From assembly GCA_026196105.1 (NCBI GenBank), contig JAPHRK010000041.1:11970-75969 (forward strand): 64,000 bases of DNA, written 5' to 3'. Shown in pieces: positions 1 to 64,000 of the stretch. The stretch is from Rhodospirillales bacterium. Lineage in GTDB: Bacteria; Pseudomonadota; Alphaproteobacteria; Rhodospirillales; JAPHRK01. The position numbers and the translations under genes were made by a program. Below the pieces are notes generated by a model, which saw only the letters and a list, made by a program, of their open reading frames with translations, did not search any database and had not been told where the DNA came from. Each line of letters begins with the position of its first letter. Within the stretch, counting starts at the first letter, position 1.

Positions 1-227
1 CCACTCTGGCAGGAAAATTTGAAAACTGTATCAAAGTGGTTGGTGCTGCTGATTTAACAATTTTCCTCGATGCGATCCAAGGGTTTGTCAGCGTCCCCAT
101 CACGACCAATGAGTGGTATGCTCCAGGGGTCGGCTTGGTGAAGTTAGAGCGAATTGAAGATGTTGATTCTGAATTCTATAAAGGCGGGCGCTATAACTTG
201 GAATTAACCTCTTTTACCCGTGACTGA
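1..227 (+). CDS. C-terminal fragment of an unidentified protein (ORF open to the window edge)
   Basis: The frame is open from nt 3 (TLAGKFENCIKVVGAADL...) to the TGA at 225-227. The track's Met at 36 is probably internal. No recognisable motif. Confidence 0.4.
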   Translation, partial: TLAGKFENCIKVVGAADLTIFLDAIQGFVSVPITTNEWYAPGVGLVKLERIEDVDSEFYKGGRYNLELTSFTRD

Positions 228-1200
228 GGGTGCCATCTGGTGCTATAAAAACTGCTTTGCTGCCGGGGAAATGTTTAAGGATTGACTCACTTTTATCTTT
301 GGAAACAACGCTTAAAGCCGTTGAAAGAGCATCCGCAAGCGTTGCTGTTGGTGCCACAACTGAGACGCTTAACCAGTTATGGGCAGATTGACCTTTCCTG
401 GGGTCAAACAAGTGGTGGAAGCGGCCTTGGTCATCAAATTGGGTGCCGTAGCCTCCTGAGGTTGCCAGAGCTTGGTTCTCAAGTTCAAAGATATGATCTC
501 TGATTTCACCTGTTTTGGGATTGAGTAAACCCGCCCGCCAAGGTCTCGTTCCATCATAGCGCCCTAAAGCACGAACTTCTCCTAAATCCACATAGAGATT
601 ATCAAAACCTTTGGCTCGAAGAGAGGTTGCAATTTTATCTGTGATGTATCCTTGAGCTATGCCGTTGAGCGTGGCTGCCATGTTGTGATCAAGAAAACGA
701 ATGTGGTTTGTATGGACCTCTAGCTTCTTCCAATTCACAAGTTTAGTGGCTTTAAGAACATTTTTAGAAAGGGGGCCTGAGGCCTCTTTTCCGTTTTGTT
801 GGAAGTGATCACGATAGAGGGACCATAAAGGTTGAACGGTCACATCAAATGCGCCGTCGCTTGCCTGAGAGATTTGTTGTGCTGTGTGTAAGAGTTCTAC
901 CAGTTCAGGGGCTGGTGAGGTGAGTTCTCCGGCTTGGTTTAGTTTAGAGAGTTGGCTGTTAGGTCGGTAGAGACTGAAGACGTCTTCAAGGCGATTAGCT
1001 TCAGCAAGACATTCTGTAAGAGCTGTTTTTGCAAAGGTTGGGTCTGGGTGAAAAAGGGTAATGGCGGCTTCGGCACCGAAGGCTCGCCCAGTCCAGGTGA
1101 CTTTTTTGTTGGCGGCTGATGATAATTGAGGAAGTAAAGCCAAGCCTGTCGCAGCTCCGGCGATAGTAATAAAGCGGCGGCGGGTTAGGTTAGGCTGCAT
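214..1200 (-). CDS. apbE: ApbE-family FAD:protein FMN transferase (periplasmic, Tat signal)
   Basis: Twin-arginine signal TRRRFITIAGAATGLALL. ApbE-like core (LNGIAQGYITDKIA, C-terminal TLADALSTAL). ATG at 1200 has GGGAGA 8 nt upstream, so I prefer it to the track start at 1215. It overlaps the stop of the upstream NosR-like gene by 11 nt. Confidence 0.8.
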   Translation of the reverse strand: MQPNLTRRRFITIAGAATGLALLPQLSSAANKKVTWTGRAFGAEAAITLFHPDPTFAKTALTECLAEANRLEDVFSLYRPNSQLSKLNQAGELTSPAPELVELLHTAQQISQASDGAFDVTVQPLWSLYRDHFQQNGKEASGPLSKNVLKATKLVNWKKLEVHTNHIRFLDHNMAATLNGIAQGYITDKIATSLRAKGFDNLYVDLGEVRALGRYDGTRPWRAGLLNPKTGEIRDHIFELENQALATSGGYGTQFDDQGRFHHLFDPRKGQSAHNWLSVSVVAPTATLADALSTALSVVSKDKSESILKHFPGSKAVFIAPDGTLSHG

Positions 1201-3325
1201 CTTTATTCTCCCCATTTTTGGTTTCTAAGATCAGCGGTACACATTGTTTCGGGTCGTCATAAATCTGAACACAATCAAGACATTGGAAGCACTCGTCGTA
1301 GTCGATTTTACCTTCGGTATCAATGGCTCCGTAGGAGCATTTGACGGTGCAAAGACGGCAAGGTGTTCCACATGCACTACGCCGTTCAATCCACTGCCAC
1401 CGACGAGTTTTGCCAAACAGGGCCAGAGTAGCTCCAAGGGGGCAAATATATCGGCAAAAGCCTTTAAACATAAAGACCCCGAGCAGCAACCACGCTCCTG
1501 CATAGAGGACAAAAGGCCAGGCCCGGTCAAAGGCTAAGGTGATGGTGGTCTTGAAGGGTTCGACCTCAACCAGTTTATCGGCCCATGTTTGAGAGACGAA
1601 GGCGACGACAACGAGGCCTGCAAGGATAAGGTATTTTATCCATTTAAGTTTTTGGTCGGCGTCAGCAGAAATTTTCCATTCAGGTAAACGAAGCCAACGC
1701 CCTAAAGTGTAAGTGAATTCTTGCAAGGCTCCAAAGGGGCAGAGCCAGCCACAAAAGGTGCCACGTCCCCATATGACTAAGGTGATGAGGACAAAACCCC
1801 AGAGGAGTAGGCTGAAGGGGTCGTAAAGCAAGAAGGACATATCTCGGCCCTCTGCGACCCCTGTTGCCAACCCCAATACCGTGACGATGCTCAGCTGACC
1901 TTGTCCATACCAACCGATGAAAAAAACTGTGATGGCCAGAGCGATTAACCTAACAGGGGTCAAAACAGGTTTAGCGGCTAGTTGAGATTGTTTTTTGAAC
2001 AGCATCCAAGCAAGAGCCAAGAAGAAAAGGGTCAAGAAGGCCATATCAATGGCCCGATCTTTCCAGGATTGTAACCAAGGTGGTGCGTTGTCAACTTCAG
2101 GAGGTTCTTCATACCATTTGGCATCGGGCTTATGCTCATATGGGAAATCACGATGTCCGACTTCGCTGCGGAAACTACCGTGCTGACGAATAGCTTTTAA
2201 GCTGAGAACCCAAGGCGAGGAGGGGTCGAAACCTACCCGGGTATCCATACGTAAGACCATGGCTTGTTCAAAATAGGGGAAACCCGATTTTAGTTGCACA
2301 TCTACGTCGGCATCTCTGACATTGATTGGGAACTCGCCCTGACGAATTCCCATGCGATCTGGTACTGAATTAGGGACAAAATCTTCATCAACCAGTTGGT
2401 GTCGGCCATTGGCGAGGACCAAAATTGGTTCTTCAAATTCGGTCACCTGTACCGGGAGCATCTCTAAGGTTTCTTTATCTAACAAATTTTGGGCAACGGT
2501 TGGAATACCTAAATCCGCCACCCAAAGATCAAGATAAACGTCATCAGGGTTTGCTCGGGCCTCTGGGTCATCATCTTCGTAATAACTTCCGGCAAAGGCC
2601 TTTTCTAACTGAGCGTTTTTTAAGGTTAACTTTCTAACCAACCCAGCGTCCAATAACTGCTGCCAGGACATCTTTTCAAACAAATCTTTTTTGGGCAGGG
2701 CAGCTGGGCGAGGGACGATACCTTTGAGCTTAGCTCGTGCCACCTTGAGGGCTGAGGCAAGAACAGTTTCATTGACAATGCGCACAGAGGCCGTGGCTTT
2801 GGTAACGCCATCAATTACGATGTTGGAACTGAAGGATTTTTTCTTTTTATTGTATGGGCCTGCAACCTTGATGTTACTGGCAAGAGAGTGACCTTTGTAT
2901 TGGCGCACAAAATTGTTGAGAGGCATCACACCAAGCCCAGCAACAAAAACGGGTTCCCTCTGTTCTAAGACTAAGATACGTATGAATTCACCTTCTAAAT
3001 CAATTGCCACAAGGAGGTTGATTGGGAGACCCGCAAAGCCTGGAATATTCACTAGTTCCCGACTTTCAAAGATATAGCCAATTTGCTTATTTTTGACGTC
3101 TACTAGCTGCCAGATTGGTAAATCTTTTTCTCTTGGTCCCAAGATGAATTCGCTAGGAACAAGACGAGCGATTTCTTTCTCCGTAAAACGCTCTTGGGCA
3201 AAGCTGGGAGGGGAAAAGGCAATTACCAACCAGGTCAGAAGCCCAACCAAGGCGACGTTAATAAAAGATGTTTTTCTCATTAAGTGGAACGTTAGGGCGA
3301 CCTCTAAGAGTTGCCAATTATACAT
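1190..3325 (-). CDS. NosR/NirI-family membrane-bound FMN-binding iron-sulfur redox protein
   Basis: N-terminal hydrophobic segment and a periplasmic FMN_bind-like region (IDGVTKATASV). Multiple TM helices carry two CxxxCP motifs (CGWLCPFG, CRYICPLG). Cys-rich ferredoxin-like C-terminus (CGTPCRLCTVKC...CFQCLDC). The start may instead be ATG 3280 (MRKTSFINVAL...). Confidence 0.8.
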   Translation of the reverse strand: MYNWQLLEVALTFHLMRKTSFINVALVGLLTWLVIAFSPPSFAQERFTEKEIARLVPSEFILGPREKDLPIWQLVDVKNKQIGYIFESRELVNIPGFAGLPINLLVAIDLEGEFIRILVLEQREPVFVAGLGVMPLNNFVRQYKGHSLASNIKVAGPYNKKKKSFSSNIVIDGVTKATASVRIVNETVLASALKVARAKLKGIVPRPAALPKKDLFEKMSWQQLLDAGLVRKLTLKNAQLEKAFAGSYYEDDDPEARANPDDVYLDLWVADLGIPTVAQNLLDKETLEMLPVQVTEFEEPILVLANGRHQLVDEDFVPNSVPDRMGIRQGEFPINVRDADVDVQLKSGFPYFEQAMVLRMDTRVGFDPSSPWVLSLKAIRQHGSFRSEVGHRDFPYEHKPDAKWYEEPPEVDNAPPWLQSWKDRAIDMAFLTLFFLALAWMLFKKQSQLAAKPVLTPVRLIALAITVFFIGWYGQGQLSIVTVLGLATGVAEGRDMSFLLYDPFSLLLWGFVLITLVIWGRGTFCGWLCPFGALQEFTYTLGRWLRLPEWKISADADQKLKWIKYLILAGLVVVAFVSQTWADKLVEVEPFKTTITLAFDRAWPFVLYAGAWLLLGVFMFKGFCRYICPLGATLALFGKTRRWQWIERRSACGTPCRLCTVKCSYGAIDTEGKIDYDECFQCLDCVQIYDDPKQCVPLILETKNGENKDAA

Positions 3326-3330
3326 ACGTC

Positions 3331-4257
3331 CTACTTGTTGTGGTCGGCTCCTACAGCCTCGCTTACATTAGTGTAACCATCACGCTTGAGGAGTTCTGCT
3401 AATTCAATTGCCAGTCGATTGGCATGGGCTGGGCCTTTTGTCACCATAGCCGCATAAAATTGAACCAAAGAGGCTCCCGCTTTAATCCGCTCATAAGCGT
3501 CCTGCCCTGAAGTTATTCCTCGAACAGCGATGATAGGTGTTTTTCCTTCGGTGAGCGTATACATCTGCGCCACAAGTTCTGTTGACGTGAAACCAACATT
3601 CTCTGTTTTTTTGGGGCCGACGACAATGAGACCATCTACTTTCTGCTTAGTAATAACTGCGGCAATTCCCTTTTTCTCTTCATCGCTTAGGTCGGGAGCG
3701 ACCTTGAGGAGGAGAGGAGGAGTATTTTCATTAAGAGCACTTCTCGTTTGGCTTAAAAGGTCGGCTAGCTTGTCTTGTTGTCTATAGGCTTTAAGTTCAG
3801 GTACCAGCGGTGAAGAAATGTTGATAACCATATAATCAGCACATTGGGCTATGGCTTTGCTGCAGTGAATATATTCGGCAATCGCATCATTGCTTAATTT
3901 GTCTTTGAGGATATTGATGCCAATAATACCAGGATGGCTATAACTTTTTTTGCGCCGAATAAGTCTCGTCGCAACAACTTCTGCGGTTTTGCTGTCAATG
4001 CTGCCAATTTCCACCGACCCAAACCCTTGGGCCAAAAGTTGACCTGGGACCTCGGCATTTTTATCAAACCCAGCCGCAAGTCCTATGGGGGTTCTAAACT
4101 TGAGCCCCCACAGGGTGGTTTCTAATATCGGATCATTGAAAAGAGTAGGACGGGGAACAAGTCCCCATTTTAAGCCTTTGATGGCAAGGCTGCGGGCTTT
4201 TTTTTGCTTTAGAAGGCGAACAAATGGTCCGACAATATCGTAAAACCCAATCATCAT
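3331..4257 (-). CDS. Dihydroorotate-dehydrogenase (class 2 PyrD)-like protein with degenerate active-site/FMN motifs
   Basis: Matches PyrD landmarks as I recall them: FRTPIGLAAGFDKN, GFGSVEIGS, GINI, NISSP, KVAPDL, GASLVQ. It lacks the NRxGFNN segment (a deletion of about 24 aa). It has VVGPK in place of ATNTT, no GGLSG, and AVRGI in place of GVGGI. Confidence 0.6.
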   Translation of the reverse strand: MMIGFYDIVGPFVRLLKQKKARSLAIKGLKWGLVPRPTLFNDPILETTLWGLKFRTPIGLAAGFDKNAEVPGQLLAQGFGSVEIGSIDSKTAEVVATRLIRRKKSYSHPGIIGINILKDKLSNDAIAEYIHCSKAIAQCADYMVINISSPLVPELKAYRQQDKLADLLSQTRSALNENTPPLLLKVAPDLSDEEKKGIAAVITKQKVDGLIVVGPKKTENVGFTSTELVAQMYTLTEGKTPIIAVRGITSGQDAYERIKAGASLVQFYAAMVTKGPAHANRLAIELAELLKRDGYTNVSEAVGADHNK

Positions 4258-4272
4258 TCACCTTCCTTGGTA

Positions 4273-6225
4273 TTAAGCCTTTTTAGGTTTCTTGCGCTTC
4301 ATTGGCCTTGAACCAGGTTGATCGGCAGTTGGAGCGCTAGGAATGGTTCTTCGTGACTTTCTTTCTTCCTTGGGTCCAGATTTACTTTTGAAGGGCTTTT
4401 TCCCTTTGGGTTTTTTAGCAGGGCGTTCTTTGGTTTTTTCCCAAGGTTTGACAGTTCCAGCAGGTGCTTCTGATGGTTCTGGTCTTTCATATTTTACTTC
4501 TGGTTTATCAGCTTTTTTTGTGAATTTACGTTTGGTGTCAGATTTTCCCCGTTGGCTTGGTTTTGAAGAACCAAATGACTTTTTCCCTCGCGGTTTATCC
4601 CTTGAGCCCTTTGATTCAGCAGGAGGAGGTGTGGGGACTCCTTCAAGGCGAGTAACCGTGATGTTCTCTTCCACATTACCGCTGGGGCCAACGGTTTGAA
4701 GAAACTTATCAACGCTTCCTTTGGTAAGTTCTACGTGGGTGACATCTTGGTGAATTTGAATTCGACCAATGTCACGCTTCGTAATAAGCCCAACCCGGCA
4801 AAGCATGGGCAATAACCAACGTGCTTCTGCGCTTTGTTCACGTCCAACAGATAAGGCCAACCAAACGCCGTCCTTAAAGTCATCATGTGACCTTTGTTGG
4901 CGGTCTTTTGGGGCATTATCCAGGAGTTCTTCTGGTGCCGTTAGCGAGGCAAAATGTTGACGCACGAAAGCCGCGGCAACTTGTTCTGGCCCGTGGCGCT
5001 TAAGGAGTTCGTTGGCGAACTCTTGTTCATATTCGGACAAAGGTTCAGTAAGTGTAGTGCTTTCCATAACCCGTTGGCGGTCACGATAGAGGATGTCGTC
5101 AACTGAAGGAGGTTTAGCCCAAGTTGCTTGAACGTTAGCGCTGCCAAGCAAACGTTCGGTGCTTTTACGCCTATTGTGGGGCACGACGAGAACACTTACC
5201 CCTTTACGGCCCGCACGTCCGGTCCGTCCACTACGGTGAAGTAGAGGCTCACGGCTTTTAGGGATATCAGCATGGATAACCAATTCCAGGTTCGGTAGAT
5301 CAATACCACGAGCGGCAACGTCTGTGGCGATACATACTCTTGCACGACCATCGCGCATAGCTTGAAGAGCATGGGTTCGTTCGTTTTGGCTTAGTTCACC
5401 AGAGAGAGCTACGACTGAGAACCCACGATTAGCAAACCTGCTGGTCATGTGGTTTACCGTGGCGCGGGTGGCACAGAAAACAAGCGCTGTTTTGGCTTCA
5501 TAATAGCGTAAAATGTTGATAATCGCATTTTCCCGCTCGTTGGGAGCAACGGTGAGGGCACGATATTCAATGTCAAGATGCTGTTTTTGCTCTTCAGAAG
5601 TTTTGATTCTTACAGCATCGCGTTGATATCTTTTTGCAAGGCTGGCGATGGTGCGGGGAACTGTTGCTGAAAAGAGCAGGGTCCTGCGTGTTTTAGGGGC
5701 TGCTTCCAAAATGTATTCTAGGTCATCACGAAAACCGAGATCGAGCATTTCATCTGCTTCGTCTAGCACCACAGCTTTAAGACCGGATGTATTAAAAGAA
5801 CCGCGTTCAATATGATCTCTTAAACGTCCGGGGGTACCAACAACAATGTTCGCGCCTCTACTTAAGGTACGGCGTTCAGTGCTCATGTCCATACCGCCAA
5901 CACAAGAGGCAATAGAAGCGCCTGTCATTTCATACAACCATTCAAGCTCACGCTTAACCTGGAGGGCTAACTCACGGGTTGGGGCGACGACGAGGGCGAC
6001 GGGCGTTTTTGATCTTGGGAAACGCTCAGCTCCTTCAAGAAGCGTTGGCGCAATGGCGAGGCCAAAAGCAACGGTTTTACCTGACCCCGTTTGAGCAGAG
6101 ACTAAAGTATCTGCTTCTACTAATTCAGGAGCAAGAACAGCTTGTTGAACAGGGGTTAACTGTTCGTAGCCGCGTTTATTCAACGCCTGGCCAAGCGCCG
6201 GTACGACGCCTTCGAATTCGGTCAT
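4273..6225 (-). CDS. DEAD-box ATP-dependent RNA helicase (DeaD/CsdA-like, with DbpA-type RNA-binding region and basic tail)
   Basis: Q motif LTPVQ, motif I AQTGSGKT, motif II VLDEADEM, SAT (LFSATVP), HRSGRTGRAGRKG. The C-terminal ~130 aa are Lys/Pro-rich. Confidence 0.9.
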   Translation of the reverse strand: MTEFEGVVPALGQALNKRGYEQLTPVQQAVLAPELVEADTLVSAQTGSGKTVAFGLAIAPTLLEGAERFPRSKTPVALVVAPTRELALQVKRELEWLYEMTGASIASCVGGMDMSTERRTLSRGANIVVGTPGRLRDHIERGSFNTSGLKAVVLDEADEMLDLGFRDDLEYILEAAPKTRRTLLFSATVPRTIASLAKRYQRDAVRIKTSEEQKQHLDIEYRALTVAPNERENAIINILRYYEAKTALVFCATRATVNHMTSRFANRGFSVVALSGELSQNERTHALQAMRDGRARVCIATDVAARGIDLPNLELVIHADIPKSREPLLHRSGRTGRAGRKGVSVLVVPHNRRKSTERLLGSANVQATWAKPPSVDDILYRDRQRVMESTTLTEPLSEYEQEFANELLKRHGPEQVAAAFVRQHFASLTAPEELLDNAPKDRQQRSHDDFKDGVWLALSVGREQSAEARWLLPMLCRVGLITKRDIGRIQIHQDVTHVELTKGSVDKFLQTVGPSGNVEENITVTRLEGVPTPPPAESKGSRDKPRGKKSFGSSKPSQRGKSDTKRKFTKKADKPEVKYERPEPSEAPAGTVKPWEKTKERPAKKPKGKKPFKSKSGPKEERKSRRTIPSAPTADQPGSRPMKRKKPKKA

Positions 6226-6478
6226 TATTTTTTCTCTCGGAATACTCGTTAACTGCGCCTAGGTGCAGGTTATCAGTTTTTGGGGCGCATGTCGCCATGA
6301 TCAACATCTATGGCACAAAATTTAAGGTGGCGGACTTGTACTTGGTGCTGAGGGGAATGTAAAGGCACTCAATTCATCAATTATTTGCCTGAGCGTTAAG
6401 GTTTTATTTTCTTAAAGTCCCTAAGGTTTTGTCAAATTACTACTTAGTTGATGAATTGATCTAAAGGCCCTTAAGAAA

Positions 6479-8248
6479 ATGGTTAAGAAATTTGCGATCT
6501 TAAACTGTTTTAAATCTAGTTTAGCTGAATCAGAGTCAGCCCAAAGGATTGTAGAAACAGCAAAAAAAATTGGTGTAGAGGTTGGCATATTTACGAATAT
6601 TAAAAAGGTTGAGGAATTTAAACCTGATTTTATCCTCCCTTTCTCATTCCATGACCCGAAACTAAATGCCATTCCTACATATGGCTTGATGACACAACCT
6701 ATAAAGTACTGCATTGGCTCAAGTGCTAATATTCGAAATATATTGACTTATGACGGGTATGTTACTGTTTCCAACGATGTCCGGAATTGGCTCGAAGATA
6801 TTACCTTTGGGGCTCGTAAAAACACTCCAATAGCTTTTTATGCCAATACGATCGGAGAAACTGAGTTTCCAGGTATTGACTATTCAAAGCCATCTTTAGC
6901 ATATTTTGGTACCAACTGGGATGGTGAACGCCATGGTCGATTATTTCCAATCCTATCAAGTAAACCCTATATGCGTATTTATGGACCACCTGAAAAATGG
7001 GGACATATTAATCAAGGGGCAATGAAGGGGAAATTGCCATTTGATGGAAAGGCAGTTCTTACGGCCTATCAAGGTGCGGGGGTAGGTCTATGCATTAATC
7101 GAAAAGAGTTTATGGACTCTCAACTACCAACGAACCGTATCTTTGAGATTACGGCATCAGGGGCTGTTGCTATTTGTGGACGGGATCCATGGATTGAAGA
7201 GCACTTTGGTGACACTGTCTTGTATGTTGATATGGAAAAAGATATATCAACATTATCAGCTGATATTGACGCCCATATGAAATGGATTGCTGGTAATCCT
7301 GCTAAAGCTAAAGAAATTGCTCAAAAGGCCCATAATATTTTTCTTGAGAAATTTACTCTAGAGAAAATGCTGCAAAACCTATTTGTTTTTCATGAAGAGG
7401 TGCTTGCTACTCATGGGTTGATTAAAACAGATGAGCGTTCGGATGACCCAGAGGTATCTGTAGTCGTGAGAACTGGTGGACGCCCTGCTTGGATGTTAGA
7501 GCGTTGTATCAGTAGTCTTGCGAAACAAACTTATGGAAAGATTACGACGTTGCTTGTTGTTCATAGCCCTCAAGAAGGGATTGATGATTTAGAAGAAAAA
7601 TACCCAGATATTAATTTTAGAATTATTGATACTCCAGGCGCTAAACATGCAACAGCACTTTGGACAGGGTTCCGTCATGTGAAAACAGAATATTTTGCTA
7701 TTCTTGACGATGATGATGAAGTTTTCCCAAATCATTTTTTCACCCTTTTCAATACTCTTCGTCGCTATAACAAAGCAAAAAATTGGTATGGTGAAGTACG
7801 CTTAGCTTATTCAGGTTCAGTTGAGCGGAAACACAAAGGGTTCTATGATGAGAGACTTCCAGAACCTGACTTGATGATACCACGCTTATCTCCAGCTCGT
7901 TTGAAGTTATTTGAGTTTTTCCAAACACAAAACTATCTATCAACTGAATTTCCTTTAGGGACCTGCTGTGTTTTGATGAAGTCAGACTTGTTGGATGAGG
8001 AAACCTTGAGAGAGCCACGTCTTAGCATCGGTGAGGATTTGTATTTCTTTAATCTCATGTGTGAGAAAACCTTCTTTGCTTTTACAGGGCATCTGACAGC
8101 ACAAATTCATACTCATGAGTATGGGCAAACAGGTTTTACGACTGATATGGATGGGTGGGTAGGGTCCCGAATGAGTATCACTTTTAGTACTTGGGGCCGC
8201 AGTTTTCCATCTATGGGAACACTCCTACAATTCCGTCCAAACGTGTAG
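6479..8248 (+). CDS. Two-domain glycosyltransferase: CgeB-like/GT-B N-terminal half plus GT2 (GT-A) C-terminal half
   Basis: The C-terminal half has a GT2 signature (VSVVVRTGGRP...LAKQTY...ILDDDDEVFPNHF). The N-terminal ~300 aa (YFGTNWDGERHG...RIFEITASGAV) are paralogous to the N-terminus of 17103-18785. Confidence 0.65.
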   Translation: MVKKFAILNCFKSSLAESESAQRIVETAKKIGVEVGIFTNIKKVEEFKPDFILPFSFHDPKLNAIPTYGLMTQPIKYCIGSSANIRNILTYDGYVTVSNDVRNWLEDITFGARKNTPIAFYANTIGETEFPGIDYSKPSLAYFGTNWDGERHGRLFPILSSKPYMRIYGPPEKWGHINQGAMKGKLPFDGKAVLTAYQGAGVGLCINRKEFMDSQLPTNRIFEITASGAVAICGRDPWIEEHFGDTVLYVDMEKDISTLSADIDAHMKWIAGNPAKAKEIAQKAHNIFLEKFTLEKMLQNLFVFHEEVLATHGLIKTDERSDDPEVSVVVRTGGRPAWMLERCISSLAKQTYGKITTLLVVHSPQEGIDDLEEKYPDINFRIIDTPGAKHATALWTGFRHVKTEYFAILDDDDEVFPNHFFTLFNTLRRYNKAKNWYGEVRLAYSGSVERKHKGFYDERLPEPDLMIPRLSPARLKLFEFFQTQNYLSTEFPLGTCCVLMKSDLLDEETLREPRLSIGEDLYFFNLMCEKTFFAFTGHLTAQIHTHEYGQTGFTTDMDGWVGSRMSITFSTWGRSFPSMGTLLQFRPNV

Positions 8249-8252
8249 ATTT

Positions 8253-9227
8253 ATGAAGTATCGAGCACTTGGTAACTCCTCTTTAAAATTATCAGAAATT
8301 GGGTTTGGCTGCTGGGGAATTGGGGGTAGAACACTTGGAGAGACGTCTTATGGGGAAACTAATGATCAAGAATCTTTGGAGGCCTTGAATAAGGCTCTAG
8401 AGGTTGGGATAAATTTTTTTGATACCTCCAATGTTTATGGTGCAGGGAAAAGTGAAGAGCTGATAGGAAGTGTTGCTACAGATCATCGTGATGAGATGAT
8501 CATTGCGACCAAGGCTGGTTGGAATGACTACTCAGGGAAAAATGACTATTCACCTTCTGCAATTACAGCTTCATTAGAAGCTAGCCTCAGGCGATTGCAA
8601 ACGGAGTATATTGATCTTCTGCAGCTCCATAATCCGCCTATTGATGACTTGGAAACTCATCCTGAAATTGTCGAAAATCTAGAAAACCTTAAAAAGCATG
8701 GTAAAATGAGAGAGTGGGGTTTTTCTATCAAAAACCCGATGGATGGTTTGAAGATTTTAGAGCGATATAATCCAGCATCCCTGCAGGTTAATTTTAATAT
8801 GCTGGACGATAGGGCATTAAGTTGTGGGCTGCTTGAGAAGGCAAGAGAAAAGGGGGTTGGTATCATTTCACGAACACCTTTGTGCTTTGGGTTTTTATCA
8901 GGTGATATTGATGAAACCACGACTTTCTCTCCCGGGGATCATCGCCTGGCATGGTCAGTAAGCCTCAAAAAAATATGGGCTCAATCTGCTCGAAAAATTA
9001 AGGCGCAACACCCATTACAGCAGGGTGAAACCATGATTCAATCGGCTCTTCGATTTTGCCTGTCATTTTCAGGCGTAGCCAGCACGATTCCGGGTATGCT
9101 CAAGGCTGATGAAGTGGTTGAAAATGCCAAGGCCAGCTTACAAGGGCCGCTCCCCCCAAGCGTTCTGGCCTCAATTACCAAAATTAATGAGGCAGTGGCA
9201 GCCGATTTTCAGCAAGTAAAGCCTTAA
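8253..9227 (+). CDS. Aldo/keto reductase family oxidoreductase
   Basis: AKR landmarks: GFGCWGIGG, FFDTSNVYG, YIDLLQLHNP. Length 324 aa. Confidence 0.8.
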   Translation: MKYRALGNSSLKLSEIGFGCWGIGGRTLGETSYGETNDQESLEALNKALEVGINFFDTSNVYGAGKSEELIGSVATDHRDEMIIATKAGWNDYSGKNDYSPSAITASLEASLRRLQTEYIDLLQLHNPPIDDLETHPEIVENLENLKKHGKMREWGFSIKNPMDGLKILERYNPASLQVNFNMLDDRALSCGLLEKAREKGVGIISRTPLCFGFLSGDIDETTTFSPGDHRLAWSVSLKKIWAQSARKIKAQHPLQQGETMIQSALRFCLSFSGVASTIPGMLKADEVVENAKASLQGPLPPSVLASITKINEAVAADFQQVKP

Positions 9228-9975
9228 CTACGTCAAGGCTATCGACATCAAGCTCTGAGGTAATCAGTGCTGCTTTTGAATTGTCAATATCGGCTGAATG
9301 ATAATCATGATTGCCAAACTCGATATCATGCCCAACCATTGTGGCTAATTCTTTCAAGGTAACTCGTGAGGAAGACCCGATATTAAACGTTCCCTGGATG
9401 TTTTTCTCAAAACATGTCTCCAGAAATGTTGCGATCGTTTCATGGCTGATCACGTTATATTTTGAGCTTCCTTTAAGGCCAACACGACATTTTTTTTCGG
9501 TTAAAACCCTAACCAAGGTATTTCGACGGGCATAAGGCCCCATCATCATCGCGATGCGTAGTATCAGATAGTTTGGGCAGTTATTATGCACATGGCTTTC
9601 AGAAAGAAGCTTTGCCACAGGATAGGCCCCAATTAAGTTCCCTGGTTCAATGGTATATTTTTCATCAAAAGGACCAGGAGTCTGTGGATACACATCAATT
9701 GTTGAGGCCAAGACAAAGCGTTTATGGGGAATTTGGGTCAGACGTTCTGTGAGGCTTGCATTATCGTCCATATAGGATGCTAAGTTATGTAAACCAACAT
9801 CATGAGATGAATTAAAAGCACAGTGGATAATCGTCTCATAGGGTTCAACTGGGTGATACTGGGCGGCATCTAGTGGTGCACTACGATCAAAGGGTGTTCC
9901 TCCTAGAAATTCCAGCAAGTGGCTCCCCAAGCCTGAGCTTGTTCCAGTGATTAAGATGTTTGGGTTTCTCTGCAT
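9184..9975 (-). CDS. NAD(P)-dependent SDR (epimerase/dehydratase/reductase-like)
   Basis: N-terminal ILITGTSSGLGSHL dinucleotide-binding motif and YPVAK (YxxxK). Its 3' end overlaps the convergent AKR gene by 44 nt. Confidence 0.6.
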   Translation of the reverse strand: MQRNPNILITGTSSGLGSHLLEFLGGTPFDRSAPLDAAQYHPVEPYETIIHCAFNSSHDVGLHNLASYMDDNASLTERLTQIPHKRFVLASTIDVYPQTPGPFDEKYTIEPGNLIGAYPVAKLLSESHVHNNCPNYLILRIAMMMGPYARRNTLVRVLTEKKCRVGLKGSSKYNVISHETIATFLETCFEKNIQGTFNIGSSSRVTLKELATMVGHDIEFGNHDYHSADIDNSKAALITSELDVDSLDVVKALLAENRLPLPH

Positions 9976-9998
9976 TGTTGCTTCATTTGTCCTTTGAA

Positions 9999-11978
9999 TC
10001 AGAAAATTCCAGCGATCTGTTTTTCAACTGAGTCATTAGTATAAAGATAAGCGCCTTTTTTATTACCCCACCAAACCACTTCTGTTGCCCATCTGTTAAA
10101 ATCATCCCAAGTTTTGTTGCTTGAATTGATTTCTACCACAGTAGGAGAGGTTTCAAGCGTAGGGTTTTGTCCAATGCGTCGCCCAAGGTAATAACTTAAG
10201 ATGTTATGCTCAAGTTCGACCTTCTTATTCTCCGTGACAAAGGGTTGTTTAACTAAGGCGTGATTGAGTTTTATAGAGTCTTGAAGCGGAGCAAGATTTA
10301 TTCTTGATCCAACCAATGAAACGACAAGGCTTTCAGCTTCTACATAAAATTTATCTAAAGTGTTTTCATCTGTTAATTTGAGGAAAATATATTCATCAGC
10401 AGGCCAATAAATGCCCAGCCACTTCTCTGAAAAAGTATATTCAGGCCCACCATTTTGAATATCTTCAGCAGATTTACGGAAGAACTCAGCAATGTTGCTT
10501 AATGTTGGATATTTATTTGGGTCAGCGTTTAAAAAAGAATCGAAGAGTTTGCTAAACGAGATGCCCCCTAGGTCAGAGGCTACCAATAAGGGTATTTGGA
10601 ACATCTTGTCAAAATATAAGAAAGCAGCCATCCATGAAAACGCTCTTACTTCACGCCAAGCCTCTTTGGGCATGGTTTTGGTTGCAATGATCAAGTCTTG
10701 TTTTTCAAGAATATCATCTTCTAGGGCGTGAAGAGCTCCATGAATATTTATGATATTACTCTCAACCGTTTCAATTTCATGTTCTTTGCGATAGGCAGGG
10801 TTTGCCATTTCGGCATTCGGTAAAATACTTAGATTATTAAATTGGATACGGTTGTGTTGTCCGCTATTAATAAGCAAATCAACGCCTTCAATAAAGGTCT
10901 GATAGGTTTCTCCAGGAAGCGCGAGTATCAAATCGGAATAGGTTTCTACCCCGTCTTTGGTAAAACGGTTCATAAGGTCAAAGTAGGTATCAAGAGAGAT
11001 ATTGGAGCGCTTGATATTCTTGAGAGTAGCTTCATCAACACTTTGCATTGAGAGTGCGACACCTTTGTTAAGGCCCGCGTCTGAAAGAATTTTTTGAGTT
11101 TTATAAGCTCGTTCAGCAGCATTCTTTGTGTTTTGTACCGACAGAGCTTTTGGGTAACCTGTCCGTTCTTTAACTTCGGCGACTTTAGTAACAATTTCGA
11201 CGTCACGAGGCAAAATTCCAAAATTGGCATCACAGCAGAAAATGAATTCAATTTTATTGTCTGAGAACCAATCAATCTCTTTATTCAGGCGCTGAAGATC
11301 AAATTTATTGACCTTCGCTGCCGTTGCAGACCCCCAATCGCAAAAAGTACACTGGAAAGGACAGCCCCGATTGGTTTCCCAAAGCCCAATCCATCCATTA
11401 TCCGTATTGGCTTCAGTAGCCATGATTTCATCAAAGATGCCCTCAAGAAAAGGTGACGGAACTTCATCAAGAGATTTCAAACGGTCACGGCGACCAGAGA
11501 AGATAAAAGTGCCTTTATCTAGATAACTAATACCAGAAACATTTTTCAATTCTCTGCTTTGTAAAAGTTCTTCAAGCAGATGAGAGAATGTTTGCTCCCC
11601 TTCGCCATGAACCGCAATATCGATAAATGGATATTGGCGTAGGTACTCTTCACAATTGTCCGGGACGTGGGGGCCACCAAAAATAATAATTTGATCTGGG
11701 TTTAGAACCTTAAGACGGCGGGCAGCCTCTAAAGAAATCTGATTGTTCCAAACATAAGTGCTAAAGCCAACAATATGAGCTGATTGCAACGCCTCAACCA
11801 TTTCTCTAATAGGTTGGCGTTTGTAAAGGAGGGGGAGAAATTGTGTATTTTTTTTGATCTCAGGAACACGTTGGGCATAAGCTTGCAAAAGCCCAATAGA
11901 ATAAGGGAGATAATGTTGACCTGAAAAACTATTATTTACTTGGGCAAGTCCTATGATCAGGGGAGTGTCTTCAGGCAT
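9999..11978 (-). CDS. B12-binding-domain radical SAM enzyme (class B, methyltransferase-like) with long C-terminal extension
   Basis: N-terminal cobalamin-binding-like Rossmann region (IVGFSTYVWN...IIFGGPH) followed by NRGCPFQCTFCDW (Cx3Cx2C). ATG 11978 has AGGAG 5 nt upstream, so I prefer it to the track's TTG at 12014. Confidence 0.75.
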   Translation of the reverse strand: MPEDTPLIIGLAQVNNSFSGQHYLPYSIGLLQAYAQRVPEIKKNTQFLPLLYKRQPIREMVEALQSAHIVGFSTYVWNNQISLEAARRLKVLNPDQIIIFGGPHVPDNCEEYLRQYPFIDIAVHGEGEQTFSHLLEELLQSRELKNVSGISYLDKGTFIFSGRRDRLKSLDEVPSPFLEGIFDEIMATEANTDNGWIGLWETNRGCPFQCTFCDWGSATAAKVNKFDLQRLNKEIDWFSDNKIEFIFCCDANFGILPRDVEIVTKVAEVKERTGYPKALSVQNTKNAAERAYKTQKILSDAGLNKGVALSMQSVDEATLKNIKRSNISLDTYFDLMNRFTKDGVETYSDLILALPGETYQTFIEGVDLLINSGQHNRIQFNNLSILPNAEMANPAYRKEHEIETVESNIINIHGALHALEDDILEKQDLIIATKTMPKEAWREVRAFSWMAAFLYFDKMFQIPLLVASDLGGISFSKLFDSFLNADPNKYPTLSNIAEFFRKSAEDIQNGGPEYTFSEKWLGIYWPADEYIFLKLTDENTLDKFYVEAESLVVSLVGSRINLAPLQDSIKLNHALVKQPFVTENKKVELEHNILSYYLGRRIGQNPTLETSPTVVEINSSNKTWDDFNRWATEVVWWGNKKGAYLYTNDSVEKQIAGIF

Positions 11979-12121
11979 TGTGTCTCCTAAGGTGTTTTTG
12001 GTAACAATCAGCAAATCATTAACAATATATCTGTGTCTTGAAGACGAATTATGCCAATGAAAATTGATTGTTAAGACTTTAAGGCGATAACTTAGAGTAA
12101 TTATTTGAAAAAGAGGTTAAC

Positions 12122-13399
12122 TTGGGTAATCAATCTGAACAACTAAAAGTCGTCAGGGAGGCTATAGGGGCTTTTCGCGATACTTTTCCGCCATCAATAT
12201 TTGATCCGAAAAATCCAATTGTTCGGCTTCATGAGCCGACATATGGCACCGATGAGATTTTTGCGGTTACTGAAAAACTACTGTTAGATCGAATTACCAT
12301 GGGGGAAGCTGTTCGAGCTTTTGAACAAACTTTCAGTGATTATGGAAGGTACGCTGAAAGCGTATCTGTTAATTCAGGGTCGTCAGCTAATCTATTGGCA
12401 ATTGCAGCTCTGGTAAATCCAGAAATGGATAATCCGATGAAGCCTGGTGATGAAGTTATTGTTTCTGCACTTTCTTGGGCGACAACGGTGTGGCCGCTGG
12501 TTCAGTTTGGCTTGGTCCCTGTCATTGTCGATATTGATCCACTGACCCTTAATCTTGACCCAAATGAGGTTGAGAAAGCAATAGGACCAAAAACAAAAGC
12601 TGTGATGCCTGTGCATGTTTATGGCAACCCTTGTGATATGGATGCCCTCTGTTCAATTTGTGAGAGCCACAACCTTTATCTCATCGAGGATTGTTGTGAG
12701 GCTTTAGGGGCAGAATACAATGGTAAGGCTGTTGGAAAATTTGGTCATATTGGGACTTTTAGTTTTTACTTCTCACATCATGCCACGACCCTAGAGGGCG
12801 GTATGTGCGTGACGGAAAATTTCCAACTTTCTGAGTTGTGTCGTATTTTACGTGCCCATGGTTGGACCCGTGACTGTAAGGACAAGGCAGGACAGCAGGC
12901 ACGGTTCCCTGAAATTGATCCCAAGTTTCTTTTTGTAAATAGTGGCTTCAATCTCCGTATTAGTGAGCCCCAAGGGGCCATGGGAACCATTCAGGTGAAA
13001 AAACTTGAGGGTTTTGTTTCTAAACGTCGTGAGAATGCAAATTATTGGAGGAATGCCTTAAGCAATCATGCTGCATGGCTTCATCTTCAAACTGAACAAA
13101 ATAAAGGTAAAAATTCTTGGTTTGGAATTCCGATCACAGTGGATGCCTCAGCACCTTTTACAGCTATGGAAATACGTGACGCTCTGGAAAATAATGGTAT
13201 TGAAACTCGTTCAATCATTTGTGGAAATATAGCCCGTCAGCCTGGTATGAAACTTTTTGAGCATCGTGTTTGTGGGGATATGTCCCATGCCAATCATATT
13301 ATGGGGGCTGGTTTTTCTTTTGGTAATCATCAAGCCATCGGCCCCGATGCTCTTAATCATATTCAATCTGTCATCAATAACTTTTTGGCTAAGTATTAA
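12122..13399 (+). CDS. PLP/PMP-dependent sugar 3-dehydratase, ColD/E1-like (DegT/DnrJ/EryC1 fold)
   Basis: Close to my recollection of ColD: GTFSFYFSHHATTLEGGMCVT and RAHGWTRD. The position normally holding the Schiff-base Lys carries SHH, with no Lys in the motif. TTG start has AGAGG 5 nt upstream. Confidence 0.7.
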   Translation: MGNQSEQLKVVREAIGAFRDTFPPSIFDPKNPIVRLHEPTYGTDEIFAVTEKLLLDRITMGEAVRAFEQTFSDYGRYAESVSVNSGSSANLLAIAALVNPEMDNPMKPGDEVIVSALSWATTVWPLVQFGLVPVIVDIDPLTLNLDPNEVEKAIGPKTKAVMPVHVYGNPCDMDALCSICESHNLYLIEDCCEALGAEYNGKAVGKFGHIGTFSFYFSHHATTLEGGMCVTENFQLSELCRILRAHGWTRDCKDKAGQQARFPEIDPKFLFVNSGFNLRISEPQGAMGTIQVKKLEGFVSKRRENANYWRNALSNHAAWLHLQTEQNKGKNSWFGIPITVDASAPFTAMEIRDALENNGIETRSIICGNIARQPGMKLFEHRVCGDMSHANHIMGAGFSFGNHQAIGPDALNHIQSVINNFLAKY

Positions 13400-13401
13400 T
13401 C

Positions 13402-14400
13402 ATGACCCAGACAAATATTAAAACTGTTTTGATCACAGGCATTACCGGGTTTGTCGGAAGCCATCTTGCTGAATATATTTTAAGCGATCACCCTGGGATC
13501 AATATTCACGGCCTGAAAAGATGGAGAAGCCCGAAGGATAATATTCGTAATATCCAGAACCGTGTGACATTACACGATGGGGACCTGAATGACTTGTCTT
13601 CTCTGTTGACTGTTTGTCAGGACGTAAAACCGGATGCTATTTTCCATTTGGCAGCCCAATCATATGTGCCGACAAGTTATAAGGCCCCTGTCGATACCAT
13701 CCATACCAACGTAATTGGGACGACAAATCTTTTGGAAGCTTTGCGTATCGCGAAGCTTGATCCTGTAGTGCATATTTGTAGTTCCTCAGAGGTCTATGGT
13801 CAGGTACAGCCTGACGAAGTTCCAATCACGGAAGCCACACCTCTTCGTCCTGCTAGTCCTTATGCGGTGAGTAAGGTTGGAGAAGATATGATTTCCTACA
13901 CTTACCATCAGGCCTATGGCATAAAAACTATTCGTAGCCGTATGTTTACTCATAGCGGCCCGCGCCGAGGTGAAGTGTTTGTTGATAGCTGGTTTGCCTT
14001 GCAGCTAGCTCGTATTGAAGCTGGGCAGCAGGACCCCGTTATTAAAGTTGGAAACCTCGACTCAGTTCGTACTTTTTGTGATGTCCGAGATACCGTTCGA
14101 GCCTACTGGATGCTGGTCAATAAATGTCCTCCAGGTGAGGTCTATAATATTGGTGGTGTTGAGACGATGACAATACGAGAGATGCTGGAAAAGCTTCTCA
14201 CTATGAAACGTAAAGGGACACCCGAGATTGAAGTCAAAGTAGATCAGACCCTTATCAGACCAGCGGATGTAACCTTGCAAATACCCTGTACTGATAAATT
14301 CGGAAAAGAAACTAATTGGAAACCAGAAATTCCTTATGAGCAGTGTTTAAAAGATATGCTCGATTATTGGCGTCACCAGGTTGCTGTTGGTTTGATCTAA
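13402..14400 (+). CDS. GDP-sugar 4,6-dehydratase / 4-reductase family SDR (GMD/Rmd-like)
   Basis: VLITGITGFVGSHL, SSSEVYG, SPYAVSK (YxxxK), and DPVIKVGNLDSVRTFCDVRD typical of the GMD/Rmd clade. It is the only candidate 4,6-dehydratase in the island. Confidence 0.65.
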   Translation: MTQTNIKTVLITGITGFVGSHLAEYILSDHPGINIHGLKRWRSPKDNIRNIQNRVTLHDGDLNDLSSLLTVCQDVKPDAIFHLAAQSYVPTSYKAPVDTIHTNVIGTTNLLEALRIAKLDPVVHICSSSEVYGQVQPDEVPITEATPLRPASPYAVSKVGEDMISYTYHQAYGIKTIRSRMFTHSGPRRGEVFVDSWFALQLARIEAGQQDPVIKVGNLDSVRTFCDVRDTVRAYWMLVNKCPPGEVYNIGGVETMTIREMLEKLLTMKRKGTPEIEVKVDQTLIRPADVTLQIPCTDKFGKETNWKPEIPYEQCLKDMLDYWRHQVAVGLI

Positions 14401-15125
14401 TGGAGCTAAAGGGGGTAGACGCAATCATTTTAGCCGGAGGTTTAGGCACTCGCTTACGTGCAGTCGTCCCCGACACGGCAAAGCCTTTGGCCGAAGTAGG
14501 GGGCGCTCCTTTCCTTGCCTTTGTTCTTCGTTGGCTAAAAGACCAAGGCATTGAACGAATTATCCTTGCTGTTGGTTATAAATCAGATCAATTCCCACCA
14601 TTTATTAAAAATCTTGGAAAGTTAGGTGAAAACGTCAAAGTTTCTTATGAAGATGAACCATTGGGGACTGGCGGTGCTTTGCGATTAGCTGCTGATCTCA
14701 GTGAAGGTAAGACGATGTTGGTTATGAATGGCGATAGCTACATTGATCTTGACCTACAAGCTTTTGCTGATGCTCATGAAAGGGCAGGGGCTAAATCAAC
14801 TATTGTTGTTACGAAGGTCCAAGATACCTCTCGTTTCGGTCGGGTAGAAATAGATATGGATAACAAGGTTACGGCATTTCGGGAGAAGCAACCTAATTCA
14901 GAAGCGGGCTCTATTAATGCCGGGGTTTATTTGCTTGATAAATCAGTTGTGAACTCCCTCCCAAAGAACCAAAATATCTCCTTGGAAAAAGAGGTGTTCC
15001 CGTCGCTTCTTGATGGTCGCCTAGCTGCCTTTGAAACGAAGGGGCGTTTTATCGATATTGGTACGCCTGAGACCTTTGCTATAGCCGCAGAGGTGTTAGG
15101 TATAGAACAGGATGCTAACCCATGA
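14400..15125 (+). CDS. Sugar-1-phosphate nucleotidyltransferase (HddC-like heptose-1-phosphate guanylyltransferase)
   Basis: AIILAGGLGTRLR and GTGGAL motifs. ATG 14400 overlaps the upstream TAA (TAATG). The track's 14343 start would run inside the previous gene. Stop overlaps the next start (ATGA). Confidence 0.7.
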   Translation: MELKGVDAIILAGGLGTRLRAVVPDTAKPLAEVGGAPFLAFVLRWLKDQGIERIILAVGYKSDQFPPFIKNLGKLGENVKVSYEDEPLGTGGALRLAADLSEGKTMLVMNGDSYIDLDLQAFADAHERAGAKSTIVVTKVQDTSRFGRVEIDMDNKVTAFREKQPNSEAGSINAGVYLLDKSVVNSLPKNQNISLEKEVFPSLLDGRLAAFETKGRFIDIGTPETFAIAAEVLGIEQDANP

Positions 15126-16135
15126 TTATTTCAAGGGCACCGTTTCGTGTTTCTTTCTTTGGCGGTGGGACAGACTACCCTACTTGGTTCCAAGAAAATG
15201 GTGGGCAGGTTCTCTCGACGACGATTGATAAGTACTGCTATATAACGGCTCGCTTTTTGCCACAGTTTTTTGACTATAAAAGTAGGATCGTTTGGTCCAA
15301 AGTTGAGAATGTCATCAATACCGATGAGATTCAGCACCCTGTTGTTCGCGAAGTATTGAATTACTTGAAGATAAATCAAGGTATTGAAATTCATCATATT
15401 GGTGATTTACCTGCACGGACTGGCTTAGGCTCAAGTTCTTCATTTACTGTCGCTTTGCTGCAAGCCCTATATGGTTTGCAAGAAGAAATGCGCAGCAAGA
15501 AAAGTTTAGCTAATGAAGCAATTTTTGTTGAACAACAGCTCTTAAGTGAAGCGGTTGGCGTGCAAGATCAGGTTGCGGTCGCCCATGGTGGCTTTAACCA
15601 TATTGAAATAAGAAAAAATGGGACCTTTAACGTTAATCCGATGATTGTTCCGCGAAAAAGATTAAACGAGTTGGAAGACTCTCTAATGCTCTTCTATAGT
15701 GGTGTTTCGAGGTTTGCCTCAGACATTGCGACAAAGAAAATAGAGGCTATTCCTAACAAAAAAGTAGAGTTGAATACCTTATCAACCTTTGTCGATGCAG
15801 CGATCAGAATTTTGCGAGAAGGGGATATCCATGATTTTGGTCGGCTCTTGCATGAAAGCTGGTTAGTTAAACGTAGTATTAGTTCCGCCATATCAACAGA
15901 TGTCATTGATGATATTTATAATAAGGCGGTGACTGCAGGAGCTTTGGGGGGGAAAATACTTGGTGCTGGCGGCGGCGGGTTTGTACTCATCTATGCACAA
16001 CGTGAGAAACAACCTTCTGTGCGCAAAGCTTTAGAAAGTTATCTTGAAATTCCTGTGAAGTTTGAAACCGGTGGCGCCCAGGTGACTTTTTATGAGAACA
16101 CTTGGTGGAACAAAGATACACAAGAACAGGATTAA
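15122..16135 (+). CDS. hddA: GHMP-family sugar kinase, D-glycero-D-manno-heptose 7-phosphate kinase-like
   Basis: N-terminus MIISRAPFRVSFFGGGTDYP is characteristic of HddA. GHMP motif PARTGLGSSSS and a C-terminal GAGGGGF. Confidence 0.7.
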   Translation: MIISRAPFRVSFFGGGTDYPTWFQENGGQVLSTTIDKYCYITARFLPQFFDYKSRIVWSKVENVINTDEIQHPVVREVLNYLKINQGIEIHHIGDLPARTGLGSSSSFTVALLQALYGLQEEMRSKKSLANEAIFVEQQLLSEAVGVQDQVAVAHGGFNHIEIRKNGTFNVNPMIVPRKRLNELEDSLMLFYSGVSRFASDIATKKIEAIPNKKVELNTLSTFVDAAIRILREGDIHDFGRLLHESWLVKRSISSAISTDVIDDIYNKAVTAGALGGKILGAGGGGFVLIYAQREKQPSVRKALESYLEIPVKFETGGAQVTFYENTWWNKDTQEQD

Positions 16136-16143
16136 CTTAAGCT

Positions 16144-17103
16144 ATGGCTAAAACCATTCTCATATGCGGAGCAACGGGTTTTATTGGCCGTAATCTTGTT
16201 GAAAAATTTGCTTCCCAAAGCAATTTTAAAGTTATCGCTCTATCTCATGTTCGACCAGCTTATGATTTTGCAGGTGTTGAATGGCGAAATGCTGACTTGA
16301 GAAAACCAGAAGAGTGCCGAACCGCTCTTGAAGACGTCGATATCGTTATCCAAGCCGCTGCAACGACGTCTGGTTCGAAAGATATCGTCAATCATCCCGC
16401 GATGCATGTGACTGATAATGCTGTTATGAATAGTTACTTGTTTCGCGAGGCCGCTGAACGTTGTGAACAGCTTATCTTCTTTAGTTGTTCAATAATGTAT
16501 CCAACGAGTGATACCCCTCTAAAAGAAGAGGACTTAGATCAAAATGTTCCCTTAAATCCTCGTTACTTTGGTGCAGGTTATACAAAGCTATATCTCGAAC
16601 GGCTTTGTGAATTTTATGCTGGGCAAGGCCGTTGCAAATTTACGGTCGCTAGGCACTCAAATATTTATGGTCCTTATGATAAATTTGACCTTGAACACAG
16701 TCACGTGTTTGGCGCGTCCATTACAAAGGTTTTAACGGCAGACCAAGAAGTCATTGTCTGGGGGAATGGGCAGGAGGAACGTGATTTACTCTATGTGGAT
16801 GATCTGGTGAATTTTGTTGAAAAAGCCTTGGCAAACCAGAAAGAAATGTTTGGGCTATATAATGTTGGGGCTGGGAACTTGATTAGTGTTGATAACCTAG
16901 TCAAACAAATCATTTCTCAATCAGGCAAAAACTTATCAGTTGTATATGACCCCAATGGGCCAACGATTACAACAAAGCTATGCCTTGATTGTTCTAAGGC
17001 AGAAAAAGAATTGGGATGGGCCCCCGTTGTATCTCTAGAAGAGGGTATTTCTAAAACACTGAAATGGTGGCAAAAAAATGATCCTCTTAAAGCAATAAAC
17101 TAA
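16144..17103 (+). CDS. NAD-dependent sugar epimerase/reductase (Fcl/WcaG-like SDR)
   Basis: ILICGATGFIGRNL, NIYGPYDKFDLEHSHV (compare Fcl NLYGPxDNF...SHV). The Tyr/Lys spacing looks non-canonical (GYTKLY). Stop overlaps the next start (TAATG). Confidence 0.6.
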   Translation: MAKTILICGATGFIGRNLVEKFASQSNFKVIALSHVRPAYDFAGVEWRNADLRKPEECRTALEDVDIVIQAAATTSGSKDIVNHPAMHVTDNAVMNSYLFREAAERCEQLIFFSCSIMYPTSDTPLKEEDLDQNVPLNPRYFGAGYTKLYLERLCEFYAGQGRCKFTVARHSNIYGPYDKFDLEHSHVFGASITKVLTADQEVIVWGNGQEERDLLYVDDLVNFVEKALANQKEMFGLYNVGAGNLISVDNLVKQIISQSGKNLSVVYDPNGPTITTKLCLDCSKAEKELGWAPVVSLEEGISKTLKWWQKNDPLKAIN

Positions 17104-18785
17104 TGAAGATAGCAATACTTCACCCTTATTCTGGGCTTGCTGAAACGGAATCTGCTCGTCGAATTATTATTGCCTGTGAAAGATTGAGACACGAAGCAAA
17201 AGAATGCCAATTGCCAGGACAAGTCATTCGCTATAATCCAGATTTTGTTCTTTCCCTTTCTCATCAAGATGCCAAATTATTTGGTGTGCCTACTTATGGA
17301 GTCTTAACGGCCCCAGTTAATTGGTACAATCAGTGTCCGCGTTTCATTAGAAATATATTGAGCTATGATGGAATTTTAACTTTATCCCCCTTTTCTGCAG
17401 CAAAGCTTGAGGGATTATGTTCAGCGTTTGGAAAAGATATTAAGGTAGGATTTTATGGGAACACATGTGCCATTGAACCAGGGATAGCGAATGTAAAAGA
17501 CCCTCACTTAATTTATCTTGGCACAAATTGGGATGGCCATCGGTTTGGGGATATTTTTAGCAAACTTTCTGAGCGTTCTTACTTTGAAGTTTATGGACCT
17601 GAAGATAAGTGGCCTCATATTTCGGATCAATCCAGAAAAGGTGGCTTACCCTTTGATGGTGTGTCTGTCCTAAATGCCTATAGAAATGCTGGAGTTGGTT
17701 TATGCTTGCATTTAGCTGATTTTACGTCTTCTGGTATGCCATCCAATAGAATTTTTGAGATTACCGCGGCAGGGGCTGTGGTTATCAGTGATGAGAACCC
17801 TTTTGTGAGAGAGCATTATGGTGACAGTATTCTTTACGTGGATACGAGCCAATCAACAGATTCTATCGTTGATCAAATAGACGCACATATGAAGTGGGTT
17901 AAATTTCATCCTGATGAAGCCCTTGTAATGGCTAAACAGTCAAAACAGGTGTTTGATGAAAAATTATCCCTAGATGTTCTTTTACCTCAATTGTTTGATT
18001 ATCACCAATCGCTTTTGTCTCAAAAAGGCTATGACTATGATGATGAAGATACGCCGGATGTTGAGTTGTTATTGTGCTGCAAAGAAGTGAATGTTAGTAG
18101 TTTTAAAAAAATATTTGACAGTTTTAGTAATCAAAGTTACCCAGCAAAATCTTTGGTTATTTGTTTGCCAATTTCCCAGCTTGGAATTGCTGAAGAGTGT
18201 TTCGCCCCTTGGCAGGGTGAGTCAAGTGTAAGTTTTGTTACTGTAAAAGATGAGGACTCAGAAGAGCTTTTGCGTTTGGGCTTGGCGGCATTGAGAGCTC
18301 CGTTGTTCGGTTTTACTGATATTACTGTAACTTGGCATCGAAATCACCTAAGTACACTTGTTGAATCACTTAAAAAGTCAACTGCTGTTCTGGCGGCTTC
18401 TGTTTTTGTTGAAGAGAGTAAAGAGATCCTAGTGGACCGATTGGTTGATCCATATTTGTTGCCACGAAAAAATAGACAACGTCTTGGTCCTGTTAATAGG
18501 TTTTCTGCAGTAGAATATTTTGCGAATGGTGTCGGAAATGGTCCTGGAAGTTGGATAGGCCGAAGGGAAAAACTCGGTGAAGATAAGTTACCATTTACAG
18601 GAAATACAGAGGTCGACAACTGGTTACTACAGATAACGTTATTATCAACTGGCTCAGGAACGGGCTGTTTTGAGGTGACTGGTAAAAGACAGTATTCCTT
18701 GACCCAAGAGCCTGATGAATCAGAAGTAAAAATGCTGCGCCAGAAACTGAAACATACTTTGAAACGTCCTGTAGTTACAACGTAG
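17103..18785 (+). CDS. Glycosyltransferase-like protein: CgeB-like N-terminal half (paralog of 6479-8248) plus divergent C-terminal half
   Basis: The N-terminal ~300 aa align with 6479-8248 along their length (YLGTNWDGHRFG, GLPFDG, NRIFEITAAGAV, QIDAHMKW). I estimate roughly 40-50% identity by eye. The C-terminal half has a GT2-like beginning (VELLLCCKE...NQSY) but no obvious DxD. Confidence 0.55.
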   Translation: MKIAILHPYSGLAETESARRIIIACERLRHEAKECQLPGQVIRYNPDFVLSLSHQDAKLFGVPTYGVLTAPVNWYNQCPRFIRNILSYDGILTLSPFSAAKLEGLCSAFGKDIKVGFYGNTCAIEPGIANVKDPHLIYLGTNWDGHRFGDIFSKLSERSYFEVYGPEDKWPHISDQSRKGGLPFDGVSVLNAYRNAGVGLCLHLADFTSSGMPSNRIFEITAAGAVVISDENPFVREHYGDSILYVDTSQSTDSIVDQIDAHMKWVKFHPDEALVMAKQSKQVFDEKLSLDVLLPQLFDYHQSLLSQKGYDYDDEDTPDVELLLCCKEVNVSSFKKIFDSFSNQSYPAKSLVICLPISQLGIAEECFAPWQGESSVSFVTVKDEDSEELLRLGLAALRAPLFGFTDITVTWHRNHLSTLVESLKKSTAVLAASVFVEESKEILVDRLVDPYLLPRKNRQRLGPVNRFSAVEYFANGVGNGPGSWIGRREKLGEDKLPFTGNTEVDNWLLQITLLSTGSGTGCFEVTGKRQYSLTQEPDESEVKMLRQKLKHTLKRPVVTT

Positions 18786-18809
18786 TGGTCTTTTTTGAGG
18801 AATACCAAT

Positions 18810-19838
18810 ATGGTTCTTACCCTAGATTTAAAAACTTGTAGCCAAGAGATTCATAACTCTATAAAAAATGCAAAAAGTGTTGCTGCACCTACCGGACCAA
18901 AGGTATCTGTTGTATGCACAGTGCGGAATGGCGAAAAATACTTAAGGCGAGCTTTTGATAGCATTAAGAGACTGACTTACGATAACATAGAAGTCATTGT
19001 CCAAGATGCGATGTCAACTGATAGTACGGAAAAAATCGTTAAAGAGTATGGTTTTGAAGATGGTTATGTTTCAGAACCTGATAGAGGCGCTCTTGATGGT
19101 TTCATAAAAGCAGCAAAAAGATGTACTGGAGAATATATCGTTCCCTGTTGGGCCGATGATGAGTTGCTACCTCACGCAATTGGCTGGGGTGTATATATGT
19201 TTAAAGTTTATCCATCATGTAACATTATTTATGGTGATCAAATTATTGCAGGAGATGGTGAGCCAAGATTAAATAAACTCTACCGTTGGAGTCTAGAGGA
19301 TTTCTTTTTACAGCATTTTGTCCCAAATTTTTCTTCAAGTTTTTTTCGTCGAGAATCTCTTGTAAAGCTTGAAGAAGACCTCGAAGTTTTTGATCATGAC
19401 GAATATGAGTTTTGGTTGTGGTTAGGGGCAAGGAATAATATACATTATCAGCCTCAAGCAGTTTCGGTTTTCTATGTTCACCAAGACTCAAATTGGAAAA
19501 AACCAGGGTACGCTATTGCCTTAAAAAGTGGCCGTTTGAGGGCTGTAAAACGGTTTATAGATTTAAATCCTTGCCCAGGAATTTTTACAGCAACGCAGGC
19601 TCAAGGCATTGAAAGCACCTATATCTTCATTATCGGTCATGAAATTATGTGTTCAGATACTGCAGAACAATGCCTTCCAATGATTCAAGAGCTTGAGAAG
19701 GTCTGGGAGGGCGATGTTCGGATTGAGTGGATAATTTCAGCTCTTTTAAAAACGATCGAAGGTGGGTCAACAAAATATTGCCAAGCCATTATCAATTTAA
19801 TGCGTGAAGTAGCTAGAAAGACAGCAATGAAAACCTAA
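18810..19838 (+). CDS. Family 2 glycosyltransferase
   Basis: VSVVCTVRNGEKYLRRAFDSI...YDNIEVIVQDAMSTDST and WADDE (DxD-like). ATG 18810 has GAGGA 8 nt upstream, so I prefer it to the track's TTG at 18795. Confidence 0.7.
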   Translation: MVLTLDLKTCSQEIHNSIKNAKSVAAPTGPKVSVVCTVRNGEKYLRRAFDSIKRLTYDNIEVIVQDAMSTDSTEKIVKEYGFEDGYVSEPDRGALDGFIKAAKRCTGEYIVPCWADDELLPHAIGWGVYMFKVYPSCNIIYGDQIIAGDGEPRLNKLYRWSLEDFFLQHFVPNFSSSFFRRESLVKLEEDLEVFDHDEYEFWLWLGARNNIHYQPQAVSVFYVHQDSNWKKPGYAIALKSGRLRAVKRFIDLNPCPGIFTATQAQGIESTYIFIIGHEIMCSDTAEQCLPMIQELEKVWEGDVRIEWIISALLKTIEGGSTKYCQAIINLMREVARKTAMKT

Positions 19839-19875
19839 AAGTTCTATTTATGGATGATATTGAGCAATTTTTTAA

Positions 19876-20817
19876 ATGACGAATGTTTACGATACCAAAG
19901 GTAAGAAAATCTGGGTGACTGGTCATAATGGGTTGGTTGGTTCGGCTTTGGTGAGATGCTTGCAGGATGAAGACTGCGAAGTTGTATTTGCTGAACGTAA
20001 TGACCTTGACCTACAACGTCAAAATGACGTTGAACAATGGATGGATGACGTTAAACCTGATGTAGTGGTTGTCGCTGCGGCAATAGTTGGTGGTATTCAT
20101 GCCAACGATACTCAACCAGTTGAATTCATTTATAATAATTTGATGATTGAATCCAACGTTATTAATAGTGCTTATAAGGTTGGTGTTGAAAAATTACTCT
20201 TCTTAGGGTCGTCATGCGTTTACCCCAAAATGGCTCCTCAACCAATTAAAGAACAATCGCTTCTAACAGGCTCACCAGAGCCAACGAATGAATGGTATTC
20301 AGTCGCCAAGATTGCGGGCATAAAGCTATGCCAGGCATATCGAAAGCAATATGGACGAGATTTTATTTCAGCCATTCCCACCAATCTTTATGGTCCCAAA
20401 GATAATTTTGATTTGAGTTCAAGCCATGTCGGTGCTGCTCTCATGGTTAAAGCCCATAAAGCTAAGTTGGCAGGGCAATCAGAACTTGAAATTTGGGGAT
20501 CCGGAACCCCTCTGCGCGAGTTGATGTATGTAGATGATGTGGCTAACGGCTTAGTATTTTTATTACAAAATTACTCAGAAGAAATGCCAATCAATATTGG
20601 TTGTGGAGAAGAAATTTCTATCAAAAACTTAGCTAAAGTAATCTCAGGTGTCGTTGGATATGAAGGGGCTTTCGTTTTTGATGCTGCTAAACCTGATGGG
20701 GCCCCACGTAAAGCTTTAGATTCCAGCCGAATACATGACATGGGATGGCGTGCATCCACTTCAATAGAAGCTGGCATGAAAAAAACCTATGAATGGTATC
20801 TACAAAATATTGAATAA
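19876..20817 (+). CDS. fcl: GDP-L-fucose synthase family 3,5-epimerase/4-reductase (Fcl; could act as ColC-type GDP-colitose synthase)
   Basis: Matches Fcl nearly throughout: FIYNNLMIESNVI, LLFLGSSCVYPK, EPTNEWYSVAKIAGIKLC, PTNLYGPKDNF, KPDGAPRKALD. Confidence 0.8.
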   Translation: MTNVYDTKGKKIWVTGHNGLVGSALVRCLQDEDCEVVFAERNDLDLQRQNDVEQWMDDVKPDVVVVAAAIVGGIHANDTQPVEFIYNNLMIESNVINSAYKVGVEKLLFLGSSCVYPKMAPQPIKEQSLLTGSPEPTNEWYSVAKIAGIKLCQAYRKQYGRDFISAIPTNLYGPKDNFDLSSSHVGAALMVKAHKAKLAGQSELEIWGSGTPLRELMYVDDVANGLVFLLQNYSEEMPINIGCGEEISIKNLAKVISGVVGYEGAFVFDAAKPDGAPRKALDSSRIHDMGWRASTSIEAGMKKTYEWYLQNIE

Positions 20818-20909
20818 TGTCGGAATTTATTAAGTATTTTCTGAGTAAGTTAAACTTATTTCTTAACTTATAGGGTTGCAGGAAGAATTCCAGCAAGTGA
20901 AAATATAGA

Positions 20910-21869
20910 ATGAGCCCGACATCAAGTAATTCAGGTCAATACGAGACTCTTTTTGAACAGATGCTGACTATTCGTCTTGTTGAAGAAAAAGTTGCGGTAA
21001 TCTACCATACAGACGCCGTAAAATCTCCGGTTCATCTCTCAATAGGTCAAGAAGCTCCATCTGTTGCAGTCTGTGCGGCCCTTGAGAAGAATGATATGGT
21101 GATTGGTACCTATAGAGGTCATGCCCTTTACCTTGCGCGAGAAGGTGATCTTGATGCAATGGTGGCTGAACTCTACGGTAAGAGCGAAGGCTGTGGGCGC
21201 GGGAAAGCGGGATCAATGCACCTCGGTGATAAATCCATTGGGATGCCTCATACATCGGCAATTGTAGCAACTGGAATGCCAAATGCCATTGGTGTGGCCT
21301 TTGCTCAAAAATTCAAAAAAGAGAATGCAATTACTGCCTGTTTCATCGGAGACGGTGCTGTTGATGAAGGGGCTGTTTCTGAGAGTATGAATTTTGCGGG
21401 TTTGAAAAAACTACCTCTCTTGATCATTGTTGAGAATAATCAATTCGCCATTCATTCACCGATTTCAACTCGCATGCCTCGACCCAATTTTGTTGAGCGG
21501 GCGGCAGCGTTTAATGTGGCAGGCGCTTCGGTTATGGATAACGACTTAGATAGCATGTTGTCTACTTCACAAGCCGCTATAGATCATGTTCGTTCCGGGC
21601 AGGGACCTTTCCTGCTGGAAATAGCAACCTATCGTTGGAAAGAACATGTCGGGCCTGGGGATGATTGGGCTTTGGGTTATCGCACGAAAGAAGATGCCTC
21701 ACCTTGGTTTGAAAATGACCCACTGAAGCTTTGTGGAGAACGTATAGCGGCAGACCGTCGCCTTGCCCTTGAGAGCAAAGTAAAAGAACAAATTACAAGG
21801 GCCTTTGATCGTGCTGAGAAGGGGACTTTCCCCGATCCAGCTGAAATGTGGGATAATGTCTATGCCTGA
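20910..21869 (+). CDS. Thiamine-diphosphate-dependent dehydrogenase E1 alpha subunit (pyruvate/acetoin DH-like)
   Basis: ThDP motif GDGAVDEG...(28 aa)...IVENNQFAI, and YRGH. Confidence 0.8.
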   Translation: MSPTSSNSGQYETLFEQMLTIRLVEEKVAVIYHTDAVKSPVHLSIGQEAPSVAVCAALEKNDMVIGTYRGHALYLAREGDLDAMVAELYGKSEGCGRGKAGSMHLGDKSIGMPHTSAIVATGMPNAIGVAFAQKFKKENAITACFIGDGAVDEGAVSESMNFAGLKKLPLLIIVENNQFAIHSPISTRMPRPNFVERAAAFNVAGASVMDNDLDSMLSTSQAAIDHVRSGQGPFLLEIATYRWKEHVGPGDDWALGYRTKEDASPWFENDPLKLCGERIAADRRLALESKVKEQITRAFDRAEKGTFPDPAEMWDNVYA

Positions 21870-22914
21870 GACCCGTCAATTAAGCTATGGCGAAGCCATT
21901 TATGAAGCGACATTACAAGAGATGGAGCGAGATCCCTCTGTTTTTGTTTATGGGTTAGGTGTTGATGATCCAAAAGGGCATTATGGTACCACTAAAGATT
22001 TCCATGAAAGATTTGGGCCTGATAGGTGCTTTGATACTCCTTTGTCTGAAGATACCATGACAGGCTTGGGAGTTGGTGCAGCTTTAATGGGGATGCGTCC
22101 TATTCACGTGCATCAGCGTATGGATTTCCTGTTACTTTGCATGAATCAATTGATCAATATGGCTGCTAAGTATCATTATGTTTCTGCCGGACAATGGTCC
22201 GTGCCAATGGTTGTGAGGGCCTCTATTGGTCGTAGTTGGGGGCAGGGGCCTCAACACAGTCAAGCTCTACAATCAATGTTTGCTCATGTGCCAGGCCTTA
22301 AAGTTGTTGCCCCTACGACACCTTATGATGCTAAAGGGTGCTTTATTGAAGCTATACGTGACAATAATCCGGTAATTTTCATAGAGCATCGTTTGCTTTA
22401 TGCCAACAAAGGCCATGTACCTGAAGAGTCTTATACAGTTCCCTTTGGGAAGGCGCGTGTGTTGAAAGAAGGGGATGACGTAACACTGGTTGCAACAACC
22501 CACATGGTCGTTGAGGCGTTACGTGCTAGGGAGCAATTGAAAACTATTGGGATTGATGCAGAAGTCATTGATTTAGTGAGCTTATCTCCTATTGACACAG
22601 AAACGGTTTCTAAGAGCGTCAATAAAACGGACGCTCTTGTCGTAGTTGATAATGGTTGGGAAAATTGCGGTATATCTGCTGAGGTCATTGCCAAGGTTGC
22701 CGAGCTAAACCCTACCAATTTTCCAAAATTTGCACGGATGGGCTTTGCGCCGGTTACTTGTCCGACAACCAAGGTTTTAGAAAATGAGTTTTACCCAAAT
22801 AGCACCTCAATTGCTCAAAAGGTGAATCGTCTTTTGAATGAAGATCAAGGAAATTCATGGAACCCGGTGCCTATGAAAGCCACAGAAATTGAAGCGTTTA
22901 AGGGCCCTTTCTAA
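21862..22914 (+). CDS. E1 beta subunit (transketolase-like pyrimidine-binding and C-terminal domains)
   Basis: MPETRQLSYGEAIYEATLQEMERDPSVFVYG is a typical E1-beta N-terminus. ATG 21862 overlaps the alpha-subunit stop (ATGCCTGA). The track's 21805 start lies inside alpha. Confidence 0.8.
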   Translation: MPETRQLSYGEAIYEATLQEMERDPSVFVYGLGVDDPKGHYGTTKDFHERFGPDRCFDTPLSEDTMTGLGVGAALMGMRPIHVHQRMDFLLLCMNQLINMAAKYHYVSAGQWSVPMVVRASIGRSWGQGPQHSQALQSMFAHVPGLKVVAPTTPYDAKGCFIEAIRDNNPVIFIEHRLLYANKGHVPEESYTVPFGKARVLKEGDDVTLVATTHMVVEALRAREQLKTIGIDAEVIDLVSLSPIDTETVSKSVNKTDALVVVDNGWENCGISAEVIAKVAELNPTNFPKFARMGFAPVTCPTTKVLENEFYPNSTSIAQKVNRLLNEDQGNSWNPVPMKATEIEAFKGPF

Positions 22915-22948
22915 GGGGCATCTGGTATAAGTATTTGGAGTTTTATGG

Positions 22949-24943
22949 ATGATCGTCTTAGGGCTTAATTTTGGTCATGATGCAGGCATATCAATAATCA
23001 AAGACGGAGTGATTTTAACGCATATCGTTCGAGAACGTATCAATAGAGCAAAGCATGCGCTTGGCCTTGAAGATAGTAGTTTCCTAACTCAAGTCTTTAA
23101 TGATTGTGCTATTGATCCGGCCTCAGTCGATTATGTTGCTGTAACCTCCACTCAAGGTCATGGCATGATTGGGGCTATTAATGACCTTGAAATTCAATAT
23201 GCTCATAGTACCAATACCTCAATTGAAATTTCTGGTAAACTTAAACTTCTATATTCAAGTGTTGGAGACAAGGCCGTAAATGAAACTGAAGAAGGTGTGC
23301 TTGATCTAATCTATAGCTCTGGGGATACACCAATACAGAAGTATCTCCGTGGAATGTTTCCTGCTTATAAAGCTGTTAAAAGGGATGAGCTTTACGTAGA
23401 ACCCTGTGTGCATAATTTTGGTGCCATTGAAAGCCGTTGTGATAAACCTATTGGTCTAGATGAAATTAATGCAAGTGTTCCTAAAGATGTGATTGGGAAT
23501 GAAGAGCTAAGCCGTTCATTACATTTGCCAATTGTTGCTAGTTTATTTGGCCGAACAGTTCCGGGGTGTTTGATTCAGCACCATGCATGCCATGCGTCAG
23601 TTGCGTACTACTCTAGTAAACAAAAACATGCTGCCATACTCTCTCACGATGGCGGAAGCTATGAAGAAGGAAATAGCCACAAATGTGGTATGTTTTATTA
23701 TGGCAAAGAGCAGAAAATTTATCCCCTTGCACCTCATAACATAACAGTTGGCGTTTTTTATGATTTAGTTGGTGTTCATCTTGGTTTTGATTTTTGGGGA
23801 GCCGGTAAATTAATGGGATTATCCTCATATGGTAAACCTCGGTTCTTTGACCGTAAATTTGTTGGTAATGATCATGACTTGTCTCAGCGTGGTTTAACCC
23901 ATGCAGCCGATAAGTGGATTTCCCATTGTGAAAAACTGGCAAATGAAATGGGATACGAATTTCTTAAGCTTGGTGACCCAAGATTAGTTCTTAATCGATT
24001 TATTGTTGATATTGCTTCAAGTACACAAAAAATATTCGAAGAAACTGTCCTGAAAGCATGTGAGGTCTTATATGACATTACTGTTAAAATTGGAGAAGTA
24101 ACACCTACAGTTTGTTTGAGTGGAGGAACTGCACTGAACTGTCCAACAAACTCTCGGGTGTTTAATGAGAGTAGATTTAAAAACGTATTTGTTCCTCCTG
24201 CATGTGATGATAGTGGTTTGTCGACAGGTGCCGCTTTTTTCCTCTACCATAATTTGCTTGGTTTTCCCTTAGTTGAAGAACAAAAGGAAATCGCCGTATC
24301 GCCGTATTACGGACTGAGAAATAGCTATTCAAAAGAAGCATTAGAAGAAGCCTATGAAGAATATCAAGGCAGGGTATGTGTTGAATATATTACTGATGCC
24401 GCAAAAAGAGCAGTAGAAGATCTTATGGAGAATAAAATTATTGCTTGGTTCGAGGGAGCTAGTGAAGTGGGACCCCGAGCTTTAGGGCATCGGTCCTTGT
24501 TAGCTGACCCACGGCAGGCAAAAAACTGGCGAAGAATGAATAAGGTTAAAGGACGTGAACATTGGCGTCCTTTTGCTCCAATTGTGCTTGAGGAAAAGGC
24601 AGCTTCTTGGTTTCGTGGAACTCCGGTCCCATCTCCATATATGCTTTTCACAGGCGATGTAACAGACCCTCGCATACCTGCAGTTACACACGTTGATGGG
24701 ACAGCTAGAATTCAGACTTTAAATAGTGAAAATGGTAAAATTTATTCTGTCGTTAAGGAGTTTTACAAGAAAACAGATGTTCCGGTTATTTTGAACACAT
24801 CGTTTAATGGTCCAGGTGAGCCAATTGTCGAAACACCTAAAGAAGCTTTCAACTTCCTGGTATCGACAAATTTAGATGTTTTATATATAGAAGGTGTCCG
24901 TATTACACGTAGCAAAGGGGATGGGGAAGCTCTTGGATTATAA
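22949..24943 (+). CDS. NodU/CmcH-family O-carbamoyltransferase
   Basis: N-terminal MIVLGLNFGHDAGISIIKDG, HHACHA, and C-terminal EVGPRALGHRSLLADPR...TSFN. GGAG lies 8 nt upstream of the ATG. Confidence 0.85.
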   Translation: MIVLGLNFGHDAGISIIKDGVILTHIVRERINRAKHALGLEDSSFLTQVFNDCAIDPASVDYVAVTSTQGHGMIGAINDLEIQYAHSTNTSIEISGKLKLLYSSVGDKAVNETEEGVLDLIYSSGDTPIQKYLRGMFPAYKAVKRDELYVEPCVHNFGAIESRCDKPIGLDEINASVPKDVIGNEELSRSLHLPIVASLFGRTVPGCLIQHHACHASVAYYSSKQKHAAILSHDGGSYEEGNSHKCGMFYYGKEQKIYPLAPHNITVGVFYDLVGVHLGFDFWGAGKLMGLSSYGKPRFFDRKFVGNDHDLSQRGLTHAADKWISHCEKLANEMGYEFLKLGDPRLVLNRFIVDIASSTQKIFEETVLKACEVLYDITVKIGEVTPTVCLSGGTALNCPTNSRVFNESRFKNVFVPPACDDSGLSTGAAFFLYHNLLGFPLVEEQKEIAVSPYYGLRNSYSKEALEEAYEEYQGRVCVEYITDAAKRAVEDLMENKIIAWFEGASEVGPRALGHRSLLADPRQAKNWRRMNKVKGREHWRPFAPIVLEEKAASWFRGTPVPSPYMLFTGDVTDPRIPAVTHVDGTARIQTLNSENGKIYSVVKEFYKKTDVPVILNTSFNGPGEPIVETPKEAFNFLVSTNLDVLYIEGVRITRSKGDGEALGL

Positions 24944-26468
24944 TTATGTGGTTTGCAAAAAATTAGAAGAAGTATTTCAAGGTAAGCCTGTAATATTTGT
25001 CGGACATCATGATAATTTAATATCATTGATGAGTATTCATCATAAGGTATTCAACAAACTTGCTCCTTTTTGTGACGACTATTCCCCCCCGGAAATGGGA
25101 CCTATAAAAACCTTTAATTTATTTGAGCTTCCTAAAGAAGCATTCGCGTCCTACTCCTTTGTTATATGCAGTCCTTTTTTTCCAAAATATAGAATGTTTT
25201 TGTTAAAGTTAGGAGTTAAAGATATAAAAAATGCATATTTTCTCCTCAACAATAAACTTGCTCAAATAACAGATTGTTGTGAAAAGGAAACTGATGAAGA
25301 AAGGTTTGCAAAATCAAATTGGTTTCCCTGGTTACTTGAGATGGCATACGGGAAAAATCGCCGTATAGCTGTTGATGAATTAAGATTTGTATTCAAACTT
25401 AAAAGAAATGAACTTACCCAGCTATCTGATACGTATTCTCCAAATGAATTAATGGAATATTTGATGGGAAAAACTCCGTATGGTTTTTTTTCTTCTGAAG
25501 ATACTAACTTTTTTTGGGGGCAGCTTGCTTGGATATTTATGCTTACCGGACAGCTTGGGGACGCTTGGGCTTCTTACGAGTTGTCAAAAGTTGCCATCCG
25601 GCGGAAAGATGGAACAAATTTTTTTCCTCAACCCGTGTGGAGAGGAGAGTCTCTAAATGATAAATCTATTGTCGTTTGGCGCGATGCAGGGCCAGGGGAT
25701 GATATTCTTTATAGTGATCAAATTAATGACCTCAAAAAGTTAGGCGCACAAAAAATATTTTTTGAAGTTGAGGATCGTTTAATACCTTTGATGCAACGGT
25801 CATTTCCTTTTGCTGAAGTTGTTGGAAGAAGTGACCCTTCTGATACAATTTTGGAACAAGCAGATTTTCAAGCCACCTCAACCAGTATTTTTAAAAGAAC
25901 ACGTTTAAAGTTTTCAGATTTCCCAAAAAAACAATACTTGTTTCCAAATGTTGACAGACAAAAGCATAGAAGAGATTGGGTTTTAGAAAAATCGGTAGGT
26001 AAGCCGGCGCTAGGGGTTTGTTGGCGAACATCAGATCGATTAAACCACTCAAACTATATTTTTGATGCTTTGACTTGGGGAAAAATTTTTAAGCTAAGGG
26101 AATTTAGCTTCTTTTGTTTGCAGTATGACGATTGCGAAGAAGAGTTGCTTTCTGTTGAAAAAGAATTCGGTATCAACATACAAAGGTTTCAAGATGTCGA
26201 TATGTACAATGATTTTGATGAGTTATCAGCAATAATAAAATCATTGGATTATGTTGTTTCGATTAATACCGTAATTTCTAATTTAGCAGGTGCATTGCAG
26301 GTGCCGTCAATTTTATTAGAAGCTGATTTTTGCCATACTCACTTAAGTAGTGAAACATCTAGCCCCTGGTATGGGCAACAGGATATGGTTCGGTACCGGC
26401 ATACCAGAACATTGGAAGAAGCAATAGAAAAAGCTTCTCTATTATTGACAAGATATATTAAAGACTAG
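24921..26468 (+). CDS. GT9-like (heptosyltransferase-fold) glycosyltransferase with a ~250-aa N-terminal domain of unknown function
   Basis: The C-terminal half resembles GT9 proteins: VVWRDAGPGDDILY...ALGVCWRTS...FFCLQYD...DFDELSAIIKSLDYVVSINTVISNLAGALQVPSILL. The start is ambiguous (GTG 24894, ATG 24921 or GTG 24948). Confidence 0.5.
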   Translation: MGKLLDYNYVVCKKLEEVFQGKPVIFVGHHDNLISLMSIHHKVFNKLAPFCDDYSPPEMGPIKTFNLFELPKEAFASYSFVICSPFFPKYRMFLLKLGVKDIKNAYFLLNNKLAQITDCCEKETDEERFAKSNWFPWLLEMAYGKNRRIAVDELRFVFKLKRNELTQLSDTYSPNELMEYLMGKTPYGFFSSEDTNFFWGQLAWIFMLTGQLGDAWASYELSKVAIRRKDGTNFFPQPVWRGESLNDKSIVVWRDAGPGDDILYSDQINDLKKLGAQKIFFEVEDRLIPLMQRSFPFAEVVGRSDPSDTILEQADFQATSTSIFKRTRLKFSDFPKKQYLFPNVDRQKHRRDWVLEKSVGKPALGVCWRTSDRLNHSNYIFDALTWGKIFKLREFSFFCLQYDDCEEELLSVEKEFGINIQRFQDVDMYNDFDELSAIIKSLDYVVSINTVISNLAGALQVPSILLEADFCHTHLSSETSSPWYGQQDMVRYRHTRTLEEAIEKASLLLTRYIKD

Positions 26469-26521
26469 TTGTTCAAGTTATCGATCTTTGATTTTTGTTA
26501 TTGTTGAAGTGTGTGTAAAAG

Positions 26522-27796
26522 TTAAAAGTTTTGAGGGTTTAGTGGTGCTCCCAGAGAAATTTGGGAAAGTTTCTTAATTTTACGGGTTAGGATATTTTTC
26601 CGGAACAAAATATTTAAGGGGATATAATAATTTCCAATTAGCCAATTGATGATGATATCAATTTCTTCAGGAGTTTTATAATCCTTTATTGGAGGAAGTT
26701 CTTCTATAGATTGCAAGGATAATGCATCAGCAAAGCCCGTTGTGTGGTTCTCCCCTAAGACGACTAATTTGCGATCAAATAGTTTTGCCCATAAAGCAGC
26801 ATTTGAATAGATAGAAATAATGCCATCGCAAAGTGGTACTAATAAATGAGTTGGAGACCTAGAGATACTATTTACATTTATAAAAATAAAATTTGGATAG
26901 GATTGCTCAAGGTATTTTCTTGTTTCAAGACTAATGTCGTCAATTGAATAAGGGATTGGGGTGACAATGAGTGCTCTTTCAGGCCCGAGTTCTTCGAGAA
27001 TATGACAGACTAAATCTAGTATCGTTGTGGGGATATCTTTTGGCCAATGAGGGCAATTCGGCCATTGAAGTGGGAATAGCCAAAGCTCTTTAAATTGTCT
27101 GCGCCATTCTCCTATATGAGGAGCATAAGGGTTATTTGTCTGTAGTGTGTTGTGGATTTTATCCCTAAACTTGTAATGTTCATTAAGAGGGCGACCAATA
27201 CCTTTAACTTGATCTGCAAATTGTGATAATGCGTTTGGCTGATTTGTCAATTTAGCAAGAGCAGAGTTTTTAACAGTTCCCGAGGGGTCTAAAAAACCTG
27301 AAGCAGGGAATGGCCACGAATTAAAGGGGCCCGTTTCAAAGAAAAGCATTGGAGTTTTGGGAAATGCTTGCTTTAGGAATGGTGCTTCAGAGAAGGAAAT
27401 TATGACGTCCGGGGTAAAATCAGCTACTAACGATTTGGTATAATTAGCCATAATCTCTAGTTGATTTTCTGAGTAATTCCCATTGTACCAAAGCTTCACG
27501 AAATCTTTTGATGAAGGTCCAAAATGTTTACGGATCTCTTTGTTATCTATGATAGATAAGCAAGATTCTGGGGCTTTAATGACGTTTGGTAGTATATCCC
27601 AACATTTTTCTGGTATATCGTTCTTCAGGAATAGTTTCGCAAGGTGGTTTGGAAGAATTATACGAAAATTTGAAATACACTCTTCTTTGTCAGTTGTAAG
27701 GGCTGATATCATTAATGTAGAATAATAGACCCACCATAAACGTATATTGGGTTTTTCCCATTCAATTGTTGGTTCAATATAAAATAATATTTTCAT
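26522..27796 (-). CDS. Hypothetical protein, possibly a GT-B-type glycosyltransferase (KpsS/Capsule_synth-like FPLQ motif)
   Basis: MKILFYIEP start and LWLFPLQW, reminiscent of the PLQ motif of capsule Kdo-transferase-like proteins. Otherwise no motif I can name. Last gene of a four-gene minus-strand operon. Confidence 0.3.
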   Translation of the reverse strand: MKILFYIEPTIEWEKPNIRLWWVYYSTLMISALTTDKEECISNFRIILPNHLAKLFLKNDIPEKCWDILPNVIKAPESCLSIIDNKEIRKHFGPSSKDFVKLWYNGNYSENQLEIMANYTKSLVADFTPDVIISFSEAPFLKQAFPKTPMLFFETGPFNSWPFPASGFLDPSGTVKNSALAKLTNQPNALSQFADQVKGIGRPLNEHYKFRDKIHNTLQTNNPYAPHIGEWRRQFKELWLFPLQWPNCPHWPKDIPTTILDLVCHILEELGPERALIVTPIPYSIDDISLETRKYLEQSYPNFIFINVNSISRSPTHLLVPLCDGIISIYSNAALWAKLFDRKLVVLGENHTTGFADALSLQSIEELPPIKDYKTPEEIDIIINWLIGNYYIPLNILFRKNILTRKIKKLSQISLGAPLNPQNF

Positions 27797-27798
27797 AA

Positions 27799-28500
27799 TT
27801 ATTTTTCATTTTCCTCATTACTATTCTTTAAGAATAATTGCCCGTCATCATAATGGGAGCCTTCTCCCCTGGTGAGGCTTGCTGAAATAAAATCCATTTG
27901 TAAGTACTGGCTTTGGGAAAAAAGACGAACAATATCTTCAAAGCCATCAAAATATTCTTTTCCATAACGTTGAGTGCCATTCTGAAAAAAGGCCTGAACT
28001 AAAAGAAGATACCCATCTTGTTTCAAAAATTTTTTACAATTTAAAAGTGCATTTTCAAACGAAGGCATAATATACCAGAATATTTGGTTTTGTATAACAA
28101 CATCAACATTATCTATCGGTGGCAACCCATCTGCTTCTAATATGTTTCCTACATGAAATTCACATTGAGGGTACTGTTTTTGAGCTTTTTTTACCGCTGT
28201 AGGACTAATATCAATGCCTATTGCTCTTTTTACATTAGGTAATTGCAGCATTAGGTTTGTAACAACCCCTAGGCCGGAACCAATCTCCAGAACAGTTACA
28301 GTACCTAAACCTTTTAAAGTATTTAGTATCCGTTCACGGGAAGAATGATAGTATTGAGACATGCTGTCATCTTTGCCGCATTGTCCCCATGGATCATTTT
28401 CATTTTGATAACATCCTTCAAAGTCACCGACAAATTCAATACGACCATCATTGTTTTCATGGAAAATATTTCCAATAGATCCTTTTGGAGGTTGAGACAT
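27799..28500 (-). CDS. Class I SAM-dependent methyltransferase
   Basis: VLEIGSGLGVVT (motif I) and VDVVIQNQIFWY. ATG 28500 sits 1 nt after the upstream TAG. The track start at 28524 is a TTG inside the upstream gene. Confidence 0.75.
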   Translation of the reverse strand: MSQPPKGSIGNIFHENNDGRIEFVGDFEGCYQNENDPWGQCGKDDSMSQYYHSSRERILNTLKGLGTVTVLEIGSGLGVVTNLMLQLPNVKRAIGIDISPTAVKKAQKQYPQCEFHVGNILEADGLPPIDNVDVVIQNQIFWYIMPSFENALLNCKKFLKQDGYLLLVQAFFQNGTQRYGKEYFDGFEDIVRLFSQSQYLQMDFISASLTRGEGSHYDDGQLFLKNSNEENEK

Positions 28501-28501
28501 T

Positions 28502-30844
28502 CTATTGTTTTCCTTTAAAAACAAAATCTAGGCCATCACAAATAATTTGAGATGCCGTATCCACTTCATTCCTCGTGTGAGCAGCTGACATAAATAGGAT
28601 ACCGTTTGATGGAATATGCAAACCGTTTGCACGACAAAATAAATCAAAGATTTGCTTATCTTTAAACCATTTTTCTGCGAAATCTCTTTCGCGCCTATTA
28701 GTTACTTGCTGTTGTGTGAAAATAAGGCGGCTCATAGACTCAACGCCAATCGCTTGAGTTGAGTATGAATGCCTCTGACAGTGTTTATTTATCTGAGACC
28801 TAAAAGACGTGCTATCGCTATTAAGCTTATCAAAAAGGGTTTGCCCAAGATCATCAATAGCATTTAAAGCAGCTTGGCCTGCTGTAATTGTTAAGGGATT
28901 AGCAGAAAAAGTGCCACCCAAAAACACCGGTGGGTTTCCATTTCGCCCTTCCTTAATTGTTTCTACGATCTCTTTTTTTACTCCGACTGCTCCAATGGGC
29001 AATCCTCCACCAATTATTTTACCGAGGGTAATAATATCTGGAATAACATCAAAATATTGGCTGCCAGATTTATTAAGGCGGATGCCTGTTATAACTTCAT
29101 CAAAACAGAGAAGAATTCCTAATTTAGATGTTGTTTTTCGCAGCTTATTTAAGAATGGGCCTATGGTGCCTAGAATTGTTGAGCCTTGAACTGGCTCAAT
29201 AATCACCATCGCAATTTGATCTGCACTCTTCTCAAGCAAATCAAATGCATTGTCATTGTTATATGGAAGCATAATTAAATGATCACTTAACCCATTTATT
29301 AGGCCTCCAGATAATGGTGTGAAAGTAGGATTATCTGATTGAGATGAATAATCTTCAGCAATTAGTGACCAGTCCTGCCCGCCATGCCACCCACCAGAGA
29401 AAACGGCTATTTTATTCTTACCAGTATGTGCTCTACCAATACGCATAGCTCGCATTGTTGCTTCAGAACCACTGTTGCAAAATGCAAAATTATCAACAAA
29501 TGGAAATTGTTTTTCTAGAGTTTGACCAAACTTATTAGCTTCAATCGTAGTTCTTAAATGTGCCCACCCTTTTTGGGTTTGCTGGGAGATCGCTTGAGCA
29601 ATTTTGGGGTGGGAATGACCGAGTAAAGCAGAACCTGCAGCCATGCCGAGGTCAATTAAGTGATTGCCATCCGTATCAATAAGGGTGCTACCAGTTGCTC
29701 TTTCTATGTATAAAGCATCGTTTCCCTTTGGACTATAACCCTCATTTAGTAGCTCGTTTTTATTGTGGTTTTGGGTTAATAAATGCGTTTTTTTGTTATT
29801 TTTACTTATGTAATCGGTAATTTTTTTTTGGGTGGTAAAACCCATATTTTTATTTTTCTGTATTTTTTTTCGAGCTATAACAAGGATATTTCCTGCCATT
29901 TGCTTAGTTAATAAATATCTTTCGAGTAACTCGGTAAAACTCTCGTCACTAATAACTTCTGATAAAAAATTTCCAAGGTCGTTTTTTGTTAATTTTCCTT
30001 CAGAAAACCACTTCTGGACATATGTAATATCTAAAGATGGGTTAAGGGTATGACATTCTTGAACTTCAAAATCATTTTTAGATAATAGTAGTTTAATATT
30101 CTTTTCATTCATAAGATTAACATGCCCAGGTGGAAGTATTTGAACATGTTTTTCTTGGGCTGTTAACCATTCAAAACTAAATGTATTTGGCGTGGAAAAA
30201 ACAAAGTAACCATTGTCATTTAATAATTCTCGTATTGTAGTCAACATAGAATTTTGATCTACGATATGTTCTAATGTATCCCACATTGTAACAATATCGT
30301 ACGTTTCTTCACCAATGAGGTTTTTTGCATCGGCATGAATTATTTTGGTATCTGGGTACCTGAGCTTAAGGTCTCTACAGGCTTCTTCATTTAAATCGCA
30401 GCATGTTACCTCAAAGGAAGTTTGTGCTCTTTTAAGGGCTTCTACGAAAACGCCTATTGCTGAACCAATATCTAATAACTTTCCTTCTGTATTTAATGTT
30501 TCAAGCAAAGTAATTCTTGGGCCAAACAAATCCACACGGTTCTCAAAACTTTCACGGAAAAATTCATTCTCAAACGCTTTCATTTCGCTGTTGTAGTAAG
30601 CTCCAATTTGTTCATCGTTTGGATATGGGTTGCAAAAAATTAACCAGCATGAATTACATTTTGACATATTAAAGCCAAATACCGTTACAAAATCAGTAAC
30701 GTTTTTTGACTCGCAAATAGGGCATGCTGTAAGCTTTGATTGTTCTTTTCCAAGTGATAGGATCTGAGAACAAACCTCAGTCATCATTTTAAACAATAAT
30801 GTCTGTTTTTTTTCTGTATGGATATCGTCAAAGTTAAGAGCCAT
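28502..30844 (-). CDS. Fusion protein: Zn-ribbon + class I SAM methyltransferase (N) / class III aminotransferase, glutamate-1-semialdehyde aminomutase-like (C)
   Basis: N-terminal part: CPICESK...CNSC, LLDIGSAIGVF, YDIVTMWDTLEH. C-terminal part: FCNSGSEATMRAMRIGRAHTGKNKIAVFSGGWHG, FDEVITG, TLGKIIGGGLP. The Lys/Asn-rich linker contains A8 and A9 runs. Confidence 0.75.
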   Translation of the reverse strand: MALNFDDIHTEKKQTLLFKMMTEVCSQILSLGKEQSKLTACPICESKNVTDFVTVFGFNMSKCNSCWLIFCNPYPNDEQIGAYYNSEMKAFENEFFRESFENRVDLFGPRITLLETLNTEGKLLDIGSAIGVFVEALKRAQTSFEVTCCDLNEEACRDLKLRYPDTKIIHADAKNLIGEETYDIVTMWDTLEHIVDQNSMLTTIRELLNDNGYFVFSTPNTFSFEWLTAQEKHVQILPPGHVNLMNEKNIKLLLSKNDFEVQECHTLNPSLDITYVQKWFSEGKLTKNDLGNFLSEVISDESFTELLERYLLTKQMAGNILVIARKKIQKNKNMGFTTQKKITDYISKNNKKTHLLTQNHNKNELLNEGYSPKGNDALYIERATGSTLIDTDGNHLIDLGMAAGSALLGHSHPKIAQAISQQTQKGWAHLRTTIEANKFGQTLEKQFPFVDNFAFCNSGSEATMRAMRIGRAHTGKNKIAVFSGGWHGGQDWSLIAEDYSSQSDNPTFTPLSGGLINGLSDHLIMLPYNNDNAFDLLEKSADQIAMVIIEPVQGSTILGTIGPFLNKLRKTTSKLGILLCFDEVITGIRLNKSGSQYFDVIPDIITLGKIIGGGLPIGAVGVKKEIVETIKEGRNGNPPVFLGGTFSANPLTITAGQAALNAIDDLGQTLFDKLNSDSTSFRSQINKHCQRHSYSTQAIGVESMSRLIFTQQQVTNRRERDFAEKWFKDKQIFDLFCRANGLHIPSNGILFMSAAHTRNEVDTASQIICDGLDFVFKGKQ

Positions 30845-30877
30845 TAGGGAGTAATCTCGCGGGTGATTTTAATATCT

Positions 30878-31732
30878 TTAAAGTTTCCACTTATCTACAT
30901 GATTAAAGCCATGAAGCGTTCCATCAGCGTTGCACTGGTCGCAAGGGGCAGATGATCTTTTTCCATTAGCTAAATTTCTTCTTATCTTGGTCAGGTGCTT
31001 TGTAGACCATATGTCTAATAGGTTGTTTGCATACACATTTCCAAATTTTAATTTTTTGTGCCAATCCTGAACACAAAGCAATGCATCACCATTCCAGTCT
31101 ATTGACATCGAATAATGTGGGTAAAAGCACTTTTTATTCTGGATAACTTTGTCTTGTTTCCCCCAGGCGACAGTTCCGGCTCTATTCGTTAGTTTTAGGC
31201 CAAAGTTATCTGCTTCTGAGTGCCAGCGGTCTCTTAAAATGTATTGATTTTTTTTGATGCCTGCTTTGTTAAACATATTTTGGAAATGTTTAACCTGATC
31301 TTCTCCATCATACATGCTGACCACGATCATATTAACGTTTGTGGCATATAGTTCTCGGATCAATTCTTCATTTAGTTTATCTCCATTTGTAACTATTTCC
31401 AAACGAGTTTTTTTATCAAATAATGAACAAATTTCTAATATCTCGGGATGTAGTAACGGCTCTCCATAACCGCATAAAAGAACGCCACCTTTATATGAAA
31501 TTGCAGATAACTCGTCTGCAATTTTTTTTATAAGTTTTTTTGAAATATGATTGTTTTGATTTGGGTATAGATCTGAGTTTGCGCGTGGGCAAAAAGTACA
31601 AACCCGATTGCACAGATCAGTAGTGCTGATCTCAACCCAACTAAATAGAGGGATTTTCCCGATCATTTGGACTTTGTCGATAAATGATGATTTCCGTCTA
31701 AGGTTTTCTTTTGTTGCTTTTGTTAAGGTCAA
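30878..31732 (-). CDS. Radical SAM enzyme with partial SPASM/twitch-type auxiliary-cluster motif
   Basis: TDLCNRVCTFCP (Cx3Cx2C). C-terminal CFYPHYSMSIDWNGDALLC (Cx12Gx4C) then CDQC. TTG start has GAGGA 7 nt upstream. Confidence 0.75.
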   Translation of the reverse strand: MTLTKATKENLRRKSSFIDKVQMIGKIPLFSWVEISTTDLCNRVCTFCPRANSDLYPNQNNHISKKLIKKIADELSAISYKGGVLLCGYGEPLLHPEILEICSLFDKKTRLEIVTNGDKLNEELIRELYATNVNMIVVSMYDGEDQVKHFQNMFNKAGIKKNQYILRDRWHSEADNFGLKLTNRAGTVAWGKQDKVIQNKKCFYPHYSMSIDWNGDALLCVQDWHKKLKFGNVYANNLLDIWSTKHLTKIRRNLANGKRSSAPCDQCNADGTLHGFNHVDKWKL

Positions 31733-31853
31733 GTTGTAATCCTCATCGCATCAATCTTTTAAGTTAGCTAAGTAGTTACCCAATAAGATACTTTTCAAAA
31801 TATGAATATATATTGAATCTTATTCATTTTGTTTTCCACCAAGTAAAATTCAC

Positions 31854-32309
31854 TCAAAGCAACTCATAAGTCGTCTTTTTGCATACGGTTCTTAGAGTAA
31901 AATTTGACCTGATCCGAGCAACACCAGGGAGGCGGGAGAGGGCGGATTTGTGGATACGTTCGTAGTCTTCTGGGCCACCCGCGGCTACTCTGAGCACATA
32001 ATCTGAATCTCCTGCCATTAAGTAACATTCCATAATATCTGGGCAATTTACCACGGCAGCTTCAAAGGCGTTGAGGGCTTCTTCGCTCTGACTGTTGAGA
32101 GAGATTTCTACGAAAATATTTGAAGAGCGACCAATGGCTGATTGATTGACCACCATGGCGTAACCTTCAATGATCCCTTCTTCTTCTAAATTTTTCACTC
32201 GCCGCAAACAGGCTGAAGGTGAAAGGTTTATGCGTTCGGACAATTCAGCATTACTGATCCGTCCGTCACTTTGCAAAATACTCAAAATAGCCTGATCAAC
32301 GGTATCCAT
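31854..32309 (-). CDS. Lrp/AsnC-family transcriptional regulator (AldR-like, divergent from ald)
   Basis: HTH region DQAILSILQSDGRISNAELSERINLSPSACLRRV plus a C-terminal RAM-like domain. Divergent from alanine dehydrogenase, the classic AldR arrangement. Confidence 0.85.
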   Translation of the reverse strand: MDTVDQAILSILQSDGRISNAELSERINLSPSACLRRVKNLEEEGIIEGYAMVVNQSAIGRSSNIFVEISLNSQSEEALNAFEAAVVNCPDIMECYLMAGDSDYVLRVAAGGPEDYERIHKSALSRLPGVARIRSNFTLRTVCKKTTYELL

Positions 32310-32459
32310 ATTTATTTCTCGAATAATATTCTGTTTAAGTAATGGTAATTAGAATTATATATAAAAATACAAGATAAATGTAGAGAAATAACAAGGATAT
32401 TCTGTGCTGTTTTGGTTAAAATGACCCTTAGCGGTATTTGTGACAACAGGAGAAATCAC

Positions 32460-33578
32460 ATGCTTGTCGGTGTTCCCAAAGAAATTAAAAATCATGAGTA
32501 TCGGGTTGGTTTAACCCCTAGCAGTATTCGTGAATTTATTGCTCACGGCCATAAAGTTGTTGTTGAAAGTGGAGCCGGTACTGGTATTGGTTATTCTAAC
32601 CAGGACTATATGGACGCAGGTGCGGCTGTTCTCGACTCGGCTGAAGAGATTTTTGCCACGGCCGATATGATCGTTAAAGTCAAAGAACCGCAAGCCGGTG
32701 AGCGGAAAATGCTGCGTGAAGAGCAAATTTTATTCACTTATCTTCATTTGGCCCCAGATCCAGATCAAACTCATGACTTAGTTGATAGTGGTGCCGTCTG
32801 CGTTGCTTATGAAACCGTCACGGATGGAAATGGTGGACTACCCTTACTAGCCCCTATGTCACAAGTAGCAGGCCGTATGTCCATTCAAGCTGGTGCGCAT
32901 TCCTTAGAGAAAGCTCATGGAGGAAGAGGAATACTCATTGGTGGTGTACCTGGTGTTGAAGCCGCCAAAGTGGTCATAATTGGCGGGGGCGTTGTTGGTG
33001 AAAATGCTATTCGTATGGCTTTAGGAATGGGCGCTGATATCGTAGCATTAGATCGAAATGTTGATGTGTTGAATAATTTAGCACGTCGTTTTGATGAGCA
33101 TATTACGACGGTTTACTCAACTGGAGCTGCTCTTGAGAAATATGTCCTTGAGGCGGATTTAGTCGTTGGGGGCGTCCTTGTTAAGGGGGCCGCTGCTCCT
33201 AAACTCGTCAGTGCTGAAATGGTCAAGGCCATGAAACCTGGTTCTGTGTTGGTTGATGTTGCCATTGATCAAGGTGGGTGCTTTGAAACATCCCATGCAA
33301 CGACCCATGCCGATCCAATTTATGTTGTTGATGATGTGGTACACTACTGTGTTGCTAACATGCCTGGAGCTGTCCCTCGTACTTCTACCTATGCCCTTAA
33401 TAATGTGACTTTGCCCTATGGGTTAGCCCTTGCAGACAATGGTTATAAAGCAGCCCTCTTAGATAACCCATGGTTTATGGAAGGCTTGAATGTTTGTAAG
33501 GGTAAAGTGACTTATGAAGCTGTTGCTCAAGAGCTTGGTTATGAATACCAAACTCCCAAAGATGCGCTTATGGGGTGA
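32460..33578 (+). CDS. ald: L-alanine dehydrogenase
   Basis: MLVGVPKEIKNHEYRVGLTP N-terminus and VIIGGGVVG NAD motif. The 16 codons the track adds upstream are probably not translated. Confidence 0.9.
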   Translation: MLVGVPKEIKNHEYRVGLTPSSIREFIAHGHKVVVESGAGTGIGYSNQDYMDAGAAVLDSAEEIFATADMIVKVKEPQAGERKMLREEQILFTYLHLAPDPDQTHDLVDSGAVCVAYETVTDGNGGLPLLAPMSQVAGRMSIQAGAHSLEKAHGGRGILIGGVPGVEAAKVVIIGGGVVGENAIRMALGMGADIVALDRNVDVLNNLARRFDEHITTVYSTGAALEKYVLEADLVVGGVLVKGAAAPKLVSAEMVKAMKPGSVLVDVAIDQGGCFETSHATTHADPIYVVDDVVHYCVANMPGAVPRTSTYALNNVTLPYGLALADNGYKAALLDNPWFMEGLNVCKGKVTYEAVAQELGYEYQTPKDALMG

Positions 33579-33713
33579 TAGCAAAAATTTGTGAGACAAG
33601 CTTTGGCGGATAAAGCTTAAGCTTCTGCTGTTGTCTGAGGTCAGCATTGCTTCACCAATTTTTTGGTTCCATTATATGTTTCAAGTAAGTTTTACGGAAA
33701 CATAGGGTTATGT

Positions 33714-34151
33714 ATGACTAAAACATCGCAATTTGATTTGACCGACCCCAAAATCTATAATTTCTGGACAGAGGTTTCCCTTCGATACAGCGATCAAGAC
33801 GATTTAGGTCATGTAAATAATGTCGCCTATGCAGCTTTTGTCGAGGCGGGGCGGACGGATCTTCTCTACCAATATGTGGACTACGACAAGTACCCGAAAT
33901 TGAATTTTATGCTTGCAAATGTGAATATTAATTACCTGCAAGAATGCCACTGGCCCGGAACCATGCGGGTCGGGAGTCGCTTAACGAATTTAGGGACCAA
34001 ATCAATCACGACAGGGTATGGTCTTTTTCTTGATGGTATCTGCCGAGCAACTGCTGAATGCGTCAATGTCTACTTTGACACGGATACCCGAAAATCAGTT
34101 GCTCCCCCAGAAGATTTACGCGCTAAATTAATGGATATTTTATCGGAATAA
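33714..34151 (+). CDS. Acyl-CoA thioesterase, 4HBT/YbgC-like hotdog fold
   Basis: SLRYSDQDDLGHVNNVAYAAFVEAGR motif. The start is taken at MTKTSQF. Confidence 0.7.
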   Translation: MTKTSQFDLTDPKIYNFWTEVSLRYSDQDDLGHVNNVAYAAFVEAGRTDLLYQYVDYDKYPKLNFMLANVNINYLQECHWPGTMRVGSRLTNLGTKSITTGYGLFLDGICRATAECVNVYFDTDTRKSVAPPEDLRAKLMDILSE

Positions 34152-34164
34152 CAGGCAATTTCTT

Positions 34165-35325
34165 TTAATAAGACTTAGGGAGGCCAAGGGCCTTTTCTGC
34201 TATGTAGCATAATACGAGTTGTTGGCTGACTGGAGCGAGGTAGGGGATCATAATTTCCCGGAACAACCGCTCCACATGAAACTCTTTAGCATAACCCATA
34301 CCCCCATGGGTCGCCATGGCTTGGCGGCAGATATCTTGACCTGTTTCAGCCGCAAGGTATTTCGCAGCATTGGCTTCTACACCGCAAGGCTTGCCGTTAT
34401 CATAGAGATTTGCAGCATTAAAAGTCATGAGCTTAGCGGCTTCAAGCTGTGCCCAACCTGCTGCGAGCGGATGCTGAATACTTTGGTTCATCCCTATCGC
34501 TCGCTCAAAGACGACACGTTCCTTGGCATATTCAGTCGCCCGGCGTAAAGCGTCTTGTCCAATGCCGATTGCTTCAGCAGAAATCAAAATTCGTTCAGGG
34601 TTTAGGCTGTGGAGTAGATATTTGAACCCTTTGCCTTCTTCTCCGACTAAATCCTCTACGGGGATTTCTAAATCATCAATAAACAACTCATTTGTATCAA
34701 CTGCCTTACGGCCCATTTTCTCAATTACTCGGGCTTCGATTCTTGTACGATCAAAATCAGTGAAGAATAGGCTAAGGCCTTCCGTTGGGTTGGCATCATC
34801 ACGGGGAGATGTGCGGGCAATGAGCATGATTTTGTGTGCGACTTGTGCCGTTGAAATAAAGACTTTGCGACCATTAACGATATAACGATCCCCTTTGAGT
34901 ACTGCTCGGGTTTTAAGGCGTGTTGTATCAAGACCTGTGTTTGGTTCAGTTACCGCAAAACACAAGCGTGTTTTCCCTGAGATTATATCAGGCAGCCAGC
35001 TTTGACGTTGTTCGTCGTTACCAAATGTAGAGAGGGAATTAGGACCAAAGATATTCATGTGTATTGAAGAGGCCGCGGTCATGCCGCCTTTACGAGCCAC
35101 AGCCATCATCATCATGGCAGCTTCAGTGATGCCAAGGCCACTGCCGCCGACGTCTTCAGGAAGCGCGATCCCAAGCCAGCCGCCTTCAGCCATAGCCTCG
35201 ACAAATTCTTCTGGGAAGTTACCCGTCGTGTCACAGTTTAGCCAATAGTCATCGCCAAAAGGGGTTAGAGTTTTATCCAGGGCATTTAAAAGGTTTTGCT
35301 GGTCATCTGTTAATGAAAAATCCAT
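34165..35325 (-). CDS. Acyl-CoA dehydrogenase
   Basis: MDFSLTDDQQ start, TEPNTGLD, and GGMGYAKEFHVERLFRE near the C-terminus. The track's extra 68 N-terminal codons look spurious. Confidence 0.85.
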   Translation of the reverse strand: MDFSLTDDQQNLLNALDKTLTPFGDDYWLNCDTTGNFPEEFVEAMAEGGWLGIALPEDVGGSGLGITEAAMMMMAVARKGGMTAASSIHMNIFGPNSLSTFGNDEQRQSWLPDIISGKTRLCFAVTEPNTGLDTTRLKTRAVLKGDRYIVNGRKVFISTAQVAHKIMLIARTSPRDDANPTEGLSLFFTDFDRTRIEARVIEKMGRKAVDTNELFIDDLEIPVEDLVGEEGKGFKYLLHSLNPERILISAEAIGIGQDALRRATEYAKERVVFERAIGMNQSIQHPLAAGWAQLEAAKLMTFNAANLYDNGKPCGVEANAAKYLAAETGQDICRQAMATHGGMGYAKEFHVERLFREIMIPYLAPVSQQLVLCYIAEKALGLPKSY

Positions 35326-35582
35326 TGCACTGCCTTGAGTTATTTCTCCACAGATAGTTAGTATGCTAATTATACTGAAGATTGTCATTTTAACAATAAT
35401 CTTATTGGCTACGGAGCTCATTTCTTTACACATTTGGTTAAAGCGGTATCTTTCTTCCAACAGTAGGTTTTGAAACCAAGCAAGGTTTGTGATACTTGTC
35501 CCGTCGGAATTTGACGTATTCGATACCAATTTGAAATTCCCAATATTTTGGGCGAATTGGAAGTAATGAAATAGGGTGTGAT

Positions 35583-36032
35583 ATGGAAAATAGAGACCGT
35601 AAAATTGGGCTCGTATTTAATGATGTAGCGCGATTTCGTGGCATCCTTTTTGACCAAATGTTGCATGATGATGGCGTGACTCATGTTCAAGCCTTTGTAC
35701 TTGATCGTTTGTTTAAGCAAGATGGTCTTACCCAAACCGAACTTTCCGAGCGCATGGATATTGGCACTGTTACCGTTAGTGGCCTTGTTGACCGACTGGA
35801 AGCAAAAGGCTGGGTTGAGCGTAAACCTGATAGCAAAGACCGAAGGGCAAAACGTGTGTGGCTAACCTCTAAGGTTGGCAATATTAGAAAGAAAATGTCT
35901 GGCTGTATCACGCAGCTTAACGACGTGACCTTGGACGGAATGGAAGATTCTGAAATTGATCAATTGGTTGACTTGCTTAAAAAAGCAAAAATTAATCTTG
36001 CCAACAAACTTTGCAAAGGCCCCCAAGATTAA
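35583..36032 (+). CDS. MarR-family transcriptional regulator
   Basis: LTQTELSERMDIGTVTVSGLVDRLEAKGWVERKPDSKDRRAKRVWLT (winged HTH). Confidence 0.85.
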   Translation: MENRDRKIGLVFNDVARFRGILFDQMLHDDGVTHVQAFVLDRLFKQDGLTQTELSERMDIGTVTVSGLVDRLEAKGWVERKPDSKDRRAKRVWLTSKVGNIRKKMSGCITQLNDVTLDGMEDSEIDQLVDLLKKAKINLANKLCKGPQD

Positions 36033-36095
36033 TTTGTTTGGCAATTTTACTAGATTGGCATTCACAGAAAAAACAGTCTGAAAGTGGAATGGAAC

Positions 36096-36443
36096 ATGTC
36101 AAATCGATATCGCGTGGAAACTGAGTGGAAAGCTTCCTATCAAGACCCAATCGTCTTAAATGAAGGAGAGGAACTGTGGTTAAGCGGTAAGGCAGATAAA
36201 TGGGATGGGCACATATGGGTATGGGCAAAAAACCAAGTAAATAAAGAAGGTTGGATACCCGATACACTGGTGAGAACTGTCGCTGGCAAGCATTACGCAA
36301 ACATGTCATTTTCGGCGCTCGAACTGACCTGTAGTCTTGGCGAAGAATTGATCGCTAATGATGAAAAACACGGATGGGTTTTGTGCCAGTCGAAGGATGG
36401 CTTAGAAGGTTGGGTCCCTGCAAGAAATTTGAAAGCAATCTAG
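36096..36443 (+). CDS. Small protein with two SH3-like segments
   Basis: GEELWL...EGWIPDTLV and GEELIA...EGWVPARNL resemble SH3 C-terminal strands. The start could be GTG 36084. Confidence 0.4.
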   Translation: MSNRYRVETEWKASYQDPIVLNEGEELWLSGKADKWDGHIWVWAKNQVNKEGWIPDTLVRTVAGKHYANMSFSALELTCSLGEELIANDEKHGWVLCQSKDGLEGWVPARNLKAI

Positions 36444-36697
36444 TTACGTCACTCTAGCTTTATCGCCCTACTTTGGGCTCAGTGGAGACATCCGACGGTT
36501 TTCATCGGCTGTCCGCTTTACCTTCCCCCCGCAAGGCTTAACAACCCTTCGATATTTAGGGGCTTCGGGCCGTAAAGCCTTGCTAACGCCAGCGCTCTTG
36601 GTGACGTTTCTGCTTTGCACAGTCAGTGACATTTCTGGATGGTTGCAACACTATTAGCAGACCTTCTCACTTATGAAATGCCATTTCCATTCTGGAA

Positions 36698-38014
36698 TCA
36701 TTTAATAGATTGCATTGAGATAAATTTCTCACCAATTACGCGCGCTTTAAAGGTTTTGAGGTCTGTCTCTTGAGGGGATTGCCATGAAGATGAAAAAATC
36801 TTTATCGAATGTTGATGCCTACCAGATTGGATTAGGGAGGAAGCGTTATGGCGGTAATAGGAATCAGCTATTGAGAGTTGGGGGAGATTGTTACGTAAAT
36901 AGGTTACCCCATAATTACTCACAATCAATTTACCAGTTTCTCTCTTTAAAACATTTGTGGCCTGCTCCAAAGGAGAAGGTGGAAGTATCAATGTAATCGA
37001 TGATACCAAAATAGCGCCTTGCACAAGTGTTACCCCCATCAAAATTACTCTTCCTCCTCGAATAAGATAAAGGGAGATCAAAATGGATGGTAAGAGGAAA
37101 TGGCGTAGATTTTCCGGGTTTTGGGCAAGCACCGTCCATAGGATCGCTGCTAAGGTCGTTATGAAAAGCGGAGACTTTATTTCACTCCGAAATATAGAAA
37201 TAATGATCCCCAGGATTAAGGCCAGCAAAGTGGCAGCCACGGTTTTTTCTTGTGAAAGCCCTGCGACCCAACCAGGACGTTCCGCCTCGGCTACCATTGA
37301 GGTGTTTCCCCAAATCATAAAATGCCCCTCGGTAAATCTCCAAGCTTCATAAAAAAGAGCTTCACCTTCCCATAAGATAACCCACCCAAAGATTAAAGCG
37401 ATCGTTACGATGCTGGAGATAACAAGGGGGAAAGCTTGTTTGCGCTCTTGAAATAGGGAAGCAATAATCATAGCGGCAACTACGACGACGAACGAAGGGC
37501 GGCAGGCCAAAGCTAGTCCTACAATAATACCTGCGCCTTTATAATAGCTCTTCGCTAACAGGCCCAATCCAAGTAAAATGAAGGCTATACCCGTACTATC
37601 TGAAAGCATACTCAATCCTACCAGTGGTAGGAAAGGTTGAGTGAGTGTGGCCCAGAACGCTAACAATACCCCGCTTTTAGATGCGCCATAGGCATTGGCC
37701 GTCCAAGCGGCAAGCGGGGGGAGGCTTATGGCACCTATTAGGGAGAGGTAAAAGGTCGCCTCTTTAGGGGTGAGACCAAAAAAATGAAGTAGTTTTCCAA
37801 AGGCGATAAACCCCGGATAGGCGGGAAAGTGGGGACGAAATTCTAAAACGCTGAACCTTTCCACTCCCAGGGTAAAAAAGTATGCATCATCGGAGGGAAT
37901 GGATGGTGGAAAGGAAAACAGCCAATAAGCTATGAGGGCGTAGGCGACGGCGCTTACCCCCCAGGCGAGTTGTGAAGTTTTGGCTTTACTTGCCAAGAGC
38001 CGCCAAGACCGCAC
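36698..38014 (-). CDS. Polytopic membrane protein, possibly a GT-C-fold glycosyltransferase (ArnT/PMT-like)
   Basis: About 11 hydrophobic helices. An acidic DD pair (PSDDAYFF) follows directly after TM1, as in GT-C first loops. No stronger motif. Overlaps the upstream gene by 29 nt. Confidence 0.3.
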   Translation of the reverse strand: MRSWRLLASKAKTSQLAWGVSAVAYALIAYWLFSFPPSIPSDDAYFFTLGVERFSVLEFRPHFPAYPGFIAFGKLLHFFGLTPKEATFYLSLIGAISLPPLAAWTANAYGASKSGVLLAFWATLTQPFLPLVGLSMLSDSTGIAFILLGLGLLAKSYYKGAGIIVGLALACRPSFVVVVAAMIIASLFQERKQAFPLVISSIVTIALIFGWVILWEGEALFYEAWRFTEGHFMIWGNTSMVAEAERPGWVAGLSQEKTVAATLLALILGIIISIFRSEIKSPLFITTLAAILWTVLAQNPENLRHFLLPSILISLYLIRGGRVILMGVTLVQGAILVSSITLILPPSPLEQATNVLKRETGKLIVSNYGVTYLRNNLPQLSIADSYYRHNASSLIQSGRHQHSIKIFSSSWQSPQETDLKTFKARVIGEKFISMQSIK

Positions 38015-38540
38015 TCATTGCTTTTTGGTAAGCTTCTGGGTCGGCGGGTTTTTGGCCGACCCCAAAAACCCCTGGATTGCCAATGGCGACAAGACATTGG
38101 CGTAGCCCTTTTTCAGCGGCTTCACGCTGCACTCCGGAAAGGTTGCCAGCCATGGAGTCAAAAAAGCGTTTTGATTTTACCACCAAGACTTTAGCCAATT
38201 GGTAGTCGTCCAGATGTTTGGCTCCGGCGGAGAGACGATGGGAAATTTCTGCCGCAAATACACGATGCAAAGCGGCAGACACCGCCTTGGCATCTTTGGC
38301 GCTTATGGCGTCGGACAGGTTTTGTTTAATTCCCTTGTCAAGATTCGTATCGAGATAATCGATCTCTTTGGCTACGGTGTCTAAAGCTGTTTGAGCCGCG
38401 CCATAATCGCTGTCGTTGATTGCTTTGAAAATAGCCTCACGAGCATCAATTAAAGGTTCTTTTCCTGCTGCTGCGTAGGAATAGGCCTGAGCCTGACCGG
38501 AAACAAAAAAAGTTAAAAGCAGAATGGCGATAAATCTCAT
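37986..38540 (-). CDS. Secreted all-alpha protein of unknown function
   Basis: Signal peptide MRFIAILLLTFFVSGQAQA|YS. Ala/Lys/Asp-rich and helix-like. The start at 38540 lies 13 nt after the upstream stop, so I prefer it to the track's 38603. Confidence 0.5.
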   Translation of the reverse strand: MRFIAILLLTFFVSGQAQAYSYAAAGKEPLIDAREAIFKAINDSDYGAAQTALDTVAKEIDYLDTNLDKGIKQNLSDAISAKDAKAVSAALHRVFAAEISHRLSAGAKHLDDYQLAKVLVVKSKRFFDSMAGNLSGVQREAAEKGLRQCLVAIGNPGVFGVGQKPADPEAYQKAMSAVLAALGK

Positions 38541-38553
38541 GTCTTCCTCCCCA

Positions 38554-39945
38554 TCAGGCGACGCTTTGGGTCTCAATGACCGTGCGTTCGCTCCGATGTT
38601 CATAAATTTCTTCCTGGTGGTCTTGGCCGGTTATCAGGCTTCTGGCCGCCATGTCCCCCGTTTCCATCGCGGTATCGGTAAAAATATAACGGAAAGTTCC
38701 TTGCCGACCACATAGAATTAGGTTTTTAAACTGGGATAAGTGATTCTTAGCGTTGGCGCGTCCCTTTTCATACCCCACCCGGAGCAAAGGATAAGCTTGG
38801 GTTGCGCGGGTGCTGAAATATTCACCTGTGGCTTTGGTGGCGTCCATCCCCATTTTAGTAAGGACCTCACAGGCCATGGGAAACATTTGCTCATCTGACA
38901 TTTCCCAAAGATCACTGCCGGGATCACAGGGGATTTCCAACATGGCTGAGGTATGACCTTTAGGTGCCATGAAAGGTGAACGACGTTTGGGTTCCTGTAG
39001 GCGGGTTGCCATGATGCTGGGGTCCGACAGATACTGCCAGGTGCAGTCCGACAGGTTGTCCATTTCCAGAGGCATATTAAAAAATCTCAGGCCTCGGTAT
39101 TTAAGGTCGCTTTTACCACCGGTCATTTTGACCATATTGGGCAGGGCGAGGGTTGAGATTACAGCGTCAGCTTTAAATGTTTTTCCTGCGGCTTGAACCG
39201 AGCTTACGCTGTCTCTATTAAACTCAATATTCTCAACCGCTGTCTTAGTAAGAATTTTTCCACCCTTGGCCTCAATGCGCTCTGCCAATCTATCGAAGAT
39301 GACACCGAAACCGTGTTTGGGATAACGATAGCTGCGGGCATAGGTGCGCGGGGTATCGTTGCCCATGGGTAAAAGCCGTTTAGCTACGTCCTTAAGGTCA
39401 ATTAGGCTGATCCGTTGTCCGGCCCAATCTGAAGAAAGGTCTTTGGGGTCAATACCCCAAAGCTTCGCGGTATAACCTTCAAAGAAGTTTTCATAAAGTG
39501 TGTCACCGAAGCGACTAGATATCCAGGTAGCAAAGTTGTCGTCGATGTGTTTCCTGAAAGGTAATGTGAGCAGGTCACCAGTTGCCCCCATCAAGAGTGA
39601 CGTTGGCGCTGTGCGCAACAAGTTTCCCAGGGCGAGGGGGTAATCATAGGTCCGGCCGCGAAACCGAATGACGCTTTTGCGCATGGCCGTTAGAAGGTCA
39701 TCGCCAACCAGGTTTTCGACCAATTTGAGCAACTCGGCATTGTGGGTGATGAAACGATGTCCACCATAGTCAAAACGGTAGGTGCCGTGTTTACCCTCAA
39801 AAATCGTTGTGCCGCCTTGCCCGCCCTTTTTGTCGCTTTTTTCGAGAACTGTGACCTTAATCCCGGCTTCGAGCAGTCGCCAAGCAGCCGTCAATCCGGC
39901 GGGGCCAGCTCCCAAGATGAGGACAGATTCAGGTCTTTTGGGCAT
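38554..39945 (-). CDS. FAD/NAD(P)-binding oxidoreductase (amine-oxidase / UDP-galactopyranose-mutase-like fold)
   Basis: VLILGAGPAGLTAAWRL...VLEKSDKKGG dinucleotide motif and C-terminal GRQGTFRYIFTD. Overlaps the 3' end of the FTR1 gene by 17 nt. Confidence 0.65.
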   Translation of the reverse strand: MPKRPESVLILGAGPAGLTAAWRLLEAGIKVTVLEKSDKKGGQGGTTIFEGKHGTYRFDYGGHRFITHNAELLKLVENLVGDDLLTAMRKSVIRFRGRTYDYPLALGNLLRTAPTSLLMGATGDLLTLPFRKHIDDNFATWISSRFGDTLYENFFEGYTAKLWGIDPKDLSSDWAGQRISLIDLKDVAKRLLPMGNDTPRTYARSYRYPKHGFGVIFDRLAERIEAKGGKILTKTAVENIEFNRDSVSSVQAAGKTFKADAVISTLALPNMVKMTGGKSDLKYRGLRFFNMPLEMDNLSDCTWQYLSDPSIMATRLQEPKRRSPFMAPKGHTSAMLEIPCDPGSDLWEMSDEQMFPMACEVLTKMGMDATKATGEYFSTRATQAYPLLRVGYEKGRANAKNHLSQFKNLILCGRQGTFRYIFTDTAMETGDMAARSLITGQDHQEEIYEHRSERTVIETQSVA

Positions 39946-40747
39946 AACCGCGATTCCAGAAAAAGAGGAAGGTTCCTAGATAAAGCACCCAAACTGAGAA
40001 TTGAATAAGAGTAGGAGAAGCATTGTAGCCAAATAAGGCGCGCAGGAAGGTGCCGAACGTTCCCCGATCATCAAGGATGTGCGAAATATCAAAAATTCCT
40101 TCAGCGATAATTGGTACGATGTGAACCGCTTGCATCATGTTGACCGCAGAAGATAGTAACCCTGCTGCGATTACAATGATTAATAAACTGGTATATTTGA
40201 AGAAAGGCGCAATCGCGACCTGTTTGGTGCCACGCATCAGAGCCCAGACGAGGGCGATGGAGAGGACAATGCCGAGTACAGCTCCTATGAGACCGTCTTC
40301 CAAACTGATACCTTGGCCGGAATGAAGCAGAGCGGAGAAAAATAGCACGGTCTCAAACCCTTCCCGCAGTACGGCAATAAAAGCGAGGAACACCATGCCC
40401 CACAGGTTACCAGTCGAAATGTGATCTTCTAGGTCGCGTTTGACCTGATCTACCTGGGCCTTTGCTTGTCTTTGCATCCAAATGGCCATGTATGTGAGAA
40501 CGATGGAAGCAAATGACAGGATGAAAATCATCAAGAAATGTTGATAACGCTCATTGTCAAATTGGTCGATCACAACCTGGAACAGGAAGGCTACGAGAAG
40601 GGAGACCACCAAGCCAGCAGCCACGCCAAAATAAATGTATTTGGCATAGTGGCGGGCGTTAAGTTTGGTTAGATAGGAGAGAATAATTCCTACCAACAAA
40701 AATGCCTCGAGCCCCTCGCGAAAGGTAATGAGAAAACTGGCAAACAT
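39929..40747 (-). CDS. FTR1/EfeU-family high-affinity iron permease
   Basis: Two signature motifs, REGLE (FREGLEAFLL) and REGFE (LREGFETVLF), with about 7 TM helices. The start is 1 nt after the stop of the upstream cytochrome gene. Confidence 0.85.
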   Translation of the reverse strand: MFASFLITFREGLEAFLLVGIILSYLTKLNARHYAKYIYFGVAAGLVVSLLVAFLFQVVIDQFDNERYQHFLMIFILSFASIVLTYMAIWMQRQAKAQVDQVKRDLEDHISTGNLWGMVFLAFIAVLREGFETVLFFSALLHSGQGISLEDGLIGAVLGIVLSIALVWALMRGTKQVAIAPFFKYTSLLIIVIAAGLLSSAVNMMQAVHIVPIIAEGIFDISHILDDRGTFGTFLRALFGYNASPTLIQFSVWVLYLGTFLFFWNRGYAQKT

Positions 40748-40748
40748 A

Positions 40749-43700
40749 CTAGGGGCGCTCCAGGGAGGTATTGAGTTGTGTCATGATCACTGCTTGGGGG
40801 TTGGGCAATTCGGGGTAGGTTTTACGCACTGCATCAGTCACCCACTGTGGGTAGATGCGGAACATGAGTTTGACGTCTACTTGCAAGGGATAATTAAGCT
40901 CGGATGGTAAATCAAAAAGTTCATCTCGATGGCCATTTGCCGGAATTTTGGTATCTTTAAGCATTTTTTCATAACGCCAGAAGAGCAAGCCTACAGGTTT
41001 ACCATTTTTGTCTCCAAAGACCTTTTGGAACATGCGGGCATCTTCAGGAACTATGCCTTTGTCATCCATCTTGCCATGTTCCAGCACGACCTTACTTGTA
41101 CTGTCTTTGACGGTTATGTCGAGCCACAGTTGGCGGAAATCTGCAACGCCGGTAGGTAGGGCGTGCCCAGCTCCAATATTTCTCACTCGTATGGCCAGTT
41201 GGCCATCCTTTTCCATACGCCCGGAAAGTTCAGCGGCTGATTGCAGCAATTCGATACTCATTTTCGCCAACTTTTCATTGCGTAGGCCGACAAGGTGATG
41301 ATTGGCCCCAGTGAATTGGTGAGTGACAACGTTTTCCTTCACCCGACCGCCATCAGTGGAGATACCCGGTATGTTTTGGCCGATTTTTTTAATATCACCA
41401 TGCATGTGACAATCGATGCAGCTGCGATGTTTACTGGGGTCGGATGGGTTGTTGTAGTCGGATTTCTCCCACTCCCCATAAGTGTCGACGATTAGACTAC
41501 CGGAACCGGGTGCAAACTCATTGTGACAAGTGCTACAGAGTTCTGAATCTTTATAGAAGGGTTGTAAATATGATTTGGTGTGAACTTCCGGCTTAGCATT
41601 GATTTGCTGGTTGCCAACCCAGTTTAGGATAGGGTTGCTGTTGTTCTCGAAGAAATACTGCTCGCGGTCTTTCACATTGACGGTGAAGCTGGCATTAGCA
41701 CCGCCTTTAGAACTCGACGCGCTTTCAAGTTTGGTAATGCGGTGGCAGAATAAACAACCAGTGCCTTCATCCAGATCGGGTTCATTTTTTTCAAGTGCTT
41801 CAAAAAGAGTCTTTCCACCTTTCTCGAACATATGTCCCTTTTCAATGGTTGCAGTCAGGCCGGAGAGCAATCCTTGTGGATGGTGACAACCCATGCACCA
41901 TTTACGGAACTCTTCACCTTCGGTTTGTGCCGCGACTTCCTCAACCACTTTATAATAGGGGTTTGAATCTCCCATCAGGCGATGGAGTGAGTCCGCCCAT
42001 TGATCAAACATATCAGAATGACACTCAGCGCAAGCAGCGGAATTTACCCATTCCTTCTCGTGGATCACTTTGCGCTCGTCGTCGAGGCGCAGCCATGTTG
42101 AGGTCAAAGGTAGATTACCTTTGGAATTTACGAAAGTGTGGAGGTCTTCCATCTGGGCGATGATGTTTTTAGGCGGTTTGTCCAGGTTTGGTTTGTCTGC
42201 TCCGTCTCGCGGATCATGGCCCATGCCACCTTGGGTACCTTGTATAATTCGCAGGTAATCTCCGACAAAATCCCCCGCAACCATTTTGCTTAGGTCTTTG
42301 TGACCTATCACCGCGTTTTTATAAATATCGGTAGGGGTGGAATTATAGAGATAACCGTTTGTAAAATTAAACCCGTCTACGTGACAACTTTGGCAACTCA
42401 TCCAGAAGTCGCCAGCGATAGGGAACTGTTTTGATTTATCGGTATTACCGCTATTGAAAGTAGTTTTACCACGCCTCAGCGCGGCGGGGATGGGATCTTT
42501 TTCGACCAGTTGACTAAACTCGCTTTTTGCCAGTTTAACTCGGGAGAAGGGGCCTTCGCCACCACGGTTGAGCTTAACCAAATCTAGGCTCATGGCGTTT
42601 TGGACGAAAATATCTTGCCTGGAAACCACCAACCCCCGAGGGTTAGACCCGGGGATATGACGAAAAATTTGCATGGCTTTAGCTCCGCCCTGATTGAGCT
42701 TGCCTTTGCGTCGGTTGCTCCGTTTCTTTTTCTTTTTTGTGATTTCGGTGCGGCGTAACAGGTCAAACACCATCAGGTCTTCACTGCCTGCAAGAGTTAC
42801 GTAGACCTTTTTGCCATCTTCAGAAAAAGCGGCGTCGTGAGGGTTAGAGACGATGCGTGTGCGATTACCAGTATCGATAATATTGATCTGTTTAAACAGA
42901 TGTTTACGCCGGTCTATAAGCTCGCGTTCTTGCCCTTTGTCGAGAGCAAGCAAGGAGACGGAGGGAAAAATAGTGGATTGAAATTGAAAGGGGTGGTCGA
43001 AGTTCCACAAAACGTGTGGCAACCACGCCTCGTTTTCGTCGGGGCTGACGGCAATGTCGTCAAGAATACGCGGAACCCCTTGGGAAACAAATTCATCAGG
43101 GTCTTGGGTTTCATGCAAGACGATGGTTTTTAGCAAAATAGGTTTTTTTTGTCGGGTATCCCACAAAGAAACTTTACCAACCATAGCATGGGTGATCAGA
43201 AGCCGCCCATCGTTTAAAAGTGCTAAACCACGCGGGGTTTCTTCAACTTTGATATTATGAATGATGCCTTTTTTTTTGTTCAGTCCAATCAGACGATGGT
43301 CTTCAAATAGCGCAGTCCAAAAAATGTTGTTTTTTGGGTCATAAACAATGCCAAAAGGACGGTGACCAACAACCACTTCCTTTTCAACTCTGTTAGTTGC
43401 TAAATCAATAAAAACAACACGTCCGCCTGTATAGTCGGTTACCGCCAAAAGATTTTTTTTTTCATCTAAAGCAATGCGGCGTAGTTCACCACCGACTTGG
43501 ATTTCAGCCAGACGTTTTCCACTTTCCCGTTCTATTAGGGAGACCGTCCCGGTATCGAAGTTTGCGGAATAAAGAGTTTTGCCATCTTGGGAGAGATGTA
43601 AAGAGCTACTTTCCGTTGCGGCAAATGCTGGAAGGCTTAGAGCAACGATGGCAAAGAAAAAAGGAATTACCCAAGCGGTGATCTTCAGCATGGACCAGCG

Positions 43701-44156
43701 TTTTGCATGGAAATAAACAAAAAGGGCCATGGGAATGGAAGGTAATAAGTGAGCCCAATAAGCAATTTGCCCCAGAACGTCACCTCGATTACCAAACAAA
43801 GCCAAATAAAACCCACTAACCATCATAATAATCAAAATAACTTCTATAATGCGCCCTGTTTTTCTCAGGAAAGGTTTCGGATGCATCTTAAGGGATTCGC
43901 GATGGGCCAACCAAAAGGGCACGATGAACAGGGGTACCAAGAAAAATGACGCCAGGAAATGGATTAGCAAAGTAGATTTGGTAAATTGCCAGGAAAAACC
44001 AAAGCCATCCCACAACATAACCCCACTAACAGTAAGAAAATAAAGAATAAATTCGGCATATTTATGTTTATAACTCACCCGTTCCCACAGGGAAGGGCGT
44101 GGGATGACCACGTCTACTGTGTATGGGATTTCCGTATGTATGGTTTTATCTAACAT
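40749..44156 (-). CDS. Membrane-anchored beta-propeller / hexahaem c-type cytochrome fusion protein
   Basis: aa 1-185: 5 predicted TM helices with His pairs. aa ~190-560: YVTN/cytochrome-d1-like propeller repeats (TLYSANFDTGTVSLI, LAVTDYTGGRVVFIDL, FGIVYDPKNN). The C-terminal part has six CxxCH motifs (CQSCH, CAECH, CMGCH, CLFCH, CSTCH, CIDCH) and GAGHALPTG. Confidence 0.8.
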   Translation of the reverse strand: MLDKTIHTEIPYTVDVVIPRPSLWERVSYKHKYAEFILYFLTVSGVMLWDGFGFSWQFTKSTLLIHFLASFFLVPLFIVPFWLAHRESLKMHPKPFLRKTGRIIEVILIIMMVSGFYLALFGNRGDVLGQIAYWAHLLPSIPMALFVYFHAKRWSMLKITAWVIPFFFAIVALSLPAFAATESSSLHLSQDGKTLYSANFDTGTVSLIERESGKRLAEIQVGGELRRIALDEKKNLLAVTDYTGGRVVFIDLATNRVEKEVVVGHRPFGIVYDPKNNIFWTALFEDHRLIGLNKKKGIIHNIKVEETPRGLALLNDGRLLITHAMVGKVSLWDTRQKKPILLKTIVLHETQDPDEFVSQGVPRILDDIAVSPDENEAWLPHVLWNFDHPFQFQSTIFPSVSLLALDKGQERELIDRRKHLFKQINIIDTGNRTRIVSNPHDAAFSEDGKKVYVTLAGSEDLMVFDLLRRTEITKKKKKRSNRRKGKLNQGGAKAMQIFRHIPGSNPRGLVVSRQDIFVQNAMSLDLVKLNRGGEGPFSRVKLAKSEFSQLVEKDPIPAALRRGKTTFNSGNTDKSKQFPIAGDFWMSCQSCHVDGFNFTNGYLYNSTPTDIYKNAVIGHKDLSKMVAGDFVGDYLRIIQGTQGGMGHDPRDGADKPNLDKPPKNIIAQMEDLHTFVNSKGNLPLTSTWLRLDDERKVIHEKEWVNSAACAECHSDMFDQWADSLHRLMGDSNPYYKVVEEVAAQTEGEEFRKWCMGCHHPQGLLSGLTATIEKGHMFEKGGKTLFEALEKNEPDLDEGTGCLFCHRITKLESASSSKGGANASFTVNVKDREQYFFENNSNPILNWVGNQQINAKPEVHTKSYLQPFYKDSELCSTCHNEFAPGSGSLIVDTYGEWEKSDYNNPSDPSKHRSCIDCHMHGDIKKIGQNIPGISTDGGRVKENVVTHQFTGANHHLVGLRNEKLAKMSIELLQSAAELSGRMEKDGQLAIRVRNIGAGHALPTGVADFRQLWLDITVKDSTSKVVLEHGKMDDKGIVPEDARMFQKVFGDKNGKPVGLLFWRYEKMLKDTKIPANGHRDELFDLPSELNYPLQVDVKLMFRIYPQWVTDAVRKTYPELPNPQAVIMTQLNTSLERP

Positions 44157-44234
44157 ATGCGCTTTTTCAAACTTGATTGGAACCAGAGCTATTTAGTGCA
44201 AATAAGAATACGTTGCAATTGACTTTCGTTAGTT

Positions 44235-44253
44235 GAGATCAATAATCATTGTT
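44235..44253. promoter_or_regulatory. Fur-box-like 19-mer upstream of the cytochrome/FTR1 genes
   Basis: GAGATCAATAATCATTGTT matches GATAATGATAATCATTATC at 13 of 19 positions. It lies 79-97 nt upstream of the start at 44156. Confidence 0.3.
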
Positions 44254-44290
44254 AAAAAGTAAAACCCGAAGAGCTTTTGCCCTCCGGGTT
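44251..44290 (-). terminator. Putative intrinsic terminator/attenuator after the 681-aa protein gene
   Basis: Minus strand reads AACCCGGAG-(10-nt loop)-CTTCGGGTT, a 9-bp stem with one G-U pair, followed by TTTTACTTTTT. It starts 47 nt downstream of the stop at 44337. Confidence 0.45.
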
Positions 44291-44336
44291 CTATCCAAGC
44301 ATACAAAGTAACGGAGAGAATCACTTCATAGCCATT

Positions 44337-46382
44337 TTATTTAGCAGCCATCACCTTTACCCGACGGGCCATGGTCATCGCAGTGCCAAATTTACCACCA
44401 GCCTTGGTGACCTGTGCGACGCCATCACCGTCAGTGTCCCCTTCAGCACTTCCGTTAACAACATTTTCGCCGGAATCCCCGAGCCATTCAGCTAGTTGCA
44501 TGCCTTCGCGAATATTGCGGCCATTGATGACGGTTTGGAACCAAGCGACGTAACGCTGGGTTAGGTTCGCTAAATCAAGAAGAGTTTCGTTTTCACCTTC
44601 TGAATTACGCAAGGTCAACATGGCGCTGCGTAGGCCAGCGCTGATAGCCGCGGCGGTGTAAGGGGTATGAACCGTCGGCATACCTGGTGCATCGGCGTAA
44701 GTGCCAATGCCTTTATCAAACATCTTAGCTTCAATGGTTAGGAAGAGTTTACGAGCAGCATTCTTATACTTGACGTCTTTTGTGGCGATGAAGGCCGCCG
44801 AGAGACCATGAACCACGGCAAATTGGGTACCAATAGATTTACGATCATTGCCACCCTTGCCCAAAAGATAACCGTCGTGGGCGAGGCCGTCTTTATCAAT
44901 CAACTGAGCGAGGATAAAGTTGGCCTGACTTTTGATAATCTCCAAAGCCCTTTGGCCACGTTTTGTATTGAGGCTTTCACCAGCGTCTGCGGAAGCATAA
45001 CCCACAGCTAAAGCGTCTTGAGAACGTTGGAAAATTGAGAGGGCTTGAAGAGCATAGGCCGCATCATAGGTGGTAACCCTGTCGCTCATCTTACCGTCGA
45101 AACGATCCACTAAGGTGCCAGCTTTGTTGTTAAAGTGAAGTGCGTCCAGGTTTTTGAAGGTGGCGTTTGTTAGCACGCTGACAGTGGAAAAAATATCGTT
45201 GGCGGCTACATCGTTAGAGATATCTTCATCCTTATTTAAGGCAGGAGCTGCAGCGAAGGGGGCGCCATCAAATACTGCTAGGAAGGCCGGGTTTTGAGCT
45301 TTGTTGACGGAGCGTTGATCGCTGAAGGCATAAACTTCAGATAGAGGCCAAAGCAACATCCAGGTATCGCGTAGGGTAGAAGCACTGTCGGTTACTTTAA
45401 GATTGCCAATGGCTTTCACGCCGTTAGCCATCTTTTCAGTCACAACGACTTTATGAGGGAACCAGACCGCGCCTTTTGCGGGGTCATAAGAGGCTGTAAG
45501 CTTAGCACCAAGTTTTTTGCCATCGTAGCCAAGTTGATTTTGCAGGGTGATCAAACGATCCCAAATGATCTCTGAAAGGATTACGCCATTGAAACCATCT
45601 GCGGAAGAAACGCCTAGAGCATGTTTGCCGTCCTGGTCCATCGTCGCACTTTCTGCTTCGACTTCTTCGTCACCTTTAATAGTGTGCATGCCGCCCAAGA
45701 AGTCCTGAGCCCACATGACGTCTTTCAGCATCTGGCCTCCAGCAGCCGCAGGGTTGAAAGATTTATCCATCGTGGATTCTTTCCAAGCCAAGGTTGCATA
45801 GTCGCGGAAGTATGCAGGAACGTCTATTTTTATATTCTTCTTCTTACCGTGAGCCATGATGATTTCTGCTTCGTCAGCGCTGACCACAGAAGTGTTCACA
45901 GCCTGTCCGAACTCAGGTATGCCTGAGGCATAGGGGAAGGTGATAGGATACATATTGAGTGGAATTTCTTCAGCGGGGAAGGAGACTGATTTCGCTAATT
46001 CGATCACCCGCTTACCAAGACTTTCCAGGCTACCGCCACGTGCTTTGTTGACCGGGCCGTTAACGATATGAGGACCCATTTTGGATTGATAATTAACCGC
46101 GTACATAGCTTCTTCGGAGTATTCATAACTCTCAATACCAGCGGTATAATCAAAGGGGGTTGGAACATTTAATTTGTTAGGGTCGAGTACATCCAGATCG
46201 AGTCCCAGACCTTCGGCTAAAGGTTCACCAGAAAGCTCAAATTCCGTATAGGCCAGGAACCCCCCAGCAGGATCAAAAGACTTGTCCAGTACTTCAACTT
46301 TGACACTGGAAGGATCAGCCAGAGCGATGGTTGACAGCGCCATCGCTGAGGCAAAAGAAATCAATGCGGTTTTTTTCAACAT
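44337..46382 (-). CDS. Secreted 681-aa protein of unknown function
   Basis: Signal peptide MLKKTALISFASAMALSTIALA|DP. No motif I can assign. It is the first gene downstream of the stronger Fur-like box. Confidence 0.6.
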   Translation of the reverse strand: MLKKTALISFASAMALSTIALADPSSVKVEVLDKSFDPAGGFLAYTEFELSGEPLAEGLGLDLDVLDPNKLNVPTPFDYTAGIESYEYSEEAMYAVNYQSKMGPHIVNGPVNKARGGSLESLGKRVIELAKSVSFPAEEIPLNMYPITFPYASGIPEFGQAVNTSVVSADEAEIIMAHGKKKNIKIDVPAYFRDYATLAWKESTMDKSFNPAAAGGQMLKDVMWAQDFLGGMHTIKGDEEVEAESATMDQDGKHALGVSSADGFNGVILSEIIWDRLITLQNQLGYDGKKLGAKLTASYDPAKGAVWFPHKVVVTEKMANGVKAIGNLKVTDSASTLRDTWMLLWPLSEVYAFSDQRSVNKAQNPAFLAVFDGAPFAAAPALNKDEDISNDVAANDIFSTVSVLTNATFKNLDALHFNNKAGTLVDRFDGKMSDRVTTYDAAYALQALSIFQRSQDALAVGYASADAGESLNTKRGQRALEIIKSQANFILAQLIDKDGLAHDGYLLGKGGNDRKSIGTQFAVVHGLSAAFIATKDVKYKNAARKLFLTIEAKMFDKGIGTYADAPGMPTVHTPYTAAAISAGLRSAMLTLRNSEGENETLLDLANLTQRYVAWFQTVINGRNIREGMQLAEWLGDSGENVVNGSAEGDTDGDGVAQVTKAGGKFGTAMTMARRVKVMAAK

Positions 46383-46474
46383 CTACAAACTCATAAAAAA
46401 TAAAGACACGGGCAGGGCGCGAATCACCCTCCTCAAGAAAACTACAAATTCTCTAACATGCAGGTATTACAAAT

Positions 46475-46493
46475 GCAAATGATTATTAATATC
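46475..46493. promoter_or_regulatory. Fur-box-like 19-mer upstream of the 681-aa protein gene
   Basis: GCAAATGATTATTAATATC matches GATAATGATAATCATTATC at 14 of 19 positions. It lies 93-111 nt upstream of the start at 46382. Confidence 0.4.
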
Positions 46494-46541
46494 AATATGT
46501 AAAGCTTGTAAATGTGTTATTAAGACATTGAAAAGAAAGAA

Positions 46542-47603
46542 TTATGAATCTTCGCCCTCTATCTTCAGTACGATTTTTCCGATGTGGCTTTTGCTTTCGA
46601 AGGACGTTTGGGCTTTGCCTATTTCCTTCAGTGGGTAAGTTTCAGCGACCAAAGGTTTGACTCGTCCATTTTCTATATGAGTCATGAGATTTCTAAAAAC
46701 CTCCGGTTCGAGAACAGTACATCCGAAGAAACGGAGGTCTTTCAGGTAAAGTGTTCTAACATCAAATTCAACGATCGAACCACCAATTGCCCCTGCGACT
46801 GCATACCGCCCTCCTGGGCAAAGAGTGTCCAACAGTGAGGGCCATTTCTGACCAGCAACGAGATCGAGCACAACGTCGATACTATCTTTCCCTAAGAGTT
46901 CTACATAATCATCATCCCTACTGAGAGTTTGATCAGCACCTATTTCTTGAAGTGTGATGGCCTTTAATGGGCTTGTGACGGCAATAACTTCAGCGCCCCG
47001 AGCCTTGGCAAGTTGAACCGCAGCAGACCCAACGCCACCTGATGCACCAGTGATCAATACTCGTTCTTCGGAGGTTACCCGCGAGCGTGTCAGCATATTT
47101 TCAGCCGTTGAGTAGGAGCAGGGAAATGAAGCAAGTTCTACATCTTCGTAGGTGCTGTTGATGGCATGTGCATGACGAGAAGCGACAACTGTGTATTGAG
47201 CGAAACCCCCGTTACATTCAGACCCAAAATACCAAGGTTTATCGAGAATGTTGTTGTTAACTTCACGTATACATGGCTCAATAAGTACTCGCTCTCCAAT
47301 GCGTCCTTTGTCTACATGATCTCCTACGGAAACAATTTTACCGCATACATCGGCTCCCTGAATAAGCGGAAAATTCAATGCTTGTCCAGACCAACTGGCA
47401 TCGTGATCCTCATTATCACCCTTTGAATACCATGCCGTCCGGGTATTGATGTCTGTGTTGTTCACCCCTGCAGCGGATACCCTAATAACAACATCGTTTG
47501 GTCCGGGTTGAGGCGTAAGTATATCGTTTCGATATTCCAGCATCTCAGGGCCGCCATGTCCTAGTAAAAGAACACCGCTCATTTTATCTGGTATTCGACT
47601 CAT
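46542..47603 (-). CDS. Medium-chain (Zn-type) alcohol dehydrogenase / quinone oxidoreductase family protein
   Basis: MDR pattern: GVNNTDINTR, ITGASGGVGSAAVQLAK, C-terminal GKIVL. The start is taken at MSRIPDK (47603). The track start is 47648. Confidence 0.75.
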   Translation of the reverse strand: MSRIPDKMSGVLLLGHGGPEMLEYRNDILTPQPGPNDVVIRVSAAGVNNTDINTRTAWYSKGDNEDHDASWSGQALNFPLIQGADVCGKIVSVGDHVDKGRIGERVLIEPCIREVNNNILDKPWYFGSECNGGFAQYTVVASRHAHAINSTYEDVELASFPCSYSTAENMLTRSRVTSEERVLITGASGGVGSAAVQLAKARGAEVIAVTSPLKAITLQEIGADQTLSRDDDYVELLGKDSIDVVLDLVAGQKWPSLLDTLCPGGRYAVAGAIGGSIVEFDVRTLYLKDLRFFGCTVLEPEVFRNLMTHIENGRVKPLVAETYPLKEIGKAQTSFESKSHIGKIVLKIEGEDS

Positions 47604-47974
47604 AACGTCCGCCTGTGAAATTTTTGAATTGTGAATTGATACGATCAACCCACATGATTGACTAGTGGAATCGTCTCCTATGGGTTAAGAGCGGGCCAAT
47701 GATTTAACTTCAGCAACTGGTTGTGGTATCTCTATTCTTGAGGCCTTGATATCAAGAATGATAACCTCGAATGAAATCGTACCATGATTGGTATGAAGCA
47801 ATCGGTATGGGACGTCTGAGCAAGTTTGAGTTGTTGTGTTTAGTAGGCCAGAGCAATGAATTCAAAGTAGCCTAGTTTTAGATTTGGGCTACATTAGTGG
47901 TTTTCGACGCAGGAGAAGACTCAAAAAACTTACAATAAAACAATGTGTTACGAAGATTTTGTGCAAAAAGTAAA

Positions 47975-48066
47975 TGGCGGACAGGGAGGGATTCGAACCC
48001 TCGGAGCCCCGTGAAGAGCTCGGCGGATTAGCAATCCACTGGTTTCAGCCACTCACCCACCTGTCC
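47975..48066 (-). tRNA. tRNA-Ser (anticodon GCU), class II with long variable arm, CCA encoded
   Basis: Folded by hand: acceptor GGACAGG/CCTGTCC, 3-bp D stem, anticodon stem GTGGA/TCCGC with loop TTGCTAA, variable arm GAGC...GCTC, T arm GAGGG-TTCGAAT-CCCTC, discriminator G, then CCA. Confidence 0.9.
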
Positions 48067-48136
48067 GTTGGCGCAGTGTTTAGCGGAAAAATATCTGGTG
48101 ATCAAGCGGTTATCTATGGAAATTGATATTGATCTA

Positions 48137-48487
48137 TTATGCGATGGCTCCGGCGCCATAGCTTGCAATGGAATAGAGCAAAGTCCCCATTTTTTCTTCG
48201 TTCTCATTAAAACGAATACCAAGAGAGTTTTTTCGGTTCCAGACGACACATCCTTGCAATTCTCCAAACGTAGATATGCTTAAAATTGTGTCACTGTTGA
48301 GGGTTGGAGATGTTCCACTAGGCCTAAGTTTTGCCCCACCTATAGAAATATCTTCGATAACAACATTCTGAGTTCTTTTGTCTGAGGTTAATTGCGCGCT
48401 GAGGCTTAAAGAGTTGCGTTTAGAAGACCTTTGCTCAGCGCCTTTTTGTACCATCATTTCGATTGCCCCATCCAAAAAAATACCCAA
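48137..48487 (-). CDS. PilZ-domain (c-di-GMP-binding) protein
   Basis: RxxxR (QRSSKRNS) followed 23 residues later by DxSxxG (EDISIGGAKL). Single-domain, 116 aa. Divergent from the giant ORF. Confidence 0.7.
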   Translation of the reverse strand: MGIFLDGAIEMMVQKGAEQRSSKRNSLSLSAQLTSDKRTQNVVIEDISIGGAKLRPSGTSPTLNSDTILSISTFGELQGCVVWNRKNSLGIRFNENEEKMGTLLYSIASYGAGAIA

Positions 48488-48717
48488 CCAATTAATTTTT
48501 TCACCATAAGCTTTTTTTATTTATTTTCCAAACATTTCCTTTGAATTAACATCTTATAAGAGTGTAAACATTGGACAATAAACATATTTAGGATAAACAC
48601 CTACAGCCTTAAGAAAAAAAAGGAAAAAAATAAAAATTACATCATTTGGGGGATTACTTGAAGGGGGTAGGTTTGATAAAATATTAGAAAGATTAAAAGC
48701 TCTTGTTAAATGAATGA

Positions 48718-48738
48718 CGAAACAAAGAATTTGTTTCG
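48718..48738. promoter_or_regulatory. Perfect 9-bp inverted repeat (CGAAACAAA-GAA-TTTGTTTCG) in the leader of the giant ORF
   Basis: Read directly from the sequence. It is followed by CATTTTTGG and lies ~30 nt upstream of the AGAGGA at 48764-48769. It could be an operator or a weak 5'-UTR hairpin. Confidence 0.35.
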
Positions 48739-48776
48739 CATTTTTGGTGCGCTAAGACAAAAAAGAGGAATGGGCC

Positions 48777-51700
48777 ATTTCTATTAAAAATTTAACTCCT
48801 GATAACGATGAAGCAGGGAGGCAATTTGATGCTGTTTTTGAGGCTTCAAGCGGTGCTCCCCTCGTTATTGGAGAAGGAGCTTGGTTGCTTAAAGCTGATT
48901 TCGTAAGAGACGGTAGCGACCTTATTCTCATCGGCAGCGACGGTACAGAAATCCTGATTACGGGATATTTCAACGTTGCTTCTTCCCCTGATTTGCAAAC
49001 CCCTGGTGGAAACCTCCTTAAAGCTAGCTTGGTAGAAAGCCTCGCTCGTGAAACTGGGGATGTCCAAGTTGCGCAAGCAAACCAGCAAGGTGCAACAGAT
49101 GCTTCGCCCTCCCAGCCCATTGGGACTGTGGCGACAGCAGAAGGCCTGGTTGAAGTCATTCGCGCCGATGGCACCAAGGTCGAAGTCAAAGAAGGCGATC
49201 CCATTTTCCAAGGGGATGAAATTATCACTTCAGATGCTGGCACAATCGGCATCACTTTCATTGATGACAGTTCTTTCTCTCTCGGCCCAGAGGGAAGAAT
49301 GATCATTGATGAAATGGTTTATGACCCCGGCACCCAAGACGGTAAATTCAGCGGAAATCTCGTCCAAGGTGTTTTCTCTTTTGTTAGCGGACAAATTGCT
49401 AAAACCGGCCCCGATGCCATGACCTTGACCACCCCGGTCGCCACCATTGGTATTCGGGGAACCAAAGTTGCAGGTAAAGCGGCGCAAGAAGGCGAAGAAA
49501 ACACCATAACCTTGCTTGATGAATTGGATGAAAATGGCAATCCAATCGTCGGTGAGGTGTCGATCACGACAGAAGGCGGAACAGTCGTTCTTGGTGCCTT
49601 TGGTCAAACTGTTTCTATGACCTCAGCATTCTTGCCACCTCCATTGCCATTCGTGATGTCACAGGCTGAAATTGATGAGGCTTATGGAAATACTCTTGCT
49701 GCAAATCCTGTTCAAGAAGAAGCTGTTACTGAACCTGATGGAACTGGAATTCAGGAAGTTGCTGAGCAAGCTCGAGATAGTTTAGCTGATACAATTTCTG
49801 AACAAGCAGAGGTGTTTGAAAGCTATAAAGCCGTTGCCCAAAGTATTTATAAACCAGTTATTCTTCAATATGATAGAGCTGACGTTGCTGAGCTCATTGG
49901 GGCTGATAGTCCTGACTATAGTAGTGAAATTGCAAAGTTTCTAGCAGTTGTTTCTTCAGCATCAAGCGCAGCAACAGCAGCTGGTGATGCCGAAAATCTC
50001 GCTTCAGCAAAATCAACCACTCTTGGTGTTGAAATTGTTGCTAAAGCTACTGCGACGAATGTTGGTTTAAGTACTACTGAAGCGCAAGAATTAGCTTCGG
50101 TTGTGACGGCCTCTATGAAGGCGCTTGGTGCTGCCGGGTCTATTTCAGCAACCGCTTCATCAATTTCAAAAATGGCGCTGGCTGCGGCTGCTGAAGCCGG
50201 TAAAGGGACTTCAATCGATCCAGAAATTCTTGCCGCATTGGAAGCTTCTGTTTCTAGCTTGCAAACCGCTGCAACAAAAGTTGCAACAATTGTAACTGCA
50301 GCAATAACCGCCACAGATAGTGTTTGGGCCACAGCCTTAACCGCAGCTAAAGCTGCAAAGGCTTTGAACCAAAGCGTCGCTCAGATTTTATCTGATGCTA
50401 AATCAGCGGTAACGACAAACTTTTCCAATGAAGTGAATAACGCCTTAACAGGGAAAGGGGTTGCTTATACTGAACTCTCAGGTCTTGTTGACGACGTAAC
50501 TACCCACATCACAACGGTTACAACAAAAATGCAATCAGCTCCTGTATCTGATGCAATGACATCCGCAGGGGCTGCAGCCAAAACAGCTGCGACCCAGGCA
50601 GATGCAACGGCTACGGCTGCTTCTGATACCTTAGCTGCTTCTAGCGCAGATGCCATGTTAGCTGCCGCTGAAGTTGCTTTTACAGCAGCAACGGCTGCTG
50701 AAGCCGCTCGCGCTGAAGCCGATGCAGCTGTTGATATTAATGTAATTGGTGCCGGGCTTGATGCCAGTTCTTTTGCCTTTTTCCAACAAGCTATTGCCTT
50801 GGATTCATCGGCTGAATCTCAAGCTGCGGAAGCAACGGCTGGTATTACGGCTTCTGTGAATGCACTCGAAGCTGCTGAAGGTTATCTTGATGGGACAGCT
50901 CAAGGCAAAGTTTTTGGCTTTGCCCAAGAAAATACCATTTCACTGAAATCTACCCTGATCACTGATGGCACATTAGATGCCTCTACAGATACCGTGAACG
51001 CCAATGGCGCAATTGCGGTAACTATTGATGGTAATGCATTCTCATATAACTTCACTTCAGGTCAAACGGTCAAAGCTGTTTATGATGGACTTGTTACTGC
51101 GATCAATAATGATGCCAATATTAATGGCATTGTTACTGCTGCAAGTGCATCTGATTTTGGTCCAGTAACACTGACCGCTGACATTCCAGGACAAGCCTAT
51201 ACGGTTGTTGATACTGGTTCGACGACTGACCTTACATCCGATCCAACTATTGTTACAGTCCATACAGGTCTTGCTGTTGCTGATGTCGTTGGTGTTGTCA
51301 TAAATGGAGAGCGGGTCACTTACGAAGTTACCGCTGAGGATGTTAAATCTCCCCTCGCTGTCGTTCGGGATGGGTTAGTCTCTGATCTTCAAGCAACTGG
51401 AGCCGTCACTGCGACGGTTGAAGCTGTAAGTAGCTCAACAGGTGACTTTACGGTTACTCTGACTAAAGACACGACCAGTGCTGATATTGTAATTACTTCT
51501 CCTGATACGGATGAAGTAACCATAAGCTCATATGACGTGACCTCCACAGTGACGATTGATGCAACCCTCGCTGAAGGTGATGTAGTTGGGGCCGTGATTA
51601 ACGGGACGACCGTTACATATACGATTACAGCTGAAGATATGCTTCTGGATGACCCAATGGTTGGAGTCCAAGAAGCTCTCATTGATTCCATTGCGGAAGA

Positions 51701-54700
51701 CCCAACCGTTGGCGCCCTTGTCAGTGCTGCTACGGGTACGGCAGCGGGAACCATTGTTATTACATCGGCTACAGCTGGAACTAATTTTACGGTCCAATCT
51801 TCTGATGCTGCTGAAGCAACTGTTTCGACAACAACAATCACGACTGTTTCTGTTGATAATTTTTTAGAGGCTCTTGATTCCGTTGGAGTAACGATTGAAG
51901 GTACCACGGTTACCTATACAGTCCAAGCTGATGACCTTCTCAGCTCATTAGAGAAAGTTCGTAGTAGTCTTATTGATGCAATTAATAGTGACACTGATAT
52001 TAATGGTGATGTTACGGCTGCAAATGGGGAAAACCCAGACCAAATTGCTTTGACCGCAGATAATGCAGGAACGCCTGTTACGATTGTTTCAAATGATGAT
52101 GCCACTCTTACTGATGGCCAGGGCGCTACTTATAATCTACAGCTTGCTGCTGCGGCCCAAGCTACCGCTAAAACCAACGCAGACGGTGCTGCCAGTGATG
52201 TATTAGCAGCCAGAAGCGTTCTCGCTGATGCCTTGGTAACAAGATATATTGAAACAGCTAAGGCTGAGGCTTATGCCGATGCCTTGATTTTGGCAACAGA
52301 TGCTCTTGCTGATGCCAATGCTCTCGTTACAACAGCGACAGCTAATGTCACAACGGCAACACAAGCCGTCACAGATGCGACGACTGACGAAGAGGCATCT
52401 GCTGCAAATCAAGGTTTAGCAAATGCTCAAGCTGAACTAACTTTTGCTAATCAAGTTAAAGCGTTGTTCCAGGGTGCTTATGATAAAGCTGTTACCAATA
52501 ATACTGACGCAATCGCTGCTAAAGGAGCCGCAGAAACAGCTGTAACCAATGCTCAAGCTGAAGTCGATGATTTTAATGATATTTATCAGGGTAAGCTTAC
52601 TTCTTACTTAGAAAAAACCACTGAACTCTCTGACGCTCAATCCGAAATGGCTTCGGCAAAAGGTGCCCTGGAAATTGCTCAAGCAGCAGCAGAAGCCCAA
52701 TATCAAGCCACCCTTGAGGTTGAGGTTGAGGCTGTTCAGGATTTGATGGCGCTGGTCAAAGCGGCAGCGGCTGAGGCTGCGGCAAACGCTGAATTGGCAA
52801 AAGCAGAAGCGACGACGGATAATCCTGAACCAAATAAGCACACGGCTCAAGAAGCTGAAGACGCCGCTTACAAAAGTTATCAAGAAGCTCAAGAAGCATT
52901 CGATCAAATTGCCGCTGTGGTTCGTGCCAATGAAGGTGATACCGACGACAATGGTGCTTCTGTTGTTTCAACGGCAAGCGGAACCAGAGGCGGAAGTACT
53001 GAAGCTACTGTAACCCTCAGTGGTACCATTGAAGTTGGTGATGTTTATACCCTGACTGTTTTCGCTAAAGATGACACCAGCACGGAAGCAACCGCAACAC
53101 ACACGATTGCTAATACGGGTGAGACACTGATTACAATTGCTCAAGCTCTTGCCGGCCAAATAAATGGTGCAGCGAGTGTAAACACTCTGGTAACAGCTGC
53201 AGTTGACGGAACAACGGGTGTCATAACAATTACAGCAGATACTGTTGGCGTTGACGGTGATTTTGCATTCTCTATTCGGGCAGATGGTACTAATAAAGAG
53301 GGTACTATACCTGATGCCAACGATTTAGAAGGTGGTTATTTTGATGTTGTTTTCCGGACAACAGATACCGTTGCGACGGATGATCCTGTAGATTTTGCTA
53401 GCACGAGCCAAGCGGCAATTGCTTTACGTGCTTCGCTTTTAGATTCTGCAAAATCAACTTATGACCTTGCTGCTGAATATCTAACAGCGGCTGAATCTTC
53501 ATATAATTTGGCAGTTGCGGCTTCAGATGTTGCTGACCTGATTAACCCAACCCCAAGTTCTCCTGAAGAAGCATTCGCAGCTTTGGAAGCCAAACAAGCC
53601 GCTGCTAAGGAAGCTGATGAAGCGGCTAAAGCGCAAGCTGAAGCAGAAGCTGCTGCAAAACTTCTTGCGACTCAAAAGGCCGCTGAAAAAGCAGCAGCAC
53701 AAGCGAAAGCGGCTGAAGCTGCATCATCGAAAGCGGATGCCGCTGAAGCACAACAAGTTCTTGCAGAAGCTCAAGTTGCTATAGCTAAGACTTATGCAGA
53801 TTTAGCGGCTGCTGCTGAAGCTGTCGCTACACAAGCTGAGATAGATGATGACTTTATAACTGCTTCTGCTAAAGCAGCTGAAGCTTCTGCTTATGCTGCT
53901 TTAGCTCGTGTTGCTGCTGATACGGCAACTGCGGCTGCAAGTGAAGCAAAAACATTAGCTGATGCTGCTACGGCTGATGCTGATGGCATGGGCGGTACTG
54001 CTGCAACTCAAGCTGAACGTGCAGCCACGGCTTCTGGTAAAGCCGCTGTTGCTTCCGGTAAGGTTGAAAGTTCTGCGACTGTGGCAGAAGCATCAGCAGT
54101 CGATGCTAAAGCTGCAGCTGATTTGCAAGAAGCTGAAGATAGCGCGGCTCAATTGGCAGAAGACGCCGCTGCTGCGGCAAAAGCTGCTGCAGCAGAAGCC
54201 GCGAAAGCAGCTACTGATGCTGCTGAACAAGCTGAATTAGATAGAGTAGCAGAACAAGAGGCTGCCCTTGAGTTAGTTACGGGGCTAGCAACAAAAGCGG
54301 CAGATAAAGCAACTGATGCTGAAGACTTTGCGGTTATCGCTTTGCAGGCTGCAAAAGATGTTAATACGACTAAAGCTGAACAATATGCTGAATTTGCCAG
54401 AATTGCTGCTGCAGAAGCAGAAGCCGCTGCCGATGCTGCGGCTGAAGCCGCAACTGGTAAAGGTTCTGCTGCTCTGGCAAAAGCTAATGAAGCTGTGGCT
54501 TCTTCTAAAGCTGCTCAAACCAGTGCAGGTACAGCAGATGCTGCCAGTGAACTGGCTTCGGGTTATCAAGAAGCTGCGGATGCGTGGACCGATGGATCAT
54601 CTTCCTCAGATCGTTTTGATGCCCAAAAAGCTGCGGCAACCGCTGCTGCTGCTGCTTCTGCAGCGGCTAGCTCTGCTAGATCGGCTTCTGATGCCTATGC

Positions 54701-57700
54701 TCAAGCAGTATCTGATGCGGTACAACCCAATATTGATTTAGCAACAGCCAATGCTGTAGTGACAGCTAGGCAAACTTCTTTAGCTGAAGTTCAAGCAAAA
54801 CGTACTGCTGCAGATGATGGCGATAACGCTAATGATACGGCAATTGAGCTTGTTTGGGATAACGCCGTTACCCAAGCACAAACAGCTCTAACTAAAGCAC
54901 AAACGGCTGCTCAAACATCCCTTGATGCGGCAACTGCGGCGAACAATGCTGTTACGGTTGCTAAAGGACAAGTTCAGGCTTCGGCTCAAGCTTCTGCTTC
55001 TGCCTCAAAAGTTGCTGCTGATGCTGCGGCAAAATCCGGTTTTGCTGTTGCTTATGAAATTGGGGCGCAACAAGTTGCTCAAGCCATTGCAGATGTTGCT
55101 GTGCAAGATATTGTTGATGCTGTTGAAGCTGCTCTTACAGAAGCAGAAGCACAGGCCGCAATTGCCGCAACAAAAGCTGCTGAGGCAAAAGCCGCTGTAG
55201 ATACTGAAGACCCAAATGCGGCTGCAATTACAGAGGCCGCAAAAATTGCTGCTGGTGTGGCAGAAGACGCTGCTGAACTTGCATTCTATAAAGCTGCAGA
55301 AAATCTTGGACTGACGATTGACTCTCAAACAACAGCAGCTGATTGGATCGCAAACGTCAATGTAGATGCCCAAGATATTATTAATGCCATTCAAACCGCT
55401 GCTAATACAGCTAAGGCTTCAGATGATCGCCCAACAGGGGATGGTATTGTTGAGCCGCCAGCAAGCTTAATCGCTGCTCAAAATGCAGCTGATGCAGCAC
55501 AAGATGCGGCTGTTCTTTCTGCTGTTACGGCTATTGAATCTGCTGAACAAGCACTAAACTCTGCTGTTGCTAGTCTTGATTTGGCGACAAAACAAGATGC
55601 AATCGCTGATGCGTTTAATGCAAGCTTAGCCGTTAAAACAGCAGCAATTCTTGCCGCTGCGAATTCTGAGTTAGATGGGGTTAAGCAAGAAACGTCAGCT
55701 GCTGCTAAGCAGGCAGAAAAAGCTTATAATGAAGTGCTCTCTGCACAAAAAGCAGCAAATGCGCGTGCAGATGATGTCGATGCCATTCTTGAAGCTGAAA
55801 CGGATGCTCTGGCTGCGAGGACGACGACTTTAAATGCACAAACTCAAACCGGATTGAGCCTCAGCCAAGCTCAAAATGCTGAAACCACCGCTACAACCAA
55901 AGCAGCTGCTGCTCAATTAGCTTATGATAACGCTCTAGCCGCAGGGGGCAATACAATTGATCCCGAAGCTTTTGCTGCCTTAAAACAAGCTAATGACCAG
56001 GCGCAAAGTGCACTCTCTAATGCCCAAGACGCTGTTGCTGAAGTTCAAGCCTCACTTGAGTCTGTGAATACTGCAGCTACCGATGCTTCTACCGCATATG
56101 ATAATGTCCAGGCAGCACTTGAGAAAGTTGCGACTTCAGGTGGGAATTATGTTGCTAAAACGACTGAGTCCACTGTTAATTCTTATGTTTCTGGCACTGA
56201 AAGTGACAAAGATGACGCTGCAACTGCAAATACCAATGCTGCAGCCGTTAACCCTGACAATACACAGCTTGCCCAAGTACAAGCTGCAATCACAGAGGTT
56301 GAAGGTTATCTAACTACAGCAAGAGGCGAAGCTACAACTGCTGCCGCCAATGCTGCTGCTGCAAAAACGAGCCTCGGCTTGGCTGTTGTGGTTGATGATG
56401 GTAGTGGAGTTACGACGTCATTGTCAGAATTGCGTTCAGACGCACAAAAAGCTGCAGATGCGGCTCAATCAGCTGCAGCAACGGCTGCGGGTGTGGCCCA
56501 GGTAGATACTATTACTATTTCTGGAACCGTTGAAAATGGGGATGTTTATTCCGTTACGATTGGTGACTTTACTCTCACATACACCGTATCGCACACAGTA
56601 GATACCAGCACCGATAATGACATAGGTGATATCCGTGACGGGTTGTTAGGTTCGCTGAATTCTCATGCAGATATCAATAAGCTAATCATTGCGACTGCTG
56701 GTGACGCAGATGGACAAATTGTTGTAACAGCTCTTCACGAAGGTATTCCCTTTACCTCTGAGGCCAGTGCCCAAAATGTAGCAGGTGGAACAGACGATAA
56801 CGATGCAGTAATCGCGACAACAGTTGCTAGTTCCGTATCAGCTACTGATATTGCACAAGTTGATAAAGTAACCCTGTCAGGCAATATTGAAACTAATGAT
56901 CGCTATAGTATTACCGTCGATGATATCACTGTAGACTATACAGTTCTTGCTGAAGATATTGTGGCTGGTGATAACGATGCCAGCTTGGTCAATGTCCGCG
57001 CAAAAGTAGTTGCTCTTGTAAATGATCATGCCCAGATTAGCGCTATTGTACAAGCAGCTACAGGTGCTGCTGCGGGTGAGATAACTCTGTCGGCTTTAAA
57101 TGCGGGTGTTGCCTTTGAATCAAGTGCAGCCGGAGCCAACCATGACGGCGCTTTAAATGATAATATTGCGACTTCCACGACTTCAGTAGCTAACCTTAAA
57201 GGTGCTGATGATATCGCAGCTGCGGCTACGCAGGATGCAATTGATCAGGCAGCTATTGTCGATACAAAAACGGATGCGGCACTTACAGCATCGCAAACTG
57301 TTACAGCATCTATTCAAGCCAAGAACGCTGCCGATGCTGCAGAAACGGCCGCTGATACGGCCGATGCGCAAGCAATTATTGCCAACCAAAAAGCAGTTGA
57401 TGCCTCCGTTTGGGCGGCAACGGCGAAAGCTTCTGCCGATGCTGTCCTAGATACAAATATTGACTTAATTGATGCCCTTGAGGCGACGGCACAAGTGACT
57501 AATGTTGTTCTGGAAGGGGATAGCGTTGAAACTGGTGATGCTTACACCGTTACTGTTGAAGGTGTTGTATTTAAAGTAGAAGCCGCTGGTAGCAATGAGT
57601 TTACGGTGACCGTTGGCGGAACGGGTGTCGGAAACCTCGCAGGTGCAAATACCCTTGAAGGTGCCGTTGGGTTATTGGTTTCATTAATTAACGATAATGC

Positions 57701-60700
57701 TTATGGCGTTGATGGTGTTGTGACTGCATCAACTGATCCCGATAACACTGAAGTTTTAGTTATTACAGGTGATGCAACAGGTGATGACTTTACAGTCACA
57801 GCCTCAGCAGCGAATGGCGGGGCAGATAATACGAATGCAGTTTCTGTTAATGCTGTTGTCAATGCGGTTTCAGGAACCAAACAGGTTGATACCATAGCCC
57901 TGACAGGTGATTTGGACAATGGGGATATTATTACTGTCACCATTGATAATGTTGATTTTGTCTACAACCCTGGTGCGGCTGCTACTTTGGCTGATGCTGT
58001 TACATATTTCGTCAATAACATTACTGGTGCCGTTGCCTCTGCGGGAGGGGCTGGAGAGATCATCCTGACCGCAACAAAGGCAGGTACAGGATTTGATGCG
58101 ACTGTGGCGGTTGCCAATGTTGCGGGTGGTGCGGTTGCCAATACAGCTGCTATTGAGACAACTACAGATAATGTAACCGCAGCAAAACAAGCCTCGATTA
58201 ATGCACAAGCCGCAAGTGCGGATGCTACAACAGCAGCTTCTACGGCTGCAACTGAAAAAGGTAATGCGGATACAGCCGTTGGAAATGCATTAACGGCTAC
58301 CCAACTGCCAAATGCTGGTACAGTTGCTCAAGGTTTCTATGAAGATGCGCAAGCATCAGCCACCGTTGCTACTGCCGCAAATACGGCTGCAAGCCGTGAT
58401 GCAACCGCAGCAGCAACTTCTGCAAGTAACGCAGTCGCTCAAGCAAATCTTGCTGAATCTTCGGGTACTGCTCAAGAACAATTCATAATTGATGCTTTGA
58501 AAGCTGCCATTATTTCTGCTGATGGTGATGCTGACGCGGCAGCTGCTTCAACAGAAGCATACCTGACAGAAGCTACTGACGCAGCTTTGGATACAGCTGC
58601 TTATGCACAAAACGTAATGACTGAAGGTAAGCAAGCTCTTACTACGGCATTACAACAATTCGATAGTAATGAGCCGTATCATCCATATGAAGATAGTACT
58701 CATGACTTTTACGATACCAATTTCAAAATTAATTTACAGGCTGTTAAAGACGAGTTTCAGACAGCTGAAGGGATCATTTCTACAGCTATAGGCAATGAAG
58801 ATACAAATGCGGGTACTCAGGCCGCAAATGCCATGGCAGATGTCACAGCTGATATCAATGCATTGCTCGCTGTCTCACGACAAGAAATGACCGTTACCCT
58901 TGATGACTCTATTTCTTTAAACGATGTTTTCCAAATTACGATTAGTAGTGATGCTAGCCCAACAAGCTATACAGTTCAGGCAGCTGATATCGTTGCCGGT
59001 GATACACAGGCAACCTTGGAGAACGTTCGTAATAAGCTGATTGATGCAATCAACGGCGATACCGATGCTGACGATCATGTTGTCGCCGCATCTGGTGTGG
59101 AAGACGGAGCGATTGTTCTAACTGCAGCTGCTGGAAATATTGATTTCACTGCAACTGTCTCAGCTAATATGGCGACGCAGGAAACTGGTATTGAATTCCT
59201 GCTAAACGGCTTCCTAGCAAGTATTACGCAGGCAAGTAATACGGCGACCGAAGTTCAAAACCAAGTTACGACTGTCGATGGTGCAAACACCATTGCTCAA
59301 GCAAAAGCAGCCTTAATAACCTCTGATGCTGCTACTCTTGATGCTATGACGAAAAGTGCCCTGCAGGATTACCTTGATGGTGTAGGCGTTAACCCTGGGG
59401 CGTCAGAAAATGCTGCTCTTGCTCAAGCTCAGGAAACAATTGCAGAAGCTGCTGCTGAGTTTGCTCAAGGTCAATTGATCACGGCAGAACAATCTGTCGG
59501 TCAGGCCGTTGCTGCTCGGGTTGAGTACGAAAACTATTTAGTTAAAGCTGTTCAACAAGCAGCATTGAAAGCCGCTGAAGAAGCTGCTGACGCTGTTCCT
59601 GATTTGGTTGATGATGTTGTTGATGAGAATTCAGCCAATAGCTTTGATCCCGCCAATGTCACAGCGGGGCAAGCTCCTACCGAAGATACTGCTATTATTA
59701 TCAATGTCTTAGGCAATGATAAGAACACTGGTGGAGACCTTCTGACTAGCGCTAATACCCTTCCATCTATCTCTTCCGTTGGTGCTGCCGTAAATGGCGG
59801 TTCAGTAAGTATTGTTGCGCAAGTCGATATGATTTCTATGGTCCCTGTTAATGTGGGCGATGTTTATACGATCTCAATCAAAGACGCATCTGGCACTACT
59901 CATACCATTACTTATGAAGTTGTTGTGGGAGACACACATGCTGGTTCAGTAGCTGATAAAATTGCTGCCCAAATAGCCAACTCGACGATGAGTGATGTAG
60001 TTACGGTAACGGCGGATAATGATAGTAGAACTGCAAGCGTGACCCTGACATCTTCTACAGCAGGTGACCCAATCACTGTTACGGCGACAAATACAGGGGT
60101 GGCTCCAACTCTCGAACATACTCAGCCTAACGGGTATATCCTTTATACGCCGAGCAAAGATTATAACGGTGAAGATACCTTCAATTATACCGTTAGTAAT
60201 AACCTCACCCCGCCAAGTTTTGATGCGGCAACTGTAACGGTTGATATTGCAGCCGTTAATGATGCACCTATCGCTTTGAGTGATTATGTAACAACTGCGC
60301 ATGATGATGCGTCAGCTACAGGTAATCTTCTTACCAATGATACAGATGTTGACACTGGTGACACTAAAACGATTACTAAAATTAATGGTTCCGCCGTTTC
60401 ATTCGATGTTGCGATTGACTTGGATGGTGCAGGGGCAGGGAAGGCTACCATTACTGTTAAGAGTGATGGTACGTTTACCTATGATCCAAATGGGGATCAC
60501 TCAAATTTGGCTGTTGGAGAGACAGCTCTTGAAACGATCAGTTATGAAATTGAAGATGCTGCCGGGTCGACCTCTACAGCTAATATCAATGTGACCATAA
60601 CTGGTAGCAATGATGCGCCGATTGCTCAAACAGCTATTGTTGGTGCTGCCGCCGATCAAGTGGATTTAGTTACCTTCTCAGGGCCGGTGGCCGTTGACGA

Positions 60701-63700
60701 TGTCTTCAGCATTACGATTGATGACATAACGGTTAGCCACACTGCAACAACAACAGATATTGCTGATGTTATTTCTGCCTTAGTTTCTGACCTTAATGGA
60801 AATGGCACTATTACTTCGCAGTTAACGGCTGCACCAAGCACCTTGGATGGCCAAGCTGTAGCGGGTCAAATTTCCTTAAGTGCAAAAACGTCTCAGAGCT
60901 TCCAAGCAGAAGCTTCCCAAGATAATGGTGCAACAGCTGTTGTTACCGCTTTGATCTCTGGAAATGAAGATACTGCTATCTCTGGTAGCCTTGTTGCGAG
61001 TGACCAAGATACGGGTGAAACTGCGACCCTAGATTATTCTGTAGCCGCTGGCGGGCAAGCGCTTAATGGTACCGTCGTAATTAATAGTAATGGTACTTAC
61101 ACCTACACACCTGATGCTGATTTTGATGGGGTGGATCAGTTCACTTACCGTGTTGAAGACGTCAATGGAGCTTTTGATACCCGTACAGTTACGATTGATC
61201 TTGCTGATGTTAATGATGCGCCGACAGTAAATGAAGATGGTGTCATTGATACTGCTTCAATAACGGGTGACCAAACTGCCATTATTCGTCCTCTTACGAA
61301 CGATATAGACGTTGAAGGCGATGCAATTTCTATTAGTAATGTCCAGATTGTTGATCAAAATGGTAACCCGATTACGGGTTACGGTACGGTTACAGTTAAG
61401 CCGCAGTTGAATACAGTTATTCTTAAAGCCCCAGCGACTGACGAGACCTTTAGTGACTTATATACGGTTGGTGAATCGGTCTCGATTACCGTAAACGGGA
61501 CAAATGTAAGCCATATAATTACTGCTGATGATCTTTCTATCTCAGATTTAGCTTATGAACTTGTTACCTTGGTAAATGCATCTGCAGAAGGTGGTAATGT
61601 AACAGCTTCGCAAGGTTCTGCCGGACAAGTTTTGATTACAGCTGATGTTGTGGGGACGCCATTCACTGCGAGTGTAACAGCGACAGATACGACATTAATT
61701 AGTGTAAAAACTTCAGTCGCAAATGCCAGCACCCTTGCTTACGTTCCAAACCCAATTGCCATTCAAGCAATTGCCCGTGGCGATGTAGAAATTGAATATA
61801 TCAAGTATACAGTTACTGATGGAACCGCTGATAGTTATGGTACCATCTCTGTAAATGTGACAGGTATCAATTCTGCACCAGTTACCAATTCTGATAGTAT
61901 CACAGTTGATGAAGGCGCTTCCTTAGATATCAATCTTTTAGCCAACGATGGGGTCGATGGAGTTGTTGATTCTGATGGAGATGCCATGCGTTTGGTTACG
62001 GTGTCTCAAGGAAGTAAAGGTGACGTTACCTTAAATCCAGATGGAACCATTACTTATACACCTCGGAATACCGATACCAATATTCTGGCCGTGGGTGAAA
62101 GTACCACAGATAGCTTTACCTATTCTGTTACAGATGACCATGGTGGCTTGGTTGAAGAAACAGTCAGTGTAACCATAAACGGCACAAATGATGGTCCAGA
62201 AGCTGTTGCCGACCATAACTCTGCTCGAGGTTCCAAAGCTTTGGTGGTTAGTGCCACTGATGGTTTGTTAGCCAACGACTTTGACCTAGATAACGGTGCT
62301 GTTCTTACCGTTACAAAAGCTGGCGATACATCACTAACTGGTGGTGTTGTAACGATTACAAGTACTCTTGGGGCAGAAGTTGTTATCAATTCTGATGGTA
62401 GCTATACCTATGACGCTTCTGGCGCAGCTAACCTTAATAATCTCATAGCTGGTGAAACGGCTTCAGATAGTTTTACTTATACAGTTTCAGATCAATATGA
62501 TGCTAAAGCATCAGCAACTGTTACTATTACAGTAACTGGTAACACGATCCTTGTATCAGGCATCCAAACGGTCTTCTTACAAGCCAACTCTGATGATTAT
62601 ATCTTCGGCTCAACGGGTGACGATACGATTACCTTCTCAGGTGCCGCGGAAAGCGGAGATGCATTCGTTGGTGGCGAGGGTAACGATGTATTGCACCTTG
62701 ATGATACGGGTAACACAATAACAGTTTCTGAGGCAGAAATTGTTAATGGTGGTAATGGCGTAGATATTATTGGTGCCGAAGGTTACACAGCGCAAACCAT
62801 TTACGGTGAGGATGGGGATGACACTCTTATTAGCTCTGAAGGCCAACACTATCTGGTTGGCGGAACTGGCAATGATGCACTTACTGCCCAAGCTGGTGCT
62901 TCAGCTATTGCTGATTATAGAGAAACCAGTGAAGGTGTGGCAGCATCAGCAGGAATTACTGTAACTTCAAATACTTCGGTAAATGGAGCGCAAACTGGTA
63001 CTGACACCCTCACAAATATCGAACGAATCATAGGTACCAACGAAGTTGATAGCTTTACTGGCGACGGTTCTACATTTATTGCCTTCGAAGGTTTAGGGGG
63101 GAATGATAGCTTTACTGGTGTTGTCGATAATGGCGGCACAGCAAATATAAATGAGTTTGCGAATACCTGGGTTTCATATGAATTATCTTCTTCCTTTGTC
63201 ACCGTTACTTTAGGGGCCTCAGGTAGTGCAAGTGGTACAGATATTGGTACGGACGCTTTGTATAATATCGGTGGTGTCACGGGCTCTGCACATGGTGATA
63301 TTTTAACGGGTAGTGCCGCTGACGAAACCTTTGAAGGTATGGCAGGTAATGACACCATTGATGGTGGTAGCGGGACAAACGATACCGTTACTTATGAGTT
63401 TTCTAATGGTGTCGTTGTTGATTTGGATGCAGGAACAGCTATTGGGGCTAATAGTGGTTCTGACGTTCTTTCAAACATTGAAAATGTTACGGGTAGTGAT
63501 GTAACTGATTCAATAACAGGTAATGCAAGTAACAATGTACTTTCAGGCTTTGGTGGTGATGATACCCTGATTGGTGGCGGTGGCGATGATACCTTACTTG
63601 GTGGAGCAGGGGATGACTTCATTGATGGTGGTGTCGGAACGGCTGATGTTGTTGATTATACAGGTTCATTTGCTGGATACCTGATTTCTTCAGATGGTGC

Positions 63701-64000
63701 TGGCAATCTCACAATTACAGATGTCGATACATCTGATGGTGATGATGGAACCGATACCATTACTAATGTTGAGGTGATTAACTTTGCTGATGGCAATGGT
63801 TCAGTTGTGTCAACTGATGTACAGCTAACAGGTGACGCTGGTGATAATACATTTAATGTCGGCACCTATATTTCTTCAGTAGATGGCGGGACAGGTACTG
63901 ATACACTCAACCTCAGTGATATCGGTAATGTCATTAGTGTTTCCAATATCGAGATACTAAACGGTGGCCTTGGAAGTGATTTTGTTAACTATGTAACTGA
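48777..64000 (+). CDS. Giant (>5,070 aa, 3'-truncated by window) T1SS-type repeat adhesin with a mosaic domain architecture
   Basis: The frame with codon starts at positions divisible by 3 is open from 48756 to 64000. I translated about 48.77-53.65 and 56.5-58.3 kb, read peptide stretches by eye across 58.9-64.0 kb, and spot-checked codon by codon at 8 other places plus the final 41 nt. All ten + strand ORFs the track lists in this span are in another frame. Content, in order: DLILIGSDGTEILITGYF motif, FecR/retention-module-like domain, Ala-rich helical tracts, at least 13 IN-motif-like modules, cadherin/VCBS-like domains and RTX-like repeats. The 5' end is uncertain (see finding). Confidence 0.85.
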   Translation, partial: MSIKNLTPDNDEAGRQFDAVFEASSGAPLVIGEGAWLLKADFVRDGSDLILIGSDGTEILITGYFNVASSPDLQTPGGNLLKASLVESLARETGDVQVAQANQQGATDASPSQPIGTVATAEGLVEVIRADGTKVEVKEGDPIFQGDEIITSDAGTIGITFIDDSSFSLGPEGRMIIDEMVYDPGTQDGKFSGNLVQGVFSFVSGQIAKTGPDAMTLTTPVATIGIRGTKVAGKAAQEGEENTITLLDELDENGNPIVGEVSITTEGGTVVLGAFGQTVSMTSAFLPPPLPFVMSQAEIDEAYGNTLAANPVQEEAVTEPDGTGIQEVAEQARDSLADTISEQAEVFESYKAVAQSIYKPVILQYDRADVAELIGADSPDYSSEIAKFLAVVSSASSAATAAGDAENLASAKSTTLGVEIVAKATATNVGLSTTEAQELASVVTASMKALGAAGSISATASSISKMALAAAAEAGKGTSIDPEILAALEASVSSLQTAATKVATIVTAAITATDSVWATALTAAKAAKALNQSVAQILSDAKSAVTTNFSNEVNNALTGKGVAYTELSGLVDDVTTHITTVTTKMQSAPVSDAMTSAGAAAKTAATQADATATAASDTLAASSADAMLAAAEVAFTAATAAEAARAEADAAVDINVIGAGLDASSFAFFQQAIALDSSAESQAAEATAGITASVNALEAAEGYLDGTAQGKVFGFAQENTISLKSTLITDGTLDASTDTVNANGAIAVTIDGNAFSYNFTSGQTVKAVYDGLVTAINNDANINGIVTAASASDFGPVTLTADIPGQAYTVVDTGSTTDLTSDPTIVTVHTGLAVADVVGVVINGERVTYEVTAEDVKSPLAVVRDGLVSDLQATGAVTATVEAVSSSTGDFTVTLTKDTTSADIVITSPDTDEVTISSYDVTSTVTIDATLAEGDVVGAVINGTTVTYTITAEDMLLDDPMVGVQEALIDSIAEDPTVGALVSAATGTAAGTIVITSATAGTNFTVQSSDAAEATVSTTTITTVSVDNFLEALDSVGVTIEGTTVTYTVQADDLLSSLEKVRSSLIDAINSDTDINGDVTAANGENPDQIALTADNAGTPVTIVSNDDATLTDGQGATYNLQLAAAAQATAKTNADGAASDVLAARSVLADALVTRYIETAKAEAYADALILATDALADANALVTTATANVTTATQAVTDATTDEEASAANQGLANAQAELTFANQVKALFQGAYDKAVTNNTDAIAAKGAAETAVTNAQAEVDDFNDIYQGKLTSYLEKTTELSDAQSEMASAKGALEIAQAAAEAQYQATLEVEVEAVQDLMALVKAAAAEAAANAELAKAEATTDNPEPNKHTAQEAEDAAYKSYQEAQEAFDQIAAVVRANEGDTDDNGASVVSTASGTRGGSTEATVTLSGTIEVGDVYTLTVFAKDDTSTEATATHTIANTGETLITIAQALAGQINGAASVNTLVTAAVDGTTGVITITADTVGVDGDFAFSIRADGTNKEGTIPDANDLEGGYFDVVFRTTDTVATDDPVDFASTSQAAIALRASLLDSAKSTYDLAAEYLTAAESSYNLAVAASDVADLINPTPSSPEEAFAALEAKQAAAKEADEAAKAQAEAEAAAKLLATQKAAEKAAAQAKAAEAASSKADAAEAQQVLAEAQVAIAKTYADLAAAAEAVATQAEIDDDFITASAKAAEASAYAALARVAADTATAAASEAKTLADAATADADGMGGTAATQAERAATASGKAAVASGKVESSATVAEASAVDAKAAADLQEAEDSAAQLAEDAAAAAKAAAAEAAKAATDAAEQAELDRVAEQEAALELVTGLATKAADKATDAEDFAVIALQAAKDVNTTKAEQYAEFARIAAAEAEAAADAAAEAATGKGSAALAKANEAVASSKAAQTSAGTADAASELASGYQEAADAWTDGSSSSDRFDAQKAAATAAAAASAAASSARSASDAYAQAVSDAVQPNIDLATANAVVTARQTSLAEVQAKRTAADDGDNANDTAIELVWDNAVTQAQTALTKAQTAAQTSLDAATAANNAVTVAKGQVQASAQASASASKVAADAAAKSGFAVAYEIGAQQVAQAIADVAVQDIVDAVEAALTEAEAQAAIAATKAAEAKAAVDTEDPNAAAITEAAKIAAGVAEDAAELAFYKAAENLGLTIDSQTTAADWIANVNVDAQDIINAIQTAANTAKASDDRPTGDGIVEPPASLIAAQNAADAAQDAAVLSAVTAIESAEQALNSAVASLDLATKQDAIADAFNASLAVKTAAILAAANSELDGVKQETSAAAKQAEKAYNEVLSAQKAANARADDVDAILEAETDALAARTTTLNAQTQTGLSLSQAQNAETTATTKAAAAQLAYDNALAAGGNTIDPEAFAALKQANDQAQSALSNAQDAVAEVQASLESVNTAATDASTAYDNVQAALEKVATSGGNYVAKTTESTVNSYVSGTESDKDDAATANTNAAAVNPDNTQLAQVQAAITEVEGYLTTARGEATTAAANAAAAKTSLGLAVVVDDGSGVTTSLSELRSDAQKAADAAQSAAATAAGVAQVDTITISGTVENGDVYSVTIGDFTLTYTVSHTVDTSTDNDIGDIRDGLLGSLNSHADINKLIIATAGDADGQIVVTALHEGIPFTSEASAQNVAGGTDDNDAVIATTVASSVSATDIAQVDKVTLSGNIETNDRYSITVDDITVDYTVLAEDIVAGDNDASLVNVRAKVVALVNDHAQISAIVQAATGAAAGEITLSALNAGVAFESSAAGANHDGALNDNIATSTTSVANLKGADDIAAAATQDAIDQAAIVDTKTDAALTASQTVTASIQAKNAADAAETAADTADAQAIIANQKAVDASVWAATAKASADAVLDTNIDLIDALEATAQVTNVVLEGDSVETGDAYTVTVEGVVFKVEAAGSNEFTVTVGGTGVGNLAGANTLEGAVGLLVSLINDNAYGVDGVVTASTDPDNTEVLVITGDATGDDFTVTASAANGGADNTNAVSVNAVVNAVSGTKQVDTIALTGDLDNGDIITVTIDNVDFVYNPGAAATLADAVTYFVNNITGAVASAGGAGEIILTATKAGTGFDATVAVANVAGGAVANTAAIETTTDNVTAAKQASINAQAASADATTAASTAATEKGNADTAVGNALTATQLPNAGTVAQGFYEDAQASATVATAANTAASRDATAAATSASNAVAQANLAESSGTAQEQFIIDALKAAIISADGDADAAAASTEAYLTEATDAALDTAAYAQNVMTEGKQALTTALQQFDSNEPYHPYEDSTHDFYDTNFKINLQAVKDEFQTAEGIISTAIGNEDTNAGTQAANAMADVTADINALLAVSRQEMTVTLDDSISLNDVFQITISSDASPTSYTVQAADIVAGDTQATLENVRNKLIDAINGDTDADDHVVAASGVEDGAIVLTAAAGNIDFTATVSANMATQETGIEFLLNGFLASITQASNTATEVQNQVTTVDGANTIAQAKAALITSDAATLDAMTKSALQDYLDGVGVNPGASENAALAQAQETIAEAAAEFAQGQLITAEQSVGQAVAARVEYENYLVKAVQQAALKAAEEAADAVPDLVDDVVDENSANSFDPANVTAGQAPTEDTAIIINVLGNDKNTGGDLLTSANTLPSISSVGAAVNGGSVSIVAQVDMISMVPVNVGDVYTISIKDASGTTHTITYEVVVGDTHAGSVADKIAAQIANSTMSDVVTVTADNDSRTASVTLTSSTAGDPITVTATNTGVAPTLEHTQPNGYILYTPSKDYNGEDTFNYTVSNNLTPPSFDAATVTVDIAAVNDAPIALSDYVTTAHDDASATGNLLTNDTDVDTGDTKTITKINGSAVSFDVAIDLDGAGAGKATITVKSDGTFTYDPNGDHSNLAVGETALETISYEIEDAAGSTSTANINVTITGSNDAPIAQTAIVGAAADQVDLVTFSGPVAVDDVFSITIDDITVSHTATTTDIADVISALVSDLNGNGTITSQLTAAPSTLDGQAVAGQISLSAKTSQSFQAEASQDNGATAVVTALISGNEDTAISGSLVASDQDTGETATLDYSVAAGGQALNGTVVINSNGTYTYTPDADFDGVDQFTYRVEDVNGAFDTRTVTIDLADVNDAPTVNEDGVIDTASITGDQTAIIRPLTNDIDVEGDAISISNVQIVDQNGNPITGYGTVTVKPQLNTVILKAPATDETFSDLYTVGESVSITVNGTNVSHIITADDLSISDLAYELVTLVNASAEGGNVTASQGSAGQVLITADVVGTPFTASVTATDTTLISVKTSVANASTLAYVPNPIAIQAIARGDVEIEYIKYTVTDGTADSYGTISVNVTGINSAPVTNSDSITVDEGASLDINLLANDGVDGVVDSDGDAMRLVTVSQGSKGDVTLNPDGTITYTPRNTDTNILAVGESTTDSFTYSVTDDHGGLVEETVSVTINGTNDGPEAVADHNSARGSKALVVSATDGLLANDFDLDNGAVLTVTKAGDTSLTGGVVTITSTLGAEVVINSDGSYTYDASGAANLNNLIAGETASDSFTYTVSDQYDAKASATVTITVTGNTILVSGIQTVFLQANSDDYIFGSTGDDTITFSGAAESGDAFVGGEGNDVLHLDDTGNTITVSEAEIVNGGNGVDIIGAEGYTAQTIYGEDGDDTLISSEGQHYLVGGTGNDALTAQAGASAIADYRETSEGVAASAGITVTSNTSVNGAQTGTDTLTNIERIIGTNEVDSFTGDGSTFIAFEGLGGNDSFTGVVDNGGTANINEFANTWVSYELSSSFVTVTLGASGSASGTDIGTDALYNIGGVTGSAHGDILTGSAADETFEGMAGNDTIDGGSGTNDTVTYEFSNGVVVDLDAGTAIGANSGSDVLSNIENVTGSDVTDSITGNASNNVLSGFGGDDTLIGGGGDDTLLGGAGDDFIDGGVGTADVVDYTGSFAGYLISSDGAGNLTITDVDTSDGDDGTDTITNVEVINFADGNGSVVSTDVQLTGDAGDNTFNVGTYISSVDGGTGTDTLNLSDIGNVISVSNIEILNGGLGSDFVNYVT
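49119..49475 (+). other. FecR-like / T1SS-adhesin retention-module-like domain within the giant ORF
   Basis: IGTVATAEGLVEVIRADGTKVEVKEGDPIFQGDEIITSDAGTIGITFIDDSSFSLGPEGRMIIDE...TPVATIGIRGT. This is the same pattern as the N-terminal plug of LapA-type adhesins, as I recall it. Confidence 0.5.
50997..52110 (+). repeat. Four tandem ~90-110-aa beta modules (flagellin/FliD 'IN'-motif-like)
   Basis: Each module carries (I/V)(N/D/E)G..(V/F).Y.(V/F/I)....(V/L)...L...I(N)......V(T/S)A.....G....LTA. Examples: VTIDGNAFSYNF...AINNDANINGIVTAA...VTLTAD, and VTIEGTTVTYTV...AINSDTDINGDVTAA...IALTAD. Confidence 0.6.
53004..53285 (+). repeat. Single IN-motif-like module
   Basis: ATVTLSGTIEVGDVYTLTVF...ALAGQINGAASVNTLVTAAVDGTTGVITITADTVG. 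Confidence 0.55.
53400..56500 (+). repeat. Longest Ala-rich (A/E/Q/T/D/K) low-complexity, presumably alpha-helical tract (~1,030 aa)
   Basis: Examples: AKQAAAKEADEAAKAQAEAEAAAKLLATQKAAEKAAAQAKAAEAA, and ...DAAQDAAVLSAVTAIESAEQALNSAV. Shorter tracts lie at about 49.9-50.95, 52.1-53.0, 57.17-57.49, 58.15-58.88 and 59.17-59.6 kb. Confidence 0.7.
56499..57165 (+). repeat. Two tandem IN-motif-like modules
   Basis: QVDTITISGTVENGDVYSVTIGDFTLTYTV...LNSHADINKLIIATA...IVVTALHEG, and QVDKVTLSGNIETNDRYSITVDDITVDYTV...VNDHAQISAIVQAAT...ITLSALNAG. Confidence 0.6.
57492..58145 (+). repeat. Two tandem IN-motif-like modules
   Basis: QVTNVVLEGDSVETGDAYTVTVEGVVFKV...LINDNAYGVDGVVTAS...LVITGDATG, and QVDTIALTGDLDNGDIITVTIDNVDFVY...IILTATKAG. 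Confidence 0.6.
58881..59170 (+). repeat. Single IN-motif-like module
   Basis: QEMTVTLDDSISLNDVFQITISSDASPTSYTVQAADIV...AINGDTDADDHVVAAS...IVLTAAAGN. Confidence 0.55.
59820..60100 (+). repeat. Single IN-motif-like module
   Basis: QVDMISMVPVNVGDVYTISIKDASGTTHTITYEV...QIANSTMSDVVTVTAD...VTLTSSTAG. Confidence 0.55.
60100..60650 (+). repeat. Cadherin-like / VCBS-type adhesin domains
   Basis: YTPSKDYNGEDTFNYTV...VDIAAVNDAPIA...LLTNDTDVDTGD...DGTFTYDPNG...ETISYEIEDAAG...VTITGSNDAPIA. Confidence 0.6.
60657..60935 (+). repeat. Single IN-motif-like module
   Basis: QVDLVTFSGPVAVDDVFSITIDDITVSHTA...LVSDLNGNGTITSQLTAA...ISLSAKTSQ. Confidence 0.55.
61440..61700 (+). repeat. Single IN-motif-like module
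   Basis: DLYTVGESVSITVNGTNVSHIITADDL...LVNASAEGGNVTASQG...VLITADVVGTPF. Confidence 0.5.
61700..62545 (+). repeat. Cadherin-like / VCBS-type adhesin domains
   Basis: VNVTGINSAPVT...LLANDGVDG..DSDGD...DGTITYTP...DSFTYSVTDDHG...VTINGTNDGPEA...LLANDFDLDNG...DGSYTYDA...DSFTYTVSD. Confidence 0.6.
62560..64000 (+). repeat. RTX-like Gly/Asp-rich calcium-binding repeats, continuing past the window
   Basis: GSTGDDTITF, GGEGNDVLHL, GGTGNDALTA, GLGGNDSFTG, GMAGNDTIDGGSGTNDTV, GFGGDDTLIGGGGDDTLLGGAGDDFIDGG, GGLGSDFV. Confidence 0.7.

Follow-up and report, generated by a model that had tools for sequence, protein, structure and literature searches.

A putative bc-type transmembrane cytochrome encoded next to an FTR1-family iron permease in a Rhodospirillales bacterium

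What might be the task of a protein in which membrane helices bearing paired histidines are followed by a beta-propeller and six c-type haem sites? Such a protein, hereafter the cytochrome, is encoded in a 64,000-nucleotide stretch of a Rhodospirillales contig (the window; features in Table 1). The open reading frame reported in a preliminary description is genuine: its product is identical to a deposited hypothetical protein (P0001) from a Rhodospirillales MAG.

Table 1 Features of the cytochrome gene and its neighbourhood (window positions).
Feature	Position	Strand	Basis or remark
G438, polytopic membrane protein resembling GT-C glycosyltransferases	36698..38014	-	47/80 loci
E205, small secreted helical protein	37986..38540	-	48/80 loci
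FAO, cytoplasmic FAD-dependent oxidoreductase, amine-oxidase/UDP-galactopyranose-mutase-like fold	38554..39945	-	NCBIfam PRK07208.1-3
FTR1/EfeU-family iron permease, two RExxE motifs	39929..40747	-	Pfam FTR1 5.6e-44
Cytochrome ORF	40749..44156	-	1135 aa
C-terminal Ig-like beta-sandwich (aa 958-1135), invariant GAGH998ALPTG	40752..41285	-	predicted secondary structure
Pentahaem module (aa 691-957)	41286..42086	-	CxxCH at aa 709, 754, 801, 874, 913
Linker domain with first c-haem site CQSCH	42087..42500	-	motif at aa 588-592, 42381-42395
Seven-bladed YVTN/YncE-type beta-propeller (aa 181-552)	42501..43616	-	TIGR02276, Foldseek, predicted structure
Basic loop TKKKKKRSNRRKGKLNQGG in blade 6 (aa 473-491)	42684-42740	-	not conserved
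Invariant insert EAWLPHVLWNFDHPFQFQSTIFP in blade 5	42963-43031	-	homolog alignment
Helix 5, retained signal peptide or linker (aa 157-180), ends PAFA/A	43617..43688	-	conserved small residues
4-TM module, putative dihaem cytochrome b (aa 1-156)	43689..44156	-	AlphaFold2, conservation, FdnI match
His150 codon, 4-TM module	43707-43709	-	invariant
His136 codon, 4-TM module	43749-43751	-	invariant
His85 codon, 4-TM module	43902-43904	-	invariant
His66 codon, 4-TM module	43959-43961	-	invariant
Terminator-like hairpin + T-run between A681 and cytochrome gene	44260..44293	-	15 pairs, 7 G-C
A681, secreted 681-aa protein, fold unassigned, very acidic conserved N-terminal region	44337..46382	-	next to cytochrome in 56/80 loci
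Fur-box-like site GATATTAATAATCATTTGC	46475..46493	.	15/19 consensus matches, ~90 bp upstream of A681

Anatomy of the cytochrome

The five hydrophobic helices noted in the preliminary description were borne out by the AlphaFold2 model, which has helices at residues 31-47, 56-91, 95-121 and 127-150 and a fifth hydrophobic segment at about 157-179. The predicted cytoplasmic loops carry five and three Lys/Arg residues and the other loops zero to one, which fits an N-in topology with the C-terminal part in the periplasm, where it had been placed before. The first four helices form a bundle (pLDDT 90) containing the two His pairs originally described, His66/His85 and His136/His150, 19 and 14 residues apart. 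The helix 2 spacing of 19 exceeds the usual 13-14. Unlike the other N-terminal His residues, these four are invariant, both in 74 fused homologs and in versions where the module is a separate gene, and they occupy four of only 9-10 invariant columns in a module having a mean column identity of 35-39%. The 19/14 spacing is kept in separately encoded modules and in very distant variants, an Arg is conserved beside the cytoplasmic His residues (HR, HAxR) and Gly is conserved on the other two helices. The two hairpins resemble an internal duplication in which His66 aligns to His136 (hhalign 72%, E 3.5e-5).

The module has few relatives. Pfam contains no model for it and gave no dihaem family match to the protein, hhalign comparisons with HyaC, CybB, MsrQ and YodB gave nothing and Foldseek returned only generic four-helix or helical bundles (best E 0.57). 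The sole match among solved structures, a weak one (profile search E 0.005; hhalign 81% probability), was FdnI, the cytochrome b556 subunit of E. coli formate dehydrogenase-N (1KQF chain C; Ni_hydr_CYTB/DUF4405 superfamily), and a distant member of the 4-TM family scores just below threshold for DUF4405 and Ni_hydr_CYTB. Both proteins have four transmembrane helices and four His residues, and the TM1-TM2 hairpin of the module aligns with TM3-TM4 of FdnI such that His66 falls on His155, a ligand of haem bP, although the alignment spans only 44-49 residues. Moreover, the FdnI His residues are on TM1, TM2 and TM4 (two on TM4) and are spaced by 14 rather than 19. The 4-TM family is tiny, with 78 matching clusters among 1.84 billion representatives. 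The module always accompanies a multihaem cytochrome (one fused gene or neighbouring genes in 78 of 80 loci) and never FTR1 alone; the pairing persists even after propeller loss (P0162, P0178). His invariance, spacing, pairing and the FdnI match all agree with the earlier suggestion of a dihaem b-like module wired to a periplasmic c-haem chain, and the module probably holds two b-type haems.

The propeller-like repeats previously placed at about residues 190-560 proved to be a seven-bladed propeller. The YVTN repeat model TIGR02276 scored 52.5 bits (cut-off 27.85), Foldseek matched 1L0Q (2e-15) and YncE 3VGZ (2e-10) and residues 186-549 of the predicted structure form seven blades of 28 strands, mostly with pLDDT >90. 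Segments of the propeller are extremely conserved; His381, His388, Asn385 and Asp366 are invariant, and the nearest folds found by Foldseek include hydrazine synthase beta and NirF. The invariant insert in blade 5, WLPHVLWNFDHPFQFQ, is specific to this cytochrome family. The very basic loop pointed out earlier exists, but it is a low-confidence surface loop that homologs do not conserve (median net charge +2, range -3 to +12, length 5-41 residues).

All six c-haem motifs of the preliminary description are present (CxxCH at residues 588, 709, 754, 801, 874 and 913) and all are kept in 81 aligned homologs. Their 12 Cys residues are the only ones in the protein, and composition-preserving shuffles gave a mean of 0.004 motifs. 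The first motif lies within an invariant GDFWMSCxSCH in the linker domain, a domain that the variant P0178 lacks together with the propeller. The pentahaem module matches the pentahaem c552 of Thermochromatium tepidum (5ZE8) in sequence (2.6e-6) and in structure (Foldseek E 1.4e-12, TM-score (target) 0.66), and also matches MccSep. The C-terminal 445 residues as a whole match the pentahaem plus Ig-like fold of these two proteins, with alignment of the Ig-like domains. The same domain order, with a conserved GH-x-x-P-T/D-G loop in the Ig-like domain, is common to c552, the MccSep/ExtKL polysulfide reductase (9WT8) and the window protein (10.1101/2025.11.18.688581). However, the window protein scores far below cut-off with the ExtKL model (50 versus 250 bits) and adds an N-terminal haem, the propeller and the membrane module. 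Neither Sec325 nor the haem-ligating Cys239 of MccSep has a counterpart; the position of Sec325 is Val1004 and, with no Cys outside the CxxCH motifs, the catalytic Sec/Cys is absent. In the 81-homolog alignment invariant or near-invariant His residues suffice to give each of the six haems two His ligands, suggesting a role in electron transfer alone.

The membrane and periplasmic modules are fused in 44 of the 80 loci and split in 34, and are separate genes in most gammaproteobacteria. As the 4-TM module is elsewhere a standalone gene of ~160 residues, the single polypeptide described as unusual is real in the window, but is a lineage-specific fusion of a two-gene pair. Separately encoded periplasmic cytochromes begin with Sec signal peptides at the position of helix 5. 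In the fused proteins helix 5 has small residues at -3 and -1 (A177 in 60 of 74 homologs; A, G or S179 in 64 of 74), and its pLDDT is <50 in the full model. Judged from its sequence, helix 5 is a signal peptide that belongs to the cytochrome and was kept in the fusion, complete with a conserved AxA motif for cleavage, and therefore the mature proteins may be two chains. In the window lineage the modules are joined through this peptide, possibly with cleavage still taking place.

Gene neighbourhood and Fur-like sites

The preliminary description overlooked the most informative feature of the locus, a conserved iron-uptake setting of FTR1 and Fur boxes. The conserved set comprises A681, the 4-TM module, the cytochrome, FTR1, the flavoprotein (FAO), E205 and the GT-C-like G438. 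FTR1 matches NCBIfam EfeU (8e-61) with 205.9 bits, under the 255-bit equivalog cut-off, and its start codon is separated from the cytochrome stop codon by 1 nt (TAG-T-ATG). It lies ≤10 kb from the cytochrome gene in 42 of 80 loci, which show three different gene orders, and is missing in the other 38. Family searches found no EfeO, EfeB, P19, cupredoxin or multicopper oxidase in the window cluster. The most frequent partner of the cytochrome is A681, which keeps 57-91% identity between alpha-, gamma- and epsilon-type lineages, carries an invariant acidic patch and gave no Pfam or PDB match.

FAO is present in 52 of the 80 loci, and the family it matches carries the NCBIfam name 'hypothetical protein'. 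E205, which likely starts at Met22 of the listed ORF, has the conserved mature N-terminus YSYAAAGKEP and gave no family or PDB match. G438 has an SDDAYFF motif in its first loop and a weak Glyco_transf_22 match (3e-4); its Arcobacter homolog matches PMT_2 above cut-off (6e-7). These three genes are missing in about one-third of the loci. Six loci have a type-1, pseudoazurin-like cupredoxin gene directly downstream of the cytochrome in place of the iron genes, and the Vibrio copy adjoins TonB-receptor and FecCD siderophore genes.

The site GATATTAATAATCATTTGC is the best Fur consensus match across the whole window. Among 76 related loci, many of which are close relatives of each other, 36 have Fur-like sites, all of them consensus matches only, in front of the cluster; 53 sites were observed in the 76 loci versus 2.5 ± 1.6 in shuffles. 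The boxes are ~15-fold enriched upstream of the cluster and occur in alpha-, gamma- and epsilon-type lineages. The cluster is thus apparently Fur-repressed, and a conserved, apparently iron-repressed set adjoining FTR1 makes an electron wire for bacterial iron uptake the most likely role of the cytochrome.

Proposed role and direction of electron flow

Our explanation, in which we have about even confidence, is a bc-type transmembrane electron conduit for periplasmic iron redox chemistry that serves FTR1 import, with outward flow favoured; we infer that b haems are bound, that the substrate is iron and which way electrons run. The 38 loci without FTR1 and the roughly one-third without FAO, E205 and G438 count against this explanation, as do the 19-residue His spacing on helix 2 and the negative Pfam, hhalign and Foldseek comparisons of the membrane module. 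The four-helix bundle most likely holds two b-type haems, that on the periplasmic side ligated by His66 and His136 and that on the cytoplasmic side by His85 and His150. In the second module, which is periplasmic, the seven-bladed propeller precedes one plus five c-type haems and then the Ig-like domain. Electrons would cross the inner membrane via the b haems and continue through the c-haem chain, allowing iron redox chemistry to take place in the periplasm and supply FTR1-mediated import. In the outward route a quinol or cytoplasmic donor would reduce the b haems, these the c haems, and these in turn periplasmic Fe(III) complexes held at or near the propeller, the released iron being passed to FTR1 in a reductive step like that of FoxB or Fre1. 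This reductase direction is favoured over a ferroxidase direction because membrane potential should favour electron export, and because a cupredoxin is a plausible acceptor from the haems but an implausible donor.

The same anatomy could also work inward. The propeller/c-haem module would then oxidise periplasmic Fe(II) and pass Fe(III) to FTR1, the electron leaving through the c haems and then the b haems for the quinone pool or cytoplasmic face, and the cytochrome would substitute for the copper or peroxidase partners (Fet3, EfeO/EfeB, FtrA/FtrB) and FtrD. Every characterised permease of the FTR1 family operates with Fe(II) oxidation, its partners being oxidising and never reducing, which counts against the favoured direction and is better fitted by the inward one (PMC11966278). 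The cluster FTR1 retains both RExxE motifs, yet no known oxidising partner is nearby, and the cytochrome gene is translationally coupled to it. In addition, FdnI, the one relative that could be detected for the membrane module, passes electrons from a dehydrogenase in the periplasm to quinone, an inward flow, and the acidic patch of A681 could bind Fe(III) as EfeO does. However, inward transfer would oppose the membrane potential with a probably small driving force from Fe(II) to ubiquinone, the cupredoxin-linked variant is easier to explain if electrons leave the haems and the known iron-related dihaem membrane proteins (FoxB, Fre1 and the cytochrome b561 family) are all reductases. The loci that lack FTR1 also weigh against it. 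We regard a ferroxidase with a membrane electron sink as possible, but rather unlikely.

The loci lacking FTR1 would be accommodated by a respiratory or detoxifying enzyme that binds a non-iron substrate (a nitrogen or sulfur compound, another metal or an organic molecule) in the propeller pocket, with the b/c chain linking it to the quinone pool or a cupredoxin and the FTR1 linkage being secondary. The invariant propeller residues look like an active site, hydrazine synthase beta and NirF are among the closest propeller folds, a pseudoazurin-like cupredoxin is the gene's only partner in six loci and MccSep polysulfide reductase, a true enzyme, belongs to the pentahaem plus Ig-like family (10.1101/2025.11.18.688581). 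We nevertheless consider such an enzyme improbable: the catalytic residue of MccSep is replaced by Val at position 1004, the His complement suggests pure electron transfer and the Fur-like boxes and FTR1 recur over three bacterial classes and three gene orders. Very improbable, in our estimate, is a membrane module that is no cytochrome, its four His residues binding or conducting a metal ion or the module acting only to anchor or help assemble the periplasmic cytochrome. The absence of a significant Pfam dihaem match or of a specific structural match to the module and the atypical His spacing of 19 on helix 2 would fit this, as would the cleavable appearance of helix 5, which makes the module dispensable as a covalent anchor. 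On the other hand, two helices of the four-helix bundle carry the His pairs, at two depths in the membrane, the flanking Arg and partner-helix Gly residues are as in FoxB, FdnI and cytochrome b cores, the FdnI alignment falls on a haem ligand and the constant partner of the module is a haem chain, never FTR1 alone.

Relation to known systems

A literature search located no paper on this cytochrome system and no expression or genetic data for the cluster. Fusions of dihaem b with multihaem c modules were already known. In Geobacter sulfurreducens such pairs, fused in CbcL and adjacent in CbcBA, are bc-type quinone:cytochrome oxidoreductases (10.1101/2021.04.15.440034). The likeness is at the level of architecture, the same logic of a membrane wired to a periplasmic haem chain. 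In contrast to CbcL and CbcBA, the window module, a four-helix unit, bears its His pairs on helices 2 and 4 and belongs to a different, very small family without a Pfam model, and the cytochrome has a propeller, a c552-like pentahaem module and an Ig-like domain. Whereas the Geobacter proteins function in anaerobic respiration, genes of the window type are found in an iron-assimilation setting (FTR1, Fur boxes), their hosts being Aeromonas, Vibrio and marine bacteria with an aerobic life.

FoxB and FpvG (PepSY_TM) are siderophore reductases of the inner membrane whose expression responds to iron; in them a four-TM bundle with two bis-His b haems, one at each membrane edge, delivers electrons to periplasmic ferric iron (10.1101/2021.01.28.428567). 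The window protein, however, lacks PepSY domains and did not match Pfam PepSY_TM, the module is partnered in the periplasm by a propeller-bearing multihaem c cytochrome, and in the window the genes lie with FTR1 and not with a TonB receptor. In Fet3/Ftr1, EfeUOB and FtrABCD, too, an FTR1/EfeU permease that has two RExxE motifs shares its transcription with redox partners in the periplasm and membrane, of which FtrD is membrane-bound like the 4-TM module (PMC11966278). The window differs from these systems in having no multicopper oxidase, EfeO cupredoxin/M75, DyP peroxidase EfeB, P19/FtrA, FtrB or polyferredoxin FtrD, and instead has the b/c haem chain with its propeller plus four uncharacterised proteins. 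The propeller itself resembles the seven-bladed YncE/YVTN proteins in repeat model and structure, but YncE is a separate protein of the periplasm and carries no haem. The E. coli yncE gene is Fur-regulated.

Domain architecture of the multihaem cytochrome

The preliminary description had read one long open reading frame as a single polypeptide with five hydrophobic helices, propeller-like repeats and six c-type haem sites. The frame is real and this observation was confirmed; its product has exactly the sequence of a hypothetical protein deposited for a Rhodospirillales MAG, and the nearest genome locus, in a Thalassospiraceae MAG, has 91% identity. The six CxxCH motifs were borne out at residues 588, 709, 754, 801, 874 and 913 and contain all 12 cysteines of the protein (shuffled sequences have a mean of 0.004 such motifs), and the four membrane histidines are found at positions 66, 85, 136 and 150. 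An N-in topology agrees with the loop charges of the membrane part and thus places the haem c part in the periplasm, the location required for c-type haem attachment. In the AlphaFold2 model of the full-length protein (pLDDT 85.4, pTM 0.79) four of the five helices were recovered as long membrane helices, whereas the fifth hydrophobic segment is the lowest-confidence part of the model. The very basic loop described within the propeller is present but differs greatly in charge and length among homologs, and it was rejected as a functional feature owing to this poor conservation. Note that the opposite strand within the gene carries several open frames of 95-122 codons, which are most likely spurious because the minus-strand frame is strongly conserved.

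The propeller-like repeats proved to be a seven-bladed propeller of the YVTN/YncE type. The YVTN repeat model TIGR02276 scored 52.5 bits (cut-off 27.85), AlphaFold2 built 28 strands and Foldseek matched the domain to 1L0Q and 3VGZ. Several segments of the propeller are invariant and specific to this family, above all EAWLPHVLWNFDHPFQFQ in blade 5, and together with the invariant residues His381, His388, Asn385 and Asp366 they have the appearance of a pocket for binding or catalysis.

The final 445 residues share the pentahaem plus Ig-like architecture of Thermochromatium tepidum cytochrome c552 (5ZE8) and, more weakly, that of MccSep. Five conserved CxxCH motifs are followed by an Ig-like domain with a GH..PTG loop, as in proteins of the c552/MccSep type, and Foldseek comparison of the cytochrome with 5ZE8 gave an E value of 1.4e-12 and a TM-score (target) of 0.66. 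The polysulfide reductase MccSep relies on a Sec residue and on a haem with a Cys ligand (10.1101/2025.11.18.688581). Its active site is absent from the cytochrome: MccSep Sec325 aligns with Val1004, there is no catalytic Sec/Cys, haem 2 lacks a Cys as distal ligand, and no Cys lies outside the CxxCH motifs. A function as an MccSep-like polysulfide reductase was therefore rejected; the MccSep/ExtKL model NF040886 gave 50 bits against a cut-off of 250. His619, His725, His859, His946 and His998 are invariant or nearly so, and since these five plus His919 and His954 would be enough for bis-His ligation of six haems, the periplasmic haems may well form an electron-transfer chain.

Positions of the features discussed (window coordinates unless marked aa for residues of the cytochrome; L-numbers denote homologous loci in other genomes, with their own coordinates)
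Feature	Position	Strand	Remark
FAD oxidoreductase, E205 and G438 genes	36698-39945	-	downstream trio
Cytochrome gene	40749-44156	-	1135 aa
4-TM module	aa 1-156		putative dihaem cytochrome b
Helix 5	aa 157-180		
Propeller	aa 186-549		seven blades (AlphaFold2)
Haem domain	aa 558-957		mostly helical (AlphaFold2)
C-terminal beta-sandwich	aa 975-1132		AlphaFold2
Open frame inside the cytochrome gene	41795-42163	+	antisense, most likely spurious
A681 gene	44337-46382	-	secreted, highly conserved, upstream of cytochrome
Fur-like site	46475-46493		candidate
Zinc-type dehydrogenase gene	46542-47648		
tRNA gene	47978-48066	-	
Giant open frame	48756-64000	+	runs past the window end
Pseudoazurin-like type-1 cupredoxin, L011, L012, L013, L015, L024 and L078	about 13250-13860		
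Pseudoazurin-like type-1 cupredoxin, L083	12372-12875		
Pseudoazurin-like type-1 cupredoxin, L084	12451-12966		

The 4-TM module and its fused and split forms

The preliminary description had proposed that histidine pairs on two membrane helices bind b-type haems wired to the periplasmic c-type haem chain. AlphaFold2 modeled residues 1-158 as four long helices (pLDDT 90.1, pTM 0.78) forming a transmembrane bundle as in dihaem cytochromes b, and the full-length model agrees. His66 and His136 are positioned towards the periplasm and His85 and His150 towards the cytoplasm, depths that would suit the ligation of two haems in pairs. All four are invariant in homologs, and split genes keep their spacing of 19 and 14 residues. 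The preliminary interpretation as a whole is partly supported; the proposed wiring passed all available tests, with haem b still putative. The module is far more divergent than the periplasmic part (mean column identity 35-39%) with only 9-10 invariant columns, W56, H66, F81, H85, G101, G115, G122, H136 and H150 among them; the other N-terminal histidines, His7, His31 and His92, are not conserved. A conserved Arg follows both cytoplasm-side histidines (HR, HAxR) and Ser-Gly pairs are conserved on helices 1 and 3, a pattern that would be expected if the module contacts haem propionates and packs closely against haem. Profile-profile comparison of the two helical hairpins aligned His66 with His136 at 72% probability, which suggests an ancient duplication; the repeat is seen at the profile level only and was not significant in single-sequence comparison.

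Unlike the dihaem cytochrome b families, the module of the window protein matched no family model in a Pfam scan. A homolog search with the module alone also gave no match, the word index being too coarse for so short and divergent a query. When 1.84 billion representatives were searched exhaustively with HMMER, only 78 clusters matched the module, nearly all of them stand-alone proteins of 150-200 residues or N-termini of the same cytochrome. Some natural variants lack the propeller: P0162 (719 aa) fuses the module to the haem domain, P0178 (606 aa) consists of the module and the pentahaem part without the first haem, and P0195 (362 aa) is a further fusion of module and haem domain. The first two indicate that the c-type haem chain is the constant partner of the module. 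The distant relative P0187 scored just below the cut-offs for DUF4405 (25.4 versus 26.7 bits) and Ni_hydr_CYTB (23 versus 30.1 bits) and weakly matched PepSY_TM (3.4e-4). When the module profile was compared with all PDB sequences the sole match, a partial one with an E value of 0.005, was to FdnI of formate dehydrogenase-N, a dihaem cytochrome b whose haem ligand His155 aligns with His66. The hhalign program also gave a partial match to E. coli FdnI, at 81% probability, and no signal with E. coli HyaC, CybB, MsrQ, YodB or a control membrane protein. Foldseek with the module model returned generic four-helix bundles only, a result that speaks neither for nor against a cytochrome b fold. Taken together, the module appears to behave like a dihaem cytochrome b, yet fits no established family.

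Homologs of the cytochrome come in two sizes, about 1110-1170 residues and about 950-1020 residues, the shorter form lacking the N-terminus. In Alkalimarinus and Motiliproteus a separate gene encoding 165-188 residues homologous to residues 1-156, with the same four histidines, lies 5' of the short form, and in Vibrio and Moritella a small 4-TM gene immediately precedes the FTR1 gene, several genes from the cytochrome gene. The genes are fused at 44 of 80 loci (alphaproteobacteria, Campylobacterota and a few gammaproteobacteria) and split at 34, mostly in gammaproteobacteria, many Aeromonas species among them. The single-polypeptide design that had been singled out as unusual is therefore a gene fusion that is not fixed, and an incidental aspect of the system. 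An ordinary Sec signal peptide opens each of the separately encoded periplasmic proteins. In the fused protein helix 5 is built likewise: its n-region is basic, its core hydrophobic, and small residues occupy -3 (A177 in 60 of 74 homologs) and -1 (A, G or S at 179 in 64 of 74). With this design the fused product may still be cut into two chains at helix 5.

An FTR1-linked gene cluster and a candidate iron redox step

The preliminary description captured the anatomy of the cytochrome but missed its conserved iron-uptake context. The gene for an FTR1/EfeU permease (Pfam FTR1, 5.6e-44), with both RExxE motifs kept as REGLE and REGFE, starts 1 nt after the cytochrome stop codon. On the other side, beyond a terminator-like hairpin, lies the gene for A681, which shows 57-91% identity across three bacterial classes, had no Pfam match (24 homologs were scanned as well) and has no relative in the PDB. 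Its N-terminal stretch, YTEFELSGEPLAE..LDLDVLDP..ESYEYSEEAMY, is unusually acidic and almost invariant, and A681 may be a metal-binding protein of the periplasm. The FAD oxidoreductase of the downstream trio matches the uncharacterised model PRK07208.1-3 and has a region like UDP-galactopyranose mutase. E205 is a small secreted helical protein with the mature end YSYAAAGKEP, and G438 is GT-C-like, a polytopic membrane protein that carries an SDDAYFF loop; PDB sequence searches with these two gave no match. The trio looks like a module for periplasmic glycosylation or lipid-linked sugars.

This gene set, arranged in at least three different orders, occurs in Alpha- and Gammaproteobacteria and in Campylobacterota, the 80 loci including A681 at 56, FTR1 at 42, the flavoprotein at 52, E205 at 48 and G438 at 47. 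The Vibrio copy adjoins genes for a TonB receptor and FecCD. In Terasakiella sp. LRMN1 (NZ_CP182348.1) one chromosome holds two copies of the entire A681-cytochrome-flavoprotein-E205-G438 cluster about 500 kb apart (L005 and L009). Six Rhodobacteraceae and Kiloniella loci have no iron-cluster gene, and in these the fused cytochrome gene is immediately followed by one for a pseudoazurin-like cupredoxin; such cupredoxin-only loci were found in Shimia, Roseobacter sp. SK209-2-6, Celeribacter, Kiloniella and a Rhodobacteraceae isolate. No paper on this gene cluster was found in the literature searched.

Enriched Fur-consensus sites make iron repression a candidate mode of control. The best match of the whole window (15 of 19 positions) is located some 90 bp upstream of the A681 gene; it appears only when 4-5 mismatches are allowed, and none was found in the window with three or fewer. 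At related loci 53 Fur-like sites were counted versus 2.5 +/- 1.6 in composition-matched shuffles, and they are about 15-fold denser in the upstream windows than elsewhere. They occur in lineages as distant as Terasakiella, Alkalimarinus, Motiliproteus, Aeromonas, Sulfurimonas, Arcobacter and Halopseudomonas and are absent upstream of the Rhizobiales and Rhodobacterales clusters, orders that mostly use other iron regulators.

The His-bearing module, its obligate pairing with c-type haems and the linkage to FTR1 under Fur-like boxes lead us to propose that the module and the haem chain would form a transmembrane electron conduit for periplasmic iron redox chemistry. To our knowledge, the iron redox step of FTR1 systems is always performed by copper proteins or peroxidases, whereas Pfam and NCBIfam models found no multicopper oxidase, EfeO, EfeB, P19/FtrA, FtrB or FtrD among the proteins of this cluster. 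We tentatively suggest, with somewhat less than even confidence, that the cluster represents an unrecognised, copper-independent class of FTR1 uptake system in which a chain of b- and c-type haems does this step together with A681, E205, the flavoprotein and the GT-C-like protein. The chain would consist of a new 4-TM dihaem family and the propeller-hexahaem cytochrome.

The direction of electron flow distinguishes the favored reading from its main rival. We favor electron export, which would reduce periplasmic Fe(III) complexes, because all iron-related dihaem membrane proteins that we know of work in this manner, because the membrane potential would help it and because the cupredoxin-linked variant reads more easily with electrons leaving the haems. 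FoxB, an iron-regulated siderophore reductase with four TM helices and two haems, is such a case (10.1101/2021.01.28.428567). In the reverse direction Fe(II) would be oxidized and the b haems would be the electron sink. That reading fits the inward electron flow in FdnI. It also fits what is established for FTR1 permeases, namely the import of iron produced by an oxidizing partner (PMC11966278). Smaller alternatives are that the propeller acts on a substrate other than iron or that the membrane histidines serve a role other than haem binding.

Joining a dihaem b anchor to a multihaem c cytochrome is not new as a general principle. The Geobacter proteins CbcL (fused) and CbcBA (split) have the same bc-conduit architecture, both forms of which occur here, a likeness that is architectural given that haem b is putative (10.1101/2021.04.15.440034). 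Functionally, the closest systems are FoxB/FpvG and the FTR1 redox partners Fet3, EfeO/EfeB and FtrA/B/D. FoxB and FpvG have periplasmic PepSY domains on a PepSY_TM bundle, whereas the window protein matched neither PepSY nor PepSY_TM. If the reading of a copper-independent FTR1 system is correct, FTR1 permeases would gain a fourth kind of redox partner, a haem-based one, in addition to multicopper oxidases, EfeO/EfeB and FtrA/FtrB/FtrD. The class would have a wide distribution in marine alpha- and gammaproteobacteria and Campylobacterota; the system occurs in abundant marine heterotrophs and in fish and human pathogens (Aeromonas, Vibrio and Moritella), and it could provide a ligand-independent iron route in iron-poor seawater or hosts. 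Whether or not that reading is correct, five conserved, unannotated protein families found in pathogens and marine bacteria acquire a testable function, and the very small and well-delimited 4-TM four-His family, both fused and split, makes an appealing minimal model for electron transfer across a membrane.

Flanking sequence in the window

The 16 kb upstream of the cluster look poor in open reading frames. They are occupied by a giant adhesin gene that has no relation to the cytochrome cluster, a single open frame of more than 5081 codons with bacterial Ig, cadherin-like and RTX calcium-binding repeats; the short opposite-strand frames across it are probably spurious. A tRNA gene lies between it and the zinc-type dehydrogenase gene. 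Positions 24000-32000 of the window have a G+C content of 0.36-0.38 versus 0.43-0.50 elsewhere, and the GC skew becomes negative at 28-32 kb; this segment may have been acquired horizontally.
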